Shown here: one piece after another, positions 1-50,048 of the stretch
Numbering within the stretch: the first letter of the stretch is position 1
How the letters are laid out: each line of letters starts with the position of its first letter
Sequence record: MH051918
Strand: one strand, 5' to 3'
Length of the DNA: 50,048 nt
From: Escherichia phage vB_EcoS_IME347
Notes under the pieces: model-generated
Told to the model about the DNA's origin: nothing
Database searches by the model: none
Seen by the model: only the letters and a program-made list of their open reading frames with translations
Program-made: the position numbers and the translations under genes

Positions 1-18
1 CCTACCGACTTTTCCGTT

Positions 19-36
19 TTTAGCAAAAAGTGCTAT
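19..36 (-). promoter_or_regulatory. box copy without a canonical -10 partner inside the window
   Basis: The plus strand reads TTTAGCAAAAAGTGCTAT, identical to copy 49862-49879. The expected -10 position would fall left of base 1. Confidence 0.4.
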
Positions 37-37
37 C

Positions 38-139
38 GTGACAAGATTACATTGACTCGCTGTATATCACTGTCTACAATTTCCCGGATTTGTCGGCGTG
101 ACAAAATTACACCTCGCGCCCCTGAGAGTGAGATTACAT
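38..139 (+). repeat. three direct GTGACAARATTACAY repeats
   Basis: GTGACAAGATTACAT at 38-52, GTGACAAAATTACAC at 98-112, GTGAGATTACAT at 128-139. Start-to-start spacings are 60 and 30 nt. Confidence 0.6.
52..80 (+). promoter_or_regulatory. sigma70-like promoter TTGACT-17-TACAAT
   Basis: TTGACT at 52-57, a 17-nt spacer, TACAAT at 75-80. Flanked by GTGACAARATTACAY repeats. About 365 nt upstream of the first ORF. Confidence 0.55.
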
Positions 140-418
140 AACTCTATGATATATATAATAATAATAGTTAAATTTTATCTTTTATATACATAAAATATTG
201 TATTGTCATTGTGGCGTATAGGGTGTACACAATGTATATCTCAGATTTCGTGAAAATGATAATTCATGGACATTTATACAGTACTCTATTTGCATATGCT
301 TATATAGGGAAAACACAGTGACATTGTATACAGTGTGTACACCGCAAAAAAATGCGCCGCGAGCCATTGTAAACGCTGGATTCTTATGTCAACATAGCCA
401 CTTATTGACGCCCCGATA
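70..418. repeat. control region copy A (colinear with 31182-31529)
   Basis: Shared boxes are CTGTCTAC (70), GGCGTGACAAAATT (95), CTTTTATATA (179), a 48-nt box at 311-358, AAACGCT (371) and TGACGCCCCGATA (406). Confidence 0.7.
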
Positions 419-450
419 CGGGCATAGACACTGTAACTAAGGAGCACGTT

Positions 451-972
451 ATGAGCAATACCAATCAGCAACCACAAATCACCGACATGATTCGCCTTGC
501 CTGTCAAAATCACTACGCCGCAGGTGAAGCCATGTTCAGCTTCGACGCGCAACAAATGGCCTTCCACACCGTCAAGAAGTATGCGGAGCAATCCGGGATG
601 GATATCACCGACGAGCAGATCGACGAGGAAGCCGCTCGTTGGGTGGGGCAGAATACCGAGAACATTGCGAAGCGGTTCAAGCCGTCATTTGCGCAGCCGA
701 TCATTAAGCGATTCTTTGCTCACATCGGAAAGGCCGTCGTGGTGAATACCGGGCGCAACGATGCCAACGAACCGATGATTACCGTGACCATTACGGACGA
801 GGAAGTCGTGAAGCCGCAGCGCAAGAGCCGGGCGAAGAAAAAGCAATCCATCGGGGACATTCTGGATTCGTTCGTCGTGGACGTGTCGAAGCTCGGGGAT
901 TCGGAGTTGATGGTTCGCGATGTGAATGAAATCGTTCGGCAAATGAAGGAGCACATCCTGAAAGGTGAATAG
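451..972 (+). CDS. hypothetical early protein, 173 aa
   Basis: Track ORF. AAGGAG lies 6 nt before the ATG. First gene right of control region A. Its stop TAG is the TAG of box 969-986. No domain recognised. Confidence 0.8.
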   Translation: MSNTNQQPQITDMIRLACQNHYAAGEAMFSFDAQQMAFHTVKKYAEQSGMDITDEQIDEEAARWVGQNTENIAKRFKPSFAQPIIKRFFAHIGKAVVVNTGRNDANEPMITVTITDEEVVKPQRKSRAKKKQSIGDILDSFVVDVSKLGDSELMVRDVNEIVRQMKEHILKGE

Positions 973-1012
973 CACGAATTGCTAAAACAGGCGGAAGGGA
1001 ATCCGCTATTAT
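969..1012 (+). promoter_or_regulatory. box/-10 promoter cassette
   Basis: Box ATAGCACGAATTGCTAAA (969-986). Inverted repeat GCGGA/TCCGC (991-1006). 22 nt after TTGCTA comes TATTAT (1007-1012). Confidence 0.6.
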
Positions 1013-1048
1013 ACATCCATCGAAACGAAACACGGAAAGGGCAGCGAA

Positions 1049-1234
1049 ATGAAAATCATCAAAGTGGGTTATGACATCGTTAACGGCAAAAACTTTGCAT
1101 ACGGCGAAAACTTCCAGTTTGAAATCACCGAAGCGGATCGCATTAATTGGAACTTCGACCTGCTCAACGGCTTTGATCTTGAAATCACTCGTGAAGATTT
1201 CGACGCGCTGACTTGCGAGAAATACGAATACTAA
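1049..1234 (+). CDS. hypothetical small early protein, 61 aa
   Basis: Track ORF. Preceded by cassette 969-1012 and an A/C-rich leader. Its TAA overlaps the first base of the next box. Confidence 0.75.
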   Translation: MKIIKVGYDIVNGKNFAYGENFQFEITEADRINWNFDLLNGFDLEITREDFDALTCEKYEY

Positions 1235-1277
1235 TAGCACGAATTGCTAAAGCCCGGTCAATCGGATCGGGTATAGT
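1234..1277 (+). promoter_or_regulatory. box/-10 promoter cassette
   Basis: Box ATAGCACGAATTGCTAAA. Inverted repeat CCCG..CGGG in the spacer. 22 nt spacing to TATAGT (1272-1277). Confidence 0.6.
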
Positions 1278-1307
1278 AACCACATCGACAACAAAGAGGG
1301 TAGAGAA

Positions 1308-1556
1308 ATGAAAAAGGTCACGGTTAAGCTGTTAAATCACGGCGGGTATGACGGATTAAAGGGCGTTGAATTCCCGCAGGTAGTGGAAGGATTCGAACAT
1401 CCGACGCTGGATTACATTGACGTTCCGTTTGAGGAGTTGGAGCGCATCGGGTACGACAAGGCGAAAGGTCGCTGCTGTGGAAACCTGCCGGACTGCGCTG
1501 AAGGTAGCCCGTGCCTGACATTCTTCAAGTTTAGCGAAGCGGAGGTGATCGCATGA
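1308..1556 (+). CDS. hypothetical small early protein, 82 aa
   Basis: Track ORF with a GAGGG RBS, preceded by cassette 1234-1277. Confidence 0.8.
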   Translation: MKKVTVKLLNHGGYDGLKGVEFPQVVEGFEHPTLDYIDVPFEELERIGYDKAKGRCCGNLPDCAEGSPCLTFFKFSEAEVIA

Positions 1557-1753
1557 AAAAGGTTCCAATGTTCATCGCTGGCGGCATCGCCAAATATTAC
1601 GCCGTAATTGGCAATAAATTCTATTACTGGAGCGAATTCCAAAAGTGCTGGTGTGGCTCAGTTAACGATCCGGGGCAAAATGAGCGACGCCTCGAAAGGG
1701 CGATCCGTGAGGGTAAAGTTTTCCTAGCCACCATCAAGGGGGAAATCCTATGA
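1553..1753 (+). CDS. hypothetical small early protein, 66 aa
   Basis: Track ORF. ATGA start/stop overlap with the upstream gene. Confidence 0.75.
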   Translation: MKKVPMFIAGGIAKYYAVIGNKFYYWSEFQKCWCGSVNDPGQNERRLERAIREGKVFLATIKGEIL

Positions 1754-1860
1754 ATCCACTCGCTTTCGGCACGGCGATTTTCTTTCTGGCGACGGGGCAT
1801 TTTTGGCTGTTCATCGTCACCATGATCTTAATTGGCGCGGGAGCCTTTGACGATGATTAA
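1750..1860 (+). CDS. micro-ORF, 36 aa single-helix membrane peptide
   Basis: Hand-translated, below the track cutoff: MNPLAFGTAIFFLATGHFWLFIVTMILIGAGAFDDD. AAGGGGGA RBS 6 nt upstream. ATGA overlap with the upstream stop, and its end overlaps the next start. Confidence 0.6.
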   Translation: MNPLAFGTAIFFLATGHFWLFIVTMILIGAGAFDDD

Positions 1861-2053
1861 GATGAAATGTGTGCGGTCAACCTACGCGCTGTTTTCGGCT
1901 GGTGAGGTTTACGACTTCAAACGGGCTGGTGAGGCCGGGCGCTTCACGGTGTACGAGTACGAGCGCGAGGGCGCACTGTATCGCTTCGGTCTTGATGATG
2001 CCGGAGCTAACGAAACTGACGGTAATTTTATGCAATTCGAAGAGGTGAAATAA
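1853..2053 (+). CDS. hypothetical small protein, 66 aa (KxKC...G-x-Y family)
   Basis: Track ORF 1832..2053 (TTG start) trimmed to ATG 1853 (MIKMKCVRST...). GGAG lies about 10 nt upstream. Confidence 0.65.
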   Translation: MIKMKCVRSTYALFSAGEVYDFKRAGEAGRFTVYEYEREGALYRFGLDDAGANETDGNFMQFEEVK

Positions 2054-2250
2054 TGTACATTTTAACTGCTGTTCTGGTTCTGGTGATTCTGGTTCTGTAT
2101 GTGTGCGGCTGCTTCCTCATGCGGGCTTTCCTGCGGACGAATGACACAACCGATCAGGATAAGTGGAAGCCTGTCCTTACGTGGCCTGTCATCATGATTG
2201 ATGTTATTTGGGATTGTGCAATCAAAAACCACAAGAAATTTGAGTGGTAA
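2053..2250 (+). CDS. small membrane protein, 65 aa
   Basis: Track ORF with TAATG overlap. N-terminal hydrophobic helix ILTAVLVLVILVLYVCGCFL. Confidence 0.75.
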   Translation: MYILTAVLVLVILVLYVCGCFLMRAFLRTNDTTDQDKWKPVLTWPVIMIDVIWDCAIKNHKKFEW

Positions 2251-2294
2251 ATAGCACGAATAGCTAAACATGCCGGGCGGCAATCCGGCATAAT
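2251..2294 (+). promoter_or_regulatory. box/-10 promoter cassette
   Basis: Box ATAGCACGAATAGCTAAA. Inverted repeat GCCGG/CCGGC. 22 nt spacing to CATAAT (2289-2294). Confidence 0.6.
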
Positions 2295-2326
2295 GCAACC
2301 ACACCAAACGAAACGAGGAAAACGAA

Positions 2327-2584
2327 ATGACTCTCAACGAAGTGATCGAAATCATCTGTGGCTATGGCCTCCGCGCAAAACGCGAACTGCTGACTTGCGG
2401 CGCAACGCACGTAGCGATTGACGATAACGGCTCAATCTTCGCCTACAAAGGCGAGCCGCGCAACGACGACCCGGACGGTCAAGAGTGGTTGCCGGGACAC
2501 GGAGAGGGTGATCGCACTGTGATGTACTGCGGCGTGACCGAATATCCGGGCAACTGGAAAAGCTGCGTCTGGAAACTCCCGTAA
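2327..2584 (+). CDS. hypothetical small early protein, 85 aa
   Basis: Track ORF. Cassette 2251-2294 upstream, with a GAGGAAAA RBS. Confidence 0.8.
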   Translation: MTLNEVIEIICGYGLRAKRELLTCGATHVAIDDNGSIFAYKGEPRNDDPDGQEWLPGHGEGDRTVMYCGVTEYPGNWKSCVWKLP

Positions 2585-2628
2585 ATAGCACTTTTTGTTA
2601 AAACTGAATCTCGGGGCTGCGATATAGT
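2585..2628 (+). promoter_or_regulatory. box/-10 promoter cassette
   Basis: Box ATAGCACTTTTTGTTAAA. Inverted repeat GGGCT/AGCCC with TATAGT (2623-2628) in the loop. 22 nt spacing. Confidence 0.6.
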
Positions 2629-2658
2629 AGCCCTACACCAAACGAAGAGGGTAACACA

Positions 2659-2961
2659 ATGAAATTAGCACGTAGCGCAGTATTCGCAGTCGGCACGCAG
2701 GGCAATAAAAGCACTGCATTCCTGTACATTAACAGCAAGGGTGAAATCTCCCCGTTCTGGCGTAGCGAGTATCATGCGGACGGATGGAGCAAGCACGGCG
2801 AGCTTGACCTGATTTGCGGACAAAAGCCTATCAATCACGATCACTGGTACGGCATCGAACTTGACGGGGTGGAACGTGACATTACCATGATTCAATCGCA
2901 CGTTACCCGCGCTGAAGGTGTGGACTTTAAGCGAGCGCTGAAGTTCATCGGAAAGCACTAA
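2659..2961 (+). CDS. hypothetical early protein, 100 aa
   Basis: Track ORF. Cassette 2585-2628 upstream. The last codons (AAG CAC TAA) form part of box 2952-2969. Confidence 0.8.
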   Translation: MKLARSAVFAVGTQGNKSTAFLYINSKGEISPFWRSEYHADGWSKHGELDLICGQKPINHDHWYGIELDGVERDITMIQSHVTRAEGVDFKRALKFIGKH

Positions 2962-2996
2962 TTGTTAAAAGGGGGATTCATCCTGACTGGTATAAT
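2952..2996 (+). promoter_or_regulatory. box/-10 promoter cassette
   Basis: Box AAAGCACTAATTGTTAAA. Inverted repeat GGGGATT/AATCCCC. 23 nt spacing to TGgTATAAT (hexamer 2991-2996). Confidence 0.6.
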
Positions 2997-3027
2997 CCCC
3001 ACATCAACCAAGCGAGAGGAAAGCAGA

Positions 3028-3492
3028 ATGTTACGCAAAGAAGATATCACCTACCCAATCAGCTTCGTTAGCTTCGGAGTTGGCACCTTTACATTCACCA
3101 ACGAGAAAGGCGGCCACATGGTGTGCGCCAATGGCTACGAGCAACGCGAAATCGAATGCAGGGTGGGGGAATTTATAGAAAAAGCGAACAAGCACAACCC
3201 GGACAACGATCCTAAGCGTGACTACAACTACACGATGCCGGGCGCGGCGGCTGAGGTTAAGTCTGGTGAGTGCAGGGCTGAGTATATGCCAATCGGATCA
3301 ACTCTAACGGGCGTCCGCATGGATGATGGAGATTGGGCTGAACTGAGAATCACTCCTCGCCGGATTGAGGTTGATTCCGAGGTGATTACCTTCCTGCTGC
3401 ATGCGCACTACAGCACCAACACCAAGCAGTCACGTTTTGCCGGGGAAGTGAGCATGAAGCGCGATGCGATTGTTCGTTGGGAGAAGGCATAA
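3028..3492 (+). CDS. hypothetical early protein, 154 aa
   Basis: Track ORF 2962..3492 trimmed to ATG 3028, because 2952-2996 is a promoter cassette. GAGAGGAAAG RBS. Confidence 0.75.
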   Translation: MLRKEDITYPISFVSFGVGTFTFTNEKGGHMVCANGYEQREIECRVGEFIEKANKHNPDNDPKRDYNYTMPGAAAEVKSGECRAEYMPIGSTLTGVRMDDGDWAELRITPRRIEVDSEVITFLLHAHYSTNTKQSRFAGEVSMKRDAIVRWEKA

Positions 3493-3644
3493 TGGCAACT
3501 TGGTACTTAATCGCGATCACCTATTACGCCGGGGTTCAGCCGATCCCGTTCGACTCGCACAAGGCTTGCATTGATGCGCGAGAGGTAATCAAGAGAAACA
3601 ACCCGACAACCGCAAGCTTGCAGGTTGTATGCGTTAAGAAATAG
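3492..3644 (+). CDS. hypothetical small protein, 50 aa
   Basis: Hand-translated, below the track cutoff (MATWYLIAITYYAGVQPIPFDSHKAC...VCVKK). TAATG overlap. Its stop is the TAG of box 3641-3658. Confidence 0.6.
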   Translation: MATWYLIAITYYAGVQPIPFDSHKACIDAREVIKRNNPTTASLQVVCVKK

Positions 3645-3684
3645 CACGAATTGCTAAACCTTCCGCAAGGCCATTTGATATAGT
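3641..3684 (+). promoter_or_regulatory. box/-10 promoter cassette
   Basis: Box ATAGCACGAATTGCTAAA. Inverted repeat GGCCA/TGGCC (3669-3688). 22 nt spacing to TGaTATAGT (hexamer 3679-3684). Confidence 0.65.
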
Positions 3685-3724
3685 GGCCTTATTGAAGCAG
3701 AGCAACCAATCAGAGGCAATGACC

Positions 3725-3937
3725 ATGAAATTTTATCAAACGAGCCGTAACGCTGTTCTGAAATACTGGATTGAAAACGGCGTTGTGATGTGCAGCGGAA
3801 TGGCGGGCGAGCCGTTTAAGTCAGCAATGACCGTCGAAGATGTGGAATGGGCTGTCAGTCGCGGAATGATGGTTCCGGTTCAGAGCAACCCGTTCGACTA
3901 CTGGAATAAACTGAAGTCAGGGGATCTGTTTAAGTGA
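3725..3937 (+). CDS. hypothetical small early protein, 70 aa
   Basis: Track ORF 3683..3937 trimmed, because 3683-3718 is cassette and leader. ATG 3725 lies 8 nt after AGAGG. ATG 3719 is an alternative start. Confidence 0.7.
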   Translation: MKFYQTSRNAVLKYWIENGVVMCSGMAGEPFKSAMTVEDVEWAVSRGMMVPVQSNPFDYWNKLKSGDLFK

Positions 3938-4167
3938 TTATCGTCAACACCGAAACGGGCGAGGTCATGGATAACTGCATCGTTATCGACGACAAGCCCA
4001 AGCCGAAGAGCAAGGCAGGAACTTACGTTAGGACGGTCTGCAAGGCTCCCGGATGCGGGAATATTTACGAGGCGAAAGCCTCAGACCTGAAGCGCGGTTG
4101 GGGATTGACCTGCTGTAAGTCATGCGCAGCCGTGGTTCGCGAACTTAAAAAGAAAGGGCGTTGGTAA
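3934..4167 (+). CDS. small Cys-rich (putative Zn-binding) protein, 77 aa
   Basis: Track ORF. The GTG start overlaps the upstream TGA (GTGA). The motif CKAPGCG...CCKSC suggests a zinc ribbon. Confidence 0.6.
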   Translation: MIIVNTETGEVMDNCIVIDDKPKPKSKAGTYVRTVCKAPGCGNIYEAKASDLKRGWGLTCCKSCAAVVRELKKKGRW

Positions 4168-4355
4168 TGGAGCGTTTAAGCTACTGGCAGATACTGGATA
4201 AGGCCGGGCGACTGCGCGAGCAGCTTCGCGGGCTACCGGATAATGACCGAATGGAAATAATCGGTCGGGCGTTGCTGGATCTGGTTCACGGCGACGTGAC
4301 CTATCACTCATGCGGCAACGCACAATGGAACCTGACCTTTGAGGTGAAGAAATGA
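4167..4355 (+). CDS. hypothetical small protein, 62 aa
   Basis: Track ORF 4161.. trimmed to ATG 4167 (TAATG overlap with the upstream stop). Confidence 0.7.
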   Translation: MERLSYWQILDKAGRLREQLRGLPDNDRMEIIGRALLDLVHGDVTYHSCGNAQWNLTFEVKK

Positions 4356-4654
4356 ACAACTTGCACGAACTGAAGATTTTCCCGCGCCACTTCTACGGCG
4401 TGAAGATGGGGCAGAAGAAAGCAGAATTCAGGGTTGACGATCGCGGATTCAAAACTGGCGACACGCTCCGCCTTCGCGAATGGCACGAGGGCGACTTTAC
4501 CGGGCGGGAAATCAGCGTTGTGGTGACTGACGTAACCGACGTGACCGAGTTCATCAATCGGGCGAACGCCGAACTGTACAACGGGAACCGCTTCGTAATG
4601 CTGTCGTTCTTCGTGGTTCACGCGAGCCTTTGCGATATCCCGTACATCCGATAG
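4352..4654 (+). CDS. ASCH/DUF3850-like protein, 100 aa
   Basis: HELKIFPRHFYGVKMGQKKAEFRVDDRGFKTGDTLRLREW matches my memory of the DUF3850/ASCH N-terminal pattern. ATGA overlap. Its stop is the TAG of box 4651-4668. Confidence 0.65.
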   Translation: MNNLHELKIFPRHFYGVKMGQKKAEFRVDDRGFKTGDTLRLREWHEGDFTGREISVVVTDVTDVTEFINRANAELYNGNRFVMLSFFVVHASLCDIPYIR

Positions 4655-4694
4655 CACGAATTGCTAAAACAATAATCCGGGGCTATGCCATAAT
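4651..4694 (+). promoter_or_regulatory. box/-10 promoter cassette
   Basis: Box ATAGCACGAATTGCTAAA. Inverted repeat GGGGCTAT/ATAGCCCC. 22 nt spacing to TGcCATAAT (hexamer 4689-4694). Confidence 0.65.
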
Positions 4695-4725
4695 AGCCCC
4701 ACACCAAACGAAAGAGGAAGTAGAT

Positions 4726-5106
4726 ATGAAATTCAAATGCACAACCGACACAACGAAGAAATTCACTCCGGGCAAAGTCTACGAGACTTCGGCGAGCAAC
4801 GCACTTCACAACGTGGCTATCCGTGACGACTCCGGGCGGACTCGCGTATTTCGTGTAACTCATAACGGCGAAGGTATTCGCTGGAATGTCGGCGGCAATA
4901 AGTCTGCGGTTATGAAAAAGCTTCATCCTACCTTCCGCATCGACGAGTTGGGTACTGTCCATATCAGCGACGGCGAAGTAACCCGAGTCAAGATCGGCGG
5001 TTGGTGCGAGACTGCGGAATCTAAGCGCGAACGAATCACGAAAATCGCTATCGCGGCAACTCTGGTGCTGGTGAGTGTGGCTGTATTCGTGGCGAATCAC
5101 TTCTGA
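4726..5106 (+). CDS. hypothetical protein with C-terminal TM helix, 126 aa (KxKC family N-terminus)
   Basis: Track ORF 4630.. trimmed to ATG 4726, downstream of cassette 4651-4694. AGAGGAAG RBS. C-terminal helix IAIAATLVLVSVAVFV. Confidence 0.75.
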   Translation: MKFKCTTDTTKKFTPGKVYETSASNALHNVAIRDDSGRTRVFRVTHNGEGIRWNVGGNKSAVMKKLHPTFRIDELGTVHISDGEVTRVKIGGWCETAESKRERITKIAIAATLVLVSVAVFVANHF

Positions 5107-5154
5107 TTTAAAAGGGGAATCTCTCTGAGCGGTTCCCCATAACAAGGAATTCAA

Positions 5155-5280
5155 ATGGTAGACGTGAATCACTGGAATGAACCGCCAAAGCATGACGTTC
5201 TGTTTTGGTTTCTCGGGTTGCTGATAACGCTCGTTATCATCTTGAAAGGCGTGATGGTGGCGGAATGGATTCTGACCTGA
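5155..5280 (+). CDS. micro-ORF, 41 aa single-helix membrane peptide
   Basis: Hand-translated: MVDVNHWNEPPKHDVLFWFLGLLITLVIILKGVMVAEWILT. AAGGA RBS 6 nt upstream. Confidence 0.55.
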   Translation: MVDVNHWNEPPKHDVLFWFLGLLITLVIILKGVMVAEWILT

Positions 5281-5474
5281 TTAACTACGAAGATGCAGCG
5301 CGTGACGCTATCGATGGTATGCTGCCAAATTCGAAGCGTGTGGCTCACTATCGCGGTTTTAAGGGTTCACCTGTTAAACTGTATTGCGAGATTTTGAAGC
5401 TCTCAGAAGTCGATACAGCGCGTTTAGAGGCATACGATTTTAAGCGTTTTTCGATAACCATCGAAACCAAATAG
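5265..5474 (+). CDS. hypothetical small protein, 69 aa
   Basis: Track ORF 5205.. trimmed to ATG 5265 (MDSDLINYED...). Overlaps the end of the micro-ORF by 16 nt. Its stop is the TAG of box 5471-5488. Confidence 0.6.
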   Translation: MDSDLINYEDAARDAIDGMLPNSKRVAHYRGFKGSPVKLYCEILKLSEVDTARLEAYDFKRFSITIETK

Positions 5475-5514
5475 CACGAATTGCTAAAAACCTATCAGGG
5501 GAATGCGCTATGAT
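5471..5514 (+). promoter_or_regulatory. box/-10 promoter cassette
   Basis: Box ATAGCACGAATTGCTAAA. Inverted repeat GGGGAAT/ATTCCCC. 22 nt spacing to TATGAT (5509-5514). Confidence 0.6.
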
Positions 5515-5544
5515 TCCCCTACACCAACAAGCGAGGACGACAAA

Positions 5545-5976
5545 ATGAAACATCTGGTATGCATTGTAGAAGGTTGCGGCCTGGAAGGAATCGGCGGTGA
5601 ACTCGGTCACTACATGATCGCGAAGAATGACCAAGACCGAAGCGGCGACGTTGAGATAACCTCCCGCCACGCACTCCCTTACATCATGGAGACTCTCGGT
5701 GATGGAATGTATCAGGGTTATGGCTCCAGCGCTATTTACAAGCAATACCCGATCCGCAAGCGTCTGGTTCGCGCATTCTTTAAGTACGCGCATCACGATT
5801 GCAAGCTTTCACGCAATGCGGCGAAAAGTTGGGCGCGAGCTATGGCTGACGGATATTTCTTCCGTGATGGTCAGGCGATCAGCGAAATGATTCAGACAAT
5901 CATGATCGACTATGACGGCGATTTCGGTCAAGAGTCATTCGATAGCTACGTTGCCGACGAGATCTCTTACTGGTAA
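5545..5976 (+). CDS. hypothetical early protein, 143 aa
   Basis: Track ORF 5503.. trimmed to ATG 5545, downstream of cassette 5471-5514. Confidence 0.75.
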   Translation: MKHLVCIVEGCGLEGIGGELGHYMIAKNDQDRSGDVEITSRHALPYIMETLGDGMYQGYGSSAIYKQYPIRKRLVRAFFKYAHHDCKLSRNAAKSWARAMADGYFFRDGQAISEMIQTIMIDYDGDFGQESFDSYVADEISYW

Positions 5977-6020
5977 ATAGCACGAATTGCTAAAACTTGC
6001 TCAGGGGCATTTGTTATAGT
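5977..6020 (+). promoter_or_regulatory. box/-10 promoter cassette
   Basis: Box ATAGCACGAATTGCTAAA. Inverted repeat GGGGCA/TGTCCC (one G.T position). 22 nt spacing to TGtTATAGT (hexamer 6015-6020). Confidence 0.65.
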
Positions 6021-6059
6021 GTCCCTCGTTGAGTTAAGCAACCAATAAAGGAAAAAGCG

Positions 6060-6590
6060 ATGATTATCAACGCATACGGTAAAGAGTTTCACACAAACGC
6101 GCCTTCCGGCCTTGTCTGTATTTTCGACTACGACGGGACGCTTTCGGACGGTTCGCACCGACTTCACCTCCTGCCGAAGAAGGATTTACACCTCACTGAA
6201 AGCTGGAGCGAATTCAACCTTGCATCGGTGGACGACGCCCCGATCGAATCAACTATCAAGGTAATGAATGCGATGTATGCAGCCGGGCATTGTGTCATTA
6301 TTTTGACCGGACGCAGCGATGAAGTTGAAGCGGAATCCCGAGTTTGGTTAGATCGTCACGGCGCGAAGTATGACTTCATGATCATGCGTCGCCACGACGA
6401 CAACCGCAAAGACACGGTTATCAAAGAGGAAGTTCTCCGCGAGATCGGGTTGGAGCGAATCCTCGCGGCTTGGGACGATAGCCCTTCAGTTATTCCACAC
6501 TTTAGGAATATTGGAATAACTACATATGCCGTAACTGACTACGGCGACAACGTTCACGATCACCTTAAATCACACGGAGTAGAAAAATAA
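6060..6590 (+). CDS. HAD-superfamily phosphatase (nucleotidase / polynucleotide 3'-phosphatase-like), 176 aa
   Basis: HAD motif I in VCIFDYDGTLSD. ILTGR and a C-terminal WDD are consistent with motifs II-IV. Cassette 5977-6020 upstream. Confidence 0.65.
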   Translation: MIINAYGKEFHTNAPSGLVCIFDYDGTLSDGSHRLHLLPKKDLHLTESWSEFNLASVDDAPIESTIKVMNAMYAAGHCVIILTGRSDEVEAESRVWLDRHGAKYDFMIMRRHDDNRKDTVIKEEVLREIGLERILAAWDDSPSVIPHFRNIGITTYAVTDYGDNVHDHLKSHGVEK

Positions 6591-7174
6591 TGAGCAAAGT
6601 AATCATTCTCAACGCGCCGCCAGCATGTGGCAAAGACACGATAGGTTCAATCATCGCGGATATGAATCAGATTTATGGCGTTCGCATGTTGAGCTTCAAA
6701 GCGCCGATGTTCGAGATCGCCCGAGCTATCCTCGGTGATGCGAACTTTGATTATTTCATGTTCCTTTATAACGATCGGCTCCATAAGGAAAAGCCCGATT
6801 CCATTCTGAACGGTAAAAGCCCGCGCGAGTTCATGATCTGGATTAGCGAGGCAATCATTAAGCCAGAATTCGGCAATGATTATTTCGGGCGTCGAATGGT
6901 TGAGGCTGTCAAGTCAGGCACTGCCCCGGCGATTATCACGGACGGCGGATTCACTGAAGAGACAATCGCACTAATTGAAGCTGGTATTCAGGTTCACGTC
7001 TGCCGACTGCACCGCGACGGATTCACGTTTGAAGGCGACTCGCGAAACTATCTTCACCTGCCTGTGGGCTGGCAAGGCGTAAACGGCTACACCGAAGAAG
7101 ATTTCCAGTTACGTGACGGTGATCCTGATTACACTGCCAGCGTGATTACCGGGAAATACCTGCGTCACTTCTAA
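6590..7174 (+). CDS. P-loop kinase, dNMP-kinase-like, 194 aa
   Basis: Walker A in NAPPACGKDT. The overall pattern (GKDT...ITDGGFTEE...RDGD) recalls T4 gp1-type dNMP kinases. TAATG coupling to the HAD gene. Confidence 0.6.
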   Translation: MSKVIILNAPPACGKDTIGSIIADMNQIYGVRMLSFKAPMFEIARAILGDANFDYFMFLYNDRLHKEKPDSILNGKSPREFMIWISEAIIKPEFGNDYFGRRMVEAVKSGTAPAIITDGGFTEETIALIEAGIQVHVCRLHRDGFTFEGDSRNYLHLPVGWQGVNGYTEEDFQLRDGDPDYTASVITGKYLRHF

Positions 7175-7217
7175 TAGCACGAATTGCTAAAAACTCGGCG
7201 GGGTAAGCTGTTATAGT
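7174..7217 (+). promoter_or_regulatory. box/-10 promoter cassette
   Basis: Box ATAGCACGAATTGCTAAA. Inverted repeat GGGGTAA/TTACCCC. 22 nt spacing to TGtTATAGT (hexamer 7212-7217). Confidence 0.65.
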
Positions 7218-7253
7218 TACCCCATCGAAAACAACCAATCAGAGGAAACGCGA

Positions 7254-7439
7254 ATGATGCAAGTCACCAGCTACACCCAATCGACAGCCGAAGCAATCAG
7301 CGAACTTCGAAAGGTTGCCGACGCGCTGGAGAAAGGCGAGGCTATGCTTTATAGCGGATCAGTTACCAACACCAAGCGTTACGGCGAAGCCCGTGAATAC
7401 GCTATCGAAATCACAGTAGTCACCGATAAGGAGATGTAA
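7254..7439 (+). CDS. hypothetical small early protein, 61 aa
   Basis: Track ORF. Cassette 7174-7217 upstream, with the AACCAATCAGAGG leader. Confidence 0.75.
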   Translation: MMQVTSYTQSTAEAISELRKVADALEKGEAMLYSGSVTNTKRYGEAREYAIEITVVTDKEM

Positions 7440-7441
7440 AA

Positions 7442-7645
7442 ATGAGCAACACAATCAAACTTCGCACGACTCACGCCGATTGCCCTTGGATTACTCCGGG
7501 CAAGATTTACGAGGCCGAATTGGTTGCGAAAGATGGATTTGACGGACTGTATCGGCTGAAGAATCCAGACTTCGGAGAGGTGCTCACTGCAATTGAGAAC
7601 TCCTGTCATTTGGGCGGGGAAAGTTGGGAAGTAGTCACCGAATAG
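7442..7645 (+). CDS. hypothetical small protein, 67 aa (KxKC family-like)
   Basis: Track ORF with an AAGGAG RBS. Contains IKLRTTHADCPWITPGKIYEAE. Its stop is the TAG of box 7642-7659. Confidence 0.75.
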   Translation: MSNTIKLRTTHADCPWITPGKIYEAELVAKDGFDGLYRLKNPDFGEVLTAIENSCHLGGESWEVVTE

Positions 7646-7685
7646 CACGAATTGCTAAAAGTTCCGCAAGGGCATTTGATAGAAT
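7642..7685 (+). promoter_or_regulatory. box/-10 promoter cassette
   Basis: Box ATAGCACGAATTGCTAAA. Inverted repeat GGGCA/TGCCC. 22 nt spacing to TGaTAGAAT (hexamer 7680-7685). Confidence 0.65.
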
Positions 7686-7718
7686 GCCCTTATTGAAACG
7701 AAGCAAAGGAAAATAGAA

Positions 7719-7928
7719 ATGAAACCAGCAATTTTCGAAGCACGTCGCACTTATGGCGCAATCCTCTCCGGGATTCAGTACGAAGTAATGAGCAGTGAGG
7801 ATGGTTACTATATTCAGGTGGACGACGACGGCACTTGCTACGAGGTTATTTTCGACAAGTACGATCCCGATGTTTGCATGTTGAAACATGCGCAGTTAAT
7901 CCGATTCGATCGAGTGGAGGAAGCATAA
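7719..7928 (+). CDS. hypothetical small early protein, 69 aa
   Basis: Track ORF. Cassette 7642-7685 upstream. Confidence 0.75.
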   Translation: MKPAIFEARRTYGAILSGIQYEVMSSEDGYYIQVDDDGTCYEVIFDKYDPDVCMLKHAQLIRFDRVEEA

Positions 7929-8260
7929 TGTTACAGGTCAACCTTTCAGAGAAACAGGCTCGCGAGTTTTACGACTTCTGCTTGCGCGTCGCTGGTGTGC
8001 AGGACAATCCAGTAATCCGGGAAATGTTCAGCGTTATTGAACGCCAGATCCTGCCGGACTCAACCAACAAGGCGGAGTTCGCAGCGTGGAGGAGCAAGCG
8101 AATCACTCCGGCAATTGTCGAAGCGTGGAAGCGCAAGAACGGATCGCCTCGCATCGTGTTTGCGAACGGTGAACCTCGTCGAAATATGGGTTGCGTCGTT
8201 CTCGGTGAATATGCTGATCTGGCAACCGGGCGAATGGTAACGGTGATGCATCATGATTAA
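7928..8260 (+). CDS. hypothetical protein, 110 aa
   Basis: Track ORF 7835.. trimmed to ATG 7928 (TAATG overlap with the upstream stop). Confidence 0.7.
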   Translation: MLQVNLSEKQAREFYDFCLRVAGVQDNPVIREMFSVIERQILPDSTNKAEFAAWRSKRITPAIVEAWKRKNGSPRIVFANGEPRRNMGCVVLGEYADLATGRMVTVMHHD

Positions 8261-8408
8261 GTTTATCCACACTTTCAAAGTGTCGTCCGGCAAAGAGCGG
8301 AAAGAGATCGTGAAGGTTTACGGGAGTCCGGTTAAGGCAAAAGAGCAATTGCGTTTGCTTGGTGGTCGGATTGATGTTGTTAAACATGTTGAATTCTGGA
8401 GTAAGTAA
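8253..8408 (+). CDS. hypothetical small protein, 51 aa
   Basis: Hand-translated: MIKFIHTFKVSSGKERKEIVKVYGSPVKAKEQLRLLGGRIDVVKHVEFWSK. GGTGA RBS 6 nt upstream. Fills an otherwise unexplained gap. Confidence 0.55.
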   Translation: MIKFIHTFKVSSGKERKEIVKVYGSPVKAKEQLRLLGGRIDVVKHVEFWSK

Positions 8409-8409
8409 G

Positions 8410-8640
8410 ATGTTTGGTTTAAGTGAAGCGCATTACAATATTGTCAAACGTGCGGCGCGCGGTCTGAACGACGCAATCAGCGAACTACCGAAGGCCGATC
8501 GAAAGAAGGAGCAAATCGTCATTAAGGTGATCGATAAGCATTACGAACCAGTTGCGACACTGATTAACCGGATGCGCTTCGTTTGGGTGGCGGGCTATCT
8601 CGCCGGGCGCGTAGGAAACAAAAATGGGGACTACGAATAA
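8410..8640 (+). CDS. hypothetical small protein, 76 aa
   Basis: Track ORF 8359.. trimmed to ATG 8410. TGGAG lies 8 nt upstream. Confidence 0.7.
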   Translation: MFGLSEAHYNIVKRAARGLNDAISELPKADRKKEQIVIKVIDKHYEPVATLINRMRFVWVAGYLAGRVGNKNGDYE

Positions 8641-8834
8641 TGATCGGGAAAGTGGATTGGGTGAAGTGCGAACGGGCATATCACGAAAGCGGGTTCACGG
8701 CGGGTTGCGAATATCAGGTTCTGAAGTTCGATTCCCGGCTCGGAGTCATGACGATCCAGAATGAGCGCGGCGAGCGTTGCTTGGTGAGTCACCCTCACGA
8801 CATAAATTACGGAGAGTTTCGAATTATCGATTGA
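8640..8834 (+). CDS. hypothetical small protein, 64 aa (KxKC family-like)
   Basis: Track ORF 8583.. trimmed to ATG 8640 (TAATG overlap). Contains VDWVKCERAYHESGFTAGCEYQV. Confidence 0.7.
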   Translation: MIGKVDWVKCERAYHESGFTAGCEYQVLKFDSRLGVMTIQNERGERCLVSHPHDINYGEFRIID

Positions 8835-8860
8835 CTCGAATCTCTGAACGGTGATATCAT
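8831..8860 (+). promoter_or_regulatory. sigma70-like promoter TTGACT-18-TGaTATCAT
   Basis: TTGACT at 8831-8836, an 18-nt spacer, and an extended -10 with TATCAT at 8855-8860. Confidence 0.55.
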
Positions 8861-8990
8861 TCTTTCCGTAGACAAAAGAGGCGCTTAGGCGCAACGCGCA
8901 TCGCGATAGATGCATAACCTTTGTAGTATCGGGGCGTAGTGGTAAGCCCGCCGCAGACCCGTAAGCGGCTCAAATTCACAGGAGCTTTAC

Positions 8991-9152
8991 ATGAAGCAAG
9001 ATATCAAAATCGAAATCAAAGTAACCCGAAACGGCGAAATCACTCGCTACAAAAAATCACTCAAGCCGGGCGAGGCTGTAATCGGTCGAATCGCTGGTGT
9101 GATGCTGAAGGCGCAGGAAGATGAAGCGATTCACGGTAAAGCTAACGATTAA
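8991..9152 (+). CDS. hypothetical small protein, 53 aa
   Basis: Hand-translated (MKQDIKIEIKVTRNGEITRYKK...). AGGAG lies 7 nt upstream. First ORF after promoter 8831-8860. Confidence 0.55.
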   Translation: MKQDIKIEIKVTRNGEITRYKKSLKPGEAVIGRIAGVMLKAQEDEAIHGKAND

Positions 9153-9306
9153 GCGAATGGGGCGCAGGTGCTCAACCTGCCGCCAAAACTTCGAAACCGA
9201 AGTAAAAGCGAGTTCCGCAGAAGAAGCCGTAGCAAAGGCTAAACTCCAGTCAGGAGCCAATGCGGACACTCACCAGTTTTCAATCAACCTTGTAAGGGAA
9301 ATTTAA
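9121..9306 (+). CDS. hypothetical small protein, 61 aa (start uncertain)
   Basis: Track ORF. Overlaps the 8991 ORF by 32 nt. The alternative ATG 9157 would remove the overlap. Confidence 0.55.
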   Translation: MKRFTVKLTIKRMGRRCSTCRQNFETEVKASSAEEAVAKAKLQSGANADTHQFSINLVREI

Positions 9307-9308
9307 CC

Positions 9309-9533
9309 ATGACAACTTTTTTATTCATTCTCGCCTTTATCGCTGTTTTCGTGCTTGGTATCGCGTCTGCTCTTCTGCTTATCGCCTTTATCGTGAAGCA
9401 CGACGCCGAAACTGACGAAGGCGTGTGGCTGACGTACAATCGCAGTGAGGATGTTTGGAAGTGCTTCGGTGATTTGCCAGCAGTCTACGCGAAGGCTCAA
9501 ACTCACAAAAAGCCGATACAAAAAATCTGCTAA
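9309..9533 (+). CDS. small membrane protein, 74 aa
   Basis: Track ORF. N-terminal helix FLFILAFIAVFVLGIASALLLIAFIV. Followed by terminator 9538-9561. Confidence 0.75.
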   Translation: MTTFLFILAFIAVFVLGIASALLLIAFIVKHDAETDEGVWLTYNRSEDVWKCFGDLPAVYAKAQTHKKPIQKIC

Positions 9534-9537
9534 AACT

Positions 9538-9561
9538 AAACCCGCCTCGGCGGGTTTTTTT
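9538..9561 (+). terminator. intrinsic terminator (end of left-arm early block)
   Basis: Stem CCCGC-ctcg-GCGGG (9541-9554) followed by T7. Confidence 0.8.
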
Positions 9562-9580
9562 ACGTCTGGAGTATGATAAA

Positions 9581-9598
9581 ATAGCACGAAATGTTAAA
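9581..9598 (+). promoter_or_regulatory. box copy in the terS leader
   Basis: ATAGCACGAAATGTTAAA lies between TGaTAAAAT (9574-9582) and the GGAGGA RBS. No -10 lies 22 nt downstream. Confidence 0.45.
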
Positions 9599-9614
9599 CA
9601 TCGGAGGACGTTTT

Positions 9615-10139
9615 ATGGAACGGAAAGAGAAAGCGCCCGTAGTGCAGGGCGGTAATTTTAAGGAGCTATACCGAAAGAAATTCGGAACGATTATCGGAAA
9701 ATCAGCCAGCTTCACGCCTGAACAGGTTTTCGATCTGGCGGTGAAGTATTTCACGTGGGCGGAGGACAACGCAATTAAAGCCTCTGAGACAGCGAGTTTT
9801 CAGGGTGAAGTGGAGGAGTCACTCGTTCATAAACCGCGCGTGTTTACTCACAACGGCTTCCGCCTGTTCCTTGGGATCAGCGAGTCGGCGGTCACGAAGT
9901 GGCGGCGACAGGAAGATTTCGCAGAGGTGATGGAGTTCGTTGATACGGTAATCAGCGAGCAGAAATTCCAGCTTGCAGCTAACGGCGTGATTAATGCCTC
10001 GTTCATCGGGAAAGACTTGGGGATCGACAAGCCAGCGACAATCAACATCGACAACCAAGCGAACGCCACGGCGGGCGCGATCGCCTCCACTGAGTCCGCG
10101 ATGCGCGATGCGGTAGAGAGTATTCTGGATAACCTTTAA
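9615..10139 (+). CDS. terS: terminase small subunit (putative), 174 aa
   Basis: Track ORF 9591.. trimmed to ATG 9615 (GGAGGA 6 nt upstream). Sits immediately upstream of terL. Size and N-terminal region are typical of phage small terminases. Confidence 0.6.
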   Translation: MERKEKAPVVQGGNFKELYRKKFGTIIGKSASFTPEQVFDLAVKYFTWAEDNAIKASETASFQGEVEESLVHKPRVFTHNGFRLFLGISESAVTKWRRQEDFAEVMEFVDTVISEQKFQLAANGVINASFIGKDLGIDKPATINIDNQANATAGAIASTESAMRDAVESILDNL

Positions 10140-10144
10140 TCTTC

Positions 10145-10163
10145 GGGCGGTTCGCCGCCCTTT
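10145..10163 (+). other. GC hairpin between terS and terL (weak terminator/attenuator)
   Basis: GGGCGG-ttcg-CCGCCC followed by only TTT, then a GGAG RBS. Confidence 0.4.
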
Positions 10164-10172
10164 GGAGTTTTC

Positions 10173-11744
10173 ATGTTAGTGTGGGAAGAACTGGACGCAA
10201 CGCAAAAGCTTGCGATCAAGAAAATGAGCGAGGCAAGTTTCGAAAAGATGATTCGGATCTGGTTTCAGCTTATTCAGGCGCAGCAATTTAAACCTAACTG
10301 GCATCACCTTTACCTTTGTCACGAGGTGGAGGAAATCATCGCCGGGCGGCGCGGGAATACGATCTTCAACGTAACGCCGGGTTCCGGTAAAACCGAAGTG
10401 TTTTCGATTCACCTCCCTGTGTACGCGATGCTTCGCGTGAACAAGATCCGAAACCTGAACGTGTCGTTTGCCGATAGTCTCGTCAAGCGTAACAGCAAGC
10501 GAGTGCGAGAAATCATCGCATCGAAAGAGTTCCAAGAGTTATGGCCTTGCGGGTTCGCCACGTCCAAAGATGATGAAATTCAGGTTCTCAATCAGGCTGG
10601 CAAGGTGTGGTTCGAACTGATATCCAAGGCGGCTGGCGGACAAATTACGGGTTCTCGTGGTGGCTACATGAGCGACGGATTCTCCGGGATGGTGATGCTT
10701 GACGATATCGACAAGCCGGACGATATGTTTTCCAAGGTCAAGCGAGAGCGTACACACACGCTCCTGAAGAATACAATCCGAAGCCGAAGGATGCACAACG
10801 AAACGCCGATTATCGCCATACAGCAGCGCCTACACGCGCAGGATTCGACGTGGTTCATGATGTCGGGCGGAATGGGGATAGACTTCGAACAGATCTCAAT
10901 CCCGGCTCTCGTTACTGAGGAATACGGGCAATCGCTTCCTGAATGGTTACGCCCTCACTTCGAGAAGGATGTTCTCTCGTCCGAGTATGTGATGATAGAC
11001 GGAGTGAAGCATTACAGCTTCTGGCCTGACAAGGAATCTGTTCACGATCTGATTGCATTGCGAGAGGCAGACCAGTACACGTTCGACTCGCAGTACCAGC
11101 AGCGCCCGATCGCGCTTGGTGGCTCCGTGTTTAACTCGGAGTGGTGGACGTACTACGGAAACAGCCTTGAGGCTGACGAACCAGATCCCGGCAAGTTTGA
11201 CTATCGTTTCATTACGGCTGATACCGCTCAGAAAACAGGTGAGCTTAATGACTACACTGTATTCTGTCTTTGGGGTAAGAAAAACGATAAGGTGTACTTT
11301 ATCGACGGGGTTCGCGGAAAGTGGAAAGCGCCGGAAATGGAGACTCAGTTTAAATCATTCGTTAGCACGGCATGGCGTCACAATAAGTCGATGGGCGTAC
11401 TCAGAAAAATCTACGTGGAGGATAAAGCGAGCGGGACGGGCTTGATTCAGAATCTGGAGAAGAAAACTCCCGTCCCGATCACGCCATTGCAGCGAAATAA
11501 GGATAAGGTTACTCGCGCGATGGATGCGCAGCCAGTAATCAAGGCCGGGCGCGTTGTTCTGCCTGAATCGCATCCTATGCTTTCCGAAATCATCACGGAG
11601 CATAGCGCATTCACATACGACGACACGCACCCTCACGACGATATTGTCGATAACTTCATGGATGCGGCAAACATCGAACTTCTGACGATAGACGATCCTA
11701 TCGAACGAATGAAACGCCTTGCGGGAATGGCAAAGCGCAAGTAA
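10173..11744 (+). CDS. terL: terminase large subunit, 523 aa
   Basis: Walker A in VTPGSGKTE, Walker B-like MVMLDDID, and a C-terminal nuclease-type acidic region. Sits upstream of the portal gene. Confidence 0.9.
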   Translation: MLVWEELDATQKLAIKKMSEASFEKMIRIWFQLIQAQQFKPNWHHLYLCHEVEEIIAGRRGNTIFNVTPGSGKTEVFSIHLPVYAMLRVNKIRNLNVSFADSLVKRNSKRVREIIASKEFQELWPCGFATSKDDEIQVLNQAGKVWFELISKAAGGQITGSRGGYMSDGFSGMVMLDDIDKPDDMFSKVKRERTHTLLKNTIRSRRMHNETPIIAIQQRLHAQDSTWFMMSGGMGIDFEQISIPALVTEEYGQSLPEWLRPHFEKDVLSSEYVMIDGVKHYSFWPDKESVHDLIALREADQYTFDSQYQQRPIALGGSVFNSEWWTYYGNSLEADEPDPGKFDYRFITADTAQKTGELNDYTVFCLWGKKNDKVYFIDGVRGKWKAPEMETQFKSFVSTAWRHNKSMGVLRKIYVEDKASGTGLIQNLEKKTPVPITPLQRNKDKVTRAMDAQPVIKAGRVVLPESHPMLSEIITEHSAFTYDDTHPHDDIVDNFMDAANIELLTIDDPIERMKRLAGMAKRK

Positions 11745-11758
11745 ACGAGGTATAATCA

Positions 11759-11784
11759 GGGCTGGATTTTTCCAGCCCTTTTTT
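11759..11784 (+). terminator. intrinsic terminator after terL
   Basis: GGGCTGGA-tttt-TCCAGCCC followed by T6, then ATTGGAGGTA. Confidence 0.8.
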
Positions 11785-11797
11785 ATTGGAGGTAGTA

Positions 11798-13111
11798 ATG
11801 AAAATTGTTAAGCAAGATGGGTACAACGAGATCTTTAACGGCGGTGCTGAAGGCGCTCCAAAACCTTTCTACGTAAGCAATCCGCTTGCTTACGGGTTGG
11901 GTTATCTTTACGAGAATAACGGTCTTGCTCGTCGAATCATCGACGTTGTACCGGAAGAAATGGTAGCGCCCGGATTCAAGGTTTCTGGTGTGCAGGATGA
12001 AGCGGCCTTTCGCTCCTCGTGGGATGAACTGGAAATTGAAGGTCATATCGTTGATGCGCTTGCGTGGCGTCGCCTGTATGGTGGTTCAGCTATCGTGGCG
12101 ATCATCAATGACGGTCGGAAGCTAACCTCTCCGGCAAAACCCGAGGGTGTGCTGGAAGGCGTCCGAGTGTACGATCGGGATCAGGTTCAAGTGGAGAAGA
12201 AAGAAACCAACGCGCGAAACATTCGCTACGGCGAGCCTGTTTTGTACAAGATTTCCCCCGGCGACGGGCTGACCCCTTATCTTGTTCACCACACCCGAAT
12301 CAAGATTCTGGACGGCGAACGCCTTCCCCTTCAGCAGCGAAAGATGAATGACGGATGGGGCGCTTCAGTCCTGAATAAGTCTCTGATTGAAGCGATTTAC
12401 GATTACGAGTATTGCGAGGAGCTTGCGACTCAATTACTACGCCGTAAGCAGCAAGCAGTTTGGAAGGTTAAAGGGTTGGCGGAAATGTGTGACGACGACG
12501 AAGCGCAATTCGCTGCACGAATCCGATTGGCTCAGGTGGATGATAATTCCGGTGTCGGTAAGGCGGTTGGTATCGATGCGGAAACGGAGGAATACGAGAT
12601 CCTAAACTCCGACGTTAACGGTGTGTCTGAATTCCTTCAGGGCAAATTCGATCGCATCGTGTCGCTATCCGGGATTCACGAAATCATCCTGAAGAATAAG
12701 AACGTCGGCGGCGTAAGCGCAAGCCAGAATACGGCGCTTGAGACTTTCTATAAGTTGATTGACCGCCAGCGCGCGGAGCATTACCTCCCGATTCTGGAAT
12801 TTCTGCTCCCGTACATGCTGCACGAAAATGAATGGTCTGTGGAGTTCGAACCGCTCTCCATGCCTTCGGAAAAGGAAGCGTCGGAAACAACGAAGAATCA
12901 CGTTGAGGCTATTCGCGGTGCTCTGGAAGATCAGATGATTGACTTAGAAGAGGCTCGCGATACATTGCAATCCGTTGCGCCAATGTTTAAGCTGAAAGAC
13001 CTGAACCACAAAGAGCTTGAGAGCCGTATGCAGGAACAACAGCAGCAAGAGCAGGAACCGGGCGTTAGCGAAGTAATCAGCGAATCGGAGGGAGAAGAGG
13101 GTGAAGATTAA
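11798..13111 (+). CDS. portal protein, 437 aa
   Basis: Track ORF 11786 (TTG) trimmed to ATG 11798 after GGAGG. Follows terL, has the right size, and has an acidic C-terminus. The family looks DUF1073-like. Confidence 0.85.
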   Translation: MKIVKQDGYNEIFNGGAEGAPKPFYVSNPLAYGLGYLYENNGLARRIIDVVPEEMVAPGFKVSGVQDEAAFRSSWDELEIEGHIVDALAWRRLYGGSAIVAIINDGRKLTSPAKPEGVLEGVRVYDRDQVQVEKKETNARNIRYGEPVLYKISPGDGLTPYLVHHTRIKILDGERLPLQQRKMNDGWGASVLNKSLIEAIYDYEYCEELATQLLRRKQQAVWKVKGLAEMCDDDEAQFAARIRLAQVDDNSGVGKAVGIDAETEEYEILNSDVNGVSEFLQGKFDRIVSLSGIHEIILKNKNVGGVSASQNTALETFYKLIDRQRAEHYLPILEFLLPYMLHENEWSVEFEPLSMPSEKEASETTKNHVEAIRGALEDQMIDLEEARDTLQSVAPMFKLKDLNHKELESRMQEQQQQEQEPGVSEVISESEGEEGED

Positions 13112-13865
13112 CGGGATCGCTAAGAAATGGCGCTTTCCTGAATCCAGCGAGCGGCAACTGAGCCGCTCAATGGAGCAATTTACGGGCGCGATCGTCGCCC
13201 GTATGCAGGAGAGTTTTAAGCCGATGAAGTGGGATGCTGACGAAGAGCAGATCGATCAGACTGAACGTGACTTGCTGGATTATGCTGAAGAGCTAATCGC
13301 CGCTCTGTTCGTATCTCTCCCGGCGTTGGCGTACACCATCTACAAGTTCAACTCAAAGCAGTTTTTGAAGGTGGCGCGTAGTGCTGGAGGGGGAAAGAAC
13401 GAGTCCGTAATGTTGCTTGCTCTGATTGGTGCAAACGGCTCCGAGCCGTGGTATTCGCCTCAGTACAAACTGTGGGAGTCTCAGGCCAAAACATCGATCA
13501 GGAAGTTCGCTGCGAATGCGATTACTGACTTCACGGACAGGCTTCGCAATGCTGCGGCTAACGGGTACGATCGCGAACGTGCTTACGAGGAAACCAATCA
13601 GAGATATAAGGTTTATTCATCTTGGGCGCGTAACCGTGCATCAGGGATCGTGACCACTTGGAACAGCAGAATGATGCGCCAACGTCTGAAGGATGCTCAA
13701 GTTACGCATTACTTTTGGCGTGGAATGATGGATTTACGCGAACGCGAGAAACATGTAAGATGGGAGGGAAAACGCATCCCTATCGACAGTAATCACATAT
13801 TCCCCGGCGAGGAATACAACTGCCGTTGTTGGGCTGTCCCTGACTTCTCAAAAATTGGAGATTAA
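13101..13865 (+). CDS. head morphogenesis protein (Mu F / SPP1 gp7-like), 254 aa
   Basis: Track ORF with a GTG start overlapping the portal stop. Sits after the portal gene. C-terminal FPGEEYNCRCWAVP is typical of the Mu-F family. Confidence 0.75.
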   Translation: MKINGIAKKWRFPESSERQLSRSMEQFTGAIVARMQESFKPMKWDADEEQIDQTERDLLDYAEELIAALFVSLPALAYTIYKFNSKQFLKVARSAGGGKNESVMLLALIGANGSEPWYSPQYKLWESQAKTSIRKFAANAITDFTDRLRNAAANGYDRERAYEETNQRYKVYSSWARNRASGIVTTWNSRMMRQRLKDAQVTHYFWRGMMDLREREKHVRWEGKRIPIDSNHIFPGEEYNCRCWAVPDFSKIGD

Positions 13866-13868
13866 ATA

Positions 13869-14975
13869 ATGAAGGCAAAGCAAAGGTTCGACAGTGTAAA
13901 AATCAAGGCGCACTTTGATGAACATGGTTTCTTGGTTGACCGTCCGATCGTGGCGCGAATCGGCGCTCAAACGTACCGCACCCCGCATGGGGATCGAGTT
14001 GAGTTCCGCCCGGCCTCGGAGGTTTTCAAGGCTGAATCTCTGGAGACTTATGCGGGCAAGCCCGTAACTATCGGTCACGTAACCGTAAATCCAGACAATG
14101 CGGAAAGCGTGGTTGTGGGATCTTGCGCTGGCTCTGGAATCCCGTCCGGGATCGGGGTTGAGGTTCCAATGTCAATCTACAGCCAGCGAGCGATCGACAA
14201 AGCGAAGTCGAAGGCGGCGGCGGAAATCTCCGTGGGCTACACGTCCGAAGATATCGAAAAGCCGGGTTGGGGTTCCAATGAAACTGGCGAATACATCTTC
14301 GAAGAGGATATGAAGCAGGACGAAGCGCCCCCGGCTGGATGGGTTCACTTTGACGCCCTGCAAACGAACATCAAAGTTAATCACGTCGCGCTTGTGTTTA
14401 AAGGCCGTGCGGGAATCGCTAAATTGAACCTTGATAGCGAGCAGGAATTCCCGTATGATAACGACGTTGACACAAACAAAGAGGATAATGAAATGACTGT
14501 AAAAATTAAGATCGACTCCGCAGAAGTGGAAGTGACCAAGGATGTTGCCGCACACATCGAAAAGCTGAATGCTGAAATCGCAACTGTTCAGGGCAAGGCC
14601 GATGGTCTGGAAGCTGAACGCGATAACCTGAAAGAGAAGGTTGACGGCATCCCGGCGCAAATCGAAGCGGCTGTAGCTCAGGCGAAAGCTGACGCTGAAG
14701 CAATGACCGCGCTTATCGCTCTCGCCTCCGAAGCTGGCGTGAAGTGTGACGGTCTGGACGCTAAAGGAATCAAGGTAGCATTCATCAAAGAAACTACCGG
14801 GAAAGATGTTTCCACCAAATCAGACGCCTATATCGAAACAGCTTTCGACTTTGCGAAAGATTGTGATAACATGGCCTCACAGCGTCAAAGCATTAAAGGC
14901 GATGCCGCGAAAGAAAAAGAGGACGAAAAGCCGGAACTGACTCCGAACTCTCGCCTCGCTAAACTCAACAAGTAA
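13869..14975 (+). CDS. prohead scaffold/protease-like protein (DUF2213-like), 368 aa
   Basis: The N-terminus resembles the DUF2213 pattern (...ARIGAQTYRTPHGDRVEFRPASEVF...GKPVTIGHV). Ala/Glu-rich coiled-coil C-terminal half. Sits before the capsid genes. Confidence 0.6.
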   Translation: MKAKQRFDSVKIKAHFDEHGFLVDRPIVARIGAQTYRTPHGDRVEFRPASEVFKAESLETYAGKPVTIGHVTVNPDNAESVVVGSCAGSGIPSGIGVEVPMSIYSQRAIDKAKSKAAAEISVGYTSEDIEKPGWGSNETGEYIFEEDMKQDEAPPAGWVHFDALQTNIKVNHVALVFKGRAGIAKLNLDSEQEFPYDNDVDTNKEDNEMTVKIKIDSAEVEVTKDVAAHIEKLNAEIATVQGKADGLEAERDNLKEKVDGIPAQIEAAVAQAKADAEAMTALIALASEAGVKCDGLDAKGIKVAFIKETTGKDVSTKSDAYIETAFDFAKDCDNMASQRQSIKGDAAKEKEDEKPELTPNSRLAKLNK

Positions 14976-14987
14976 GGAGAAGAAATT

Positions 14988-15464
14988 ATGGCAATTGCAG
15001 CAAGCTATCAGAAAGATATGTCTATCGCCGTTCCGGGTATGGTGGCAGACACCTCCCGTTACAACATCGACGGCGCTTGCGTACTGAGCGGTGACGTTGA
15101 TATCCTCGTCGGCGTTGCGGTTCAGGTTGACAACGTTCAGGCCGTTGACGGTCACAAAGTCATGAAGCCTATGGCATCCGGCGGCAAGGCTTATGGTGTG
15201 GCGATTCGCTCCCACTTCCAGACTAAAGGCAAAGATGGTCAGATGTACTATGAAGCGGGCGGCGGCATTAACGTAATGACCTCCGGGCGCGTTTGGGTTA
15301 TCTCCAAAGATTCCACCGCTCCGGCGTTTGGTGAAACTGTCAACTTTGACGTTGACGGACAGCAGAAAGCAGACGGCGCGATCGAAACCGCATGGACTTA
15401 TGCGGGCGGCTTCACTACCTATCAGGATTTGAAGCTGGTTGAAATCCAATTGCATCAACTGTAA
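14988..15464 (+). CDS. head decoration/cement-like protein, paralog A, 158 aa
   Basis: Track ORF with an AAGGAG RBS. Shares YNIDGACV, GVAVQV, GRVWV, (A/S)PAFGE and AGGF with the next gene. Lies between the scaffold and capsid genes. Confidence 0.6.
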   Translation: MAIAASYQKDMSIAVPGMVADTSRYNIDGACVLSGDVDILVGVAVQVDNVQAVDGHKVMKPMASGGKAYGVAIRSHFQTKGKDGQMYYEAGGGINVMTSGRVWVISKDSTAPAFGETVNFDVDGQQKADGAIETAWTYAGGFTTYQDLKLVEIQLHQL

Positions 15465-15479
15465 TAAGTAGCTAATATA

Positions 15480-15507
15480 GGGATTACCTTTTGGTAGTCC
15501 CTTTTTT
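15480..15507 (+). terminator. intrinsic terminator after decoration paralog A
   Basis: GGGATTACC-tttt-GGTAGTCCC (one mismatch) followed by T6, then ATTGGAGGTA. Confidence 0.7.
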
Positions 15508-15522
15508 ATTGGAGGTAATAAA

Positions 15523-16017
15523 ATGTCTGATTATGGTAATTTGTCTTTGGGGGTTAGCTGTCCCGGCCTCCTGTCCGATACGTCGGACTATAATATCGAC
15601 GGCGCTTGTGTGGCTCGTGGGGAAATTCCTTTTGGTGTCGCTGTTCAGGTTGTCGAGATCGTGGATGGTGTCAAGGTTGTCTCCGCGCTGAGTGACGGCA
15701 AGCCGTATGGTGTGTCGATGCGATCGCAATACGAAAACTTGTCGGGCGTGGTTCAGGACGGCGAACCTGTGAGCGTTATCTCTCATGGTCGAGTTTGGGT
15801 TCGCACCTCTCTGGAGGATTCGCCCGCTTTCGGTGAGAAGTTATCCTTCGAATCTGGCGGAGAAGTATCTGAGGCCGGGGAGGCTGGCTGGCCTTTCGCT
15901 GGAGGTTTCGTTAAGTTTGGTGAGGGCTGGATTGTAGAGGTTCAGGTTTTGCAAAACCGATACTACATCCCACCTGAGCCGGAACCTGAACCAGAACAAG
16001 ACCCGGAAGAGCCGTAG
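15523..16017 (+). CDS. head decoration/cement-like protein, paralog B with acidic PE-rich tail, 164 aa
   Basis: Track ORF, paralog of 14988-15464. Its C-terminus PPEPEPEPEQDPEEP ends at TAG 16015-16017, and the same composition continues in frame to 16080. Confidence 0.65.
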   Translation: MSDYGNLSLGVSCPGLLSDTSDYNIDGACVARGEIPFGVAVQVVEIVDGVKVVSALSDGKPYGVSMRSQYENLSGVVQDGEPVSVISHGRVWVRTSLEDSPAFGEKLSFESGGEVSEAGEAGWPFAGGFVKFGEGWIVEVQVLQNRYYIPPEPEPEPEQDPEEP

Positions 16018-16080
16018 CCGGAAGATCCTGAACCGGAAGAGGGAGGCGAAACTGACCCGGAAGAAGGTTCAGAGGGTTAA
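16018..16080 (+). other. in-frame post-TAG extension (20 codons, PEDPEPEEGGETDPEEGSEG, then TAA)
   Basis: Direct translation in the frame of 15523-16017. CCGGAAGA units recur on both sides of the TAG. Confidence 0.6.
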
Positions 16081-16092
16081 CACAAAAACAGT

Positions 16093-16120
16093 TTGACGCT
16101 TTAACAAAAAGTGCTATCAT
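16093..16120 (+). promoter_or_regulatory. sigma70-like promoter TTGACG-16-TGcTATCAT (capsid gene)
   Basis: TTGACG at 16093-16098 and TATCAT at 16115-16120. The predicted +1 (~16127) lies inside the 5' arm of terminator 16121-16148. Confidence 0.55.
16100..16117 (-). promoter_or_regulatory. inverted box copy forming the spacer and TGn of the capsid promoter
   Basis: The plus strand reads TTTAACAAAAAGTGCTAT, embedded in TTGACG-16-TATCAT. Confidence 0.5.
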
Positions 16121-16148
16121 AAAGCCGTTATCACTTAACGGCTTTTTT
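16121..16148 (+). terminator. intrinsic terminator immediately upstream of the capsid gene
   Basis: AGCCGTTA-tcact-TAACGGCT followed by T6. Confidence 0.75.
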
Positions 16149-16167
16149 CACAAAAGAGGATGTAAAC

Positions 16168-17145
16168 ATGACTAAGAAATATGACGAATTCGAAGCAACC
16201 GTAGTTGGCTCCCACCTGAAGATGCGCGGTGAAAAAGCCGATGCTGATACTCTCGGTATCTGGACTGCTCAGGAGCTTCACAAGCTGAAAAATCAGTCTT
16301 ACGAAAAAGACTATCCGGCAGGTTCCGCTCTGCGAGTATTCCCGGTAACTAACGATCTGTCCCCGGTTGATAAGACCTTCGAATATCAGACCTTTGATAA
16401 GGTTGGTATCGCGCAGATTATCACCGACTACACCGATGATCTTCCTCTGGTTGATGCTATGTCGTCCAGCGAGTTTGGCAAAGTTTTCCGCCTCGGTAAC
16501 GCATACCTGATTTCAATTGACGAAATCAAAGCAGGTCAAGCAACTGGCAAGTCGCTGTCTAATCGCAAGGTTAACGCCGCGCAACTGGCACACGATCAGT
16601 TAGTCAACCGCCTGGTGTTTAAAGGTTCTGTTCCTCACAAAATTGTGAGCGTGTTTAATCACCCGAACATTACCAAGATCACCTCCAAAGGCTGGACGTC
16701 AACCGCTGGTAGCGTAGTAACCAAAAACCCGGAAACCGCAGAAGAAGAACTGACGGCGGCTATTGAGTCGATCCAGACTCTGACGATGGGCGCACACCGT
16801 GCAACGCACATCCTGATCCCGCCGTCAATGCGCAAGGTTCTGACTGTTCGTATGCCTGACTCCACTGAAAGCTATCTGGATTACTTCATGAAGCAGAACG
16901 GCGGAATCACCATCGAATCAATCGCGGAACTGGAGGATATCGACGGCGCTGGCACGAAGGGTGCTCTGGTTTACGAGTACGACCCGATGAATATGTCCAT
17001 CGAAATTCCTGAAGCGTTCAACATGCTTCCTGCGCAGCCGAAAGACCTGCACTTCAAAGTGCCTTGCACCTCTAAGTGTACTGGTCTTACGATTTACCGC
17101 CCACTAACGATTGTCCTGATTACAGGACTTGCAGTAAGCGAGTAA
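16168..17145 (+). CDS. major capsid protein, 325 aa
   Basis: Track ORF. Bracketed by terminators and has its own promoter. Size and position fit, and the sequence looks DUF2184-type. Confidence 0.8.
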   Translation: MTKKYDEFEATVVGSHLKMRGEKADADTLGIWTAQELHKLKNQSYEKDYPAGSALRVFPVTNDLSPVDKTFEYQTFDKVGIAQIITDYTDDLPLVDAMSSSEFGKVFRLGNAYLISIDEIKAGQATGKSLSNRKVNAAQLAHDQLVNRLVFKGSVPHKIVSVFNHPNITKITSKGWTSTAGSVVTKNPETAEEELTAAIESIQTLTMGAHRATHILIPPSMRKVLTVRMPDSTESYLDYFMKQNGGITIESIAELEDIDGAGTKGALVYEYDPMNMSIEIPEAFNMLPAQPKDLHFKVPCTSKCTGLTIYRPLTIVLITGLAVSE

Positions 17146-17158
17146 ATTGATTACTATA

Positions 17159-17186
17159 GGGACTCATTAATTTGAGTCCCTTTTTT
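17159..17186 (+). terminator. intrinsic terminator after the capsid gene
   Basis: GGGACTCA-ttaatt-TGAGTCCC followed by T6. Confidence 0.8.
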
Positions 17187-17205
17187 ATTATCTGGAGAAA
17201 CCAAA

Positions 17206-17499
17206 ATGGCTAAAGAACAAAAAACCAAAGCAACCGAAGAGCGCGTAGCGATTGTGAACGTCGGAACGGCGCTGATTTTCATCAACGGTGAAAAGCTGAT
17301 GCCGGATCAGGAAATTGAAATTGATGTGGCTCAACTGAAAACCTCCGGCGTTGAATACCTGTTCGGGCAGGGCGTGGTTATTGTCAAAGATAACTCCGCA
17401 TTAACCAATGAAGTGCGAGCACGAATTGAAGCGCGTCGCAAAGAAGATCCTACCGCTGGCAAGTCCCAAAAAGAACTTGAGGACGGCGGCGAGTTCTAA
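17206..17499 (+). CDS. hypothetical head-associated protein, 97 aa
   Basis: Track ORF with a CTGGAGAAA RBS after terminator 17159-17186. Confidence 0.7.
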   Translation: MAKEQKTKATEERVAIVNVGTALIFINGEKLMPDQEIEIDVAQLKTSGVEYLFGQGVVIVKDNSALTNEVRARIEARRKEDPTAGKSQKELEDGGEF

Positions 17500-17504
17500 A
17501 ACCG

Positions 17505-17521
17505 GGGCGCTATATGCGCCC
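17505..17521 (+). other. GC hairpin without a U-tract
   Basis: GGGCGC-tatat-GCGCCC followed by TTAATTG. Confidence 0.4.
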
Positions 17522-17546
17522 TTAATTGTATCTGGAGGAAAGCAAA

Positions 17547-17960
17547 ATGACTGAGCAGGAAACCCAAGAAACTTACAACATCCTCGTTGCACTGGCTCCG
17601 CCTATGCAGAATCTAAACCCCGAGCAGATTAAGATCTGGATTGATTTAGCTAGCGACTACGTTTGCAAGAAGAAGTTCAAAAGTAAATACCTGAAGGCGG
17701 TTGCTCTGTACGCTCTTCACCTGATGGTGCTTGATGGTGCAATGAAGCAATCAACGGAAAGTGTAGAGTCAATGGGGCGGCGTGTAACGTCATTCTCTCT
17801 GAGCGGTGAATTCTCTCAGACGTTCGGTGATGTGTCGAAAACAACCTCCGCTGACGTTTTGGAGCAAACACCTTGGGGCAAGATGTATCGCGCATTGCTT
17901 CGCAAGAGTGGCGGCGGGATGGGTTTATTAACTGGATATCGTGCGGGGTGCAGACGATGA
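17547..17960 (+). CDS. head-tail adaptor/connector protein (putative), 137 aa
   Basis: Track ORF 17526.. trimmed to ATG 17547 after GGAGGAAAG. Position and helical N-terminus are typical of gp6-like adaptors. Confidence 0.6.
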
Positions 17961-18334
17961 ATTACGATTCTGTGAGAAAGCTGGCAAAGGACGGGATTGA
18001 TTTCTTTGCCGATCCTATGCTGGGTGGTGGCGATTGTACGCTTATTCGCGGCGGCGGCGTGAAGATGGTTAACGGGGTTGAGGTTGTTCAGCCTCATGAA
18101 ACCTTCGTCATTCGCGGGGTTATTCGTGATGTAAATTCCCGTGACGTTAACGGCGACACTATCCGGGCTGAAGATAAGCGAGGGATTTTCACCTATCAGG
18201 TAGATATCGCCAAGGGGAACTGGATGCTTATCGAAGGCGTGAAATATGAAGTTGTCGATCCTCGCCCTATAAAACCTTGCGGTGCGGTTGTCGCCTATCG
18301 CCCAATCCTTCGGAGGGTTGCAGTCTATGGCTAA
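17957..18334 (+). CDS. head-tail joining protein (putative), 125 aa
   Basis: Track ORF 17873.. trimmed to ATG 17957 (ATGA overlap). Confidence 0.6.
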
Positions 18335-18767
18335 CTACGTGATCAGACAATTTCACGGTTCGATTGACGCATGGATAAAGGCCGCACAAAGCGGCCTAGA
18401 AGATGCTGTAGAAATGATGTTGATGGATGTACACAAGGCGTTAGTTATGGGCTCCCCGGTTGATACAGGGCGCTTCCGTGCCAACTGGCAGATAACATTT
18501 AACACCTACCCACTTCATTCACTCAATGCATATGACAAGCAGGGGCAGGACACAATCGCAGAAGGTCAGGCGAAAATCTCCGGGATGTTCCGGCGTGGTG
18601 GCGCTATAACTTCCGTCCACTTCTCCAACCTGTTAATATATGCCAATGCGCTGGAGTACGGGCATTCAAAACAGGCTCCGGCTGGCGTGGTTGGTATTGT
18701 GGCGGTTAGGTTGCGTTCCTTTATGGCTGACGCGATCAGGAAAGCGAGGGCTAAAAATGCACTATGA
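18327..18767 (+). CDS. HK97 gp10-like neck/tail-attachment protein, 146 aa
   Basis: Track ORF 18282.. trimmed to ATG 18327. The motif TGRFRANWQ and the ending ...ANALEYGHS are typical of the HK97 gp10 family. Confidence 0.65.
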   Translation: MANYVIRQFHGSIDAWIKAAQSGLEDAVEMMLMDVHKALVMGSPVDTGRFRANWQITFNTYPLHSLNAYDKQGQDTIAEGQAKISGMFRRGGAITSVHFSNLLIYANALEYGHSKQAPAGVVGIVAVRLRSFMADAIRKARAKNAL

Positions 18768-19170
18768 ATTATCAGTGGCGGCGCGAGCCGCCCTTGGGGA
18801 ATGGCTGGAGATCCCCGGAAACGAATATCCAGTGGCTTACGAGAGCGTTCCTTTTGAGCCTCCTTCGGACGGTTCCAGTTGGTTAAAATTCGACTACGTG
18901 GAGGCGGAAACCGTTCGAGTCGGACTGTCCCGCAAGTGCTCGTATTATGTGGGGATGGTTCAGGTTGGCATACACTTTGCGCCGGGGTTAGGTATGGACT
19001 CAACCCGGCTACTCGCGAAAAACCTTGCTGATTTTTTCGCAGATGGTAAAATGCTGATTAACGGTTGTTATATCGTGGAGGGTGGAGAGGTTCGCCCTGT
19101 TCAAAAATCTGTGGGCGGATGGTTCTATCCTGTTCGCTTTTATGTTCGTTATGACTCAAAGGGAGTATAA
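18757..19170 (+). CDS. tail completion/terminator protein (putative), 137 aa
   Basis: Track ORF 18640.. trimmed to ATG 18757 (GAGGG 7 nt upstream). Sits immediately before the tail tube gene. Confidence 0.55.
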   Translation: MHYELSVAARAALGEWLEIPGNEYPVAYESVPFEPPSDGSSWLKFDYVEAETVRVGLSRKCSYYVGMVQVGIHFAPGLGMDSTRLLAKNLADFFADGKMLINGCYIVEGGEVRPVQKSVGGWFYPVRFYVRYDSKGV

Positions 19171-19173
19171 ATT

Positions 19174-19836
19174 ATGCATTTACCTAACGGTTCTCAAATT
19201 TTCATCGGCTCCACCGTCGCTAATGCTGTAGATGTAACCAACGTTAGCAACGCTGTCGATCCGGTTTTCTCAATGGCTGACACCTCCGGCTTTTCCGAAA
19301 ATGACTACGTTATCGTAACGTCTGCCGCTTGGGGCAAACTTCAGGATCGAGTCCTGCGCGTTAAGTCCGTAGCTGAGGGCGTAAGCGTAACTCTGGAGGG
19401 TATCGATACAACCGATACTAACGTTTTCCCAACTGGCACCAACCCGGCGAAGATTGCGAAGATTACCGCATGGACTGAAATCCCTTGCGTTCAAGATCTT
19501 TCTCAGGACGGCGGCGAGCAGCAGTTTTACACGTATCAGTGTCTGTCCGACGATCAGGAGCAGCAGTTACCGACGTTTAAGTCTGCCGTGTCTCTGACTT
19601 ACACCTTTGCGCACGAATTTGATAACGCGATTTATCCGATCCTGCGCAAACTGGACGAGTCCGGCGACGTTACCCCGCTGCGAATGTTCATCCCTAAAGC
19701 GCGAGAAATGCGCCTGTGGGCTGGTATCTTGTCTTTCAACGAGATTCCGCAGACCAGCGTTAACGAAATGGAAACTGTTTCTTTGTCCGTTTCCCTGAAA
19801 GGTAAATTCACCTTCCTTTCTTCCGAAACTGAATAA
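19174..19836 (+). CDS. major tail (tube) protein, 220 aa
   Basis: Track ORF. Sits upstream of the chaperone pair and tape measure. Followed by strong terminator 19844-19867. Confidence 0.8.
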   Translation: MHLPNGSQIFIGSTVANAVDVTNVSNAVDPVFSMADTSGFSENDYVIVTSAAWGKLQDRVLRVKSVAEGVSVTLEGIDTTDTNVFPTGTNPAKIAKITAWTEIPCVQDLSQDGGEQQFYTYQCLSDDQEQQLPTFKSAVSLTYTFAHEFDNAIYPILRKLDESGDVTPLRMFIPKAREMRLWAGILSFNEIPQTSVNEMETVSLSVSLKGKFTFLSSETE

Positions 19837-19843
19837 TCCCAAT

Positions 19844-19867
19844 GGGGGCGCTTGCGCTCCCTTTTTT
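19844..19867 (+). terminator. intrinsic terminator after the tail tube gene
   Basis: GGGGGCG-cttg-CGCTCCC (one G.U pair) followed by T6. Confidence 0.8.
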
Positions 19868-19871
19868 GTTT

Positions 19872-19880
19872 CTGTAGAAT
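19872..19880 (+). promoter_or_regulatory. CTGTAGAAT -10-like nonamer after a terminator
   Basis: Lies 5 nt after the T-run of terminator 19844-19867. The motif recurs at 23924, 26057, 41647 and 37379 (minus strand). Confidence 0.4.
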
Positions 19881-19907
19881 CACTGTATCAAATCAATACG
19901 GCGCTGT

Positions 19908-19925
19908 TTTAACAAAAAGTGCTAT
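19908..19925 (-). promoter_or_regulatory. inverted box copy upstream of the tail chaperone gene
   Basis: The plus strand reads TTTAACAAAAAGTGCTAT followed by CAC, giving TGcTATCAC. Lies 24 nt before ATG 19949. Confidence 0.45.
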
Positions 19926-19948
19926 CACACCAATCAGGAGAAATGACA

Positions 19949-20263
19949 ATGGCTAAATTCAAGTTCACTCTGGGCGCACTGCCTGACTTCAAACTTCCAG
20001 TATCGTTCAACATGCCGAACGGCGAAGAAGGTCGAATCGTGTTTACCGTTAAGCACAAGACCGCCGCAGAGATTCAGGAGTTATTCCAGAAAGGTGCGGG
20101 CGATAAAGATTTCGTGATGGAATTGGCTGTGGGTTGGGATATCGCGGACGACGAGTTTAACGAAGAGAACGTAGAGCGACTGATCAACTATTACCCCGGC
20201 TCAATGCTCGCACTGACTCAGGCATACATGAAGGCTCTTGCAGGTCAGCGCGTAAAAAACTAA
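19949..20263 (+). CDS. tail assembly chaperone G-like, 104 aa
   Basis: Track ORF 19919.. trimmed to ATG 19949 (AGGAG 8 nt upstream). Ends just after the slippery A_AAA_AAC. Confidence 0.8.
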   Translation: MAKFKFTLGALPDFKLPVSFNMPNGEEGRIVFTVKHKTAAEIQELFQKGAGDKDFVMELAVGWDIADDEFNEENVERLINYYPGSMLALTQAYMKALAGQRVKN

Positions 20264-20580
20264 AACGGGCGGTTTATCTGATGTATCAGAAGCCGCCCAC
20301 GGATGAAGAATTACGATCGGCTGGCTTATCCAGATCTGACTATGAAGGCGAGGAGCCGGAAGAGGTTATCGGCTCCGAAGATATGCTGAAGTCATGGGAC
20401 GTGTTTTGCGCTATGCAAACACAGTGGAGAAGCGCGGGAGCCGGGGCTTATGGCCTTGATTACAATGTCTTGCCGATGCTGTTCAAAATCTATAAAATAG
20501 ACGATGAAGAGCTAACGTTAAATGACGTGCGAGTTATGGAACAGAAAGCATTAGAAATGATGCACCATAACGCAAAATAA
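19949..20580 (+). CDS. tail assembly chaperone GT-like fusion made by a -1 frameshift
   Basis: After a slip at 20254-20260, the -1 frame (CTA AAA CGG GCG GTT TAT CTG ATG...) is open and in phase with track ORF 20281..20580. Sits directly upstream of the tape measure gene. Confidence 0.75.
20254..20260 (+). promoter_or_regulatory. -1 programmed frameshift slippery heptamer A_AAA_AAC
   Basis: The zero frame reads GTA AAA AAC TAA. This is a canonical X_XXY_YYZ heptamer, 1 codon before the stop. Confidence 0.75.
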
Positions 20581-20582
20581 CA

Positions 20583-20605
20583 AGCCGCCTTCGGGCGGTT
20601 TTTTT
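20583..20605 (+). terminator. intrinsic terminator after the chaperone genes
   Basis: CCGCC-ttcg-GGCGG followed by T7. Confidence 0.75.
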
Positions 20606-20623
20606 GTATCTGGAGGAATAATT

Positions 20624-23533
20624 ATGGTCGATAAAGTAGCGGGCTTGTCGCTTGATGTTGACGTGTCGCAAGTCGATCGCGCGGTGAAGTCCCTGAATCA
20701 ATTCGCCACGGCGAACGATAAGGCTGCGGACGCAACCCACGAGTTTTTGAACCAGACCGAGATTGCGAAGCAGAAGGCGAAGGCACACGCAAGCGAGCTT
20801 GCGAAACAGTCTCGCGAGTATGCATCAATCCAAAAGGCGATTGACCCGACGATCAGCAAAATGAACCAGCTTCGTGATACAGCGAAGTCCCTTGATTCTC
20901 TGTGGCAAAAGGGATTCATCCCGGACGATGAATTTTTCCGGCTGAGTGCAATCCTTGAGCAGCAGGAAAACGCGCTGAATAAGAATAAGCTTGCACTGAC
21001 TGAAGAGGGCAGGGCGGCGATCGAAGAGGGGAAGGCTAAAGACCGTGCGGCGGCGGCTGGCGACAAGTTCATAAAACAGTTGCAGGAGCAGGCTGCGGCG
21101 GCTGGCAAAACCTCAACGGAAATGCTGGAGCTAAAAGCGGCTCAGTTGGGCGTGTCCCAACAAGCAGCGCCATTCATCGCGCAGCTTAACGCTCAGTCAA
21201 AAGGGATGAAGCTTGCCGGGTTGTCTGCGGGGCAATACTCGCAAGCGATGCGAATGCTTCCGGCTCAGATTACGGACGTGGTGACTTCCCTTGCATCCGG
21301 TATGCCTGTTTGGTTGGTTGCAATCCAGCAGGGCGGGCAGATTAAGGACTCATTCGGCGGGATCGGTAATACGTTCAAGGTTCTGACTTCGTACATTACA
21401 CCGATGCGAATTGCTCTTGCTGGCACGGTTGGAGTTCTGCTCGGACTCGGTAAAGCGGCGTGGGATTCCTACGAGGCGAACAAGGCTCTGTCCGATTCGC
21501 TTATCCTGACTGGTAATTACGCCGGGAAAACTACAGGGGAGATTCGGGAAATGTCTGAGGCGATCGCGGACGGCACTAGCGCTACCGTTTCAACCGTTCG
21601 ACAGATTGCAACCGATTTGGTTAAGTCCGGGAAGTACACTGGCGATCAGATTAAAATCATCACGGCGGCAACTGCTCAGTGGTCTACGGTTACGGGTGAA
21701 TCCGCTGAGGAAGTGACGGGCTATTTCAAGAAGATTGCAGATGATCCGGTTCAAGGTCTTGCGAAGCTTAACGAACAGTTTAACTTCCTTGAAAAAGGTC
21801 AGTTAACCTACATTTCCGGTCTTGAAAAGACTCAAGGGACGACGGCGGCTGTTACTGCGGCGACGAAGCTTTTCGCTGACACGATGGAAACTCGGTTACA
21901 GAAGATTGCGGACTCCGCAACGCCTCTTGAAAAGATGTGGGCGAACATCAAGAAGTGGGCTTCCGACGCTTGGGGTTGGGTTGGAGATCACACTCGTGGC
22001 GCGTTGAACTTGATCATTGACGTTGTAGCCGGGACGGTTGAGCAGGTTCAGCTAATCCTGAACAAAGGCGACATTGTAATCGGTCAATTCATCGTTAGCG
22101 CTACGAAGGCGATGCAGAAAATTCCGGGGATGGGTGATGTTGGCAACGACATTATCAAGAATCAGGAAAAAGTGATTAACGACGCGATCGCCAACAACAA
22201 GGAGCTTGAGAAGTCCATCATTGAGCGTGACAAGCGGATTCGTCAAGGCGAAATGGGTTACATCAACTCCGAAGGGAAGGAAAACTTAGGCAAGAAGTAC
22301 GCCGATGAAACCAAGGAAGCCGTAGAGAAAGAGGCCGAAGCGCTCAAGAAGAAAGGGAAGGCTCAGAAGGTCATTGTAGATCAGGGCGACAAGATCACGG
22401 AGCAGTACAACGCCGATATCATCGCGCTACAGTCTCAGTTGGAAGTCCTGAAAGAGCACAAGACGATTAACGACTCAATTAGCCAGCAGCGCAAGACGCT
22501 ATGGAACGAGCAAGCGAAAGTTAAGGTTCTGGAGGAGGCTGCAACTCAGCGTGTACTGACGAAGGAAGAGAAATCCTATCTCGCCAACAAGGATAAAATC
22601 CTCGCGCTGGCTGAACAGAAAGCAATTCTCGGTGATCAGATTGTTGCTCAGCAGAAGCTTAACGCCCTGCAAGACGAGTCAACAAAGTACGTACTGAAGA
22701 TGGAGGCGCAGTCGAAATCAATTCGCGAAACGTCCGGCCTCGGTGATATCGCTGCGAAGCGACAAAGGGAACTGGATGAACTGAAGGCGTCATGGCAGGG
22801 CAAAGGCGGAAGTGAAGATGATCCGGCATTGCAGAAGATGATTGAAGCCCGGCAGAAAGTCTACGCCGATGAAGATGCGCAGCGTCAAGATTGGCTGGCT
22901 GGAGCGGAGGCGGCGTTTAACAACTACGGCGAAGCGGCAACCAACATGTATGACAATGTTGGTCAGGTTGCAAGCGAGGCGTTAAACGGAATGTCCACGA
23001 TGATGGCAGATTTTCTCATGACCGGGAAGGCCAACTTCGGAGACTTCGCGAAGAGCATTATCAGCATGATCATTAACATGATCACGAAGATGGTTCTGTT
23101 TAACTCAATCGCTGGCCTGATGGGTGGAAATACGTGGAGTTTTGCAGGTGGCATGGGTGGATTCGCTAACGGCGGTTACACTGGCGACGGCGGGAAGTAC
23201 GAACCTAAAGGCGTTGTTCACGGCGGTGAATTCGTATTCACCAAAGAGGCGACGAGCCGGATCGGGGTTGGAAACCTGACTAAGCTGATGCGCGGCTACG
23301 CTAACGGCGGCTCGGTTGGTAATGCCTCTCGCGGCACGGGGTTAACCCTTTCATCTTCATCCGGTCAGGGAACCTACGTCGATGTTAGCGGGATGAAGGT
23401 TGACGTTAATAACGGAAATGACCCTCGCGGCATGGAGCATGGGATCCGAATGATTTTCAACGAAATGATTAACGACGCTTGCTCTCAGGGTGGTAAAGTG
23501 TACAACTATATCAATGAGAAAACGGGAGGTTAA
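20624..23533 (+). CDS. tail tape measure protein, 969 aa
   Basis: Longest helical, Ala/Lys/Gln-rich ORF after the chaperone pair. Hydrophobic segment near the C-terminus, and Gly-rich end. Confidence 0.9.
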   Translation: MVDKVAGLSLDVDVSQVDRAVKSLNQFATANDKAADATHEFLNQTEIAKQKAKAHASELAKQSREYASIQKAIDPTISKMNQLRDTAKSLDSLWQKGFIPDDEFFRLSAILEQQENALNKNKLALTEEGRAAIEEGKAKDRAAAAGDKFIKQLQEQAAAAGKTSTEMLELKAAQLGVSQQAAPFIAQLNAQSKGMKLAGLSAGQYSQAMRMLPAQITDVVTSLASGMPVWLVAIQQGGQIKDSFGGIGNTFKVLTSYITPMRIALAGTVGVLLGLGKAAWDSYEANKALSDSLILTGNYAGKTTGEIREMSEAIADGTSATVSTVRQIATDLVKSGKYTGDQIKIITAATAQWSTVTGESAEEVTGYFKKIADDPVQGLAKLNEQFNFLEKGQLTYISGLEKTQGTTAAVTAATKLFADTMETRLQKIADSATPLEKMWANIKKWASDAWGWVGDHTRGALNLIIDVVAGTVEQVQLILNKGDIVIGQFIVSATKAMQKIPGMGDVGNDIIKNQEKVINDAIANNKELEKSIIERDKRIRQGEMGYINSEGKENLGKKYADETKEAVEKEAEALKKKGKAQKVIVDQGDKITEQYNADIIALQSQLEVLKEHKTINDSISQQRKTLWNEQAKVKVLEEAATQRVLTKEEKSYLANKDKILALAEQKAILGDQIVAQQKLNALQDESTKYVLKMEAQSKSIRETSGLGDIAAKRQRELDELKASWQGKGGSEDDPALQKMIEARQKVYADEDAQRQDWLAGAEAAFNNYGEAATNMYDNVGQVASEALNGMSTMMADFLMTGKANFGDFAKSIISMIINMITKMVLFNSIAGLMGGNTWSFAGGMGGFANGGYTGDGGKYEPKGVVHGGEFVFTKEATSRIGVGNLTKLMRGYANGGSVGNASRGTGLTLSSSSGQGTYVDVSGMKVDVNNGNDPRGMEHGIRMIFNEMINDACSQGGKVYNYINEKTGG

Positions 23534-23536
23534 GTA

Positions 23537-23890
23537 ATGGCAATTGTCGATCGCTTTACGTGGTGTACTCAGGTACAAAGCAACGGCGGCGCAATGACGA
23601 CGGAGAATAACGATCGTGAAGTTGTATTCGGGAACGGCTACCGACAGGTAGCCTCTTCCGGGTTCAATACGGAGCGGAGAATTTTCACCATCGTGTACGT
23701 CGGGGAGGATTGGAAGGACGTGAAAGAGTTTTTGACCGGGCATCGCCTGAAGCCGTTTATCTGGCTCCCTCCAGATGGTGAACTAGGGTTGTTCCTCACT
23801 AAAACCAACACGGTTGCAACCAAGCCGATCGCGCCGGGAGTGCAGGAAGTCACCGCCACTATAACGGAGCAGTTTACATCAATGCAGTAA
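23537..23890 (+). CDS. minor tail protein M-like, 117 aa
   Basis: First gene after the tape measure. Size and sequence pattern match lambda gpM-type proteins. Confidence 0.75.
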   Translation: MAIVDRFTWCTQVQSNGGAMTTENNDREVVFGNGYRQVASSGFNTERRIFTIVYVGEDWKDVKEFLTGHRLKPFIWLPPDGELGLFLTKTNTVATKPIAPGVQEVTATITEQFTSMQ

Positions 23891-23895
23891 CCAAA

Positions 23896-23919
23896 AGCCC
23901 GCCTTGCGCGGGTTTTTTT
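23896..23919 (+). terminator. intrinsic terminator after the M-like gene
   Basis: CCCGC-cttgc-GCGGG followed by T7. The core CCCGCCTTGCGCGGGTTTTTTT is identical to the copy at 26031-26052. Confidence 0.8.
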
Positions 23920-23923
23920 ATAG

Positions 23924-23932
23924 CTGTAGAAT
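23924..23932 (+). promoter_or_regulatory. CTGTAGAAT -10-like nonamer after a terminator
   Basis: Lies 5 nt after the T-run of terminator 23896-23919, upstream of the L-like gene. Confidence 0.4.
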
Positions 23933-23962
23933 AGATGAACATTTATAGAGGAGGTCAGGAAA

Positions 23963-24715
23963 ATGGCTACAGGAAAAGAGAAGTTTGATAACTGTCTGCA
24001 ATCGCTTTATCCCGGCGAGATTATCACGCTGGTAGAAATTGACGGAACGAAATTCGGGGCGCAGGTCTACCGATTCCATGCGGAGAATATCGCATACTCC
24101 CCGGCTGAATTGCTTCAGGCTGCGGAAACTGGAGTTCTCCCTCCGAAGGAAATCACGTTTCAGGGTGAACAGTACGGCGCTCGCCCGTTCGGGATTTCCG
24201 GGATCTCGTTCACCAGTAACGGCAAGGCCGGGAAACCAAAACTCAGCCTGTCTAACCTTGATTCTCAGGTTTCCGCGCTAATCCGATCCTACAACGGCAT
24301 GATGCAAGCGAAGGTTACAATTTGGGTTGCACCAAAAGACCTGATGGACGACGACGGCAATATTGAGGACGGAGCGTTTCGCAAGCTGGTATACTACATC
24401 GAAAGGCCGGACTATGCAGATCGTAACGTCGCCCGATTCGACTTGACCTCTCCATATGATATGGATGGGTTGATGATTCCGCCGCGCACTTCTCAGAGTG
24501 TTTGCTATTGGGCGCAACGTGGTTGGTATCGTTCCGGCAAGGGTTGCTCGTACAACGGGAGTAACTATTTCGATAAGGACAATAACCCGGTTTCCGATCC
24601 GTCATTGGACGTTTGCGCAGGTACTGTCACGGCCTGTAAACTTCGATTCGGACCCGATGCCCCGCTTGATTTTGGTGGCTGCGCGGTTGCTTCACTACAG
24701 AGGAAATATCAATGA
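23963..24715 (+). CDS. minor tail protein L-like, 250 aa
   Basis: Lambda gpL-like N-terminus (LYPGEIITLVEIDG). C-terminal Cys cluster (CYW...C..C.....C) resembles the gpL Fe-S motif. Confidence 0.8.
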   Translation: MATGKEKFDNCLQSLYPGEIITLVEIDGTKFGAQVYRFHAENIAYSPAELLQAAETGVLPPKEITFQGEQYGARPFGISGISFTSNGKAGKPKLSLSNLDSQVSALIRSYNGMMQAKVTIWVAPKDLMDDDGNIEDGAFRKLVYYIERPDYADRNVARFDLTSPYDMDGLMIPPRTSQSVCYWAQRGWYRSGKGCSYNGSNYFDKDNNPVSDPSLDVCAGTVTACKLRFGPDAPLDFGGCAVASLQRKYQ

Positions 24716-25425
24716 TTCAGGCAAAGATTAAGATCGAAATCATGAGACACGCGCGGGATGTTTATCCCGCTGAATGCTGCGGCATTGTCACGCAAAAGAG
24801 CCGGGTTCAGCGTTATCACCGGATCGATAACGTCCACAAGGAGCCGGAGAAGCATTTCGAAATGGATGCACAACAATATGCCGATGCTCTGGAGGCTGGC
24901 GAACTGGTGAGTGTGGTTCACTCCCATACGGGCGATGGAGCTACTACTCTTCCTTCGGCGCATGATACTTGTGTCTGTAACGAAATGGGCGTGATGTGGA
25001 CAATCGTTAGTTTGCCGGAGGGTGATATGAGATTCGTTGAGCCGTCGCAGCTTCCTCTGATTGGTCGCCCTTGGTCGCTCGGTTCGTTCGATTGTTGGGG
25101 GCTTGTCATGTCGTGGCATAAGGAGCATGGGATCGAGCTTAACGATTTCCGCAAGCCTTACGAGTGGTGGAAGCCGGAATTCGGGGAGAATCTTTATCAG
25201 GAAAACTATCTGATCGAGGGATTCGTTCCAACCAATCAGGAGCCGAAGCCGGGAGACATGATTATCATGCAATTGCAGTCTCCAGTTTGGAACCACGCCG
25301 GAATCTACGTCGGAGACAATCAAATTCTACATCACGCATTCGGCAAGTTATCGCGCAACGATATCTATTCTGGATGGTATCGGGATCATACCGTAATGGT
25401 GTGCAGACATAAGGAGCTTAAATAA
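24712..25425 (+). CDS. tail tip protein K-like (MPN/JAB + NlpC/P60), 237 aa
   Basis: AECCGIV...HSH MPN-like N-terminal half and FDCWGLV...H NlpC/P60-like C-terminal half. ATGA overlap with the L-like gene. Confidence 0.8.
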   Translation: MIQAKIKIEIMRHARDVYPAECCGIVTQKSRVQRYHRIDNVHKEPEKHFEMDAQQYADALEAGELVSVVHSHTGDGATTLPSAHDTCVCNEMGVMWTIVSLPEGDMRFVEPSQLPLIGRPWSLGSFDCWGLVMSWHKEHGIELNDFRKPYEWWKPEFGENLYQENYLIEGFVPTNQEPKPGDMIIMQLQSPVWNHAGIYVGDNQILHHAFGKLSRNDIYSGWYRDHTVMVCRHKELK

Positions 25426-26024
25426 TGAGCGAGTTAAAAAAAATCAAGCTGTCCGGCTCTCTCGGGAAACGCTTCGGCGTTTTCCATTACCTTGCGGTTG
25501 ACAGTTACCCGGAAGCTATCCGGGCGCTGTCCTCGCAGGTGGAGGGGTTTAAGGACTACATGCAAAGCGAGGTTGGCTCGCGAATGAAGTACGCTGTATT
25601 TGTGGACGGGAAGAACATTGGACACAATAATGAGAAGGCTTTCCAGTGTGCGGACGAGGTTCGAATCCTCCCGATCCCAACTGGCTCAAAATCTGGTGGG
25701 TTGTTTCAGGTTGTCCTCGGTGCAGCAATTATGGCTACTGCATTCTTTACGGGCGGTGCTTCTCTCGCTGCAATGGGCGCTCTCGCATCCTCCGCTTTTA
25801 TGATGGGCGGCGCGATGGTTCTCGGTGGAGTAATGCAGATGATTTCACCGCAGCAGGGCGGGCAAAACTTCGAGGTTCAGTCGAGCAAAAATAAACCGTC
25901 GTATGCTTTCGGCGGCGCAGTGAATACCACGGCGGCAGGATATCCGATCCCGCTCCCGTATGGTGAAAGAACGTGCGGCGGAGCGACATTCTCCGCAGGT
26001 TCCTACGCTGAAGATATGGCATAA
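25425..26024 (+). CDS. tail assembly protein I-like, 199 aa
   Basis: Lambda gpI-type protein with a Gly/Ala-rich hydrophobic middle. TAATG overlap. Sits before the J-like gene. Confidence 0.75.
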   Translation: MSELKKIKLSGSLGKRFGVFHYLAVDSYPEAIRALSSQVEGFKDYMQSEVGSRMKYAVFVDGKNIGHNNEKAFQCADEVRILPIPTGSKSGGLFQVVLGAAIMATAFFTGGASLAAMGALASSAFMMGGAMVLGGVMQMISPQQGGQNFEVQSSKNKPSYAFGGAVNTTAAGYPIPLPYGERTCGGATFSAGSYAEDMA

Positions 26025-26028
26025 ATAA

Positions 26029-26053
26029 GACCCGCCTTGCGCGGGTTTTTTTT
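26029..26053 (+). terminator. intrinsic terminator after the I-like gene
   Basis: CCCGC-cttgc-GCGGG followed by T8. Confidence 0.8.
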
Positions 26054-26056
26054 CGC

Positions 26057-26065
26057 CTGTATAAT
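26057..26065 (+). promoter_or_regulatory. CTGTATAAT -10-like nonamer after a terminator
   Basis: Lies 4 nt after the T-run of terminator 26029-26053, upstream of the J-like gene. Confidence 0.4.
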
Positions 26066-26079
26066 GGCATCACCGATAA

Positions 26080-26097
26080 ATAGCACAAAAGGTTAAA
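26080..26097 (+). promoter_or_regulatory. box copy in the J-like gene leader
   Basis: ATAGCACAAAAGGTTAAA lies 14 nt after CTGTATAAT (26057-26065) and 4 nt before ATG 26102. Confidence 0.45.
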
Positions 26098-26101
26098 CAT
26101 C

Positions 26102-29100
26102 ATGAATCAAAAAGTGATAAGCGGCTCAAAGGGTGGCGGCGGAAGTCCGCACAAGCCCGTTGAAATGGAAGATAACCTGATCTCCATCAACAAAATCAGA
26201 GTTCTACTCGCTGTGTCTGACGGTGAAGTAGATCCCGATTTCGATATGTCCATGTTGTACTTGGACAACGTTCCAGTGATGAACAAAGACGGAACTTACA
26301 ACTACGAAGGAATCAAGGCGGAGTTCCGCCCCGGCACTCAGACGCAGGATTACATTCAGGGGTTCACCGACAGCGCAAGCGAAGTCACTATGAACCGGGT
26401 AATCAAAACTGACACCCCGTTTAGCATCAACGTTACGAACCGGAACCTTTCGGCAATCCGAATCAAGATGTTCATGGCTCGCGGCGTAAAGGTTGAGAGC
26501 AACGGCGACAAGAACGGCGTTCGCGTTGAATACAAGGTTGAAATGGCTGTGGATGGTGGAGCTTTCGAACCTGCACTCACTGACGTGATTGACGGAAAAA
26601 CAATGTCAGGATATGACCGTAGCCGCCGCATTAATCTGCCCTCGTTCAACTCTCAGGTGATCTTGCGAGTGTCTCGCGTAACGCCGGACTCCGACGATTC
26701 CAACCTGATTGACGAGATCCAGTTGCGCAGCTATGCGGAGGTTATTGACGCGAAGTTTCGTTATCCGCTGACCGGGCTACTGTTCGTTGAGTTCGATTCG
26801 CAGATGTTCCCGAACCAGATCCCGAACATTTCAATCAAAAAGAAATGGAAGGTTGTCAATGTACCGACGAACTACAACCCGGTAACTCGTGATTACTCTG
26901 GCACTTGGGACGGAACGTTTAAAAAGGCGTGGACGAACAACCCGGCTTGGGTTCTGTACGACATTATCACCAACCAACGTTACGGGCTTGACCAACGCGA
27001 GCTTGGGATTGATGTTGATAAGTGGTCGCTTTACGACGCCGGGCGCTATTGTGATCAGATGGTTCCAGACGGAAAGGGCGGAACCGAGCCGCGATATCTA
27101 TGCGACGTGGTTATTCAATCGCAGGTTGAGGCGTTTAAACTGGTGCGCGATATCTGCTCAATCTTCCGGGGTATGAGCTTTTGGAACGGCGAAAGCCTGT
27201 CTATTGTGATCGACAAGCCGCGCGAGCCGTCTTACATCTTCACGAACGAGAACGTTGTGAACGGTAATTTCTCATACGCTTTCGCGAGTGAGAAAAGCAT
27301 GTATACGGTGTGCAATGTCCAGTTTGATGATGAAGAGAACCTTTATCAACAGGACGTGGAGCCTGTTTTCGATACTGATGCGGCTCGCAGATTCGGCAAC
27401 AACCCGACGAGCATTACAGCGATCGGATGTACCCGGCGCAGTGAGGCTAATCGCCGGGGGCGCTGGATTCTCAGAACCAATTTACGAAGCACTACGATCA
27501 GTTTTGCTACCGGATTGGAAGGAATGATTCCGCAGATTGGCGATGTTATCGCGGTGGCGGATAACTCATTCTCAAGCAACCTCACGCTTAACCTTTCTGG
27601 TCGCGTGATGGAAGTTTCGGGATTGCAGGTTTTCACCGCCTTTAAGGTTGACGCTCGCGCAGGTGATTTTATTGTCGTAAATAAGCCGGATGGGAAGCCC
27701 GAGAAGAGGACTATCGCATCGGTATCGCCTGACGGCAAGACTATACAGTTAAACGTCGCATTCAGCTTCTCTGTGGCTCCTAACACTATCTTTGCAATTG
27801 ACCGCACGGACGTAGCGTTACAGCAATTCGTTGTTACGGATATTTCCAAGGGCGACAATGAAGAAGAGTTTGTGTTTAGCATTACTGCGGTTGAGTATGA
27901 CCCGAACAAGTACGACGCGATCGACTACGGAGTAAACGTTGACGAAAGGCCTACAAGCATTGTCGATCCTGACAAGCTTCCTCAGCCGCAAAACGTGCAG
28001 ATTGAGTCCTTCTCTCGTGTGGTTCAGGGCGTAAGCGTTGAAACGATGGTTATCAGTTGGGATAAGGTTCAGTATGCGGCTCAGTACGAAATCCAATGGC
28101 GAAAGGGTAATGGCAACTGGATTAACACGACACCAACGGCGAACAATGAAACGTTTATCGAAGGCATTTACGCCGGGCAATACTTCGTTCGGGTTCGCGC
28201 TGTATCGTCGGCGGGCAATGCTTCAATGTGGTCTGAAGTTGTCAGCGCATCACTGACGGGTAAAGTCGGAGAGCCGGGTTCGCCAATTAACTTCACGGCG
28301 TCCGATGATGTTGTTTTTGGCATTCGCCTGAAATGGGGCATGCCGGAAGGGACTGAAGATACCGCATATATTGAGGTTCAGCAGTCACCAAACAACAGCA
28401 TTGAAAATGCATCACTGCTAACGCTCGTTCCATACCCTCAACATGAGTATTTCCATACTCCACTTGAGGCCGGGAAGATGATCTTCTACCGCATTCGTGC
28501 GATAGACAGGATCGGAAATGTGTCCGGGTGGACTGACCTGATTCCGGGGATTGCCTCAACTGACGTTGAGAGCATTATCGGGGAAATCAAGGTTGATATC
28601 GAAAACTCCGAGGGGTTCAAGTGGTTGCAGGAAAATGCGGTAGATGCAAACTCGAAGATTCACGGGGCGGCTGAAGCGATAATCGAAACCACGCTGGCTA
28701 ACGATCGTGATGTTCGTATTCAGCGCAAGCGGAACGGGAAGTTCACTGCTCAGTTTAAGCAGTCATTCCAGTTAATCGCAGATGAAACGCAAGCAAGAGT
28801 TGAGCAGTATCAGGAGTTACAGGCCGACTTTGACGGAAAGATAACCGCAACTTCAACTCAGCTTAACCAGGCGATCGCTAACGAAAGGGAGGCGAGAACA
28901 ACTCAGGTAAACCAGATTAGCGCAACGTTCGGCGGAAACCTTGACGATCTTAGCGATAGGGTTGATGGTGATATCGGGGATCTTAATGGAAGGGTTGATG
29001 GTGAGGTTCGGGCTCGTCAAGCTGCGATCTCAAACGTAAACCAAGCCATTGCGAACGAAACCGAGGCGCGAGTTCAGGCTATCAATGATTTGAAAGCGCA

Positions 29101-29683
29101 GGTTGGCAGCGACATTCAAGGCCAGCTAACGCAGTTGAATCAGGCGATCGCCAATGAGACTTCGGCGCGAGTTTCGGCTGATACGGCTCTTAGCACAAGG
29201 ATCGGGAATAACACTGCGGCTCTGAACCAGAAACTTGATTCATGGGCTAACGCAACATCGGTTGGCGCTATGTACGGCGTCAAGCTTGGGTTGAGGTATA
29301 ACGGGGTTGACTACTCCGCAGGGTTGGCAATGTCTCTGGTTGGATCTGGTAATACTGTCAAGTCTCAGCTTTTGCTACAGGCCGACAGGTTCGCAGTTTT
29401 CAACGGGGCAAACAACCAATACCGATATCCGTTCGTTGTTGAGGGCGGGCAGGTTATACTCAGCAGCACGGTTATTAAGGACGGTTTCATTACGAACGCG
29501 ATGATCGGGAACGAGATCAAGTCAAACAACTATGTTGCAGGTCAGACAGGATGGAGGATTGATAAGAACGGTAACTTTGAGATTAACGGCAAGACGGGAA
29601 CCGGAAGGTTGACCATCAACAATAACACTGTGAGCGTTTACGACGCGAACAACCGCCTACGCGTTCGCATGGGCTTGTGGTAA
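26102..29683 (+). CDS. tail tip / host-specificity protein J-like, 1193 aa
   Basis: The N-terminus GSKGGGGSPHKPVE...DNL is typical of lambda J. FN3-like middle. C-terminal coiled repeats LNQAIANE-EAR occur three times. Confidence 0.9.
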   Translation: MNQKVISGSKGGGGSPHKPVEMEDNLISINKIRVLLAVSDGEVDPDFDMSMLYLDNVPVMNKDGTYNYEGIKAEFRPGTQTQDYIQGFTDSASEVTMNRVIKTDTPFSINVTNRNLSAIRIKMFMARGVKVESNGDKNGVRVEYKVEMAVDGGAFEPALTDVIDGKTMSGYDRSRRINLPSFNSQVILRVSRVTPDSDDSNLIDEIQLRSYAEVIDAKFRYPLTGLLFVEFDSQMFPNQIPNISIKKKWKVVNVPTNYNPVTRDYSGTWDGTFKKAWTNNPAWVLYDIITNQRYGLDQRELGIDVDKWSLYDAGRYCDQMVPDGKGGTEPRYLCDVVIQSQVEAFKLVRDICSIFRGMSFWNGESLSIVIDKPREPSYIFTNENVVNGNFSYAFASEKSMYTVCNVQFDDEENLYQQDVEPVFDTDAARRFGNNPTSITAIGCTRRSEANRRGRWILRTNLRSTTISFATGLEGMIPQIGDVIAVADNSFSSNLTLNLSGRVMEVSGLQVFTAFKVDARAGDFIVVNKPDGKPEKRTIASVSPDGKTIQLNVAFSFSVAPNTIFAIDRTDVALQQFVVTDISKGDNEEEFVFSITAVEYDPNKYDAIDYGVNVDERPTSIVDPDKLPQPQNVQIESFSRVVQGVSVETMVISWDKVQYAAQYEIQWRKGNGNWINTTPTANNETFIEGIYAGQYFVRVRAVSSAGNASMWSEVVSASLTGKVGEPGSPINFTASDDVVFGIRLKWGMPEGTEDTAYIEVQQSPNNSIENASLLTLVPYPQHEYFHTPLEAGKMIFYRIRAIDRIGNVSGWTDLIPGIASTDVESIIGEIKVDIENSEGFKWLQENAVDANSKIHGAAEAIIETTLANDRDVRIQRKRNGKFTAQFKQSFQLIADETQARVEQYQELQADFDGKITATSTQLNQAIANEREARTTQVNQISATFGGNLDDLSDRVDGDIGDLNGRVDGEVRARQAAISNVNQAIANETEARVQAINDLKAQVGSDIQGQLTQLNQAIANETSARVSADTALSTRIGNNTAALNQKLDSWANATSVGAMYGVKLGLRYNGVDYSAGLAMSLVGSGNTVKSQLLLQADRFAVFNGANNQYRYPFVVEGGQVILSSTVIKDGFITNAMIGNEIKSNNYVAGQTGWRIDKNGNFEINGKTGTGRLTINNNTVSVYDANNRLRVRMGLW
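28862..29170 (+). repeat. three LNQAIANE(R/T)(E/S)AR heptad-like repeats in the J-like C-terminal region
   Basis: DNA copies start near 28862, 29036 and 29135. Two carry the GCGATCGC palindrome. Confidence 0.7.
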
Positions 29684-29684
29684 T

Positions 29685-29712
29685 AAAAAAGGCTCCTTAT
29701 TGGAGCCTTTTC
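29685..29712. terminator. bidirectional terminator between the J-like gene and the leftward genes
   Basis: A6, then GGCTCC-ttatt-GGAGCC, then T4. Confidence 0.75.
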
Positions 29713-29714
29713 TT

Positions 29715-30053
29715 TTACATGATGGTTACTTTGTTGTCGTCTTTCATTTTTCGTGAAGTCTGTGTAGCGATCAGGTCGTCATATCCCATCTTTCCTTTGT
29801 TCCAGTGAAAGACGGTATTGTAGACGCCGGAATCTTTATAGCACATTACATGTACGTTCTTACGCAGGTGCTTGTCGAAAATCACGTTGTCTGATTGGTT
29901 GATCGTCACGGTCTTTTCGGCGCAGTTGATTGTAGCATGAGTCGAACCGTTCAGAGAGAGGCGGCTGGCGTCAACCGGATATCCGATATTTGCATTGAAT
30001 GCCATAGCGTTAAAAGAAGCTGTGAACATGATAGCGGCGATGATTTTTTTCAT
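29715..30053 (-). CDS. secreted/periplasmic protein with signal peptide, 112 aa
   Basis: MKKIIAAIMFTASFNAMA|FN is a type I signal peptide with no lipobox Cys. Has its own early-type cassette 30085-30128. Convergent with the J-like gene. Confidence 0.75.
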   Translation of the reverse strand: MKKIIAAIMFTASFNAMAFNANIGYPVDASRLSLNGSTHATINCAEKTVTINQSDNVIFDKHLRKNVHVMCYKDSGVYNTVFHWNKGKMGYDDLIATQTSRKMKDDNKVTIM

Positions 30054-30084
30054 TGGTGTTTCCTCGTTTCGTTTTGATGAATGC

Positions 30085-30128
30085 AGTATAGCCCCGTTTC
30101 CGGGGCTTGTTTTAGCAATTCGTGCTGT
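30085..30128 (-). promoter_or_regulatory. box/-10 promoter cassette
   Basis: Read on the minus strand: ACAGCACGAATTGCTAAA. Inverted repeat GCCCCG/CGGGGC. 22 nt spacing to TATACT. Drives the secreted-protein gene. Confidence 0.6.
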
Positions 30129-30778
30129 CAGTTGTAACCTTGGAATCTGGCATAAGGAATCTTGAGCCGTCCACGGCCTGAGAATATCTCAGCGAAAGAC
30201 TTCTGGTTATTCCTTATCCATGTTGTTTGCAACTGCGATCCCGTCCATCTCATTAGGTTCCCCGAGTAGCCAACGGCGAAACCGTCGTCACTCCACTGCC
30301 CGAAGCAGTTATTCCATAGGAAAAACGGGTTGAATCCCGGCGTCACCGACACGACCCGACCCTCAAGGTTTACGTTTCCGGCAACGTCAAGGAATCCCAT
30401 AATTCGAGGCATTGTCGCAGCGCTCGCGGCAGACCAGACAAGATTCCCGCTGGCGTCGAAAACGTCCAAGTAGCCCGACACGTTGGGCTTGTTTCTTGAC
30501 GTCCTAATTACCCTGATCGAGTTCGGAACGAACAGGTTCGCGCCGGGATATCCCCAACCGTTATTGGCGGTGAACTGAATCCAGTATAGATAACCATCCT
30601 CCCGCTTGAAATTGTAGTTCAGATAAGCGAGGGAGCTTACATTTCCAAATGGAGTTGACACGTTGTAATCGCCTGTATTCAACATTCCGGGCGTAACGAT
30701 GGAATCGAAAATCGTGTGTTTCTGATCGGAGTTGATCAGGACTACCCCGGCGTCATTCAAAACCTCAAAACCTGACAT
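30128..30778 (-). CDS. putative tail fibre / receptor-binding accessory protein, 216 aa
   Basis: Track ORF with an AAGGGGGA RBS. The N-terminal motif GFEVLNDAGVVLINSD recurs inside the protein (DVFDASGNLVWSA) and in the next gene. Confidence 0.55.
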   Translation of the reverse strand: MSGFEVLNDAGVVLINSDQKHTIFDSIVTPGMLNTGDYNVSTPFGNVSSLAYLNYNFKREDGYLYWIQFTANNGWGYPGANLFVPNSIRVIRTSRNKPNVSGYLDVFDASGNLVWSAASAATMPRIMGFLDVAGNVNLEGRVVSVTPGFNPFFLWNNCFGQWSDDGFAVGYSGNLMRWTGSQLQTTWIRNNQKSFAEIFSGRGRLKIPYARFQGYN

Positions 30779-30787
30779 AATTCCCCC

Positions 30788-31096
30788 TTAGTTGAACATG
30801 TAGACTTCTACGTATAGCGTGAGATCCACCGATGGATTTCTCCCCGGAACGTAGATGATATCAATGCCTCCCGATCTGCACACGGGGGCGTAATCGGTAA
30901 CGTATGTCGCTCCGAGGTTCGCACCCATCACGGAGGCGAACGAATTCGAATCCGTCACTCCCGCGATATTTAGCTGAACCCTGTCAACCGATCGCGGAAA
31001 GCTGACATTATACCGCCCGACAAATCGGGTGCTGTAATCACCGAGATCGACAACGAGATTTCCCGAAGCGTCCCAACATTGCAAGCCAGCCGCCAT
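30788..31096 (-). CDS. putative tail fibre accessory protein, 102 aa
   Basis: Track ORF with a GGGAGGAAAA RBS. N-terminus GLQCWDASGNLVVDLGD is paralogous to the 30128-30778 product. Sigma70-like promoter 31128-31156 upstream. Confidence 0.55.
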   Translation of the reverse strand: MAAGLQCWDASGNLVVDLGDYSTRFVGRYNVSFPRSVDRVQLNIAGVTDSNSFASVMGANLGATYVTDYAPVCRSGGIDIIYVPGRNPSVDLTLYVEVYMFN

Positions 31097-31127
31097 AGCA
31101 TTTTCCTCCCAAAATTAATGAATACAC

Positions 31128-31156
31128 ATATTAGCTTTTTGCCCTCGGGGAGTCAA
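31128..31156 (-). promoter_or_regulatory. sigma70-like promoter TTGACT-17-TAATAT (leftward fibre-accessory operon)
   Basis: Read on the minus strand: TTGACT (31156-31151), a 17-nt spacer, TAATAT (31133-31128). About 30 nt before ATG 31096. Confidence 0.6.
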
Positions 31157-31344
31157 AGTTACAGATTTTGCGGTGTAACATCTGTCTACTTTTGTAACCA
31201 AAATGAGGCGTGACAAAATTCGCTCATTTTTTAATCAGCATGACGCACCTTAAGATATAGAAAACTCCTTATAATATATATAGATAGATATAAATTGTTA
31301 TTTTACCTTTTATATATAAATTAGAGGTGTAACCGTTGTATATA

Positions 31345-31368
31345 TTGTCACGGTGTATTTTGTGATGC
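31345..31368. repeat. 24-nt box ATTGTCACGG-N3-ATTTTGTGAYG, copy 1
   Basis: Inverted half-sites GTCAC-N10-GTGAT (31347-31366). Confidence 0.55.
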
Positions 31369-31497
31369 GCTCAATTTTCTACATCATAATCATGTGAATT
31401 CTGTATTGCGGTATTTTTCTATAAACACAGTTACATTGTATACAGTGGTTACGCCGCAATAAAACACGCCTCAAACGCTTGATATTTATGGACTCGC

Positions 31498-31522
31498 ATT
31501 GTCACGGGTAATTTTGTGACGC
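31498..31522. repeat. 24-nt box, copy 2 (perfect GTCAC-N10-GTGAC)
   Basis: GTCAC at 31501-31505 and GTGAC at 31516-31520. About 30 nt upstream of the -35 of promoter 31552-31579. Confidence 0.55.
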
Positions 31523-31551
31523 CCGAATACACTCATTGACATCGTTACAGG

Positions 31552-31579
31552 TTGACTAAATGCCGGGAATGGTTATACT
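31552..31579 (+). promoter_or_regulatory. sigma70-like promoter TTGACT-16-TATACT (exo-erf-ssb)
   Basis: TTGACT at 31552-31557 and TATACT at 31574-31579. About 30 nt before ATG 31610. Confidence 0.6.
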
Positions 31580-31609
31580 GTCCACATCATCAACGAAGGA
31601 GATAAACGA

Positions 31610-32686
31610 ATGTTCAAGGTATTCACGAATGACCAGCTTTCTAACGACGCATATCACGATCCTGAAGGTTGGGCGGCGGAGTACGTAAGCGGCTCAAGCC
31701 TCGCAGAAATCTTCAATACCTGCCCTGCGAACTGGCGGTTCAAGAAGAACGAGATCACAAAGGCTCTTGAGTTCGGTACTCAGTCACATACGAACTTCGA
31801 AAGCAAGGCTCTGTTTGAGGCGTCATATAAGCGCTGCCCTCACCCGAAAGAGTTTAAGGATCTGATTACGTCACAGTCGGCTCTCGCTGCGAAATTAAAA
31901 TCATTCGGCCTGAAAGGTACGAGCGGCAAGCAATATCCCGATCTGATTCGCATGATGGTTGATTGCGGTGAAATGCTCAACGTGCAATGGCTAATTGAAA
32001 TGATCGCGGAAGCGGAAGCGCGAGCGGAAGGAAAGAAACTTGTGGACGCCGAAGCATACGACGCTTGCGTAACAATGCGCCAAGTTCTGGAGAACATCCC
32101 CGAGCACAACGCTTGCATTAACAGCCCAACGGCGATGCATGAGGTTTCAATCTTCGGGGTGATTTCAGGAGTCAAAGTCAAGGTTCGCTTAGACCATCTG
32201 GATTTCGCGGAGAACGTTCAGGCGCGTGTCCTGACTGGTTTCAACAACGAAGGCGAACCAGAATACGAAGATGTGATTTACCCTGAAGCTCTCGTGATTA
32301 CCGATTTCAAGACAACCCAAAGCGCTAACCCGATGGAGTTCCCGAGGCTCGCGTTCAACCACGGCTACTACCTGAAAATGTCACTACAACATGACCTGCT
32401 CAAGCGAGCGATTCAGGCCGGAGCGTTCGAAGGGGTGAGCAAGGACATTCCTATTATCGTTCGCCTACTCGCTCAGGAGAAGAAAGAGCCTTATCTGCCT
32501 CTTGCGTACCGCATGACGATGGAGCAGATCAGGATCGGGCGTCAACAATATATCAGCGTTGTCCACACGTTTAAAGAGTGCTTGGAGTCAGACGTTTGGC
32601 CTTCATACGCTAACGGAGCGGCAGAGGTTGAACTGGAAACTCCGAAGTTCGTTCGCTACCAGTATGATTCACGTTGCAGCATGTAA
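31610..32686 (+). CDS. PD-(D/E)XK recombination exonuclease (RecE/Cas4-like), 358 aa
   Basis: The D...(D/E)xK pattern appears in VRLDHLD...VITDFKTTQS. Sits upstream of erf and ssb. Confidence 0.7.
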   Translation: MFKVFTNDQLSNDAYHDPEGWAAEYVSGSSLAEIFNTCPANWRFKKNEITKALEFGTQSHTNFESKALFEASYKRCPHPKEFKDLITSQSALAAKLKSFGLKGTSGKQYPDLIRMMVDCGEMLNVQWLIEMIAEAEARAEGKKLVDAEAYDACVTMRQVLENIPEHNACINSPTAMHEVSIFGVISGVKVKVRLDHLDFAENVQARVLTGFNNEGEPEYEDVIYPEALVITDFKTTQSANPMEFPRLAFNHGYYLKMSLQHDLLKRAIQAGAFEGVSKDIPIIVRLLAQEKKEPYLPLAYRMTMEQIRIGRQQYISVVHTFKECLESDVWPSYANGAAEVELETPKFVRYQYDSRCSM

Positions 32687-32729
32687 ACAGCACAAATAGC
32701 TAAACATGTAATTCTCGGGGTGTTATAAT
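32687..32729 (+). promoter_or_regulatory. box/-10 promoter cassette
   Basis: Box ACAGCACAAATAGCTAAA. Inverted repeat GGGGTG/CACCCC with TGtTATAAT in the loop. 21 nt spacing. Sits upstream of erf. Confidence 0.6.
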
Positions 32730-32767
32730 GCACCCCGTAGACAAGAAACCAATCAGGAGATAACGAA

Positions 32768-33421
32768 ATGATTCTTTCCCCACAGTCTGACCAAATCCTC
32801 CCGGCTCTGTTCAAGGCTCGCGGTAAATTCGTGAAGGCGAAGAAAGACCGACAAAACACCCACCTGAAAAACAAGTATGCAACGCTTGATTCCATGATGG
32901 ACGCCGTTACCCCGGCACTTACGGAAAACGGTATTATGATCATGCAATCCATGCTCGACACGAGCACGGACACAACCTTCCATCTGGAAACGATGCTGAT
33001 TCATGCGGAGAGCGGACAGTTTGCCCGGTTCTTTATGTCAATGCCGATCGCGAAGCGTGACCCTCAAGGCGTAGGCTCCGCAATGACTTATGCACGGCGA
33101 TACGGGTTGGCGGCGGCTCTCGGTATCAGTCAGGCGGACGACGACGCGCAGCTTGCCGTTAAGTCAGCGTCGGACTGGAAAAAGGATCTCGACGATTGCG
33201 AAACGTTCGACGAACTGAAAGACGTTTGGGCGAATGCCTTCCGCCAGTGTGACGCAGCGAACAGAACCATCGTTCAAGATCACTACAACCAACTGAAGGC
33301 GAAATTCGAAGTCGGCAAGGCTCGTCCGTTCGCCCCGGCGCAAAAGCCGAAGGTTGAAAAACAGGTTGAACCTGAGCAGCGCAAGCCTGTACAATCTCAA
33401 TCAATCGAAGGTTTCGAATAA
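32768..33421 (+). CDS. erf: Erf-family single-strand annealing protein, 217 aa
   Basis: KNKYATLDSMMDAVTPALTENGI and MTYARRYGL are typical ERF-family motifs. Confidence 0.8.
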   Translation: MILSPQSDQILPALFKARGKFVKAKKDRQNTHLKNKYATLDSMMDAVTPALTENGIMIMQSMLDTSTDTTFHLETMLIHAESGQFARFFMSMPIAKRDPQGVGSAMTYARRYGLAAALGISQADDDAQLAVKSASDWKKDLDDCETFDELKDVWANAFRQCDAANRTIVQDHYNQLKAKFEVGKARPFAPAQKPKVEKQVEPEQRKPVQSQSIEGFE

Positions 33422-33468
33422 TATCAACCGGGCGGGTAACACCGCCCTTTATCATGAGGTGAAAAAAT

Positions 33469-33885
33469 ATGCACGTTATCACAGGCGAGATCCGAAAAGC
33501 TCCATTCGTAAAGCAGCAACCAAACGGAAATCTGTATATCATCGAACTGTCCGAGCGATACAAGCCGGGACGCGATGCGGCTGCGGAGTACACGAACTAT
33601 AAGTTCTTCTTCAATGACGGCGGCAGACAAGCGATCGCAGATTGGTACGCCGAAGCATTCCAGCAGGGCAAGGTTATTTCAGTGTCGTGTGAAGTCCTGA
33701 AAGCCGAAGTTCGCGATCACGAAGGCAAGACCTACGTTACCCTTATGCCGGGCGACTTCCCGAAATTGCTCTTCAGTCAGCGAGGCGGTAGCGCTCCGCA
33801 GCAATCACAACAACGCCAGCAGTCGCAGCCTCAGCAACGACAGCCGCAGCAACAACAAAACTTCGACGACGATATCCCGTTCTAA
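33469..33885 (+). CDS. ssb: single-stranded DNA-binding protein, 138 aa
   Basis: OB-fold-sized N-terminal part, a Gln/Pro-rich linker, and the canonical acidic tip DDDIPF at the C-terminus. Confidence 0.85.
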   Translation: MHVITGEIRKAPFVKQQPNGNLYIIELSERYKPGRDAAAEYTNYKFFFNDGGRQAIADWYAEAFQQGKVISVSCEVLKAEVRDHEGKTYVTLMPGDFPKLLFSQRGGSAPQQSQQRQQSQPQQRQPQQQQNFDDDIPF

Positions 33886-33911
33886 TAAAAAAGCCCCCAA
33901 TCGGGGGCTTT
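33886..33911. terminator. bidirectional terminator between ssb and the tail fibre gene
   Basis: A6, then GCCCCC-aatc-GGGGGC, then TTT. Confidence 0.75.
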
Positions 33912-33914
33912 CTG

Positions 33915-35780
33915 CTATCTCGCCTTCAGTAAGTCAGCGACAAGTGTTTTAAGATCCTCAACCTCACTTTCAAGCTTGCTGATTCTCTCCTTGTTTTCAA
34001 CGTCACGCGCACGAAGCGCCTTGATTGCAGCCATGCTATCAGTTACTAACGGGTTGAGATCTAAGCACATCATCCCAGGCGTGTTACCGTTAATGTGAAC
34101 ATATTCTTTATCGATCTTCATTACCTGCTGTGCGATAACACCTCTACGGGCAGACCTTTCAGGCGAATCAAAGGTGTATTTGAACAGCTTGAAATCCATG
34201 CGATTGATATTGTCAAGCGCCGACTCAATGTTCATACTGCCTTTGATATCCTTGACTCGCTCGTCAGAAGTTCCCGCTATCTGAAGCTGATTCCAAGGAA
34301 CTTGTGATTTTGGGGTTTGCGGGTTTCCAGTTTGCAGCCAACGACAATATGCGTTCCCCGATGGGTTTACCATAAATTGCGCCAATCTTGCAGGATCATA
34401 ACATGCTTGAAATCCAGCACCATTTGACGCAGCCCACAAAGTCCCGCCGTCATTCTCGGAAAAGAAGGAGTTTGCTGAAACGGTCGGCCTCGCGGCGTAC
34501 TGATATCCAACTCCATAATCCCCCTCAATTACCGATTTATTCCAATTACCCCACCCTAAACTAGGCGTGTAGAATCTAGCAACCCACCTGCCGTTATCGT
34601 CAAGCTGAGCCTGATAAACATCATTAACTCGCCTCATTACAATTCCGGGAGCATACGGCCTTGCATAGTTAACTCCGGGTATGCCAGCACCAGCGAAAAA
34701 TCCGTTTCTTTGAAGGTCGTTTGCGTTGTTTGGCGCGATCACTCCAGTGGTATTCAATCCGAATTCGTCTAATTTGTTGCTGATTCGATTGTCGACTTGA
34801 TTTGATGATTCAAATTTAACCCACGAAGTCCAGTTTACAGTAGAGCCTGACGGCATGCCTCGCCGCTTGTAAAATTCATCGGCGTTGTACGGGTGATAAA
34901 TTTGCGTCGCCTCATTCGCCCCGTTCGCGCCACTATAAAGCACAACGAGAACACCAGCCGCTTGCACTGGATAGTTATTCGCTGGAGTGGCGTTAGCCGT
35001 TGCCGCATTCAAGTGAAACCCTACGTTAGCATAACCAACTTTTGTGTTTAGATTTTCGCTTGCCGTCAGACTTTCGCGCGGCACGAATGGCACTTCAAGG
35101 TTATACCTTGCCGTAACCTTATTTAGCAGATCTGCAAGGTTCTGATCCTTCTTCATGAACGTGTTTGGCTGAAGTGAGTCAGCGTAACCTTTCGCGCGAT
35201 TGGCCTCGTTAGTTGCAGCCGTCGCCTTCTGGCTCGCCGTTGTCGCACTTCCAGATGCAGCCTGCGCTGATGATGCTGCGGCTTGCTGTGCAGATTGAGC
35301 CTGATTCCTTGCTGTTTCCGCACCTGTCTTTGCGTTGTTCGCTGCCGTTGCGCTTGATGCGGCGTTGTTCTTAAAGCCTTCCGCATCGTTTCGGAATTTC
35401 TGAGTCTGATTTTTCAGATCGATTAATTGCTGAAGATCGAAGTTTTCAAAGAATTCCAAAGCCTCTTCGATCTGTGTTTCTTTGCCCTGATAGTAACGCA
35501 AGGTTTCCGCAACGTCCTGCGCCATTCCGTCAACCGTCAGCGAATCACTGAGCAGGATCACATAATTCCCGTTCGGAACCGCCGAGCCGTCAGTTGAAAT
35601 AGCCGTCATTGAAGTGTCGCTTACGATCGTGTTAATCACCGCCAGCTTAATTGGACTCGTAAGGAATACGATCGTTGCACCAGTGCGAATCAAGGAAAGA
35701 GGCTCTTTCCACTTCGTCCCGGTGCCTGTAATGTTGCCTTGAGCGTCCATCGACGCCGTTCCATTTCTGTATAAAGCCAT
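33915..35780 (-). CDS. tail fibre with C-terminal intramolecular chaperone (peptidase S74-like), 621 aa
   Basis: Ala/Gln-rich coiled region. C-terminal ...[12 protein letters not shown]...[12 protein letters not shown]...GVIAQQV... and a terminal coiled coil are typical of self-cleaving S74 chaperone domains. Confidence 0.8.
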
Positions 35781-35798
35781 GGTAAATCCTCCAAGTAA

Positions 35799-35816
35799 AT
35801 AGCACTAATTGCTAAG
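35799..35816 (+). promoter_or_regulatory. box copy between two leftward genes, abutting the tail fibre RBS
   Basis: ATAGCACTAATTGCTAAG on the plus strand. Read leftward, it is CTTAGCAATTAGTGCTAT followed by TTACTTGGAGG and the ATG. Confidence 0.4.
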
Positions 35817-35879
35817 CACCGATTTTATCATTGTGGTATGCGCCCGGCAATAGGGCAATAAAAAACCCGCCGAAGCGGG

Positions 35880-36824
35880 TTAGATTAAATCCGATGCCTG
35901 ATAAAGCTTGCGTTCCATTCCTGACCGGAAACCTCCCGGATTCGGGATTATCACCTTCAACTCCCGATCGTCCGCCATATACAGAGCTTCCTTATCATCC
36001 GGCGAACATGCAACGCGCAACTCCCTTCCTCCTCTGTACCTGTATGCAACCATTTCCAGATTGGCAGGGGTGAAGCACGTCCACACCTCCTGCCCCGTCG
36101 CAAGGTGTACTCGCTGCGAGTCAATCCAATCAACGCAAAGGTAAATCGCCTTCTCAGTAGAACCTGTCACGGCAACCGATCCGGCAGTGTGCTTCCTTGC
36201 ATAGAACGACTGCTCCCCCTCCTCATTAATGAATAGGATATTGCAAAACTCGTCGTCCAATTCATCTTCATGAACAAGGTGGCATGGAATGGCATGAATT
36301 ACCGATTCTCCGCCATTCTCCAGCGACTTCACGCCTACGGAGTACATCTTATCATCTGGTAGGAAGATCCCCTCATACGTGCTCAGTGGCGTCGTAGGGC
36401 GTAGTTCTGTCCTTTCCATTACAGCCGCGCAAGCCTCATGCTCTGCGATCGCAGCATTCACTACGGCAACCGGAGTGCGGCGAGCCTTTTTATTCGCCTT
36501 GACAATATACTCCTGCGGAACTTTACCCAAGAATCTCCCGGCAATATTGATTGCTTCGCTGTAGTCAGACCCGGAGAGTTTCATTAGCCAGCCGATACCC
36601 GTGTCGTTACCGCACGAGTTGCACACCGCGCCGCCGTCGCCCGGCTCATTTAGTTTATCAGTCCAGCGAAATCGATCTTTACCTCCGCAGTTTGGGCAAG
36701 GCTGGTGTTTCTTGTTAAAAACGTCGTTAGGTAGTCCGCAAACACTCTGCAAGATCTCACGCCACAGCCCTTTCATGTACGGAAGAACATCTTCTTTCTG
36801 GTACTGCATAAAGTTCTCGTTCAC
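35880..36824 (-). CDS. DNA primase (zinc-ribbon + Toprim-like), 314 aa
   Basis: HQPCPNCGGKDRFRW...CNSCG is a P4-alpha-type primase zinc ribbon. GTG start after GGAGA. Cassette 36857-36900 upstream. Confidence 0.75.
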   Translation of the reverse strand: MNENFMQYQKEDVLPYMKGLWREILQSVCGLPNDVFNKKHQPCPNCGGKDRFRWTDKLNEPGDGGAVCNSCGNDTGIGWLMKLSGSDYSEAINIAGRFLGKVPQEYIVKANKKARRTPVAVVNAAIAEHEACAAVMERTELRPTTPLSTYEGIFLPDDKMYSVGVKSLENGGESVIHAIPCHLVHEDELDDEFCNILFINEEGEQSFYARKHTAGSVAVTGSTEKAIYLCVDWIDSQRVHLATGQEVWTCFTPANLEMVAYRYRGGRELRVACSPDDKEALYMADDRELKVIIPNPGGFRSGMERKLYQASDLI

Positions 36825-36839
36825 TGAATTATCTCCAAT

Positions 36840-36873
36840 AAAAAACGCGTAACAGGAGTTTACCCGCTACGCG
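36840..36873 (-). terminator. terminator-like hairpin enclosing the primase -10
   Basis: Read on the minus strand: CGCGTA, a 16-nt loop, TACGCG, then T6 and ATTGGAG. Confidence 0.45.
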
Positions 36874-36900
36874 CTTTTGTGTTTTAGCTATTTGTGCTCT
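36857..36900 (-). promoter_or_regulatory. box/-10 promoter cassette (primase)
   Basis: Read on the minus strand: AGAGCACAAATAGCTAAA. 22 nt spacing to TAAACT. The hexamer lies in the loop of CGCGTA/TACGCG, which is followed by T6. Confidence 0.55.
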
Positions 36901-37327
36901 CGACTTCATCCTTTCGAACTACGCGCATGAACTTGCGGTTCTTGCATCGTTTTTCAAGGCACTTTCCGTTAGAGTCGAACTTGAGATCGAATCGCAGCCA
37001 GCTTGCGCGATACCCGGTACAACCCTGACGACGATACGCGCGATGCGCCGCCTCCGCTCCCTGCCAAGAAATCATGCCGCGAACTTTCCATTCGTTCACA
37101 TTCTGATTTGTTACCTTCAGGGCTTTCGCCGTGGCGGAGGGGGAGCCGTAGAATTCGATCAGGGCGTCAAGTCTGGCGCGTAGTCCGGCGCGAACCTCAT
37201 CTTTCAGGATGTAGAATCCGCATCGCTTGCGAGGCTTTACATCTTTGCCCCGTCGTGTACCATTGTTCCCGTTCAGGTGACGACGATCGATTTCCCCGGT
37301 TGATTCTGCAATACGCTTGATTGTCAT
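36884..37327 (-). CDS. HTH DNA-binding protein (YdaS/Cro-like) with basic Cys-containing C-terminus, 147 aa
   Basis: SATAKALKVTNQNVNEWKVRGMISWQGAEAAH resembles the YdaS/Cro-type HTH. Its last codons (AGC ACA AAT AGC TAA) form box 36883-36900. Confidence 0.55.
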   Translation of the reverse strand: MTIKRIAESTGEIDRRHLNGNNGTRRGKDVKPRKRCGFYILKDEVRAGLRARLDALIEFYGSPSATAKALKVTNQNVNEWKVRGMISWQGAEAAHRAYRRQGCTGYRASWLRFDLKFDSNGKCLEKRCKNRKFMRVVRKDEVESTNS

Positions 37328-37340
37328 AATAAATTCCTCA

Positions 37341-37383
37341 ATAGCACTTTTTGTTAAAACTAACTAATCGATGCGTGTATTAT
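37341..37383 (+). promoter_or_regulatory. box/-10 promoter cassette (helicase)
   Basis: Box ATAGCACTTTTTGTTAAA. 21 nt spacing to TATTAT (37378-37383). Inverted repeat GCGTG/CGCAC. Confidence 0.55.
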
Positions 37384-37387
37384 ACAG
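37379..37387 (-). promoter_or_regulatory. CTGTATAAT -10-like nonamer (leftward, HTH gene)
   Basis: Reverse complement of ATTATACAG. Overlaps the rightward TATTAT of the helicase cassette. Confidence 0.4.
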
Positions 37388-37420
37388 TCAACGCACGAGT
37401 AACGCAAAGGATTAAGAACA

Positions 37421-39472
37421 GTGAAAATCACCCAAGAGACACGAGAGTATTTCCGCACTCAAAACATTAAAAAACAGATCGCAATGCTCGGGGAGGATTA
37501 CATCCGACGCACTCAGGAGCGCTTCCGGGTTGGCGATATCACCCCTTACGAATATCAGGTTGCGGCATACTTTGAGATCGCGAAGCGACTCGGGAAAGAG
37601 TACGAACATCCATTTTACGTAAAAGCCTCAGTATCTGCGGGCAAGACGATTATCTTCGCGATGGTGGCGAAACAATGTCAGGCGATGGGGCTGAAAATGC
37701 TCGTTCTCGCTCGTCAAGGTGAGATTGTGGATCAGGACAGTGAGGAGATTGACAACTTCGGAGTTCCGAATTCCATCTTCTCCGCATCGCTCGGAATCAA
37801 GTCCTGCCACTTCCCGATCGTGGTTGGCTCCGAAGGTACTGTAGGCAATGGCCTGTTCAATGAGTTATCCGATTTTGTCCCGCACGTAATCGGGATCGAT
37901 GAATGTCACCAAGTCGATTGGGAGGACGTGGCGAAGGCGATCGAAGGCAAAGAGTCCTATGCGCAAATGACCACGGATAAGGGATCTATCGTAATGGACG
38001 GCGATATTCCTCTGATTGGTGATGATGGATTGCCAGTTACCGGAACGAAGCGTTCTCAGTACACCGTAATCATCGTCGAAATGATGCGCCGTTGCCGGGA
38101 GAGATACGGGCATGAGTTGCGCGTGTTTGGCATGACGGGATCGGAGTATCGCGGCGTCGTTCCAATTCTCGTTGAGAACAAAAAGCTCGTTGGCTTCTGG
38201 CGTGAGCAGGTGACGAACATTGACACGAACTACCTGATTGAGTTCGGCTCAGTTGTCCCAACCGTGTTTGGCTCAACCGAGGGGGTTCATTACGATCTCG
38301 ACAAGTTCAAGGCGAGCGCCGAAGATGGTGTGTCGGACTTCTCAGAGAAAGAAATGAAGGCGATGGAGGCCGAAATCGTCAAGGATAAATCCTTGACCGA
38401 GAAGATTATGAAGATGGTTGCGAAGGAGGCGGAGAAGCGCAACGCCGTGCTTATCACCTGCGCCGGGCAGCGCCATTGCAAAGAAGCTGCGGCGGCATTG
38501 CCGCCGGGAAGCACTTACGCGATCATTACGGACAAGACAAGCCCGAAAGCACGACAGAAGATTTTGGACGACGTTCGCGCCGGGAAAATCAAGTACACCT
38601 TTCAGGTAATGGCGTTAACGACGGGCGTAAACGTTCCGAATTGGGACTTCTCCGTTATCCTACGCAAGATCGGCTCGCTGACATTGCTGATTCAGCTTTT
38701 AGGGCGCGGAATGCGACTGCTGAAGAAATGGCAAATTGAGCAGGGAATGGTTAAGACTGACCATCTTGTATGGGACTTCGCCGGAACTATGGACGAGTTG
38801 GGGCAGCTTTATTTCGATCCAATTTTGGAACAAGCTCAATATCAGCGCCGTTTCGAAAACGGGAAAGACCCGAAGAAATGCGAATTATGCGGTCACGAAA
38901 ACAGCTTCTATGCGCGTCGTTGCGTGAACGTTATCAACGGCCAGCGCTGTGAGCACTTCTGGACATATCAGACCTGTGAAGATCAGGTAGACGAGAAAAC
39001 AAACAAGGTTCTCGTTAAGGGCTGCGGGGCGAAAAACGACGTGGTAGCGCGTGTTTGCCGTTGCTGTGACGTATCGCTTGTCGATCCTAACCTGAAGTTA
39101 TCCGGCAAGGCGTACACGAAAAACGATTGGTACGACGTGAAACACTTCGAAGTTAAGTTGACGAAAAACCAAAAGGGGATAATATTCCATTACGTCCTTG
39201 ATAATGGCGAGGGTGAATTTAATGCATACGAAAAATTCTTCCCGGAGTCCGATGCGAAAGTGTGCGGGACGCTGTGGAAAACGAAAGGTGTATTGCCGCA
39301 CGTATTCGATCCGAAGATGCGCAAATACTTCATTGGGATGAAGAAAGCAATCAAGATCCTGCAATACGCACACCACATTAAAGCGCCTGTTAGAGTCACT
39401 CACCGCCGCAACGCGAAGAAAGAGGACTTAATCAGCCGCAAAGATTTCGGAATGGAGGAAATTCCAGAATGA
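37421..39472 (+). CDS. SF2 DNA helicase with C-terminal zinc ribbons, 683 aa
   Basis: Walker A in SVSAGKT and DEAH-like motif II in GIDECH. Motif VI region LLGRGMR. C-terminal CELCG...C..C and CRCC clusters. GTG start. Confidence 0.85.
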   Translation: MKITQETREYFRTQNIKKQIAMLGEDYIRRTQERFRVGDITPYEYQVAAYFEIAKRLGKEYEHPFYVKASVSAGKTIIFAMVAKQCQAMGLKMLVLARQGEIVDQDSEEIDNFGVPNSIFSASLGIKSCHFPIVVGSEGTVGNGLFNELSDFVPHVIGIDECHQVDWEDVAKAIEGKESYAQMTTDKGSIVMDGDIPLIGDDGLPVTGTKRSQYTVIIVEMMRRCRERYGHELRVFGMTGSEYRGVVPILVENKKLVGFWREQVTNIDTNYLIEFGSVVPTVFGSTEGVHYDLDKFKASAEDGVSDFSEKEMKAMEAEIVKDKSLTEKIMKMVAKEAEKRNAVLITCAGQRHCKEAAAALPPGSTYAIITDKTSPKARQKILDDVRAGKIKYTFQVMALTTGVNVPNWDFSVILRKIGSLTLLIQLLGRGMRLLKKWQIEQGMVKTDHLVWDFAGTMDELGQLYFDPILEQAQYQRRFENGKDPKKCELCGHENSFYARRCVNVINGQRCEHFWTYQTCEDQVDEKTNKVLVKGCGAKNDVVARVCRCCDVSLVDPNLKLSGKAYTKNDWYDVKHFEVKLTKNQKGIIFHYVLDNGEGEFNAYEKFFPESDAKVCGTLWKTKGVLPHVFDPKMRKYFIGMKKAIKILQYAHHIKAPVRVTHRRNAKKEDLISRKDFGMEEIPE

Positions 39473-39894
39473 TTACAGATAAGGGCGATTATTTAGAGTT
39501 TTACGAGCGCGACCCGAGCGACACGAGAAAGGAGGTAGTTCACCAAATTGAGAGCACTTCCTTTTTGAAAGTTCGACACCCTGACTTGCTGTTTTGGCAT
39601 AGTGTCAACGAGAACGAGAAGAGCAAGGCGACCGCAATGATTGATCAGCAATCCGGCTTATTGAAGGGAGTTAGTGACTTCGTTTTCCTGATTGGTTTCA
39701 ATCACCGATACCCGTTCGCCGCAATCGAACTTAAGCGCGTGAATAAGTCCGGCAAAGGCAAGGCGTCACCCGTAAGCGATGAACAGAAAGCCTTCTTGCG
39801 GAAGGTCAGGGAGCGAGGCGGGTTCGCCGCAGTAGCCTACGGGGTGGAGCAGTTAAAACTCGCAGTAGCTGAAATGCTCAAACAGCACGAATAG
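39469..39894 (+). CDS. VRR-NUC domain nuclease, 141 aa
   Basis: GVSDFVFL...AAIELKR gives the G-x-(S/P)-D...E-x-K pattern of VRR-NUC. ATGA overlap with the helicase gene. Confidence 0.7.
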   Translation: MITDKGDYLEFYERDPSDTRKEVVHQIESTSFLKVRHPDLLFWHSVNENEKSKATAMIDQQSGLLKGVSDFVFLIGFNHRYPFAAIELKRVNKSGKGKASPVSDEQKAFLRKVRERGGFAAVAYGVEQLKLAVAEMLKQHE

Positions 39895-39925
39895 CTAAAA
39901 CAGCCGGAAAGGAATCCGGCATAAT
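39882..39925 (+). promoter_or_regulatory. box/-10 promoter cassette (dam)
   Basis: Box ACAGCACGAATAGCTAAA, which overlaps the VRR-NUC stop. Inverted repeat GCCGGA/TCCGGC. 22 nt spacing to CATAAT. Confidence 0.6.
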
Positions 39926-39954
39926 CACCACATCGAAACAACGGAGAGAAACAA

Positions 39955-40668
39955 ATGAAAGATATCGAAGATATTTCAACGATCGACTTTGCGGAAACTG
40001 GATGTTCATTTACTCGCGAAGCGCTGGCGGTTTCCGGGTATTATTCAGCGGTTAAAACTCCAACCTGCAAAGAAATCTCAGGCCGCAGATACAAGGGAAC
40101 CAATACGCCGGACGCCGTTCGCGATCTGTGGAGCACTTCTCGCGAGGTCATTGCGTACATGGAAGGCAGATATGGGAAATATGATCTTGACGCTGCGGCG
40201 AGCGAAGATAATAAGGTCTGTGAGAAATTCTACTCACAGGAAACTAACTGCCTAAAAAGATGGTGGGGCAAGAACAAGCACGTTTGGCTGAATCCGCCAT
40301 ACAGCCGCCCGGACGCCTTCGTTAAAAAGGCTATTGAGCAAATGGAGCACGGAAACCAAATTGACATGCTTCTGCCCGCCGATAATTCTACGGCATGGTT
40401 TACTGAGGCTCGCCGTAACGCTGCGGAAATCATCTGGATTGAAGGCGATCTTTATCAGGATCTTGACGGTACGGAATACTCCCGTTCAGGACGTTTGGCC
40501 TTCATTTCTGGTGAAACCGGAAAGCCAGTTGACGGCAACAATAAAGGCTCTGTTATCTTTATCATGCGCCAACTCGCGGAAGGTGAGAAGCAGAAAACCC
40601 ACTATGTCAGCATTGCGGATATTTGCCCGTCCGTTAAAAACAAACGCGCAAGAGCGAGGAATATCTAA
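39955..40668 (+). CDS. dam: DNA N6-adenine methyltransferase (phage Dam family), 237 aa
   Basis: The catalytic NPPY motif appears in VWLNPPYSRP. The family pattern is that of phage Dam methylases. Confidence 0.8.
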   Translation: MKDIEDISTIDFAETGCSFTREALAVSGYYSAVKTPTCKEISGRRYKGTNTPDAVRDLWSTSREVIAYMEGRYGKYDLDAAASEDNKVCEKFYSQETNCLKRWWGKNKHVWLNPPYSRPDAFVKKAIEQMEHGNQIDMLLPADNSTAWFTEARRNAAEIIWIEGDLYQDLDGTEYSRSGRLAFISGETGKPVDGNNKGSVIFIMRQLAEGEKQKTHYVSIADICPSVKNKRARARNI

Positions 40669-40910
40669 TGAATGAGAAAACTGTTTGCCTGAATGAATTT
40701 GGTCAATGGATGCTGTTCCGTGGGCTGGCGTGTTATGCGCTGGAGCGTCACGGCTTGACGGAAAAGGAATTGGGTTGCTCCCTTTGGGAATTCACGGAGT
40801 CGCTTGATATGTCATTCGAGGAAATTCGAAGTCTTGATTTGGCTCAGTGGGCTACAAAAGTAATGGCGGACGCCGAAGAGCTTAGAAACGAGATCGTGAA
40901 AAAGCACTAA
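40668..40910 (+). CDS. hypothetical small protein, 80 aa
   Basis: Track ORF with TAATG overlap with dam. Its last codons (AAG CAC TAA) form box 40901-40918. Confidence 0.7.
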   Translation: MNEKTVCLNEFGQWMLFRGLACYALERHGLTEKELGCSLWEFTESLDMSFEEIRSLDLAQWATKVMADAEELRNEIVKKH

Positions 40911-40944
40911 TTGCTAAACGTACCCGGCGCAAGTCGGGTATTAT
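40901..40944 (+). promoter_or_regulatory. box/-10 promoter cassette
   Basis: Box AAAGCACTAATTGCTAAA. Inverted repeat CCCG/CGGG. 22 nt spacing to TATTAT (40939-40944). Confidence 0.6.
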
Positions 40945-40975
40945 TGTTTTATTGAAACGAAACGGAGAATCACAA

Positions 40976-41173
40976 ATGACTCGCATCAATGAAGCTTTCT
41001 TTAAAATGGCTCAGTCCTCCGCTAAGACGGCGACGGAATTAACCTCGTATCACGCCGGGCAATTTGATTGGGCTATCGCAATGGACTTCCTGAAAATGGC
41101 TTACTACCGTTGCACCGTTGAGGATATGGAAGGTTTCATTCGTGACGTTGAGAAGGTACTGAATAGTGATTAA
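40976..41173 (+). CDS. hypothetical small protein, 65 aa
   Basis: Track ORF 40952.. trimmed to ATG 40976 (GGAGA 8 nt upstream), after cassette 40901-40944. Confidence 0.7.
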   Translation: MTRINEAFFKMAQSSAKTATELTSYHAGQFDWAIAMDFLKMAYYRCTVEDMEGFIRDVEKVLNSD

Positions 41174-41438
41174 AGAATCTGGAAGGCAAGCCGTTTGGAG
41201 TCACGCAAAAGAAACGGGGCTGGCGGACGGGATCGCACTAATTGCTAAATACTTCGATATAAAAGACGTTAGTATTATCGGCAACGGGAAGATAACCTTC
41301 ATCGAAGAGCTTCCCCGGAAGTGCCACCGAGTCCCGGCAACTCCCGGACTTGAGTTTTACCGGGAGGAGGGTAAGCGAATCATGCAAGAATTTAAGGCGA
41401 GCAAAAATGACAAGAGAACTTCCCGGCTTAAACGGTAA
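41166..41438 (+). CDS. hypothetical small protein, 90 aa
   Basis: Track ORF with a GTG start that overlaps the upstream end by 8 nt. Contains an internal box/-10 cassette at 41232-41275. Confidence 0.55.
   Translation: MIKESGRQAVWSHAKETGLADGIALIAKYFDIKDVSIIGNGKITFIEELPRKCHRVPATPGLEFYREEGKRIMQEFKASKNDKRTSRLKR
41232..41275 (+). promoter_or_regulatory. box/-10 cassette located inside an ORF
   Basis: Box ATCGCACTAATTGCTAAA, encoded as GIALIAKY. 22 nt spacing to TAGTAT (41270-41275). No obvious inverted repeat. Confidence 0.4.
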
Positions 41439-41652
41439 CTTTGACGGCTACCCGATCGTTGAGTTCGAAGGGGAGAAATATCGGGAGATTCCATTCTCTG
41501 ATTGGTTGCCTTCGGATTTCGAAACAGTTCCATGCAGCAGGGGGGGCGGTCTTATCCCGATGTGGTATAGCCCGGCTCGAAACCTTATGGTGTTTGATAA
41601 CGGCTGCGGAATGAAACCCTCCGATCTCAAAGTCTGGTTGAGGAAACTGTAG
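41407..41652 (+). CDS. hypothetical small protein, 81 aa
   Basis: Track ORF 41350.. trimmed to ATG 41407 (MTRELPGLNG...). Overlaps the upstream ORF by 32 nt. Confidence 0.6.
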   Translation: MTRELPGLNGNFDGYPIVEFEGEKYREIPFSDWLPSDFETVPCSRGGGLIPMWYSPARNLMVFDNGCGMKPSDLKVWLRKL

Positions 41653-41655
41653 AAT
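41647..41655 (+). promoter_or_regulatory. CTGTAGAAT -10-like nonamer
   Basis: Overlaps stop 41650-41652. Upstream of the HTH-phosphoesterase gene. Confidence 0.35.
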
Positions 41656-41725
41656 GTTCGGTTACTTTGGTGTAGTATTCACCCCCGTAATAGCTTTCAC
41701 TCTCATTTATTTAATTGTAATGTAA
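41654..41725 (+). CDS. micro-ORF, 23 aa hydrophobic peptide
   Basis: Hand-translated: MFGYFGVVFTPVIAFTLIYLIVM. GAGGAA lies 8 nt upstream. Confidence 0.4.
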   Translation: MFGYFGVVFTPVIAFTLIYLIVM

Positions 41726-41737
41726 GGAATTAGAAAT

Positions 41738-42877
41738 ATGTCAATGTCAAAAATCACAACCGAACAGCTTATCGAAGAGCGCGAAAACGGCCTGACCCTT
41801 CGCGAGATCGCGGAGAAGTACGGGATGCATATCCGCACGGTTGAGGCTCGACACGCGAAGCTTGCAAAGGAAGGTCACTTCCACGGCAACAAGCACGTAG
41901 CCGCCAACGTTCCGACCGGGTTCGCCGTAAAAGGTACGTCCGTCATGATTGACGCCGAAGGCAACGAAAAGGTTCGCTGGGTTAAGACCGATCAGGACAA
42001 AGAGAAGATTTACCAACTCATGCAAGCGGCGCAGGTTGCATTTTGCGAAGAGTTGCCGCGCGAAGCCCCAACCCCGATCGAAATAAACAAGCGATTCGAC
42101 GAGGATTCGCTGGCGCTTTACCCGGTATTCGATCTTCATATCGGCGCACTGGCGCACAAGCACGAGTCCGGCGAGAACTACTCCACCGATATCGCGGAAG
42201 ATGTTCTGAACAAGTATTTCGGCTATGCAGTCGGCAAGGCTCCTAACGCACAAAAAGCCGTCCTGTTAATCGGCGGTGACTTCCTGCACTCTGACGGCCT
42301 TGACGCTGTTACCCCGGCAAGCGGTCATGTTCTGGATCAGGACTCGCGTTATGCCAAACTGGTTTACGTCGCAATCCGCGCTACTCGCCGGGCGATCGCT
42401 AAGATGCTGGAGAAACATGCTGAGGTTGAGGTTCAGATTATCGAAGGCAACCACGATCAGGCAGGTATGATTTGGCTACGCGCTGCAATGGCGGCATACT
42501 ACGAGGACGAGCCGCGCGTGAACGTTGACGTTAGCCCGATGATTCTGCACAAAACCCGTTGGGGCAAAACGCTGTTAGGCTACACTCACGGTCACACGAT
42601 GAAGAAAGCGGACACTCGCCTTGCAGCAATGGCGGCAGACTTCCGCGATGATTTCGGCGCGAGCAAGTACGTTTACACTCACAGCGGTCATTGGCATCAC
42701 CAGACGATCACCGAGCATACGTTGGGTATCGACGAGGTTCACGGTCAACTCGGGGCGAAGGATGCTTATGCGGCTCGCGGCGGCTGGCGAGCGTACCGTC
42801 AAGCGGCTGTTATCGTGTACTCAAAAGAGTTTGGCGAGATCGGGCGCTTTATCTACCGTCCAGAAATGACGGCGTAA
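41738..42877 (+). CDS. HTH + calcineurin-like metallophosphoesterase fusion, 379 aa
   Basis: N-terminal LTLREIAEKYGMHIRTVEARHAKL looks like an HTH. Phosphoesterase motifs DLHIG, GGDFLH, EGNHD, YTHGH and HSGHWHH follow. Confidence 0.7.
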   Translation: MSMSKITTEQLIEERENGLTLREIAEKYGMHIRTVEARHAKLAKEGHFHGNKHVAANVPTGFAVKGTSVMIDAEGNEKVRWVKTDQDKEKIYQLMQAAQVAFCEELPREAPTPIEINKRFDEDSLALYPVFDLHIGALAHKHESGENYSTDIAEDVLNKYFGYAVGKAPNAQKAVLLIGGDFLHSDGLDAVTPASGHVLDQDSRYAKLVYVAIRATRRAIAKMLEKHAEVEVQIIEGNHDQAGMIWLRAAMAAYYEDEPRVNVDVSPMILHKTRWGKTLLGYTHGHTMKKADTRLAAMAADFRDDFGASKYVYTHSGHWHHQTITEHTLGIDEVHGQLGAKDAYAARGGWRAYRQAAVIVYSKEFGEIGRFIYRPEMTA

Positions 42878-42922
42878 ATAGCACAAATAGCTAAAGACAA
42901 ATCAGGGGTAACGAGTTATAGT
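42878..42922 (+). promoter_or_regulatory. box/-10 promoter cassette
   Basis: Box ATAGCACAAATAGCTAAA. Inverted repeat GGGGTAA/TTACCCC (the same arms as the copy at 7201-7224). 23 nt spacing to TATAGT. Confidence 0.6.
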
Positions 42923-42951
42923 TACCCCACACAAACAAAGGAGATTTAGCA

Positions 42952-43059
42952 ATGAAAGAGTTCATCTTGAAAACTGTAATCCCATTCGTTGCCGGAGCAG
43001 CAGTAACGGGCTTCTTTATTTGGGTTTTGTCTTTGGCTGGAGACTTCAACGGTTTCTGA
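42952..43059 (+). CDS. micro-ORF, 35 aa single-helix membrane peptide
   Basis: Hand-translated: MKEFILKTVIPFVAGAAVTGFFIWVLSLAGDFNGF. AAGGAGA RBS. First ORF after cassette 42878-42922. Confidence 0.6.
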   Translation: MKEFILKTVIPFVAGAAVTGFFIWVLSLAGDFNGF

Positions 43060-43069
43060 GGAAAAATAA

Positions 43070-43246
43070 ATGACTCGTGTAAAGTGCATTCGCAATGATT
43101 CCAAATCGCTCCCGTTCCAAGTGAACCAGATCTACTCTGTGGGCTACCATCACGGCGGCGGGATTTACGAGATCTACGACGGGCAAGGCTCTGCAATCCA
43201 AGCGCCTCTGAACGGATTCTATCTCGAATTCATTGCCGTAAAATAA
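43070..43246 (+). CDS. hypothetical small protein, 58 aa (KxKC family)
   Basis: Hand-translated: MTRVKCIRNDSKSLPFQVNQIYSVGYHHGGGIYEIYDGQG... GAGGA lies 7 nt upstream. Followed by terminator 43272-43297. Confidence 0.6.
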   Translation: MTRVKCIRNDSKSLPFQVNQIYSVGYHHGGGIYEIYDGQGSAIQAPLNGFYLEFIAVK

Positions 43247-43271
43247 ACCATGCAAATCAATCAAATAACCT

Positions 43272-43297
43272 AAAGGGGGCTTTATGCCTCCTTTTTG
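43272..43297 (+). terminator. intrinsic terminator before the lysis cassette
   Basis: GGGGGC-tttat-GCCTCC (one G.U pair) followed by T5. Confidence 0.65.
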
Positions 43298-43367
43298 TGC
43301 TGTTCCTTTTCTGACCCCCTTCCTATATTATATCCCCACTACATTTTTTAACTTTGGGGAATAATCC

Positions 43368-43583
43368 ATGAAAGACTTTATTAACGCTGCAATGTCCGGC
43401 ACGGGCGGAGCAACCCTCACGAGTGCGGCAACCGGGCAGTTGATGATCGCCGCGCTGACCTTCGTTTTCTTTATGTCCTTTGGTGTTTGGGGCGCTTACT
43501 GGAAGTACCGAGACAGCAAAGCGATCCGGGAAGCTATCGACGCCGGGGATCTGAAAACAGCAATCTCAATCAGGAATAAATAA
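43368..43583 (+). CDS. holin (putative), 71 aa
   Basis: Small protein with the hydrophobic core [21 protein letters not shown] and a charged C-terminus. Sits immediately upstream of the endolysin gene. Confidence 0.7.
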
Positions 43584-43585
43584 TT

Positions 43586-44083
43586 ATGGGCGCAATCAAA
43601 AATACATTGGTTGCGGCTGGCGTTTCTTCTGCGCTTGTCCTCATGCCGCAACTGATCGAGAAGTACGAGGATGTGAAGTTTGAAGTCTACTACGATATCG
43701 CGGGCGTCCCAACTGTATGCGCTGGCATTACCGGGAAAGACGTGATTATCGGCAAGAAGTACACGAAGCGGGAGTGTGACGCTCTGCTCATTAAGCATAT
43801 CAATTATGCTGCGTCGCAGGTTGATAAAGCCGTCACCTATCCGATCCCGGTAACGATGCGGGCGGCGATGTACAGCTTCGCCTACAATGCCGGAACCGGA
43901 GCGTTTCGCAAATCAACCATGCTCAAACTGATTAATAAGGGTGAGCTTAAAGCGGCCTGTAACGAGCTATGGAAGTGGACTTACTTCTATAACCCCAAGA
44001 CAGGCAAGAAAGAGAAATCGCGCGGCCTGAAGAACCGCAGGGCTTCAGAATTTGAATATTGCATGAAGGAGTTGCCGAAATGA
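43586..44083 (+). CDS. endolysin, GH24 lysozyme-like with N-terminal SAR-type signal-anchor, 165 aa
   Basis: The weakly hydrophobic Gly/Ala/Ser-rich N-terminus [18 protein letters not shown] is followed by E...D...T lysozyme motif context ([24 protein letters not shown]). Confidence 0.8.
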
Positions 44084-44463
44084 AAAGAACAATCTTAGCT
44101 TGCTGCATTGCATTCGCTATCAGCACAATGACGGGCTGCGCTTTAAATCCGCTGGATGCGCTGACAGGTAAACCCGAAGTATCTGCGCAGGTTGGCGCGG
44201 AGAACGTAAAGCAGGGGATCGGCGTCACAGCAAAGAACGAGCAGAAGAGCGAAACCAACGTGAAGGATTCGCAGATCGGGAAGGTTGACTCCTCCACCAA
44301 GAAAACGGAGAGCATTAAGGCGGGAACCATTCAGGCCGAACGCATCGAAGTAAACAATGGTGGCGGTTGGGACTATTTCGGATTCGGCTTTATCGTGGCG
44401 TGGGTACTGGCGGCGCTGTTAGTGTGGGCTGTGGAATACCGGAAAAAACACAAGGAGGCTTAG
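44080..44463 (+). CDS. unimolecular spanin (lipoprotein with C-terminal TM anchor), 127 aa
   Basis: Track ORF 44059.. trimmed to ATG 44080 (AAGGAG 8 nt upstream, ATGA overlap). Lipobox STMTG|C. C-terminal TM helix [19 protein letters not shown]. This is the architecture of T1 gp11-type u-spanins. Confidence 0.8.
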
Positions 44464-44477
44464 GCCTCCTTTTTTTA
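44452..44477 (+). terminator. intrinsic terminator after the spanin gene
   Basis: AGGAGGC-ttag-GCCTCCT followed by T7. The stop TAG lies in the loop. Confidence 0.8.
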
Positions 44478-44675
44478 TTCGTACCGGGTAGCGCTCAGAA
44501 TGCAAATTCCGTCGTCGTCTGCGAGGTTGTGACACTTCGCGCCTGATGCCCGCATAGACGACAGGAGGAGCGAAAGTATCGCTGTATTAAACTCCTCCTC
44601 ACTGAGCTTGTGCCTTGCGCACAATTCTACGTTCGAATCTATCAACATTTCTATTCTTGCCGAAGAGTTCTTCAT
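44475..44675 (-). CDS. hypothetical small protein, 66 aa
   Basis: Track ORF with ATG 44675 lying 7 nt after GAGGAA. Overlaps the 3' end of the upstream gene by 77 nt in another frame. Confidence 0.5.
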   Translation of the reverse strand: MKNSSARIEMLIDSNVELCARHKLSEEEFNTAILSLLLSSMRASGAKCHNLADDDGICILSATRYE

Positions 44676-44991
44676 CACTCAATTCCTCAATATGCATCAT
44701 TTCCCACGTATAGCGATTGCGATATCCCTCAAGGCAAGCGAATTGCATCATCACCGGGCGCTTACGCTTCCCTTTGCAGAAGTATTCCTGACCAACCCGA
44801 TCCAGATACCCCTCAGTCATGCAGCGAGCGCAAAACTCCTTTGACAACGCACTCGTGAAAGTGCGCTTATCAAGATCTGCATTTCGTGCCATACGCTCAG
44901 TTTCTGGATGCCCGTAAATGAACCGGGCAATATGCTGACGTGTGTACTTGTCGTAACCCTCACAGAATTTGAACAGGTCAAGCAGAATCAT
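44599..44991 (-). CDS. hypothetical Cys-containing protein, 130 aa
   Basis: Track ORF. ATG 44991 is preferred over GTG 44994, with AAGGTG upstream. Follows the DUF3987-like gene. Confidence 0.65.
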   Translation of the reverse strand: MILLDLFKFCEGYDKYTRQHIARFIYGHPETERMARNADLDKRTFTSALSKEFCARCMTEGYLDRVGQEYFCKGKRKRPVMMQFACLEGYRNRYTWEMMHIEELSDEELFGKNRNVDRFERRIVRKAQAQ

Positions 44992-45003
44992 CACTTCATC
45001 ACC

Positions 45004-46566
45004 TTACATTAAGCGCGGATTGATATAAATGTTGTCGTCCACACGGCAAACGTAATTCATGCTTTCCAGCGTTTCCAGCAACGTTTCGATACGCTCCGCA
45101 ACCTTTTGCTGCCCGTTAAACGGAGTGACGTTCCGGCACTTCGCGATCACGCTCTGAATCTGCGCCCGGCCTTTGTTCTTTTTGGCGATCTCACTAACCA
45201 CGTCGATAAGCTTGCGTGATTCAGCTTCATCACCTGCGAAACCTGCGGCGTTTGCAGACGAGAGATAAGTTTTTGACAACTCGTTAAACGTCATGATCGC
45301 TTCCTGCATTGTGTCCAAGTCGATCTCACGATTCGCCCGGTTCGGCTTCTCACCAGCCCAATTCTTGATCGTGTGAATCACGGACGCGATACGAATTACG
45401 TGTTTATCGAATTTCCCCAAGTGACCGCGCAACATGGAGTGTGAGTATTTCCCGCCCGCCGCGAAGCTGGCTTCCATATCCTGACGAGCAAGGTTCAGCG
45501 CTCGGGTTGCGTGAAGGCTCAGGCTGAAAACTACCTTCTCTTCGTTCATGACGTTATGAACGAGGCGGTAATATTTGCTCACGAGCGCCTTGTCAACTGG
45601 CTTGTAAACTGCGTCGCCGTTCTCGTCACACAATACGCGAGTACCCAAACGAGGCTCTTCGCGAACCAGTAAGAAACGCTCGGAAACACCGATACCGCGC
45701 TGACCTGCATCCATGATGCCCTTGATTGTTTCGTCCTGCGCGATTACGCAAATTGCACCAACCGGACGTAAAGAAAGGTTGTTGTCCTGATTGGATCGAG
45801 CTACTTCCATATGGTTCATATCCCAAGCCTTCAGGATTAGCTCGCTGTTCGACTTCTTATCAGTCCCGCCATACGTCAAACCGAGAAGTGTATTGATTGC
45901 CGTCGCTTCGTCCGAGATAACGGAGAAGTTACCCTGAATCGCCGCAACCTTAGCCAAACCCTCTGGAGTAGGATCGGAAACCGCAAACACAACGTTAGCA
46001 GCCTTTTTGAGCTTCTCTTCGATTTTCTCCTTCTCTTCGTACAGGGCAACCATTGAGTTTCCTTTTACGTCGTTCTTGATCTCCTTTTCGATCTTGCGGA
46101 GTTCCCCGGCGAGGCGTGAACGTTCGGCCTTACGCTTCTCGTTGATGCGGTCAATCTCTGCTCGCATCGGGTTAATGGCTGCGGAGTTGATCGCAGATTT
46201 ACCCGTTGACGGCGGCTGGCTGATTACCATGTAAAGTGCGGTTGGCTGCTCTTCACCGTGATAGTCAACCCAAAAGCGACCGAGCATCGCGGCGGACATA
46301 CATCCGATAAAGTGAGCGTATGCGGACGAAACCGGGAATTGCACTGATTCAGCTTTAGCCTTTGCGTATTCGTAAACGAGGTTATCGCCACCGAGGGAAA
46401 TCAACGGAAAACGATCGTTGCCGCTGTTAATCTCTTCGGGCTTATCCCAAAAAGCAAATGAATCCGAGAAGCCGTTTTCGCGAATAGCGATCGCCACCGG
46501 ATTTACTCCAGTAGCTGCGGCGATTTCTTGGATCTGATTGATGGAAAGTTTATTTTGGAAGAACAT
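45004..46566 (-). CDS. DUF3987-like P-loop protein (putative replicative helicase/primase-associated), 520 aa
   Basis: Walker A-like ISQPPSTGKS, preceded by a long N-terminal domain. AAGGAG RBS. Cassette 46595-46638 upstream. The family assignment is from memory of the DUF3987 pattern. Confidence 0.55.
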   Translation of the reverse strand: MFFQNKLSINQIQEIAAATGVNPVAIAIRENGFSDSFAFWDKPEEINSGNDRFPLISLGGDNLVYEYAKAKAESVQFPVSSAYAHFIGCMSAAMLGRFWVDYHGEEQPTALYMVISQPPSTGKSAINSAAINPMRAEIDRINEKRKAERSRLAGELRKIEKEIKNDVKGNSMVALYEEKEKIEEKLKKAANVVFAVSDPTPEGLAKVAAIQGNFSVISDEATAINTLLGLTYGGTDKKSNSELILKAWDMNHMEVARSNQDNNLSLRPVGAICVIAQDETIKGIMDAGQRGIGVSERFLLVREEPRLGTRVLCDENGDAVYKPVDKALVSKYYRLVHNVMNEEKVVFSLSLHATRALNLARQDMEASFAAGGKYSHSMLRGHLGKFDKHVIRIASVIHTIKNWAGEKPNRANREIDLDTMQEAIMTFNELSKTYLSSANAAGFAGDEAESRKLIDVVSEIAKKNKGRAQIQSVIAKCRNVTPFNGQQKVAERIETLLETLESMNYVCRVDDNIYINPRLM

Positions 46567-46594
46567 CGTTTTAACTCCTTATTGGACGGGGTAA

Positions 46595-46638
46595 ATTATA
46601 CCCCGCCCATACTACACGCTTTTAGCTATTTGTGCCAT
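46595..46638 (-). promoter_or_regulatory. box/-10 promoter cassette
   Basis: Read on the minus strand: ATGGCACAAATAGCTAAA. Inverted repeat GGGGTA/TACCCC with TATAAT across the loop. 22 nt spacing. Drives the DUF3987-like gene. Confidence 0.6.
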
Positions 46639-46641
46639 TCG

Positions 46642-47058
46642 TTACAAGTATTTCGCTTCGAACGTTGTCCCGTCCGCGATGGAGAATCCCACCTCTTCGC
46701 GGAACAGAGTCCAGCGACATCCTTCGCTATCGAAGATGTACCCGGCGACGCCACCGAGCGCCCGACCACTTTCAACCTGATAGCGCTTGCCTACTTTGAA
46801 GGACTTCTTCATCGGATTCTTGTGATCAAGCCCGGTACACTTCAGGGTTTTCGTTTTCAACTCGGTGAACTTCGCAAAGTGTATTTCATCGACGTTGTGG
46901 ATCTGGAATTCGTCATGCTTTCCGAGCGGGTAAAACTTTCCGTCAGGGTGCTTTACTTCTCGCGTACCGTCGTCATGCTCGCGGCCTTTATACAGGTTGT
47001 TTGTTGTGAATCCGGTAACTGATTCCGCTGAAGTGCATTTCAGTTTGATAGTTTTCAT
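46642..47058 (-). CDS. hypothetical protein with two KxKC family repeats, 138 aa
   Basis: Track ORF. Contains IKLKCTSAE... and TLKCTGLD...KVGKRYQV. Cassette 47097-47140 upstream. Confidence 0.75.
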   Translation of the reverse strand: MKTIKLKCTSAESVTGFTTNNLYKGREHDDGTREVKHPDGKFYPLGKHDEFQIHNVDEIHFAKFTELKTKTLKCTGLDHKNPMKKSFKVGKRYQVESGRALGGVAGYIFDSEGCRWTLFREEVGFSIADGTTFEAKYL

Positions 47059-47096
47059 CGATTCATTCCTTCTGATTGGTTATCTTGAATAAGGCC

Positions 47097-47140
47097 ACTA
47101 TATCAAATGGCCTTACGGCAATATTAACAAATCGTGCTAT
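47097..47140 (-). promoter_or_regulatory. box/-10 promoter cassette
   Basis: Read on the minus strand: ATAGCACGATTTGTTAAT. GGCCAtttgatatagTGGCC is identical to the hairpin at 3669-3688. 22 nt spacing to TGaTATAGT. Confidence 0.65.
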
Positions 47141-47371
47141 TTACCAAGGAATATAATCCTTTCCCGGCTCCGAATCATCTTCGGCGGTCATAACGAAATT
47201 TGGATCGAATTCGCTTTCTGCATCCATATCCATTTCACCAAGAGCCTGTTCCAAGGTTAAATCCTGATACGCAACTTTGATACAATATTCGCGATTCAGT
47301 CCGGCATCCTGCGCAGTTAAAAAACGATGCCAGAAGTTATCATCATTATTTTTGCAAGGTGCATTGGTCAT
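47141..47371 (-). CDS. hypothetical acidic small protein, 76 aa
   Basis: Track ORF (GTG 47386) trimmed to ATG 47371, which lies 9 nt after GGAG. Confidence 0.65.
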   Translation of the reverse strand: MTNAPCKNNDDNFWHRFLTAQDAGLNREYCIKVAYQDLTLEQALGEMDMDAESEFDPNFVMTAEDDSEPGKDYIPW

Positions 47372-47376
47372 TTCGA

Positions 47377-47601
47377 TTAACTCCACGCATTGATGTAGAT
47401 TGAGTTTTCGACAAGCATCGCGCGGATATCCGGCATTGATGCATTTACCAGCTTTCCGCCCGGAATGGTCCCGACGATGTTATTTCCACGGGAACCTTTC
47501 GTTACGGTAATAACATTAAAGCCTGAAGCGCGATCCAGTTTGATGGTCACTTTGCCTTTTGCTTCGTAGTGCTTGATAATGCTATTTGCTTTAGAGTTCA
47601 T
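47377..47601 (-). CDS. hypothetical small protein, 74 aa
   Basis: Track ORF with an AAGGAAATAAAG RBS. Cassette 47641-47684 upstream. Confidence 0.75.
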   Translation of the reverse strand: MNSKANSIIKHYEAKGKVTIKLDRASGFNVITVTKGSRGNNIVGTIPGGKLVNASMPDIRAMLVENSIYINAWS

Positions 47602-47640
47602 CTTTATTTCCTTGTTTTGTCGTTTCGTTTCGATGGGGTG

Positions 47641-47684
47641 ATAATATCAAATCACCCCGAGGTTGTTTTAGCAATTCGTGCTAT
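47641..47684 (-). promoter_or_regulatory. box/-10 promoter cassette
   Basis: Read on the minus strand: ATAGCACGAATTGCTAAA. Inverted repeat GGGGTGA/TCACCCC. 22 nt spacing to TGaTATTAT. Confidence 0.65.
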
Positions 47685-47827
47685 TTTGAAATGCGATATT
47701 GCATTCCGCTCAAGTCCTCAGGCGACACCGAATAACACGGCTCCCAAGTTCCGTTGACCTTATTGTATTTGCGCACACCTCCAGCGATGCGATACATGCC
47801 GCCGTTATTGTCGTAATAAGTAATCAT
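47681..47827 (-). CDS. hypothetical small protein, 48 aa
   Basis: Hand-translated: MITYYDNNGGMYRIAGGVRKYNKVNGTWEPCYSVSPEDLSGMQYRISK. ATGA overlap with the upstream stop. Its own stop is the TAG of box 47667-47684. Confidence 0.6.
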   Translation of the reverse strand: MITYYDNNGGMYRIAGGVRKYNKVNGTWEPCYSVSPEDLSGMQYRISK

Positions 47828-48147
47828 TGCTTTCCGTCCCACGTCGTGTACATGGTGGACAATCGAACCTTATTCCGTTTCTTCATGTCCTCGTAGCCGT
47901 TGCTCTGCATTTCACGGAATCGAATGATTTCCTCTTTCGTTTCACGATCCGCAATTACGCGAGAGCTTGCACCATTCAGGAAAGCAACCCGGCTTAAATA
48001 GTCGGATCCGTACTTACGAACGCAAGCGGCAACGGTTCTCTCCATGATGTGGACTTGCAGATCCTTCGCGGCCTTCTCTACAGTATCCCCGATACTGCCG
48101 CCCCAGTGAACATCATGATTGACGCGCAACTCATAAACCTTGCTCAT
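47824..48147 (-). CDS. hypothetical protein, 107 aa
   Basis: Track ORF with ATGA overlap with the upstream gene and a GAGG RBS. Confidence 0.75.
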   Translation of the reverse strand: MSKVYELRVNHDVHWGGSIGDTVEKAAKDLQVHIMERTVAACVRKYGSDYLSRVAFLNGASSRVIADRETKEEIIRFREMQSNGYEDMKKRNKVRLSTMYTTWDGKQ

Positions 48148-48368
48148 AATTTAACCTCATTGAATTCGATGAAATCTTGGACATAGGCGCATTCTTTCGC
48201 GTCCTCTTGCCCGGTTAACACTTCACACCCGCCATTGAAGAGCAAGCAACCCGAGCACAAATTGCCGGGGAAATGCTCCTCAACAATCGCAATCCCGGTA
48301 CAACGTCCGCCGCCGAAACGGTGCGGGAAGTCATACGCGCGACAATTGCAGGTTACTTGCTTTCGCAT
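48144..48368 (-). CDS. Cys-rich small protein, 74 aa
   Basis: Track ORF. Contains CNCRAYDFPHRFGGGRC...CSGC...C. TAATG overlap. Confidence 0.7.
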   Translation of the reverse strand: MRKQVTCNCRAYDFPHRFGGGRCTGIAIVEEHFPGNLCSGCLLFNGGCEVLTGQEDAKECAYVQDFIEFNEVKL

Positions 48369-48556
48369 TATTCCGCCTCAGACACAATCACAGGCTCCAG
48401 CTTTTCAAGGCGAACCCGAAAGCTTTCCATGAAAGACTTGCGCTTGATTAAATCTTCGAAAGTCTCAACGGCGATTGATGCGCGATCTCCGCAATAACAG
48501 ACATTCTCTTTCCCGCTTTCTTTGCTGCGGGCAACTACCCGGTAAATTTTGCTCAC
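48368..48556 (-). CDS. hypothetical small protein, 62 aa
   Basis: Track ORF 48368..48604 trimmed to GTG 48556, which overlaps the upstream TGA (GTGA). GGGGAG lies 6 nt upstream. Confidence 0.6.
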   Translation of the reverse strand: MSKIYRVVARSKESGKENVCYCGDRASIAVETFEDLIKRKSFMESFRVRLEKLEPVIVSEAE

Positions 48557-48798
48557 TGCACTGGCTCCCCGTCTAACAAGATGAATACCGCTTCGATGAT
48601 GCATTGCGCTTTGGTCAGTGGCTGAACATCACGCCCGGCAATCTGCCACTTTTTGCCAGCGACGTGATTCACGGTTAAGCTTTTCCCGCCCCTGCACACG
48701 ATGAAATACTTCTGCTCCATCATGCCTTTGGTGTTTACCTCACCGACGACAACGCCATTATCCGTTGCGAAGTCGATCGCGTCAGTTACCTTGTTCAT
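48553..48798 (-). CDS. hypothetical small protein, 81 aa
   Basis: Track ORF with a GGAGATTAAGG RBS. Cassette 48833-48876 upstream. Confidence 0.75.
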   Translation of the reverse strand: MNKVTDAIDFATDNGVVVGEVNTKGMMEQKYFIVCRGGKSLTVNHVAGKKWQIAGRDVQPLTKAQCIIEAVFILLDGEPVQ

Positions 48799-48832
48799 TG
48801 CCTTAATCTCCGTGATTCGTTTCGATGGGGTA

Positions 48833-48876
48833 ATTATGCCAAACTACCCCGATCGCGTTTTAACAAAAAGTGCTAT
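48833..48876 (-). promoter_or_regulatory. box/-10 promoter cassette
   Basis: Read on the minus strand: ATAGCACTTTTTGTTAAA. Inverted repeat GGGGTA/TACCCC. 22 nt spacing to TGgCATAAT. Confidence 0.65.
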
Positions 48877-49194
48877 TTAGAGCGACTCTTCCAGAATTTG
48901 ACGGATGCGGTTGATTGCCTGTAACTTCATGAGATCCCACGAGTGAGATCCGGCGTTCGGTAATTCGTCAAACAGGTTGCTCACCATATCCGTGACCTGC
49001 TCAATACCGGCCTCTTTTGCAGCCTGTTCCAGTGTCGGCTCGGTGACGTCAATCCAGATACCGTCCTTAATGAATTTCGCGACAGGCGGACGATAGGCCA
49101 GTTCCATTTCGATCCCGTCCGCGCCCATAAGGAAGAAAGTCCCGTTGCGTTCGATGAAGTACATTTTCAGTTTGGTGTGGAAATACTTTTTCAT
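48877..49194 (-). CDS. hypothetical protein, 105 aa
   Basis: Track ORF. Its TAA abuts box 48859-48876. Confidence 0.75.
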   Translation of the reverse strand: MKKYFHTKLKMYFIERNGTFFLMGADGIEMELAYRPPVAKFIKDGIWIDVTEPTLEQAAKEAGIEQVTDMVSNLFDELPNAGSHSWDLMKLQAINRIRQILEESL

Positions 49195-49206
49195 GGTTAT
49201 TATTCC

Positions 49207-49437
49207 TTATGCAATGATGAATTTGAAAAGGTCTGCGCCGTAAGCCGTGCGAACAACACAACTCCACGCTGCGCGGCCTTCATGTCCGGAGTCAAGATTA
49301 ACCTGAATCTTAAAGCCAATGCGATCGGTCACGAATACTTTTCCGTCCTCGCGGGTTGCGGTGTACTGATTGCCGGAAACGAAAGCGGCATCACCGAGGG
49401 AGTTAGAAGCAAACACACAAATCATTTTCTTGGTCAT
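49207..49437 (-). CDS. hypothetical small protein, 76 aa
   Basis: Track ORF. Cassette 49472-49515 upstream, with the AACCAATCAGAGAG leader. Confidence 0.75.
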   Translation of the reverse strand: MTKKMICVFASNSLGDAAFVSGNQYTATREDGKVFVTDRIGFKIQVNLDSGHEGRAAWSCVVRTAYGADLFKFIIA

Positions 49438-49471
49438 TTTTGGGAAATCTCTCTGATTGGTTGATGTGTTA

Positions 49472-49515
49472 AGTATGCCCCGAATCCGATCAGGGCGTTT
49501 AGCAATTCGTGCGGT
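49472..49515 (-). promoter_or_regulatory. box/-10 promoter cassette
   Basis: Read on the minus strand: ACCGCACGAATTGCTAAA. Imperfect inverted repeat GCCCTG/CGGGGC. 22 nt spacing to CATACT. Confidence 0.55.
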
Positions 49516-49794
49516 TTAGATAGATTTCTTCGCAACCTTGTATGCTTCCTTGAAAGCCGGAACATCTTCGATTTCAATCCAGAAGCCGGAGCCATAACCA
49601 TCCTCATAGCAAGGGCACTGATCGCAATAGTCGCCCCAAGTTTTCTCAACGCCACCGATAGAAAACCCTGTGGACATTTCGCAAAGCGCTTCCTCTACAG
49701 CTTCGATCTTGTCGGCGTCGTTGTCCATGATTACAAAGTTCCACTTGCCGTTGTATTCAGTACCGAGTTTGATAGATTCGCGCTTGAGTTTCAT
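49516..49794 (-). CDS. hypothetical acidic small protein, 92 aa
   Basis: Track ORF with a GGAG RBS. Cassette 49836-49879 upstream. Its TAA abuts box 49498-49515. Confidence 0.75.
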   Translation of the reverse strand: MKLKRESIKLGTEYNGKWNFVIMDNDADKIEAVEEALCEMSTGFSIGGVEKTWGDYCDQCPCYEDGYGSGFWIEIEDVPAFKEAYKVAKKSI

Positions 49795-49835
49795 GAGTTG
49801 CTCCGTTGTTTTGTGTGCTTCGTTTCGATGAGTGT

Positions 49836-49879
49836 ATTATGCCAAACCAAGCCGATCGATGTTTAGCAAAAAGTGCTAT
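49836..49879 (-). promoter_or_regulatory. box/-10 promoter cassette
   Basis: Read on the minus strand: ATAGCACTTTTTGCTAAA. 22 nt spacing to TGgCATAAT. No clear inverted repeat. First leftward promoter of the right arm. Confidence 0.6.
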
Positions 49880-49894
49880 TCCTGAAATTGTCGA

Positions 49895-49925
49895 TTATTC
49901 CACCGATTCTGGAATAACTGGAATA
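49895..49925. repeat. inverted repeat TTATTCC-N9-GGAATAA plus direct CTGGAATA x2
   Basis: TTATTCC at 49895-49901 and GGAATAA at 49911-49917. A second GGAATA lies at 49920-49925. Confidence 0.5.
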
Positions 49926-49927
49926 CT

Positions 49928-50012
49928 TGATGATTACTCATGATTGCAAATGACAAGTTGTGATTATTGCGTGATGTGGAATGATTGCTGTGATTGTTGC
50001 TTGTAATGCAAT
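49928..50012 (+). repeat. phased TGAT(T/G) repeats
   Basis: TGATT or TGATG occurs near 49931, 49941, 49961, 49971, 49982 and 49991, mostly in steps of 10-11 nt. Followed by TGTAATGCAATGAATG. Confidence 0.5.
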
Positions 50013-50048
50013 GAATGTGGAGGGGAGATTATTATGATGCGCTCCTCG

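Follow-up and report, generated by a model that had tools for sequence, protein, structure and literature searches.

Paired iteron-bearing noncoding modules of phage vB_EcoS_IME347 and its Drexlerviridae relatives as candidate replication origins of T1-like phages

The 50,048-nt genome of phage vB_EcoS_IME347 (Drexlerviridae), which is the whole stretch of DNA analysed here (the window), is complete and circularly permuted, with structural genes ~79% identical to those of the Sertoctavirus phages SRT8 and BrunoManser, and ~72% identical to those of T1-like Tunavirus. Two of its noncoding modules, A and B, are considered here. Module A belongs to an intergenic region (49795-50048 plus 1-450) located between a leftward operon of small genes (last gene 49794-49516, DUF5417) and the rightward gene gp1 (451-972, ATG at 451); the module itself is bounded by a leftward 21-nt repeat element (16-36) and by this ATG. 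Module B (31150-31580) is flanked on its left by the leftward cor-like gene 31096-30788, whose SRT8 homologue is annotated Cor, and on its right by recE-erf-ssb, where a RecE-like protein (exonuclease VIII) is encoded at 31610-32686. A sequence-only reading of the window had described the modules as noncoding stretches of ~350 bp; such a stretch is indeed present around A, but it is longer than was then thought, with 49795-50048 running on into 1-450, as in the 713-bp intergenic region of BrunoManser.

The two modules are homologous. Local alignment of 1-450 with 31097-31609 gave a score of 69, as against 21.9 +/- 2.6 for 500 dinucleotide shuffles (z 17.9), and global alignment of 70-418 with 31182-31529 gave z 23.8; the pairwise alignment suggested along with the sequence-only reading thus reveals similarity well above that of shuffled sequence. 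Because the zero-offset diagonal is far richer in identities (155/349) than neighbouring diagonals (84-114), the modules can be considered colinear, with no net indel. All of the boxes listed previously lie where they had been placed: CTGTCTAC (box 1; 70 in A, 31182 in B), the identical 14-mer GGCGTGACAAAATT (box 2; 95 and 31207), CTTTTATATA (179 and 31307), a 48-nt box with 41/48 positions identical (311-358 and 31423-31470), AAACGCT (371 and 31473), and TGACGCCC(C)GA(A)TA (406 and 31517). In both copies, box 2 starts 25 nt after box 1, and the 48-nt box starts 216 nt after box 2. The proposed length constraint holds for these two distances but not for AAACGCT, whose offset from the first position of the 48-nt box is 60 nt in A as against 50 nt in B. 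Alignment scores, boxes and distances together establish the duplicated, colinear, length-constrained noncoding module as genuine.

Module A contains the following features:

37-450, no strand: module A as a whole, iteron arrays and AT core; colinear homologue of module B, with orthologues before the first rightward gene in all relatives
52-80, + strand: sigma70-like promoter TTGACT-17-TACAAT into module A (promoter scan, 10 of 12)
87-111, no strand: left inner box, palindrome ATTTGTC-GGCGT-GACAAAAT, which includes box 2, GGCGTGACAAAATT (repeat analysis)
140-205, no strand: AT-rich core, 88% A+T, candidate DNA-unwinding element (duplex stability)
196-240, no strand: iteron cluster I (TGTATT, TGTCAT, GTGTACAC, TGTATA), adjoining the core on its right (inverted repeat with cluster II)
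264-285, no strand: A-specific conserved spacer element TCATGGACATTTATACAGTACT, kept in the A modules of IME347, BrunoManser, Shfl1, ADB-2 and T1
311-358, no strand: iteron cluster II, CAGTGACAT TGTATACAG TGTGTACAC plus A-tract CGCAAAAAAATGCGCC; equals the 48-nt box
365-437, no strand: right-hand boxes CATTGTAAAC, ATGTCAACA, TTGACGCCCCGATA and ATAGACACTGTAAC (iteron scan)

The promoter at 52-80 overlaps two iterons with its spacer and -10 element, TGTATA (61) and TGTCTA (71), of which the second corresponds to box 1. Equivalent 10/12 sites were found only in the A modules of Tunavirus and the IME347 lineage; in B modules and in other subfamilies, the promoter scan identified no comparable 10/12 promoter into the module. 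The statement that the modules 'head' the two rightward operons therefore holds as one of position, not of demonstrated function, a promoter into the module being confined to some A modules.

Module B contains the following features:

31128-31156, - strand: sigma70-like promoter TTGACT-17-TAATAT at the left edge of B, for the cor-like gene (promoter scan)
31171-31220, no strand: left iteron cluster, GGTGTAACA TCTGTCTAC TTTTGTAAC rightward, then inverted GGCGTGACAAAATT; equals boxes 1 and 2
31250-31320, no strand: AT-rich core, 86% A+T, candidate DNA-unwinding element (duplex stability)
31325-31372, no strand: iteron cluster I, GGTGTAACC GTTGTATAT ATTGTCACG plus GTGTATTTTGTGATGCGCTC (repeat analysis)
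31423-31470, no strand: iteron cluster II, CAGTTACAT TGTATACAG TGGTTACGC plus A-tract; counterpart of the 48-nt box
31472-31484, - strand: IHF consensus match TATCAAGCGTTTG, overlapping the AAACGCT box (consensus match only)
31498-31551, no strand: right-hand iterons ATTGTCACGG, TTTTGTGACGCC (inverted copy of box 2) and CGTTACAGG (inverted repeat)
31552-31579, + strand: sigma70-like promoter of recE-erf-ssb, TTGACT-16-TATACT, just beyond the iteron array (promoter scan)

The outward sigma70-like promoters attributed to the flanks of B were thus both recovered (31156-31128, - strand, and 31552-31579, + strand).

The ordered boxes described earlier are not unrelated motifs but members of one family of ~9-bp iterons (cores TGTNAC, TGTCTA and TGTATA), arranged in oriented clusters. 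The hexamers TGT[ACG]AC, TGTCTA and TGTATA occur 12 times in A, 14 times in B and 54 times in the other 49 kb, as against ~0.5 expected per module, an enrichment of >25-fold for which P-values are generous, the motif having been set after looking at the modules. From left to right, each module comprises a rightward iteron cluster with box 1, the inverted box 2, the AT core, cluster I, a spacer of ~90 bp, cluster II with its A-tract, more iterons, and the promoter of the rightward operon (clear for recE, poor for A). The core of each module is 66-71 bp long with 86-88% A+T, the general description of the modules being a core of 60-70 bp with 85-95% A+T. The 60-nt window starting at 144 in A is the least stable duplex in the genome (dG -55.5, z 6.1), and that starting at 31263 in B is the second least stable (dG -57.3, z 5.7), the next site reaching z 3.8.

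On either side of the core, the inner iterons follow a simple pattern (of sequence): box 2, on the left, is leftward, facing away from the core in A, and cluster I, on the right, is rightward. Clusters I and II consist of three units each (I rightward, II leftward) and are inverted copies of each other, the 48-nt box being composed of three tandem 9-mers plus the A-tract. In A, cluster I forms the left arm of an inverted repeat with cluster II (222-238 and 327-343; 17 nt, 94% complementary, z 8.1 vs. shuffles). In B, cluster I is the left arm of an inverted repeat of ~30 nt with 31426-31455, and it is also repeated in direct orientation at 31498-31522 (84% identical). The last box, TGACGCCC, is likewise an inverted copy of box 2, a pairing seen in B, where 31207-31220 and 31510-31523 are 93% complementary. 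The sequence ACAAAAT is unchanged in 10 aligned Tunavirinae modules, and its distance from TGTCTA, counted by hand from the alignment, is 20 nt in module A of Shfl1 vs. 29-31 nt in the other modules. Such 10-nt differences in spacing, including that of AAACGCT (60 vs. 50 nt), maintain helical phase, pointing to a role played as DNA.

Rather than an oddity of one phage, the module pair is family-wide and ancient in Drexlerviridae: both copies are kept in 24/24 genomes from which both modules were recovered, including T1, TLS, Rtp and BrunoManser. Similarity between A and B reaches z 6-30 in 18 IMG/VR genomes, and is also significant in IME347, BrunoManser, Shfl1, JMPW1, ADB-2, IME18 and TLS; in Rtp, the shared boxes were recognised by inspection, and in T1, A and B were each read separately, without an A-B comparison. 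The number of outlying AT cores is exactly two in each of Rtp, TLS and BrunoManser, and a core lies 328-389 nt upstream of the recE ATG in 41/42 loci. An equivalent of the recE promoter is kept in all subfamilies; the promoter itself has a diversity of 0.015. Divergent flanking units, attributed to both copies and found for both in IME347, do not define the family, since module B of TLS, L168 and L170 comes after the terminator of a rightward gene and has one adjacent promoter only. Inverted arms at core+55..85 and core+165..200 are recognisable in most of 45 modules (only 18 with z >3, median 2.4). Most modules have three-unit tandem clusters (8-10-bp units) at core+165..205 or adjoining the core on its right; in a minority, the best-scoring triple falls within the spacer or promoter.

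Iteron sequence, like that of the inverted arms, varies by lineage, with arm positions and spacing kept. Iteron types are as follows:

IME347: GTGACA, GTTACA, GTATACA
SRT8 and BrunoManser: GTAATC, TACATCTTA, TTGTCTAA
T1-type module B: TAGACA, GTTACA
T1 and ADB-2, module A: CGATTAACA, three times
One Tunavirus, module A: TCGGTTGCA, twice
L170, module B: TTGTCTAAG, three times
L166, module B: CTTTACAA, three times
TLS-like: GTGAACA, TTGTTC

The perfect tandem 9-mers of these relatives (TTGTCTAAG, CGATTAACA, CTTTACAA and TCGGTTGCA) are a typical iteron trait. Outside the core, A shares ~2x more 7-mers/8-mers with its own B than with the B modules of unrelated clades (for IME347, 26 shared k-mers, compared with 11.3 on average and at most 17), indicating partial concerted evolution.

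The modules are also constrained. In module B of 14 T1-type phages, diversity in 30-nt bins is 0.000-0.148, vs. 0.204 at third codon positions of recE, with values of 0.000-0.005 in the AT core and ~0.03 in cluster I. T1-type module A ranges from 0.00 to 0.17, vs. 0.198 at third codon positions of gp1, its spacer element TCATGGACATTTATACAGTACT showing only 0.00-0.03, and TLS-type module B ranges from 0.015 to 0.106, vs. 0.169 at third codon positions. Across these three independent sets, diversity per 30-nt bin is 0.00-0.17, mostly <0.10, and lower than at third codon positions in the neighbouring gene, so that purifying selection acts on all ~450 bp. The core sequence of module A is the same in the close relatives L159 and L162.

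In L173 and L174, which are more distant phages, the DUF3987 helicase, primase, RadD-like helicase and RecE are all encoded as well, and one long intergenic region directly upstream of the replication operon has an A/T-rich centre, nested inverted repeats, numerous CTTACA/TGTAAG boxes and a tandem 9-bp unit, TTCCTTACA. The 21-nt direct repeat of TLS and T1 (aaATAGCACnnnTTGnTAAAA), of which 31 dispersed copies lie at gene junctions, oriented with transcription, resembles the modules in being a family-wide noncoding repeat with no assigned function, and one leftward copy (16-36) adjoins module A; it differs from them in its sequence, its dispersal and its location outside the duplicated module.

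The replication genes of IME347 encode a zinc-ribbon primase, a Cro-like helix-turn-helix (HTH) protein, a RadD-like SF2 helicase, a VRR-NUC protein, and the following DUF3987 protein:

45004-46566, - strand: DUF3987 protein, predicted to be an AAA+ helicase (MCM-like, winged helix at the C-terminus); candidate partner acting in trans on the modules

Scans against Pfam, PHROG and NCBIfam returned only the primase, the HTH protein, the RadD-like helicase and the DUF3987 helicase, and no match to the DnaB family or to a dedicated initiator was obtained in Pfam scans of the proteins tested. MCM-like helicases of staphylococcal pathogenicity islands (SaPIs) act at origins in which 6-12 iterons lie on both sides of an AT-rich centre, in opposite directions; they self-load there, and their C-terminal winged helix recognises the iterons (PMC9371898). 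The DUF3987 gene is 3.5 kb from module A, past ~ten small genes, and 13 kb from module B. When read by eye, the predicted third helix of its winged helix is acidic, which is odd for a DNA-recognition helix.

Neither candidate binder was observed to co-vary with the cluster II iterons of module A: among T1-type phages that differ in these iterons, the C-termini of the DUF3987 proteins and the HTH proteins are essentially identical. The same variants keep the inner iterons that adjoin the core (TGTAAT/TGTAAC type). The HTH protein (36884-37327) is family-wide, and its recognition region is identical in IME347 and BrunoManser, though their iterons differ. The SF2 helicase was rejected as an iteron-type partner (92% identical between IME347 and BrunoManser), and, being RadD-like, is probably a repair or accessory enzyme. 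Also rejected was gp1 as a linked initiator: TLS gp01 and Rtp1, at the same position, have no detectable homology to it, it is 71% identical between IME347 and L162 despite different iterons, and it lacks a DNA-binding fold and family-wide conservation. In T1-type phages, the whole A module is swapped together with the N-terminal half of gp1.

What, then, might the modules do? 'Regulatory or replication module', as they had been described, turned out to be the right short list, and we put the chances at about even that A and B are paired replication-origin-type elements. An initiator encoded by the phage would assemble on oriented iteron arrays around an AT-rich unwinding core; the most plausible one is the MCM-like DUF3987 helicase, which would bind through its C-terminal winged helix and load itself, as do the Rep helicases of SaPIs; the separate zinc-ribbon primase would then prime, and the host polymerase elongate. 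The two copies could represent two origins; or one could be the origin and the other an initiator-bound site aiding the switch to recombination-dependent concatemer synthesis, as has been proposed for phage SPP1.

Several observations argue for this reading: the cores are the two least stable duplexes of the genome; tandem 9-mers and a >25-fold iteron enrichment mark the modules; and the pair is family-wide, under purifying selection, and subject to partial concerted evolution. An MCM-like helicase is encoded, and the iteron/AT layout resembles that of the staphylococcal islands; L173 and L174 combine the same gene set with a comparable upstream intergenic region. In addition, no other candidate for the origin of T1-like phages has been reported (PMC11447400). 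Other observations count against it. The helicase C-terminus does not track iteron variation, which speaks against a simple assignment to this protein, as does its acidic third helix against an origin reading with DUF3987 as the binder, and the modules are distant from the helicase gene, unlike staphylococcal origins. The diversity of 0.000 in the AT core exceeds what easy melting would need, and could reflect a promoter or protein-binding site instead; a transcriptional role would fit the rightmost iterons equally well, as they abut the -35 element of the recE promoter.

A DnaA-dependent, oriC-like origin was rejected: the DnaA box TTWTNCACA occurs once in 42 modules (vs. 3.2 in shuffles), and GATC is absent from both A and B (284 in the genome). 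A phage-specific origin is still compatible with these counts. GC skew follows the direction of transcription and provides no independent replication signal.

Comparison with known systems reveals both precedents and differences, the nearest analogues being SaPI origins in their iteron, AT-core and helicase logic and SPP1 oriL and oriR in their pairing. Like the origins associated with SaPI Rep helicases and SCCmec Cch, the modules have iterons around an AT-rich centre in a genome encoding a helicase with a C-terminal winged helix, and the SaPI layout matches the inner part of the T1-like modules. However, the SaPI origin is single and immediately downstream of rep, whereas two copies are found here, kilobases from the helicase gene, with ~9-bp units in at least four clusters over 400 bp, including paired inverted three-unit clusters. 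Moreover, the winged helix recognises the iterons in SaPIs, whereas here the helicase is only a candidate binder, with a C-terminus that does not match iteron variation.

The duplication had seemed unusual for a virulent phage, but SPP1, another virulent pac siphovirus, has separated origins, oriL and oriR, alike in organisation (direct repeats plus an AT-rich unwinding element) and both bound by gp38; its second copy has been proposed to stall forks, leading to concatemeric replication via exonuclease, annealase and SSB (PMC6316719). Shared with SPP1 are the lifestyle, a genome of ~44-50 kb, and two regions of repeats with an AT-rich element, and here module B precedes recE-erf-ssb. In contrast, oriL lies within the initiator gene whereas both modules are intergenic, initiation in SPP1 takes a dedicated origin-binding protein together with a loader and a DnaB-type helicase whereas the candidate replicative helicase here is MCM-like, and the SPP1 origins and these modules have no sequence similarity.

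The lambda origin and the plasmid origins of RK2 and pPS10 also combine tandem direct repeats beside an AT-rich unwinding element with lineage-specific iterons and IHF-like sites, but their iterons are 17-22 bp long, as opposed to ~9 bp and contiguous here, and the present modules have no DnaA boxes and lie outside any gene, with no recognised O- or RepA-type initiator. Satellite phage P4 has two cis regions, ori and crr, kilobases apart and carrying the same short iterons, to which its alpha protein, a fused SF3 primase-helicase, binds through a C-terminal domain. These two regions with common iterons are the point of likeness; crr, a tandem duplication, does not have the architecture described here.

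The main rival to the origin reading is transcription control, and the two roles are mutually compatible. The modules would then be operator/activator arrays for a phage regulator (e.g. the HTH protein 36884-37327) that times the edge promoters, possibly assisted by IHF, with the AT core serving as an UP-like or bending element or an internal promoter; we regard this as a serious possibility, if short of probable. Sigma70-like promoters do lie at the module edges, and in all subfamilies the last iterons are immediately followed by the recE promoter. Most iterons lie 100-400 bp away, however, the ~15 sites being distributed over 400 bp and mainly remote from any promoter, and the single adjacent promoter of module B in TLS, L168 and L170 also counts against such an array. 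Similarly, the AT core starts with a conserved TATAAT-like hexamer and its exact sequence is kept, yet by inspection this hexamer has no good upstream -35 element. The IHF consensus is enriched (WATCAANNNNTTR-type sites number 21 in 42 modules vs. 2.9 in shuffles), and the comparable region of L173 and L174 is the promoter region of the replication operon; extreme duplex instability and inverted three-unit clusters ~100 bp apart are, however, atypical of operators. The HTH protein, a suitable regulator in being family-wide, has the same recognition region in IME347 and BrunoManser despite their different iterons.

Much less probable is a role in another DNA transaction, such as pac recognition, a recombination hotspot or binding of host nucleoid proteins. 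Module A adjoins the region assigned to the pac end in the records of T1 and TLS, but the pac-proximal block (49883-50048, with TGATT repeats) is separate, far more conserved, and without counterpart at B, and T1 has a single pac site. Module B adjoins recE-erf-ssb, but had no match in E. coli genomes or plasmids; IHF-like sites are present, but lineage-specific iterons disfavour a host protein of fixed specificity.

No more probable is the idea that the modules act as RNA (a structured 5' leader, a nut- or put-like antitermination element, or a small RNA, once per rightward operon head): transcription from the 10/12 promoter at 52-80 would enter A, a long stem can form between clusters I and II in both modules, and T1-like genomes have many intergenic terminators (PMC11447400), but no comparable promoter serves B or other subfamilies, the conserved recE promoter downstream of B implies that B is not part of the recE transcript, Rfam models gave no match to the modules, whether at the gathering threshold or at E-values up to 1, folding z is only -1.96 and -1.37, neither tandem direct 9-mers nor an 88% AT core resemble features of an RNA, and the single SRT8/BrunoManser substitution pair compared by hand in the arms is not compensatory.

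Returning to the origin reading, a more specific two-site form of it can be offered tentatively, as conceivable but unlikely. The MCM-like self-loading helicase, or another iteron binder, would act on two paralogous 400-bp modules with different jobs: one would fire as the origin, and the B-side copy would serve as a roadblock or pairing partner in the transition from theta replication to recombination-dependent concatemers, the inverted three-unit clusters providing a platform for loading or pairing. The constant position of module B in front of recE-erf-ssb makes such an SPP1-like switch attractive here, by analogy.

T1 is one of the seven classical T phages. In the literature, we found nothing on T1 origins, on start-site maps of Drexlerviridae, on the noncoding regions of IME347, or on the modules themselves, and a 2024 re-analysis of TLS reported no origin-type repeats anywhere in its genome and listed the replication origin among the unknowns (PMC11447400). 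The modules described here are the best candidates yet for the unmapped replication origins of the T1 phage family. For an origin built of iterons and an unwinding element, they would be unusual in being duplicated family-wide, in having contiguous 9-bp units in nested inverted clusters, in being tied to an MCM-like helicase, and in being found in a classical coliphage. With two family-wide candidate sites, defined iterons, a core and a candidate helicase, the question of the T1 origin is now testable. The answer would be relevant to the engineering of Drexlerviridae, which are common therapy and fermentation-contaminant phages, to the use of MCM-like helicases by bacterial viruses, and to whether paired origins of the SPP1 kind may be a general strategy of pac-type siphoviruses.

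Module A, the one of the two homologous noncoding iteron modules that lies at the start of the window, is swapped in its entirety as a cassette in T1-type loci (L091, L093, L147, L083 and L172), where the exchanged segment also takes in the first rightward gene's N-terminal half. The swap is seen among Tunavirus genomes that are near-identical elsewhere, and the cassette comes in three or more types. The breakpoints fall at a 21-nt repeat and in the middle of the first rightward gene. This repeat, ATAGCACnnnTTGnTAAA, is known from phage TLS and is present in 31 copies in the window (vs. 0.27 expected), most of them located at gene junctions and oriented with transcription; GAA and TTT subtypes can be distinguished. 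Two TTT copies (16100 and 19908) are antisense within the late region. Examples of the repeat, and the other features discussed here, are as follows:

19-36, minus strand, 21-nt repeat
969-986, plus strand, 21-nt repeat
1234-1251, plus strand, 21-nt repeat
37341-37358, plus strand, 21-nt repeat
49862-49879, minus strand, 21-nt repeat
264-285, A-specific element, TCATGGACATTTATACAGTACT (relatives' form, TTTATA(TA)TACAGTA)
39955-40668, Dam-like methylase gene of the phage
49883-50048, running on into 1-15, block of TGATT(A/G)TTGC-like repeat units with GGAGGGGAGATTATT at its end

The A-specific element is kept across Tunavirinae A modules with a diversity near zero, and has no counterpart in module B. 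The regions of both modules (1-450 and 31097-31609) contain no GATC sites; the genome as a whole, which encodes the Dam-like methylase, contains 284, or one per 176 bp.

In Rtp (28260-28658), the annotated start of rtp46 falls within the right-hand iteron boxes of module B; either the start has been assigned to the wrong codon, or rtp46 has been inserted between module B and recE. The more distant phage L173 carries the same replication gene set as the window, and the centre of its comparable intergenic region is occupied by an (AAC)n run of ∼12 units (7386-7433) in place of a mixed AT core.

An ORF (MMRSSPTDFS...) preceded by a Shine-Dalgarno-like sequence extends from 50035 across the window junction to ∼140. 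BrunoManser shows loose conservation of the ORF start but not of the length (20 aa in BrunoManser, 12 aa in Shfl1); this ORF is probably not a gene.

The TGATT-repeat block is ∼95% conserved in the relatives L162 and L163, in which the module A boxes have diverged. The first base of the T1 record, in which 1-2800 is annotated as terminal repeat, falls within the equivalent block, and the TLS record begins at its inferred pac motif, AGATTT. The block probably represents the pac region.

Follow-up and report, generated by a model that had tools for sequence, protein, structure and literature searches.

The genome of Escherichia phage vB_EcoS_IME347 carries two non-coding modules, A and B, of ~450-500 bp each, which are, judged by alignment, true paralogues, and which we tentatively read as origin-type modules that may well be the replication origin(s) of the phage. 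As candidates they are the best yet for an origin in the T1 family, with a gene-regulatory role as the main alternative. The window analysed here (50,048 nt) is the complete genome of this T1-like phage (Drexlerviridae), opened circularly inside an intergenic region of ~700 bp. The true intergenic region A consists of 49795-50048 and 1-450 joined across the window ends, the feature of the preliminary description being cut short by the window start. Wrapped in this way, it is colinear in alignment with intergenic regions that lie internally in Sfin-3, BIFF, ADB-2, IME18, ISF001 and Logan contigs. A near-identity DNA search with region A gave no close match among deposited phages, and a search in distant mode matched ISF001/ISF002 and T1-type records only. 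The stretch flagged as origin-like in the preliminary description, 38-215, is the core of module A. The parts of region A are the following.

49795-50048, unstranded: left part of region A, divergent intergenic, running on into window position 1
Within 49795-50048: leftward promoter cassette
49877-49925: quartet of two TATTCC and two GGAATA
49960 and 49990: GTGATTRTTGC repeats
1-450, plus strand: module A, the right part of region A, paralogue of module B by local alignment and by a six-way alignment with T1 and SRT8
19-36, minus strand: family-wide box ATAGCACnnnTTGnTAAA, a palindrome TAGCA-N5-TGCTA, directly adjoining repeat 1
38-52, plus strand: repeat 1, 15 nt, GTGACAAGATTACAT, its last base being the first base of the -35 hexamer
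52-80, plus strand: rightward, near-consensus sigma-70 promoter TTGACT-17-TACAAT
98-112, plus strand: repeat 2, 15 nt, GTGACAAAATTACAC, at about +11 to +25 of the promoter at 52-80, homologous to GTGACAAAATTCGC at 31210 in module B
128-140, plus strand: third copy, 3 nt shorter (without CAA), GTGA---GATTACATA (also given as GTGA---GATTACAT), weakly conserved
141-207, unstranded: A/T block of module A, 87% A+T, with a TATGAT hexamer at its left edge
209-437, unstranded: right flank of module A, with TGTNNN-type elements in both orientations
222-238 and 327-343: 17-nt inverted pair in the right flank
313-343: S6 block of module A, nearly identical to 31424-31455

Module B is intergenic as well, with these parts.

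31097-31609, plus strand: module B, between the leftward gene 30788-31096 and the exoVIII-erf-ssb operon, homologous to T1 30008-30388
31128-31156, minus strand: leftward promoter-like site TTGACT-17-TAATAT
31251-31325, unstranded: A/T block of module B, 85% A+T, with TATAAT at its left edge (31270-31275)
31347-31366, unstranded: box GTCAC-N10-GTGAT
31424-31455, unstranded: S6 block ACACAGTTACATTGTATACAGTGGTTACGCC, which changes in concert with 313-343
31501-31520, unstranded: box GTCAC-N10-GTGAC
31552-31579, plus strand: promoter TTGACT-16-TATACT of the exoVIII-erf-ssb operon, conserved across the family

The local alignment of A with B scored 69, compared with 21.9 ± 2.6 in shuffles (z ~18), and when both modules were aligned the order of the blocks was the same across the window, T1 and SRT8. 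In each module, short TGTNNN-type elements (~10-16 per module) in both orientations stand on either side of a block of ~65-75 bp made almost entirely of A/T. Both modules were found in T1, SRT8 and TLS, the last of which belongs to a different subfamily, and the architecture of module B stands upstream of exoVIII in all 42 of 42 related Drexlerviridae contigs. The A/T block of module B is largely conserved across the Tunavirinae compared and includes several invariant runs.

The A/T blocks at 141-207 and 31251-31325 are both present as the preliminary description gave them. In genome-wide scans of the window, T1 and SRT8, they are the two least stable duplexes of 60-100 bp (z 5-6), clearly set apart from the third. 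In the window, the lowest duplex stability over 60 bp is reached inside 141-207, at -54.2 kcal per 60 bp compared with a genome mean of -83.8 (sd 4.8), and the second lowest inside 31251-31325. Of the ~32 kb of TLS that were scanned, the two blocks are likewise the least stable parts. The hexamer TATATA has nine copies in A and B together and none elsewhere in the genome. A regulatory role alone would leave unexplained why these two blocks rank lowest in stability in each of the three whole genomes scanned (window, T1, SRT8).

Three direct repeats at 38, 98 and 128 had been described on one face of the helix, bracketing a strong promoter. Exact 14/15-nt copies do occur at 38 and 98, but the copy at 128 lacks 3 nt. 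The pattern GTGACAARATTACA, with at most one mismatch, has two sites in 50 kb (38 and 98), compared with 0.04 expected, and two matches were reached in none of 100 shuffles. Repeat 1 is unchanged in close relatives except for one A/G change; the third copy differs in the close relative L104 and has no clear same-position counterpart in T1 or Sfin-3. The common helix face holds only approximately, because spacings of 60 and 30 nt correspond to 5.7 and 2.9 turns at 10.5 bp per turn. Sfin-3-type relatives carry a 10-bp deletion between copies 1 and 2, with the phase preserved. Comparison of relatives gives (A)AATTACR, rather than GTGAC, as the core that the 15-mers conserve.

The promoter TTGACT-17-TACAAT is found at 52-80, bracketed by the repeats as described, and is one of seven sites in the genome that agree with the sigma-70 consensus at 10 or more of 12 positions. 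It is kept at this position in relatives, as TTGATT-17-TATGAT in T1, TTGACC-17-TACAAT in ADB-2/ISF001 and TTGTCA-17-TAGAAT in the Sfin-3 type. It is probably the immediate-early promoter of the left operon, and the first ORF starts at 451, in agreement with the ~365 nt given earlier for the distance from the promoter. The neighbouring box at 19-36 has a -10-like hexamer off the standard distance; a box motif of the ATAGCACnnnTTGnTAAA type has been described (PMC11447400).

The same arrangement bears on the main rival of the origin reading, a serious one even though we consider it somewhat doubtful, namely that the modules form an operator field, controlling transcription of the two rightward early operons and of their divergent neighbours. 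With a phage repressor or activator bound at the 15-nt repeats and the TGTNNN elements, early transcription would be timed or shut off, perhaps with looping, and the A/T block would be bendable or UP-like DNA or an activator-dependent promoter. Repeat 1 adjoins the -35 hexamer of the 52-80 promoter and repeat 2 spans about +11 to +25; such bracketing is typical of operators, and for this reason the operator field stays a serious rival. Both modules lie between divergent operons and hold two of the seven sites with at least 10/12 agreement to sigma-70; their location, the very one to be expected of promoters and operators serving divergent early operons, counts against the origin reading. The TATAAT or TATGAT at the left edge of the A/T block, kept in all modules including those of TLS, also agrees with a regulatory role. 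Most sites, however, lie 100-450 bp from any promoter, and 230-290 bp separate the exoVIII promoter from the A/T block upstream of it, too great a distance for a UP element.

GTGAC-type repeats had been taken as the signature of both regions. This fits region B, for which more than ten GT(G/T/A)AC elements had been counted: GTNAC occurs 11 times there, compared with 2.0 expected, a number reached in 0 of 1000 shuffles and the densest cluster in the genome, with four copies to the left and seven to the right of the A/T block. It does not fit region A, where the four GTNAC copies are matched by 114 of 1000 shuffles and are thus not enriched, and the dominant hexamers are TATACA and ATTACA. The two boxes described for region B are both present, as GTCAC-N10-GTGAT (31347-31366) and GTCAC-N10-GTGAC (31501-31520). 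They consist of inverted half-sites, as used by dimeric regulators, and GTNAC sites at 31501-31550 stand immediately upstream of the exoVIII promoter at 31552; both observations favour the operator field.

The origin reading gains from the way the flanking hexamers vary. At six or more homologous positions they shift in concert by lineage, being TGTAAC in T1, TGTAAT in SRT8 and TGTTC in TLS. Within Tunavirinae, A and B differ partly in their hexamers (TATACA/ATTACA in A, GTTACA/GTGACA in B), a point against an origin, and region B of SRT8 has ATTACA where the window has GTTACA/GTGACA. TLS-type modules carry a GTGAACA/TGTTCAC element. Within a genome, A and B have near-identical S6 blocks, which differ from one genome to another; the S6 block in region A of the close relative L104 also differs. 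In the window, GTGACAAAATT is confined genome-wide to A and B. Exact copies of GTGACAAAATT and TGTATACA were sought in the modules of relatives and none was found, and this failure of exact motif transfer led to the recognition that the motif changes by lineage. Region B of the close relatives L104-L129 (Logan, ENA) was too similar to add footprinting power. A repressor and its operators would be expected to show such a concerted change by lineage just as well.

The lineages with differing hexamers (T1, SRT8 and TLS) infect the same host, E. coli. Because the hexamers differ in concert between phages of one host, the sequence comparison points to a phage-encoded protein rather than a host protein as their reader. 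This bears directly on a third explanation, in which the modules would be a platform for host factors: H-NS, IHF, Fis or OmpR-like proteins would bind the A/T blocks and the TGT/ACA elements and set promoter strength or DNA architecture, with no dedicated phage protein. DNA with (TA)n runs and extreme A/T content, such as the A/T blocks, is a typical target of H-NS or Fis. Elements like GTAACATCT presumably resemble OmpR half-sites, and module B contains one IHF consensus match (31472-31484). Module A contains none, DnaA boxes are absent from both modules, and a fixed host specificity is incompatible with hexamers that differ in concert among E. coli phages, which leaves a host platform disfavoured and, in our estimate, very unlikely.

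With a phage-encoded reader in mind, three genes of the phage are considered here.

45004-46566, minus strand: MCM-like AAA+ helicase (DUF3987, SF6) that carries a winged helix at its C terminus, encoded in the leftward operon beginning at region A
35880-36824, minus strand: DnaG/T7-type primase with a zinc ribbon
36884-37327, minus strand: conserved Cro-like helix-turn-helix (HTH) protein, phrog_2856

The proteins encoded at 36884-37327, 41738-42877 and 45004-46566 had been proposed as binders of the repeats, and only the last is retained, as a putative one. The product of 41738-42877 is a DNA-repair exonuclease family protein (phrog_704) and was dropped as a DNA-binding regulator. The HTH protein is an unlikely reader of the region-B hexamers, since the window and SRT8 have the same HTH motif but different hexamers; it is a candidate binder of the TAGCA-N5-TGCTA boxes. 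It is also the only recognisable regulator, so that its failure to vary with the hexamers weighs against the operator field.

The C-terminal winged helix of the helicase is the best candidate for a hexamer reader. The helicase was assigned by a fold search, and it combines the features of the SaPI type: an AAA+ domain, the pre-sensor II insert of the MCM clade and a C-terminal winged helix (see also PMC4889955). A sequence search with it against solved structures returned nothing significant. Its last 80 residues are ~80% identical to T1 compared with ~70% to SRT8, whereas the remainder is closer to SRT8. This T1-likeness parallels the hexamer class of region B, which gives a weak hint of a connection. 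Among 28 paired genomes, winged helix and hexamer class were consistent with each other, in a comparison that is confounded by phylogeny, contains one informative genome (the window) and is not statistically significant. On the 3' side of the helicase gene lie a 131-aa ORF (44599-44994) and then the lysis genes. Two distant phages with DUF3987 helicases of 35% identity have a helicase-first operon headed by an intergenic region of 560-690 bp, which is supportive but weak evidence. In one of them, CTTACA/TGTAAG occurs ten times in the intergenic region, compared with 11 times in the other 21 kb, together with an A/T-rich centre. In the other, the A/T-rich centre is surrounded by four to five repeats of the CTTACC type, of which three are CCTTACCG. 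A point against the origin reading is that in L212, a distant phage, other parts of the locus are less stable than the central region.

Two further explanations concern region A in the first place. If the 52-80 promoter yielded a 365-nt leader or a stand-alone non-coding RNA, the function would lie in RNA structure. The stretch is long and holds no conserved small ORF, it contains the 17-nt inverted pair 222-238/327-343, and its fold z-score is -1.96, which is marginal. The inverted pair is not kept in the relative L104, no terminator is present, and the repeats occur in both orientations. Module B and the TLS module A have no upstream promoter and would not be transcribed alike, which argues against an RNA function. 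Rfam gave no match in 1-600 and only a chance-level mir-221 (E 0.99) in 31000-31700, and a literature search for Drexlerviridae transcriptomes found none. We regard a structured RNA as having hardly any probability.

A packaging signal is likewise highly improbable. Region A would then be or contain a pac site read by the small terminase, with repeats around an A/T cleavage region as in P1 pac, and module B would be a degenerate duplicate. Headful packaging from a pac site is established for the family (PMC11447400), many T1-like records, the window included, open inside region A, and one T1 record annotates a terminal repeat 1-2800 that starts there. A record start is a convention, however, and the records open at different positions. 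A second, equally conserved copy 31 kb away is unexpected for a unique pac, the terminase genes lie ~10 kb away (9591-11744), and in TLS pac was sought by restriction mapping, outside this region (PMC11447400).

The origin reading carries forward part of the preliminary description, in a changed form. It draws on the paralogy, the conservation, the least stable A/T blocks, the lineage-specific hexamers and the MCM-like helicase, and it no longer includes classic iterons or conserved transcription. For the iterons, the modules have no tandem, regularly spaced repeats of 17-22 bp; the repeats are short, irregularly spaced and in both orientations. Neither DnaA boxes nor a GATC cluster occur in A or B, and none of the 23 proteins scanned matched the Rep or lambda O family. 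As for transcription through the A/T block, the promoters of module B and of the TLS module A lie beyond the block, so transcription into it is not conserved. The position of the promoter relative to the block varies while the block and its flanks are conserved, which also speaks against the operator field. The cumulative GC skew turns at A and B, but its sign follows gene orientation with equal magnitude on both strands, and it was set aside as uninformative. A literature search found no replication origin reported for T1 or Drexlerviridae, and the 2024 re-annotation of TLS found no origin-like repeats (PMC11447400).

At such an origin, the short repeats would be landing sites for a phage-encoded protein, and the A/T block would be the site of duplex opening and helicase loading, as in SaPI origins. 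Two distant copies with common repeats would parallel oriL and oriR of SPP1. The 15-nt repeats at 38 and 98, which bracket the 52-80 promoter, probably also modulate it. In the lineage of the window, the transcript from 52-80 crosses the A/T block and could aid its opening, as a lineage-specific extra rather than as part of the core mechanism. T1 needs recombination-dependent concatemer synthesis. A more specific version, which we think unlikely in its entirety, has two paralogous SaPI-like origins, at which the self-loading MCM-like helicase would read the lineage-specific TGTNNN hexamers via its winged helix and melt the (TA)-rich block. A would be the primary origin, and B, like SPP1 oriR, either a protein-bound barrier or a second origin that couples theta replication to recombination-dependent concatemer synthesis.

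T1 belongs to the original seven T phages and is notorious as a contaminant of laboratories, and two conserved modules of ~500 bp together with an MCM-like helicase turn the search for its origin into a concrete, testable one. If the reading is true, the SaPI/SCCmec-style self-loading MCM-like initiator would extend to virulent coliphages. The modules would then be the first origin defined for Drexlerviridae, with the first MCM-type initiator-helicase with an origin in a virulent phage that infects Gram-negative bacteria, and would offer a handle to engineer T1-like phages or to block them in fermentations. If the modules are operators instead, they would define the missing early-regulation circuit of the family.

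Among known systems, the operator clusters of lambdoid OR/OL and the mycobacteriophage stoperators resemble the modules in having multiple short sites, some with dyad symmetry, by early promoters and in two separate control regions. They differ in that no repressor gene is adjacent here, the sites spread over ~450 bp around an extreme A/T core, and the only HTH regulator does not covary with them. In lambda-type and plasmid iteron origins, as here, repeats adjoin an A/T-rich region, and 141-207 and 31251-31325 each provide an A/T-rich element of the unwinding type. In place of an array of three or more direct repeats of ~17-22 bp, there are two full 15-nt copies 60 nt apart and a truncated third, the rest being 5-6-mers, and the feature lies outside any initiator gene.

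The T7 primary origin and T4 oriF/oriG have a transcription-activated layout. Module A of the window and of T1 is similar, in that a promoter fires into an A/T-rich region 60-130 nt downstream; the arrangement is absent from all B modules and from the TLS module A, and, in contrast to T7 and T4, host RNA polymerase is used here. Satellite P4 has two separate cis regions, ori and crr, with a common short repeat TGTTCACC that is read by the C-terminal winged-helix domain of its primase-helicase. This repeat is very similar to the TLS-type GTGAACA/TGTTCAC. The P4 alpha protein is an SF3 helicase fused to a primase, whereas the MCM-like helicase and the primase of this phage are separate.

SPP1 has two distant origins made of repeats and an A/T-rich unwinding element (PMC6316719), and A and B likewise are two distant, similarly organised regions, each with an A/T-rich element and with repeats in common; both phages are virulent siphoviruses of the pac type. 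For SPP1, one of the two copies is proposed to assist the transition to concatemer synthesis, a process that depends on an exonuclease, an annealing protein and SSB (PMC6316719); here module B stands directly ahead of exoVIII-erf-ssb. SPP1 differs in having a dedicated origin-binding protein, gp38, of which no homologue was seen here, along with a loader and a DnaB-type helicase, and in that oriL lies inside gene 38 while modules A and B are both intergenic.

The SaPI systems are compared last. A SaPI has one origin, directly downstream of rep, whereas here there are two modules, A at the operon head 3.2 kb upstream of the helicase gene and B 13 kb off. The modules also have more repeats, which are mixed in orientation and do not all belong to one hexamer type; on either side of the A/T block both orientations are seen, with no clean convergent or divergent pattern. 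The host here is Gram-negative, the phage is virulent and the repeat-binding protein is putative. SaPI Reps are self-loading, and their C-terminal winged helix reads 6-12 penta- or hexanucleotide iterons on either side of an A/T region (PMC9371898). Short repeats of this size likewise stand on both sides of the central A/T-rich region in A and B, as GTNAC (4 + 7) in module B and as TGTNNN-type elements in module A. Like the SaPIs, this phage encodes its own AAA+ helicase, which is of the MCM-like clade and carries a winged helix at its C terminus, together with a neighbouring primase gene (PMC9371898).

The window carries the gene set of a T1-like siphovirus (terminase, portal, tape measure, exoVIII/Erf/SSB, primase, two helicases, Dam, and lysis genes), and its structural half shares ~78% nucleotide identity with the Sertoctavirus phages SRT8, IME-JL8, and BrunoManser. 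The window starts within an intergenic region. When 49795-50048 was joined to 1-453, the product aligned colinearly with internal 700-bp intergenic regions of Sfin-3, BIFF, ADB-2, IME18, and ISF001, and likewise with three metagenomic relatives, indicating that the record is a complete, circularly opened genome. Because it is opened inside a functional intergenic region, features at the window edge are split; several deposited T1-like records are opened no more than about 100 nt from the same place. The repeats, promoter, and A/T block flagged at 38-215 lie midway along a divergent control region of ~700 bp. The features bearing on the analysis are the following.

From 49794, minus strand: leftward operon left of region A, including the helicase gene 45004-46566
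From 451, plus strand: long rightward early operon right of region A
313-343 (region A) and 31424-31455 (region B): S6 block, 30-40 nt

Regions A (1-450) and B (31097-31609) align over their full length with a local score of 69, compared with 21.9 ± 2.6 for dinucleotide shuffles (z about 18), and are paralogous modules. Both follow the same block order: an ACAAAATT(A)C element, the A/T block, a TGTNNN group, the S6 block, and a TGACGCC element. Region B is homologous to T1 30008-30388, upstream of exoVIII, and 42 Drexlerviridae contigs, drawn from several subfamilies, have its layout ahead of exoVIII; module A also occurs in T1, SRT8, and TLS. The two 20-nt boxes (31347-31366 and 31501-31520) and the A/T block (31251-31325) described earlier for region B are present, and its GTNAC elements form the densest cluster in the genome (11 versus 2.0 expected; 0 of 1000 shuffles). 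In region A, GTNAC is not enriched, its 4 copies being reached in 114 of 1000 shuffles.

By nearest-neighbour energies, no other 60-bp or 100-bp stretch in the whole genomes of the window, T1, and SRT8 is as unstable as the two A/T blocks of A and B. They reach -52 to -57 kcal per 60 bp, the genome means being -81 to -84 (z 5-6), and a gap of 9-10 kcal separates them from the more stable third-ranked site. In TLS, nothing in the ~32 kb examined is less stable than the two blocks. The block sequence is largely kept within Tunavirinae, with several invariant runs, and every module, those of TLS included, has a TATAAT or TATGAT hexamer at the left edge of its block. TATATA occurs nine times in A and B together and is absent from the remaining 49 kb, which suggests that this easily melted or promoter-like sequence is selected against outside the modules. 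Its densest clusters in T1 and SRT8 likewise lie in modules A and B.

Repeats 1 and 2 (38 and 98), the promoter (TTGACT-17-TACAAT, 52-80), the A/T block (141-207), and the first ORF were found where the preliminary description had placed them. With at most one mismatch, GTGACAARATTACA occurs in the 50 kb at 38 and 98 only (0.04 expected), and GTGACAAAATT only in A (38, 98) and B (31210, 31510). The third repeat (128-140) exists, as GTGA-GATTACATA, but is three bases shorter and differs in the related contig L104; in the T1 and Sfin-3 alignments, nothing at its position clearly corresponds to it. The proposed placement on one helical face holds approximately, 60 and 30 nt being 5.7 and 2.9 turns at 10.5 bp/turn, and the phase is preserved in Sfin-3-type phages, where 10 bp are deleted between the first two copies. 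The promoter is among just seven genome sites matching the sigma-70 consensus at 10 or more of 12 positions, and relatives carry TTGATT-17-TATGAT (T1), TTGACC-17-TACAAT (ADB-2), or TTGTCA-17-TAGAAT (Sfin-3) at its position. Its firing into the A/T block is not a kept arrangement: in all B modules and in TLS module A, the consensus promoter is gene-proximal, about 290 nt right of the A/T block.

Repeat 1 adjoins the -35 element and repeat 2 spans roughly +11 to +25, an operator-like placement. Both modules also occupy precisely the positions in which divergent early operons must have their control regions, and the GTNAC elements stand just upstream of the exoVIII promoter (31552-31579). These features would suit a purely regulatory operator field, the main rival explanation, which we consider somewhat less likely than an origin role. 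A search of the 365-nt leader for an RNA family, a terminator, a conserved small ORF, and conserved RNA pairing found none of these.

The short repeats flanking the A/T blocks change in concert between phages. The dominant region-B hexamer is GTTACA/TGTAAC in T1-type phages (7 in 520 nt versus 3-6 in about 20 kb of flanks) and ATTACA/TGTAAT in SRT8 (10 versus 8 in the flanks), a difference seen at six or more homologous alignment positions. In the window, GTTACA and GTGACA dominate; Tempevirinae and related groups have GAACA/AACAAA-type sequences. The pattern is not uniform: Tunavirinae module A prefers TATACA, ATTACA, and TGTCTA rather than module B's hexamer, and the TGT/ACA core alone is common to all modules. 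S6 is near-identical between A and B inside the window and inside SRT8, yet different between phages, a pattern at sites 31 kb apart that looks like concerted evolution or gene conversion. T1 module A has three tandem CGATTAACA units in place of S6, and in region A of L104 its place is taken by unrelated sequence. Since phages with differing hexamers share a host, the hexamers are unlikely to be read by a fixed host factor; a phage-encoded protein with drifting specificity would be the simplest explanation. Most of the probability beyond the origin and operator explanations is divided among readings as a host-factor platform, a pac site, or an RNA.

Several further elements adjoin the modules. 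TATTCC occurs twice and then GGAATA twice in the left half of region A (49877, 49896, 49911, and 49920; 49877-49925), largely kept across Tunavirinae, and GTGATTRTTGC occurs at 49960 and 49990, 30 nt apart among many TGATTG/ATTGC elements, with partial conservation only. The sets at 49877-49925 and 49960-50000 may be another regulator's sites or pac-related. GATC occurs 284 times in the window, ~1.45 times the ~195 expected for 50 kb at 50% G+C, with none in module B and one in the 700-bp region A; the phage encodes a Dam methylase (39955-40668). Adjoining module B, three minus-strand ORFs at 29715-31096 (112 aa, 216 aa with DUF8377, and 102 aa) lack counterparts in T1 or SRT8, sit where T1 has the cor gene, and are probably a swapped accessory (moron) cassette.

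The window also contains 31 sites of the 21-nt Drexlerviridae repeat, a palindrome TAGCA-N5-TGCTA, for example:

969-986, 1234-1251, 4651-4668, and 7174-7191, plus strand: palindrome sites
47684-47667, 49879-49862, and 36-19, minus strand: palindrome sites

The TLS paper left its function open, offering only stoperator-, enhancer-, and UP-element-like analogies (PMC11447400). At most copies, a -10-like hexamer (TATAGT, TATAAT, or CATAAT) begins 19-21 nt downstream, centering the palindrome near -43. There is no -35, the -10 lies within a GC-rich hairpin, and a conserved leader (CACAtCgAAACGAAAC), a Shine-Dalgarno sequence, and ATG follow. The units, repeated ahead of most small early genes, look like activator-dependent promoter cassettes some 75 nt long and recall the PeSL cassettes of T4-type phages.

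Among the proteins proposed to bind the repeats, that encoded at 41738-42877 proved to be an exonuclease. The product of 36884-37327 (phrog_2856), a conserved Cro-like HTH protein, shares 94% identity with its SRT8 counterpart; its HTH motif is identical although the region-B hexamers differ, so it was rejected as the covarying factor. It is a candidate binder of the TAGCA-N5-TGCTA cassettes. The 131-aa product of 44599-44994 (minus strand; phrog_2794, no Pfam match), directly downstream of the MCM-like helicase, is another candidate binder of the module repeats; its counterpart, TLS gp70, is annotated as an HTH domain-containing protein in the TLS record.

The third protein, the MCM-like helicase 45004-46566, is the best candidate reader of the hexamers. 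It is a DUF3987 protein whose AlphaFold model (pLDDT 89) shows an AAA+ core and a C-terminal helix-strand-helix-helix-strand-strand winged helix, in agreement with Kazlauskas et al. (PMC4889955). Its last 80 residues match T1 at about 80% versus about 70% for SRT8, and the remainder is nearer SRT8. This parallels the T1-like region-B hexamers, a weak hint from sequence comparison that helicase and hexamers may be linked. In two distant phages whose DUF3987 helicases are 35% identical, a divergent intergenic region of 560-690 bp stands at the head of the helicase-primase-SNF2-exonuclease operon. One such region holds 10 CTTACA/TGTAAG compared with 11 in the other 21 kb; the other has four to five CTTACC-type repeats, three being CCTTACCG. 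In both, the repeats surround an A/T-rich center, which is the least stable stretch of the locus in one phage and not in the other, L212.

No DnaA boxes, GATC cluster, or tandem iterons were found in the modules and no Rep/O homologue among the proteins scanned, and GC skew merely mirrors gene orientation. No origin for T1 or its relatives is known in the literature searched, and the 2024 TLS paper reports none found (PMC11447400). The origin-like architecture first described is real and reaches far beyond 38-215, without tandem iterons or a kept promoter-into-A/T-block arrangement. Origin-type elements are the best-supported explanation of modules A and B, which we hold tentatively. The A/T block would serve for unwinding and the flanking short repeats for recognition, and the 52-80 promoter, together with the 15-mers that bracket it, would form module A's early-transcription component. 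If correct, a known kind of element is newly found in a classic phage family, and the proposal is directly testable. SaPI (staphylococcal pathogenicity island) Reps of the 45004-46566 type are self-loading initiator-helicases whose C-terminal winged helix recognizes 6-12 penta-/hexanucleotide iterons that flank an A/T-rich region on each side (PMC9371898). This is the layout of modules A and B, for which SaPI origins are the closest match, and oriL/oriR of the Bacillus phage SPP1 are duplicated as the two modules are (PMC6316719).

Follow-up and report, generated by a model that had tools for sequence, protein, structure and literature searches.

The marbox, the site of the Escherichia coli activators MarA, SoxS and Rob, is defined as gcannwwntgnnaaa (PMC12052159). 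At the micF promoter the box is centred at -41.5 (PMC9638938), and the E. coli sequence reads ACAGCACTGAATGTCAAAAC, 18 bp, TAGAAT and a further 7 nt to the annotated 5′ end. In E. coli marRAB, GATTTAGCAAAACGTGGCAT is followed by 15 bp and TTGACT-17-TATTAT. MarA and SoxS are described as regulated by inducers, and Rob is reported to be largely sequestered and inactive without them (PMC9178005). Among phages, a 21-nt direct repeat of unknown function has been published for TLS, T1, Rtp and Rogue1 (PMC11447400). The original prediction had left open whether relatives of its box were already described; the repeat was, and no paper found in the literature searched ties it to the marbox. What is new here is the fit of this published repeat to the E. 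coli marbox.

The window, the whole stretch of 50,048 nt analysed from Escherichia phage vB_EcoS_IME347 (MH051918), is a near-complete genome of the T1-like type (Drexlerviridae). Eleven copies of a box, hairpin, -10 and leader cassette had been proposed between positions 969 and 7718, and all eleven were found in place, with the proposed spacing, at box starts 969, 1234, 2251, 2585, 2952, 3641, 4651, 5471, 5977, 7174 and 7642. Allowing up to two mismatches, ATAGCAC-N5-GYTAAA matches the window 31 times (1.78 expected). A composite of the box, 17–19 nt and G-N-YANNNT matches 24 times against 0.01 expected, on both genome arms, so the cassette is not limited to the left early region; about 26 units are spread across the two arms. 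The description of the remaining junctions as overlaps or very short gaps misses 5107–5154, a 48-nt gap with a hairpin and no box. As predicted, every one of the eleven boxes starts close to the upstream stop codon, which, by a tally from the sequence and ORF ends, is the box's own TAG in five copies, a TAA within the box in one, a codon overlapping box position 1 in two and one adjoining the box in three.

The eleven left-arm cassettes all lie on the plus strand. Cassette 1 (969..1048; marbox 969–988) has a hairpin 5′ of its -10 hexamer, TATTAT at 1007–1012, a predicted +1 near 1019 and the leader CATCGAAACGAAAC before the ATG at 1049; cassette 2 (1234..1307; marbox 1234–1253) likewise places the hairpin 5′ of TATAGT (1272–1277), with +1 predicted near 1284 and ATG 1308. 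The marbox of cassette 3 (2251..2326) reads ATAGCACGAATAGCTAAACA at 2251–2270, followed by CATAAT (2289–2294), a predicted +1 near 2301 and ATG 2327. Cassette 4 (2585..2658) has a T-type (GTT) marbox at 2585–2604 and TATAGT (2623–2628) flanked by hairpin arms, with +1 predicted near 2635 and ATG 2659, while cassette 5 (2952..3027), whose marbox (2952–2971) begins AAAGCAC, has a 19-bp spacing to TGgTATAAT (hexamer 2991–2996), a predicted +1 near 3003 and ATG 3028. In cassette 6 (3641..3724; marbox 3641–3660) the hairpin flanks TGaTATAGT (3679–3684), and the leader AACCAATCAGAGG connects a predicted +1 near 3691 to ATG 3725. Cassette 7 (4651..4725; marbox 4651–4670) forms an 8-bp hairpin over TGcCATAAT (4689–4694; predicted +1 near 4701, ATG 4726). 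Hairpin arms also flank the hexamers of the last four: cassette 8 (5471..5544; marbox 5471–5490, TATGAT 5509–5514, predicted +1 near 5521, ATG 5545), cassette 9 (5977..6059; marbox 5977–5996, TGtTATAGT 6015–6020, predicted +1 near 6027, ATG 6060 of a polynucleotide kinase homolog), cassette 10 (7174..7253; marbox 7174–7193, TGtTATAGT 7212–7217, predicted +1 near 7224, ATG 7254) and cassette 11 (7642..7718; marbox 7642–7661, TGaTAGAAT 7680–7685, predicted +1 near 7692, ATG 7719).

Further plus-strand cassettes occur at 32687..32767 (marbox 32687–32706, 17-bp spacing, TGtTATAAT, ATG 32768), at 37341..37420 upstream of a helicase homolog (17-bp spacing, TATTAT), at 39882..39954 (CATAAT, ATG 39955), at 40901..40975 (TATTAT, a hairpin and then a T-rich tail, ATG 40976) and at 42878..42951 (19-bp spacing, TATAGT, ATG 42952). 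The helicase-side cassette is divergent from a Cro-like HTH gene (36884–37327, minus strand). A box with TAGTAT at 18 bp within coding sequence (41232..41275, plus strand) is a possible internal promoter. On the minus strand, cassettes lie at 30054..30128 (marbox 30128–30109, TATACT 30090–30085, ATG 30053) and, upstream of a primase homolog, at 36825..36900, where TTTTTT follows the hairpin built around TAAACT, giving a probable true terminator that encloses the -10. The right arm adds six more on this strand: 46567..46638 (TATAAT, ATG 46566), 47059..47140 (TGaTATAGT, ATG 47058), 47602..47684 (TGaTATTAT, ATG 47601), 48799..48876 (TGgCATAAT, ATG 48798), 49438..49515 (CATACT, ATG 49437) and the outermost, 49795..49879 (TGgCATAAT, ATG 49794), which has no upstream gene.

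The published marbox definition, gcannwwntgnnaaa, matches the window 23 times against 0.49 expected and T1 20 times against 0.67. Across 58 phage boxes, variation stays within marbox degeneracy: the GCA is invariant, positions 9–10 carry only A or T, R stands at position 13 and Y at positions 14–15. Position 19 counts against the match: the 20-mer consensus has Y there, and 66% of phage copies have A. The palindrome TAGCA-N5-TGCTA, previously named as the core of the box, is not what is conserved; the variation follows this asymmetric pattern of degeneracy. Judged by its letters and placement, the conserved box is a match to the MarA/SoxS/Rob marbox in both sequence and position, which makes it probable that early gene expression is turned on through these host activators, borrowed by the phage.

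The promoter features are equally regular. A recount confirmed the distance from TTGCTA/TTGTTA to the start of the hexamer, 22 nt in ten of the eleven copies and 23 nt in one (2952); measured from the end of the 20-bp box, it is 18 or 19 bp. Among 25 modules in the window the spacing is 18 bp in 20, 17 bp in two and 19 bp in three. TGn precedes the hexamer in six of the eleven, and G at -14, present in all eleven, is nearly universal among the window modules. The predicted +1 is an A, the seventh nucleotide past the hexamer, in 22 of 25 modules, and the conserved leader starts there. Both A/C-rich leader motifs are over-represented, as had been claimed (ACCAATCAGRRG, 15 copies against 0.79 expected; CAYCGAAACGAA, seven against 0.94). 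With these features and their orientation towards the downstream gene, the cassettes look like promoters with inferred start sites; the literature searched yielded neither mapped 5′ ends nor data on binding or activation for any T1-like phage. The box spans about -50 to -31 with its centre near -41, which is the predicted class II activator geometry; the analogy once drawn with T4 MotA boxes does not fit this position.

The near-consensus hexamers, the G at -14 and the TGn in about half the copies could also belong to factor-independent extended -10 promoters, in which the box would be an UP-like element, a displaced -35 surrogate or an element with no role in initiation. An UP-element reading was raised by the TLS authors (PMC11447400). 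This account is improbable: TTGCTA, 22 bp from the -10, is out of register by half a turn of the helix, an UP element would not look like the invariant GCAC at about -47 to -44, the constant 18-bp spacing indicates that box and -10 act jointly, and copies with CGG or GGG 5′ of CATAAT or CATACT are expected to be very weak alone.

The predicted GC-rich inverted repeat is real. Over 58 modules in three phages its mean MFE is -13.3 kcal/mol (mean z -3.5 against shuffles), the sense strand folds more stably than the antisense in 47 of the 58, and there are 72 G-U pairs: selection on the hairpin acts in the sense RNA. Two layouts, lumped together in the original prediction, are distinguished, one with the stem ending just 5′ of the -10 and one with the arms around it and the hexamer in the loop. 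Its position, 5′ of the -10 or surrounding it, means that read-through transcripts would fold the hairpin and cassette-initiated ones would not. Most hairpins lack a following U-tract. The G-U pairs and compensatory changes, together with the imperfect palindrome in the box, whose GCT-to-GTT variant would retain a G-U pair, might mean that box and hairpin function at the RNA level and not in DNA, as a processing, nut-like antitermination or stability element. As an account of the box this is very improbable, because A-type boxes (ACAGCACAAATAGCTAAA) disrupt the palindrome at two pairs, reversed copies fit DNA-level layouts, an Rfam search found no matching family and stems of 5–8 bp are, on general knowledge, too short for RNase III. 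The hairpin part of the idea is kept within the favoured, class II promoter reading.

Whether a host or a phage protein reads the box was addressed by phmmer, tblastn and a MarA+SoxS+Rob profile, which found no MarA/SoxS/Rob-like protein in the six-frame window, T1 or KP36, and by Pfam, which found no AraC-type domain among ten candidate ORFs; a phage protein that resembles MarA in structure could escape such sequence-based searches. A phage-encoded or virion-delivered factor, with the marbox likeness due to mimicry or convergence, would define a phage-specific promoter class. It would suit the far greater uniformity of phage boxes than of host marboxes, the many early ORFs without known function and the first gene, g1, which sits behind a good sigma70 promoter and an upstream reversed box in a manner resembling marA autoregulation. 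When the Keio single-gene collection was screened with LL5, a T1-like phage, the genes recovered were tolC, LPS-core genes, secB and ppiB and not rob, marA or soxS (PMC7229145), so no single one of these three is essential for plaque formation. That result agrees with a phage factor and would be accounted for by factor-independent promoters; redundancy or activator-independent activity of the TGn promoters could also produce it, but it weighs as a genuine caveat on the host-activator reading. Against a phage factor, besides the negative homology searches, the outermost genes on each arm lie behind cassettes, so the factor would have to be in the cell beforehand, and both host geometries, class I and class II, are matched to the base pair, which would be surprising for a protein that did not dock on RNA polymerase in the manner of MarA. 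A perfect host marbox in the micF class II position and orientation, and a reversed copy in the marRAB layout, make the phage-specific factor originally proposed unlikely, though it deserves some weight.

Full cassettes are conserved in Klebsiella phage KP36, which carries 16 of them at the same spacing, and none occurs in phiEt88, the control with unrelated regulation. Within 1–9500, blastn similarity to T1 and KP36 is almost confined to cassettes, and indels relative to T1 have cassettes at their borders; a four-gene block missing from T1 is bordered by cassette 6 on the left and cassette 7 on the right. Boxes also occur outside the cassette. A complete box, 18 bp and TGaTACAGT form a T1-conserved candidate promoter at 19875..19925 (minus strand), which runs antisense into late (tail) genes. 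A box without hairpin or -10 (9581..9600, plus strand) lies 14 nt 5′ of the terS ATG (9615), and one without a promoter (26080..26099, plus strand) 2 nt 5′ of the ATG of a J-like tail fibre gene, both conserved in T1. At 35799..35818 (plus strand), a box in reverse orientation to the side tail fibre gene (minus strand) adjoins that gene's ribosome-binding site and is conserved in T1 (34902). Upstream of the major capsid gene, the spacer and -10 of a sigma70-like promoter, TTGACG-16-TATCAT (16093..16120, plus strand), overlap a reversed marbox at 16098–16117.

Five promoter-less, T1-conserved boxes adjoin late-gene starts (terS, capsid, tail chaperone, J and side fibre), as would suit a box serving chiefly as a site for a repressor or roadblock, the "stoperator" proposed by the TLS authors (PMC11447400); the cassette-bordered indels would suit a recombination signal. 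Either in place of an activator site is quite improbable: this reading leaves the fixed 18-bp link to the -10, the conserved +1 and the leader in about 25 copies unexplained, and a recombination role is compatible with promoter function and secondary to it, as in T4 PeSLs.

We judge it somewhat probable that the cassette combines a class II MarA/SoxS/Rob-type promoter with a stop/hairpin unit, a compact device that would close one message and open the next. In its promoter half, a near-consensus forward 20-bp marbox would stand in place of the -35 hexamer of a sigma70 promoter, and the extended -10-like hexamer, which has G at -14 and often TGn, would begin 18 bp past the box. A monomeric marbox-binding activator, touching alpha-CTD and sigma region 4, would recruit host RNA polymerase; the likeliest candidates are host Rob, whose abundance is constitutive, or, in stressed cells, MarA, SoxS or RamA. 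The reported inactivity of Rob in the absence of inducers, and the inducer control of MarA and SoxS (PMC9178005), weigh against this reading. Initiation at the conserved A would yield an unstructured A/C-rich 5′UTR of 22–35 nt leading to the Shine–Dalgarno sequence. The stop half would comprise the stop codon, often the box's TAG, and the GC-rich RNA hairpin through the spacer and -10. As only transcripts from upstream would hold both arms, the hairpin may mark, attenuate or stabilise the upstream 3′ end and leave the new message, which lacks the 5′ arm, unburdened.

The cassettes, with a forward 20-bp box ending 18 bp (17–19) 5′ of an extended -10-like hexamer, share the geometry of micF, which serves as the model for class II promoters of MarA/SoxS/Rob. 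At the left genome end (17..88, plus strand), a reversed marbox (17–36), a 15-bp gap and a good -35/-10 pair (TTGACT 52–57, 17-bp spacer, TACAAT 75–80) reproduce the E. coli marRAB layout and would form a class I-type promoter; window 17–80 and T1 101–164 alike read reversed box, 15 bp and TTGAYT-17-TAYRAT. As nearly the sole conserved DNA in T1-like early regions, the 75–95-nt units may serve as homology patches for gene-cassette exchange, and, like the PeSL elements of T4, they border gene insertions and replacements, here relative to T1.

The conserved 20-bp box that opens each intergenic cassette coincides in sequence with the marbox, to which MarA, SoxS and Rob, activators of the AraC family in E. 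coli, bind. All eleven boxes originally located between 969 and 7718 were confirmed as placed, and the pattern ATAGCAC-N5-GYTAAA, allowing up to two mismatches, has 31 occurrences in the window, where 1.78 would be expected. The 20-mer AYnGCACnnWnnRYYAAAYn, reportedly the marbox consensus of Martin et al. from 1999, is matched 28 times with at most one mismatch (0.83 expected). In a genome-wide study, the marbox was given as the 15-mer 5′-gcannwwntgnnaaa-3′ (PMC12052159); perfect matches to it number 23 in the window (0.49 expected) and 20 in phage T1 (0.67 expected). Across 58 cassette boxes from three phages (the present one, T1 and Klebsiella phage KP36), every copy has GCA, positions 9-10 hold A or T exclusively, a purine stands at position 13 and pyrimidines at positions 14-15, with position 19 as the sole departure from marbox degeneracy. 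The palindromic core emphasised in the original prediction is not the conserved feature, as box variation tracks the asymmetric degeneracy of the marbox. A palindrome serving as a dimer site or an RNA hairpin was considered and rejected, since conservation is asymmetric and the A-type boxes break the pairing.

In the cassettes, the box stands at a fixed distance from a -10-like hexamer. As first described, the hexamer begins 22 nt after TTGCTA/TTGTTA in ten of the eleven cassettes and 23 nt after it in the other, and the estimate that about half are extended also holds, with TGn before the hexamer in 6/11 and G at -14 in 11/11. The box is forward in all 25 cassettes compared, and is separated from the hexamer by 18 bp in 20 of them, 17 bp in two and 19 bp in three. 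An A occupies the seventh nucleotide after the hexamer in 22 of the 25 window cassettes, and the conserved leader starts exactly there. The distance from box start to ATG is 72-85 nt, giving a predicted 5′ UTR of 22-35 nt. The composite pattern (box, 17-19 nt, G-N-YANNNT) has 24 matches in the window, where 0.01 would be expected. At the upstream end of the eleven cassettes, the stop codon is the box's own TAG in five, lies inside or overlaps the box in three and adjoins it in three. The cassette is not restricted to 969-7718; it is genome-wide, present in both arms and also before replication and recombination genes. The remaining early junctions had been described as overlaps or very short gaps; an exception is 5107-5154, the only longer early-gene junction without a box, which carries a hairpin (GGGGAA...TTCCCC). 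At the equivalent site, the T1 annotation places a rho-independent terminator.

Class II marboxes are forward and lie over the -35, with centres between -36 and -55, and class I marboxes are reversed and further upstream (PMC12052159). The class II box of micF is centred at -41.5 (PMC9638938), and in the E. coli genome this promoter reads ACAGCACTGAATGTCAAAAC, 18 bp, TAGAAT and 7 nt to the annotated micF 5′ end. The phage cassettes share with micF the forward orientation, the 18-bp distance to the -10 and, counted from a predicted +1, a centre near -41, placing them within the class II arrangement (forward, centre about -41.5, 18-19 bp to the -10). The 22-nt 'spacer' is thus exactly class II marbox spacing, as it results from a 20-bp box followed by 18 bp. 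Rob bound at a class II box contacts the alpha-CTD and sigma region 4, and moves region 4 off the -35 (PMC9178005). Class II mar/sox/rob promoters and the phage cassettes both lack a usable -35, and none was found at 16-18 bp in the cassettes. The proposed promoter reading and class II geometry are borne out, and the cassettes very probably function as promoters. Two other promoter types were considered and set aside. Relative to a sigma54 promoter (GG-N10-GC at -24/-12), TAGCAC-N3-TTGC is 2 bp shorter than TGGCAC-N5-TTGC. A sigma32 -10 was considered for CCCCAT in the 3′ arm of the hairpin, but no suitably spaced -35 is present and the C-run is taken up in pairing with the G-run.

The left genome end reproduces the other host layout. 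A reversed box at 17-36 precedes, with a gap of 15 bp, the plus-strand promoter TTGACT-17-TACAAT, which is the best of sigma70 type in the first 10 kb; the box therefore has the class I form, reversed and 5′ of a recognisable -35 with a 15-bp gap. The T1 equivalent has a reversed box, 15 bp and TTGATT-17-TATGAT within different flanking sequence. The E. coli marRAB promoter reads GATTTAGCAAAACGTGGCAT, 15 bp and TTGACT-17-TATTAT, and fpr likewise has a reversed box with a 15-bp gap (PMC9638938), so that both host promoters share orientation and gap to the -35 with the left-end box. Together, the micF-type and marRAB-type matches indicate that two independent, orientation-dependent host layouts are reproduced. 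The same end carries, at 37-135, two direct repeats GTGACAA(G/A)ATTACA plus GAGATTACA, followed by an AT-rich stretch at 120-330 with TGTACAC palindromes; the equivalent region of T1, at 121-215 and 395-425, contains CGATTACGATTACG, AAATTACGCC twice and CGATTAACA three times. These repeats and palindromes may serve in packaging or bind other proteins.

Both window ends resemble the T1 genome ends, and the 50,048 bases are thus essentially a complete T1-like genome in T1 orientation, with early genes directed inward from both ends and structural genes at about 9.6-29.7 kb. A megablast of 400-8400 against phage records matched only T1-like siphoviruses (Drexlerviridae of Escherichia, Klebsiella, Shigella, Salmonella and Citrobacter), with coverage of at most 16%. 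T1 has the same cassettes, which carry no promoter annotation. Whether relatives had been described in this way was a question left by the original prediction, and the repeat itself has indeed been published. A 2024 re-annotation of phage TLS reported 21 copies of a 21-nt direct repeat, aaATAGCACnnnTTGnTAAAA, oriented with transcription about 76 nt 5′ of start codons and also present in T1, Rtp and Rogue1 (PMC11447400). In sequence, orientation and distance to the ATG, this repeat is the same element as the window box. The TLS authors identified only three sigma70-like promoters and offered a stoperator, an enhancer site or an UP element as options for the repeat, which they did not link to the marbox, a -10 at fixed distance or a hairpin (PMC11447400). 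A literature search found no link of T1-like phages to the marbox, Rob, MarA or SoxS, and no transcription-start mapping for any T1-like phage. The element is therefore already known; what appears to be new is its identification as a marbox, together with its geometry, the logic of the hairpin and the behaviour of the cassette.

Between the box end and about +8, a stretch of 40 nt, the 58 cassettes of the three phages have a mean folding energy of -13.3 kcal/mol and a mean z-score of -3.5 relative to shuffled sequences. In 47 of the 58, the sense strand is the more stable of the two owing to 72 G-U pairs, and compensatory changes occur among related cassettes, such as AAGGCC/GGCCTT in the window versus AACGTC/GGCGTT in KP36; the sense RNA is therefore what selection acts on. 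In 11 cassettes the stem stops just short of the -10, in 33 it flanks the -10, and the remaining 14 are intermediate. As the 5′ arm lies 5′ of +1 in every layout, the hairpin would be formed only by read-through transcripts from the upstream gene. Few of the cassette hairpins have the direct U-tract of an intrinsic terminator, and none was called in a terminator scan of the plus strand from 1 to 10200; a T-rich tail follows the hairpin only at the cassettes 36900(-) and 40901. We infer that the hairpin is an attenuator or a 3′-end stabiliser. Antisense-strand terminators are less likely given the sense-strand bias, and several hairpins were flagged as minus-strand terminators because the complement of the box A-tract supplies Ts. 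Stems of 5-8 bp with loops of 6-10 nt do not fit RNase III sites or N4-type hairpin promoters. No Rfam family was matched in the window.

When 1-9500 was compared by blastn with T1 and KP36, almost all similarity fell within the 50-100-nt cassettes, often between non-orthologous copies. Four genes at 3725-4654, lying between homologues of T1 Orf69 and Orf68, are absent from T1 and are flanked by cassettes 3641 and 4651. By protein synteny, the single genes at 1049-1234, 2327-2584 and 2659-2961 also have no T1 homologue and are each cassette-flanked, and the same is true of the gene pair at 7254-7645, with cassettes on both sides. Within the four-gene block, 4352-4654 encodes a DUF3850/ASCH-like protein (Pfam E 2.5e-15). 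This arrangement recalls the PeSLs of T4-like phages, in which an early promoter is joined to a stem-loop of G-run and C-run that lies over the -10 or in the spacer between it and the -35; PeSLs run from stop codon to ATG and mediate modular shuffling (PMC2839356). Judged against that description, the cassettes likewise combine an early promoter and a nested stem-loop from stop codon to ATG, and they bound indels and replacements. They have neither the consensus sigma70 -35 nor the T4-like myovirus setting, the genome being T1-like. The cassette of T1-like phages thus works like a PeSL outside the PeSL family.

The phage-specific factor that the original prediction had proposed to act at the box finds no support. 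Searches by phmmer and tblastn for a MarA/SoxS/Rob-like protein in six frames of the window, T1 and KP36 gave only E > 0.4, and a three-sequence MarA/SoxS/Rob profile reached a best E of 0.09 in the same set (positive control 1e-62), which speaks against a phage-encoded protein of this type. Among the ten largest unassigned early or regulatory ORFs, Pfam found no AraC-type domain and only one Cro-like HTH, at 36884-37327(-), and the product of g1, the first left-arm early gene, gave a confident structural model with no informative fold match. Cassettes precede the outermost genes of both arms, so the factor should pre-exist in the cell. Rob is constitutive and abundant, but is switched by a sequestration-dispersal mechanism whose ligands include bile salts (PMC9178005). 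The spacing recurs in 16 full cassettes of KP36, which infects a host with this regulator family. Erwinia phage phiEt88 belongs to the same terminase lineage but is regulated in the lambdoid manner; it contains no cassette and a single 15-mer match, attributable to chance, and serves as a negative control only. Both it and Aeromonas phage Avpd1 had been chosen via TerL as distant T1-like genomes, but their organisation is not T1-like. In an IMG/VR scan for the box, among the matches listed, multi-copy matches were contigs of about 46-53 kb and single matches look like chance.

A Keio screen with the T1-like phage LL5 bears on host dependence from the other side, as it recovered tolC, LPS-core genes, secB and ppiB, and not rob, marA or soxS (PMC7229145). 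No single one of these activators is therefore essential for plaque formation, which keeps rival explanations alive. The negative result may be explained by redundancy or by basal activity of TGn-type promoters. The most likely reading is activation by host MarA/SoxS/Rob-type proteins from consensus marboxes in a PeSL-like stop/hairpin/promoter cassette, and dependence of the cassette promoters on host activators is favoured, with appreciable room for doubt.

Five further boxes lie at late-gene starts, and all five are conserved in T1. Boxes with neither hairpin nor -10 adjoin the RBS of terS (9581-9600, plus strand), of the J-like tail fibre gene (26080-26099, plus strand) and of the minus-strand side tail fibre gene (35799-35818, reversed relative to the gene), each in the same place in T1; they may act as roadblocks or in repression. 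Upstream of the major capsid gene, at 16093-16120 on the plus strand, TTGACG-16-TATCAT with TGn is the best sigma70-like promoter in the late region, and its spacer and half of its -10 consist of a reversed box at 16098-16117. Its predicted +1 falls inside the 5′ arm of a terminator hairpin at 16121-16149, so its own transcript would escape the terminator. The layout is the same in T1, and KP36 keeps the promoter with a degenerate box. In E. coli pbpG, a marbox over the promoter spacer leads to repression by MarA, SoxS and Rob (PMC12052159). At 19875-19925 on the minus strand, a complete class II promoter (box, 18 bp, TGaTACAGT) is directed antisense, across the bidirectional terminator at 19844-19861, into the major tail protein gene at its 3′ end, and is conserved in T1 (18850-); it may produce antisense RNA. 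Taken together, the five late-gene boxes suggest that the same factor may restrain late genes.

Elsewhere, the Cro-like HTH gene at 36884-37327(-) is divergent from the helicase cassette 37341, and its promoter must therefore overlap that marbox promoter; cassette 36900(-) starts within the 3′ end of the same gene. The leader/RBS motif ACCAATCAGRRG has 15 matches against 0.79 expected, with minus-strand copies at 13419-13430, 25054-25065, 38009-38020, 39685-39696 and 41495-41506, in plus-strand gene regions by rough gene calls.

It is conceivable, though unlikely, that a single family of host activators governs the entire temporal programme of T1-like phages. Some 25 early and middle promoters with consensus marboxes would be switched on by Rob, MarA or SoxS, or in Klebsiella by RamA, and the same protein, on promoter-less or reversed boxes, would hold late genes down. 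The repressive boxes would be those in the capsid promoter spacer and -10 and at the RBS of terS, the tail chaperone, J and side fibre genes, and one box would drive the antisense promoter. Replication would multiply the boxes until a limited activator pool was titrated, producing the switch to late expression. The phage would also sense gut conditions or stress in its host, since bile salts and fatty acids activate Rob, and stress activates MarA and SoxS.

The transcription signals of T1, a classical phage, have never been defined. The marbox reading offers a concrete mechanism, inexpensive to test, that would cover nearly all early and middle promoters in a large phage family, the Drexlerviridae infecting Escherichia, Klebsiella, Shigella and Salmonella. 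If true, a virulent phage would depend on MarA, SoxS, Rob and RamA, which regulate multidrug resistance and stress responses in the host, or would sense through them, and about 25 high-affinity sites per genome copy could titrate them. In phage therapy, mar/ram up-mutations, bile or oxidative stress might alter phage gene expression. The cassettes are also on offer as compact activator-dependent promoter parts, and they extend the idea of a promoter/stem-loop 'mobile regulatory cassette' from T4-like myoviruses to an unrelated siphovirus family.

Three known systems can be set beside the cassettes. T4 MotA/AsiA middle promoters likewise belong to a virulent phage and have an activator box in place of the sigma70 -35. 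The proposed likeness to the MotA box itself does not hold: the MotA box, TGCTTtA, is centred near -30 and lies 11-13 bp from the -10, whereas the TGCT of the phage box is 24 bp from the hexamer and the box spans -50 to -31. T4 itself encodes its factors; the searches of the present phage gave none, and its box matches the site of a host factor. PeSLs and cassettes both flank small ORFans and delimit indels between related phages (PMC2839356, PMC4122927), and mini-circle formation and terminator activity are demonstrated features of PeSLs (PMC2839356, PMC4122927). The promoter of a PeSL follows the sigma70 consensus, with a genuine -35 preceded by AT-rich DNA; in the cassettes the marbox replaces the -35, and the two are unrelated in phage family and sequence. 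Mar/sox/rob promoters have the same asymmetric 20-bp site as the phage box, with GCAC and YTAAA elements and A/T-rich bases between them. Unlike the host regulon, the phage concentrates about 25 near-consensus marboxes in a 50-kb virulent genome as its main early and middle promoter type, in units that also contain an extended -10, a conserved leader and an RNA hairpin nested within them.

Follow-up and report, generated by a model that had tools for sequence, protein, structure and literature searches.

The sequence studied (the window) is the 50,048 bp of Escherichia phage vB_EcoS_IME347, a T1-like member of the Drexlerviridae. Eight short ORFs were analysed, labeled c1 (1750–1860), c2 (5155–5280), c3 (41654–41725), c4 (42952–43059), c5 (3492–3644), c6 (8253–8408), c7 (43070–43246), and c8 (47681–47827); c8 is on the minus strand, while the other ORFs and all other features given with coordinates below are on the plus strand. 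Their ATG starts, stops, and lengths all agree with a preliminary description of the sequence. That description assigned one hydrophobic helix to each of c1–c4, and this is borne out both by the maxima in a 19-residue Kyte–Doolittle window (KD19), which are 2.04–2.54, and by the summed insertion energies (dGapp), which are −1.7 to +0.7 kcal/mol for c1–c4 as against +8 to +18 for c5–c8 (on the Hessa 2005 scale). It described c5–c8 as soluble-looking, which holds for c6, c7, and c8 but less plainly for c5, whose N-terminus is hydrophobic and which contains two cysteines that are conserved.

When each slot was shuffled, an ATG-initiated ORF filled it in just 0.3–2% of trials, and of 128 spurious small ORFs found inside long genes, no more than 0.8% reached a KD19 of at least 2.0. 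According to the preliminary description, the ORFs would be put in doubt if related genomes did not keep the reading frames. The frames are kept: seven of the eight occur as ORFs in other T1-like genera, and c8 is kept in nine loci from close relatives. In the ORFs with enough variable sites (c1, c4, c5, c7, and c8) the substitutions are mostly synonymous, with synonymous/nonsynonymous counts within the close clade of 4/0 (that is, all four variable sites of c1), 5/1, 6/2, 5/2, and 6/3 respectively; c2 and c6 have very few variable sites, too few for a selection test. Searches of PHROG and Pfam matched the ORFs to phrog_25570, phrog_5579, phrog_3955, phrog_4788, and PF23896. None of these families gives a function, and the literature searched contained no functions or expression data (ribosome profiling, proteomics, tagging) for the small genes of IME347 or T1. 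On the evidence of sequence comparison, all eight ORFs are real, conserved protein-coding small genes.

The first ORF, c1 (1750–1860), encodes a 36-aa single-helix peptide, MNPLAFGTAIFFLATGHFWLFIVTMILIGAGAFDDD, which is a homolog of T1 gp73 (ST73). As previously described, its ATG shares letters with the TGA of the upstream partner gene (1553–1753, 66 aa, called in all close relatives), and its final 8 nt overlap the ATG at 1853 of the downstream partner (ATGATTAA), which is a 66-aa gene belonging to phrog_9181 (1853–2053). The same unit contains a 65-aa protein (2053–2250, phrog_9755) with an N-terminal transmembrane helix (KD19 2.96). Of the genes in this unit, c1 alone is shared with Tunavirus. 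ST73 is the best blastp match to c1 among T1 proteins (45% identity, E = 8e-8 in this small database), c1 matches phrog_25570 over 33 of its 36 positions (hmmscan, E = 6e-5), and tblastn with c1 found T1-like phages only, in 47 records. An exhaustive HMMER search of 1.84 billion representatives with c1 recovered no cluster other than that of c1 itself, and gp73 was not found at a library-wide E ≤ 0.001; the link to gp73 therefore rests on the small-database E-value, the PHROG match at 6e-5, the equal length, and the position.

T1 gp73 (ST73, YP_003871.1; phrog_25570) resembles c1 in being 36 aa long with a single hydrophobic helix, and the two share the invariant columns N2, A9, F12, G16, H17, L27, A30, G31, A32, and F33 as well as an acidic end. 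Both lie in the left-arm early region, between the homologs of gp77 and gp70, and both overlap their neighbors at each end, by 4 nt in T1 (ST73) and LeonhardEuler (bas13_0062), and by 4 and 8 nt at c1. They differ in that identity is just 42–45% and that the immediate neighbors are not homologous. The family is annotated as ST73 in T1 and as bas13_0062 in LeonhardEuler, whereas c1 is unannotated in IME347. Within the T1 clade, gp73 has 21 synonymous versus 13 nonsynonymous sites (p = 1e-6); the divergence between c1 and gp73 is saturated for dN/dS. Some T1-clade variants of gp73 contain Asp or Arg within the helix, a hint that some isolates are under less constraint.

The second ORF, c2 (HOT14_gp16; 5155–5280), encodes 41 aa, with a polar N-terminus carrying an NxWNEPP motif, followed by one transmembrane helix. 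Its homologs are T1 gp67 (ST67) and BrunoManser bas12_0071, at 40–43% identity. It is preceded by a 126-aa gp68-like gene (4726–5106, 41.6% identity to ST68), the first of the module, whose product has a C-terminal membrane anchor, and then by a hairpin; it is followed by a 69-aa gp66-like gene (5265–5474, 48% identity to ST66), which overlaps c2 by 16 nt. This order is kept in three genera, and the window, T1, and BrunoManser all share the hairpin (GGGGAAT...GGTTCCCC) and the C-terminal hydrophobic segment of the gp68-like protein. T1 gp67 and bas12_0071 share with c2 the N-terminal motif N-W-N-(N)-E-P-P, the single helix, an LKG motif, the position after a tail-anchored gp68-like protein and the conserved hairpin, and the 16-nt overlap with the gp66-like gene; they differ in length, over a range of 36–41 aa. 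The hairpin is annotated as an intrinsic terminator in T1, whereas the hairpin in the window has no T-run. On a metagenome contig, an 89-aa gene has been called that starts at TTG and overlaps c2; this model was rejected because it has no Shine–Dalgarno sequence and the 69-aa model matches T1 gp66. With its two neighbors, c2 makes up a conserved module of three genes, one of them encoding the tail-anchored membrane protein.

The third ORF, c3 (41654–41725), encodes a 23-aa peptide that is almost wholly hydrophobic, MFGYFGVVFTPVIAFTLIYLIVM. The gene 17 homolog upstream (41407–41652, 81 aa, 42% identity to ST17) has its stop 1 nt before the c3 ATG, and the gene 16 homolog downstream (41738–42877, 379 aa) has a Shine–Dalgarno sequence, TAAGGA, that contains the c3 stop codon. 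The ribosome-binding site previously reported for c3 is present, with GAGGAA ending 8 nt before the ATG. The gene 16 homolog has an N-terminal HTH and a weak metallophosphoesterase signal, and belongs to phrog_704, "DNA repair exonuclease." Hydrophobic micro-ORFs of 22–28 aa fit tightly between genes 17 and 16 at 45 of 50 distinct Drexlerviridae junctions, compared with 0.31 expected, and the family is present in over 400 public genomes but annotated almost nowhere. It has no entry in PHROG, Pfam, NCBIfam, or PDB, and none of the protein collections searched contains c3 itself. At these junctions the ATG overlaps or abuts the gene 17 stop, and the TAA lies within the TAAGGA of gene 16. Among the few annotated members is gp38 of Klebsiella phage Penguinator (PENG_38), a hydrophobic ORF of 25–28 aa that ends 3 nt before the gene 16 homolog in the same slot as c3; its peptide has 4–9% identity to c3 and is essentially unalignable. 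In Webervirus, unlike c3, the micro-ORF overlaps the 3′ end of gene 17 by about 56 nt, and in this overlap the frame of the micro-ORF is better conserved than the gene 17 tail.

The pN/pS of c3 is 0.15–0.42 and its within-clade synonymous excess is weak (p = 0.05–0.6); the case for selection rests on the avoidance of codon position 2, where only 4 of 29 substitutions in the family fall. Enrichment in T is likewise confined to codon position 2 (58% vs. 28–29%). We rejected the idea that c3 is a frameshift extension which anchors gp17 in the membrane: the offset between the gene 17 stop and the micro-ORF ATG varies by lineage (−4, −1, +1, +4, +14), so no consistent frameshift is possible. Since the c3 stop lies within the gene 16 ribosome-binding site, c3 probably serves a double purpose, giving rise to a membrane micro-protein and passing ribosomes on to gene 16. 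We tentatively propose, at something just short of an even chance, that the c3-type micro-ORF is an uncatalogued Drexlerviridae-wide gene encoding a transmembrane peptide with its own specific function, in which hydrophobic architecture rather than sequence is conserved, and whose frame in addition transfers ribosomes from gene 17 to gene 16. If this is true, the role of the peptide might be, for example, to bind a host inner-membrane protein, or to tether or regulate the HTH-phosphoesterase gp16.

The fourth ORF, c4 (42952–43059), encodes a 35-aa single-helix peptide and equals BrunoManser bas12_0041. It was rightly described as the first ORF after a cassette: a repeated intergenic cassette (42878–42951), consisting of the box ATAGCACAAATAGCTAAA, a GC hairpin, and TATAGT, lies immediately upstream, and the Shine–Dalgarno sequence AAGGAG is 8 nt upstream of the start. 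The C-terminus of c4 is invariant (W-V-x-x-L-A-x-x-F-x-G-F-COOH), its pN/pS against Sertoctavirus is 0.16–0.18, and it has 15 synonymous versus 9 nonsynonymous sites (p = 5e-5). It is followed by c7 (HOT14_gp70; 43070–43246), a 58-aa soluble protein matching Pfam DUF7244 (PF23896) with 98.9 bits against a gathering cutoff of 27. It is a homolog of T1 gp14 with 77% identity and a pN/pS of 0.11–0.26; both proteins lie upstream of the holin, and there is no difference in kind between them. The predicted fold of c7 is an SH3-like β-barrel, modeled confidently (pLDDT 93), a prediction which the present analysis adds to DUF7244 and T1 gp14. Sub-threshold signals of a DUF7244-like domain were seen in the gp68-like and gp7-like proteins.

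Of the remaining ORFs, c5 (HOT14_gp10; 3492–3644) encodes a 50-aa homolog of T1 gp69 (phrog_5579, E = 1.7e-12; 36% identity to ST69 by blastp), and overlaps the upstream stop by 1 nt. The 51-aa soluble protein encoded by c6 (HOT14_gp25; 8253–8408) is a homolog of T1 gp4 (phrog_3955, E = 2.5e-12; 39% identity to ST4 by blastp). The third, c8 (HOT14_gp80; 47681–47827, minus strand), encodes a 48-aa soluble, clade-specific orphan, for which tblastn gave nothing useful; it sits in the slot held by gp4 in T1. Neither c6 nor c8 has a canonical Shine–Dalgarno sequence, and they rely on overlaps with the upstream gene of 8 nt and 4 nt respectively. Together with c7, c5, c6, and c8 would be small soluble accessory proteins, of which c5 is possibly exported.

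The eight ORFs appear to lie within tightly packed polycistronic units, set apart by the repeated intergenic cassette of ~75 nt. The offsets at their junctions (in nt) are −4 and −8 for c1, −16 downstream of c2, +1 and +12 for c3, +10 between c4 and c7, −1 for c5, −8 and +1 for c6, and −4 for c8. The start/stop overlaps that had been described for c5–c8 are thus present at c5, c6, and c8 but not at c7, which follows c4 after a 10-nt spacer and ends 121 nt before the holin. The ORFs would be relay-translated with their neighbors through overlapping or nearly abutting stop and start codons (ATGA, TAATG, ATGATTAA) or across spacers no longer than 12 nt. Folding revealed no RNA structure that would hide a downstream start (fold z-scores of −0.43 to +1.81), so the case for coupling is one of geometry only. 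Coupling by the unmasking of a sequestered gene 16 start was rejected, as no such hairpin was found, and so was the alternative that c1 or c3 is instead a riboswitch or other structured RNA, for which Rfam gave no match and the fold z-scores were not significant. A promoter role for the intergenic cassettes is something that we only infer; they do not behave as canonical sigma-70 promoters, because with TTGCTA as the −35 element the distance to the −10-like hexamer is ~22 nt, and a consensus scanner showed no enrichment.

Our joint reading, which we hold to be quite likely, is that these are genuine small genes, relay-translated in polycistronic units, with c1–c4 encoding inner-membrane peptides and c5–c8 soluble accessory proteins. 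The products of c1–c4 are little more than one transmembrane helix, and would most likely be inserted in the host inner membrane. Tryptic sites are lacking in c1 and c3. In T1, starts equivalent to those of the single-helix ORFs lie at 1992, 4047, and 40740. Judged from their sequences, the peptides most plausibly serve as small accessory proteins of the inner membrane, produced by translational coupling; the roles named in the preliminary description (acting on envelope, division, or transport proteins, or in superinfection exclusion) are generic candidates. In the gp73 family, c1 included, small and polar helix positions (A9, G16-H17, and A30-G31-A32-F33) are conserved and are followed by an acidic tail; these positions, the invariant F-x-G-F tail of c4, and the module around c2 suggest that the peptides contact a membrane protein of the phage or the host specifically, helix to helix or through a tail, and do not act by bulk disruption of the membrane. 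Translation, coupling, membrane insertion, and any target of these ORFs are what we infer from such features. Small bacterial single-pass regulators of the MgrB, AcrZ, KdpF, and MgtS class, and phage single-helix modulators, are presumed to act by intramembrane binding to a larger protein. Both groups are similar to c1–c4 in size range and in their one-helix architecture, but show no sequence relationship to them, and c1–c4 come from the overlapping-gene operons of a virulent phage. Searches with c1–c4 gave no Pfam match above cutoff; c1–c4, three other c3 variants, and gp73 gave no NCBIfam match at E ≤ 1; and PDB profile searches with the c1, c3, and c4 families gave nothing useful.

The joint reading has to be weighed against several others. 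The ORFs are short, c6 and c8 are missing a canonical Shine–Dalgarno sequence, and c3 is missed by all gene callers, as would be expected of chance open frames in non-coding spacers. The comparative data have already effectively refuted this explanation, which we regard as vanishingly improbable: the probability of filling the slot is 0.003–0.02 for each ORF, the frames are kept across genera, there is a synonymous excess, and PHROG and Pfam families are matched. We also think it unlikely that translation of the micro-ORFs, above all of c3, does no more than relay ribosomes, so that all that counts is termination beside the downstream start and the peptide is a functionless by-product. Such an explanation would accord with the location of the c3 stop inside the gene 16 Shine–Dalgarno sequence and of its start overlapping or abutting the gene 17 stop in almost all lineages, with the divergence of c3 peptides almost beyond recognition, leaving no invariant column, and with the weak within-clade synonymous excess. 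It does not, however, explain why about 28 distinct variants all have a GRAVY of 1.45–2.37, against a background of 0.8–4%, nor why T-enrichment and avoidance of substitutions are specific to codon position 2, why M-[KR] N-termini recur and the central Pro and near-C-terminal Tyr are kept, or why length is held at 22–28 aa.

Two further proposals concern function. The location of c4 and c7 directly upstream of the holin, endolysin, and u-spanin, in the window and seven loci from several genera, and the fact that the single-helix c4 and the holin both start MK[DE]F, could indicate that c4, alone or with c7, is an antiholin-like regulator of lysis timing that acts on the T1-type holin ~300 nt downstream. 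We consider this quite unlikely, since alignment of the c4 and holin profiles (hhalign) yields a probability of just 27%, across 20 columns, Tunavirus (including T1) has c7 but not c4, in seven Webervirus-like loci c7 is missing and c4 is found ~1.7 kb upstream of gene 16, at a distance from the holin, and a separate cassette and a gap of 121 nt come between c4–c7 and the holin. No obligate linkage of c4 to the lysis cassette was found: it is adjacent in seven loci, and elsewhere is distant or absent. On the same hhalign value of 27%, and with likeness limited to the MK[DE]F-type N-terminus, c4 was also rejected as a truncated holin paralog or antiholin (PF27028). The other proposal likens c1 and c3 to type I toxins or viroporins, as peptides which would depolarize or permeabilize the inner membrane during host takeover. 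The size and extreme hydrophobicity of c1 and c3 resemble those of Ibs, ShoB, and TisB-class peptides, and there are negative insertion energies. This is nevertheless very unlikely in our view: no curated NCBIfam small-toxin model or Pfam family was matched, c1 and c3 belong to coupled operons and do not form stand-alone loci with an antisense RNA, structured RNA is lacking (Rfam, fold z-scores), the conserved small-residue and His positions indicate specific packing, and c1 is in an early-region unit, where collapse of the membrane would damage the phage.

For the reading as genuine small genes, the practical result is a correction of annotation, in that the real genes c1, c3, and c4 are missing from the vB_EcoS_IME347 record. 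The finding is mostly an ordinary one, in which the c3 micro-ORF family is the modestly novel part, and none of the results overturns current understanding. Phage therapy and model collections make wide use of T1-like phages, and the micro-gene between genes 17 and 16 is omitted from nearly every record because it falls under the length limits of gene callers. Small phage proteins with a single helix increasingly provide inhibitors that are specific to host membrane machines, and gp73/c1, gp67/c2, c4, and the c3 family are therefore cheap and well-defined candidates for screening. The placing of the ORFs below an ORF-track cutoff in the preliminary description was an artefact of the tool used there: the NCBI record already annotates five of the eight (c2, c5, c6, c7, and c8), and c1 and c4, although absent from the IME347 record, are annotated in relatives. 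Independent gene callers applied to metagenome contigs have called c1, c4, c5, c7, and c8.

The analysis showed that all eight short ORFs exist, are conserved and are under purifying selection. DNA searches place the phage among the T1-like siphoviruses (Drexlerviridae), closest to the Sertoctavirus phages SRT8, BrunoManser and IME-JL8 (~77% identity, late and lysis region). The coordinates given in a preliminary description, with an ATG start and a stop, were verified for every ORF: the single-helix peptides c1 (1750–1860, 36 aa), c2 (5155–5280, 41 aa), c3 (41654–41725, 23 aa) and c4 (42952–43059, 35 aa), and the soluble-looking c5 (3492–3644, 50 aa), c6 (8253–8408, 51 aa), c7 (43070–43246, 58 aa) and c8 (47681–47827, minus strand, 48 aa). 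Their junctions have coupling geometry. The ATG of c1 overlaps the TGA of gene 1553–1753, and the ATG of gene 1853–2053 falls within its last 8 nt; c2 and a gp66-like gene share 16 nt; the ATG of c3 lies 1 nt past the gene 17 stop, with GAGGAA ending 8 nt 5′ of it; and c4 has AAGGAG 8 nt upstream. The start/stop overlaps attributed to the soluble-looking ORFs were found upstream of c5 (1 nt), c6 (8 nt) and c8 (4 nt) but not of c7, which is separated from c4 by 10 nt. The junction sequence ATGATTAAG is identical at two coupled boundaries, 1853–1861 (c1/next gene) and 8253–8261 (upstream gene/c6).

A crude gene model using codon usage and RBSs, trained on the window's long ORFs, ranked each of the eight first for its slot. 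As had been proposed, c1–c4 are each dominated by one hydrophobic helix, with 19-residue Kyte–Doolittle maxima of 2.04–2.54 and summed insertion energies of −1.7 to +0.7 kcal/mol, compared with +8 to +18 for c5–c8. Insertion energies are on the scale of Hessa et al. (2005). Chance can be excluded, because a slot-filling ATG-ORF arose in only 0.3–2% of trials when each slot was shuffled, and just 0.8% of 128 spurious small ORFs within long genes had a maximum of at least 2.0.

The closest counterparts of c1 are T1 gp73 (ST73, 36 aa) and LeonhardEuler bas13_0062 (45%; phrog_25570, E=6e-5), and that of c4 is BrunoManser bas12_0041 (80–83%); both ORFs are absent from the IME347 NCBI record and found only in Logan/ENA gene calls, and the c1 slot has no annotation in ISF002. 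The IME347 record does contain c2 (as gp16; T1 gp67 and BrunoManser bas12_0071, 40–43%), c5 (gp10; T1 gp69, 36%, phrog_5579), c6 (gp25; T1 gp4, 39%, phrog_3955), c7 (gp70; T1 gp14, 77%, Pfam DUF7244, 98.9 bits) and c8 (gp80, ‘hypothetical protein HOT14_gp80’). No match to c8 was found among 50,697 phage records; it is retained in nine close-relative loci from metagenomes. On metagenome contigs, automated gene callers consistently call c1, c4, c5, c7 and c8, skip c6 despite 100% identity there, and replace c2 by an 89-aa TTG model, which is spurious. The finding is mostly ordinary, since five of the genes are annotated in IME347 itself and two more in relatives (one in the T1 reference record), and small phage membrane proteins are a well-known kind.

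Variable sites in close relatives are mostly synonymous, with a synonymous excess (synonymous, nonsynonymous) for c1 (4, 0; p=0.003), c4 (5, 1; p=0.003), c5 (6, 2; p=0.002), c7 (5, 2; p=0.008) and c8 (6, 3; p=0.003). In the gp73 genes of the T1 clade, 21 sites vary synonymously and 13 nonsynonymously (p=1e-6), and pN/pS relative to Sertoctavirus is 0.16–0.18 for c4, 0.11 for c7 and 0.15–0.20 for c3. Changes among the protein variants of c1 and c2 (90% clusters) are conservative and membrane-compatible. Conservation of the reading frames in related genomes was a check that the preliminary description had set for its interpretation, and the interpretation passes it. Two Tunavirus gp73 variants (L082 3345–3443 and L085 2428–2526) have a charged residue (Asp or Arg) within the hydrophobic helix; relaxed constraint and sequencing errors in these isolates are both possible causes.

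The modestly novel residue, and the only really new item, is c3, which is in no protein collection and represents a family-wide, almost never annotated micro-gene. We fetched 75 Drexlerviridae loci, using the 379-aa gene 16 homolog as anchor. Nearly all contain an ORF of 22–28 aa ending 2–14 nt 5′ of the gene 16 ATG; in most cases its own ATG either overlaps the gene 17 stop (ATGA, TAATG) or abuts it, and its TAA lies inside the TAAGGA Shine–Dalgarno sequence of gene 16. The approximately 28 distinct peptides (GRAVY 1.45–2.37) have in common M-[KR] at the start, Pro in the centre and Tyr shortly before the C-terminus; an alignment of 20 sequences has no invariant columns, and many variants are mutually unalignable. 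That these ORFs code for a hydrophobic peptide is supported by four sequence features: a hydrophobic micro-ORF is present in 45 of 50 distinct junction segments against 0.31 expected from a composition-preserving null; T-enrichment is limited to codon position 2 (58% vs 28–29%); substitutions avoid that position (4/29); and in Webervirus, where the micro-ORF overlaps the 3′ end of gene 17 in another frame, the peptide is unchanged in 10 of 17 distinct nucleotide versions, compared with 4 of 17 for the gene 17 tail, which also takes non-conservative changes. Two other readings of the junction were rejected: a frameshift fusion to gp17, because the frame offset varies among loci, and a structured RNA, which was excluded by Rfam search and folding.

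By tblastn, 57 records carry the Tunavirus/Sertoctavirus type of micro-ORF and 348 the Webervirus type, nearly always without annotation. Penguinator PENG_38 is a genuine annotation; apparent annotated members in SH6 and Smiley proved to be the neighbouring gene only. The variants have no match in PHROG, Pfam, NCBIfam or PDB. In some phages (L059; L063, 1817–2497) HNH homing-endonuclease genes lie between the micro-ORF and gene 16, with the micro-ORF kept upstream of the insertion; in T1 the HNH homing endonuclease ST15 (4529–5011 of the locus compared) lies between gene 16 and gp14.

Both arms consist of short overlapping genes, broken every few genes by a repeated spacer of ~66–83 nt (~75 nt), evidently the ‘cassette’ of the preliminary description. 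It comprises a 17-bp box, TAGCACGAATTGCTAAA or (TAG)CACGAATTGCTAAA, with the palindrome TAGCA-N5-TGCTA. Next comes a GC-rich hairpin, and a TATAAT-like hexamer is overlapped by its 3′ arm. With up to three mismatches allowed, 28 copies of the box were counted where 5.4 were expected. Cassettes include those at 973–1048, 1235–1307, 2251–2326, 4655–4725, 5475–5544, 5977–6059, 7175–7253, 7646–7718 and 42878–42951, the last directly preceding c4, which is indeed the first ORF after a cassette, and at 30054–30127, 47602–47680 and 49438–49515 on the minus strand, among others. Any promoter function is inferred, because TTGCTA of the box, considered as a −35 element, lies ~22 nt from the −10-like hexamer, and cassette sites are not enriched in a generic sigma-70 scan; in character the box is closer to a regulator-binding site (operator or activator site) than to a canonical −35. 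All eight ORFs sit within cassette-delimited units, and therefore their omission would leave unexplained holes of 70–180 nt.

Within its five-gene unit, only c1 is recognisably shared with Tunavirus, an argument for its being the constrained element of that unit. Positions invariant between c1 and gp73 are N2, A9, F12, G16-H17, L27 and A30-G31-A32-F33, with an acidic end beyond them. c2 is preceded by the gene for a gp68-like protein, whose C-terminus holds a membrane anchor, and by a hairpin, GGGGAAT...GGTTCCCC (window 5107–5154; T1 4001–4034), conserved in three genera; the module from gp68-like to gp66-like gene is conserved as a whole in the window, T1 and BrunoManser. The T1 gp68/gp67 hairpin is annotated as a rho-independent terminator, whereas those of the window and BrunoManser lack a T-run. 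A short hydrophobic N-terminus and a pair of conserved cysteines (C26 and C47 in c5) are common to c5 and T1 gp69, which suggests that this mini-protein is exported and disulfide-bonded, not cytoplasmic.

The C-terminus of c4, W-V-x-x-L-A-x-x-F-x-G-F-COOH, is invariant. c4 lies directly 5′ of c7 in seven loci, has another position in Webervirus-like phages and is missing from Tunavirus; its identification as a holin paralog was rejected (hhalign probability 27%). c7 is predicted to be a five-stranded SH3-like barrel (pLDDT 93; TM-scores of 0.6–0.67 to SH3 domains). The N-termini of the gp68-like (4726–5106) and gp7-like (46642–47058, minus strand) proteins, and of BrunoManser bas12_0070, resemble c7/DUF7244 (x-K-C-x-x-[ND]-x-[ST]-K-x-[FL]...Y), and may represent a recurring SH3-like module, once joined to a membrane anchor; the Pfam hits are below threshold (19.2 and 12.8 bits, cutoff 27), and the hhalign probability is 4%.

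We propose that the ORFs are translated by termination–reinitiation inside the cassette-delimited units, and that c1–c4 would insert in the inner membrane and act there by specific contact of their helix or tail with a larger membrane protein; c3 probably also passes ribosomes to gene 16. Because their distribution is patchy and modular, the ORFs would be accessory rather than core. The window encodes several other membrane proteins (2053–2250, 4726–5106, 9309–9533, the holin and the u-spanin), and c1–c4 therefore enlarge an already sizeable membrane micro-proteome. A search for literature on these small genes found nothing, and the partner genes have no assigned function except for gene 16 (41738–42877), which bears the generic label ‘DNA repair exonuclease’. 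The activity of its product looks unsettled: its N-terminus has an HTH or sigma-70-region-4-like segment, one record names it ‘sigma-70 region 4 domain-containing protein’, its calcineurin-like phosphoesterase signal is weak (E=0.046), and a PDB search gave no sequence relative.

The crude gene model also leaves two gaps, of 264 nt (18063–18326), which probably hides a missed head–tail gene because relatives have a 378-nt CDS there, and of 513 nt (31097–31609), at the divergent junction ahead of the exonuclease VIII gene. Finally, the left-arm gene c6 has a homolog in T1 gp4 (ST4, 10134–10277 of the T1 locus), a right-arm gene whose slot is exactly the one filled in the window by the unrelated orphan c8; small accessory genes have been shuffled from one arm to the other.
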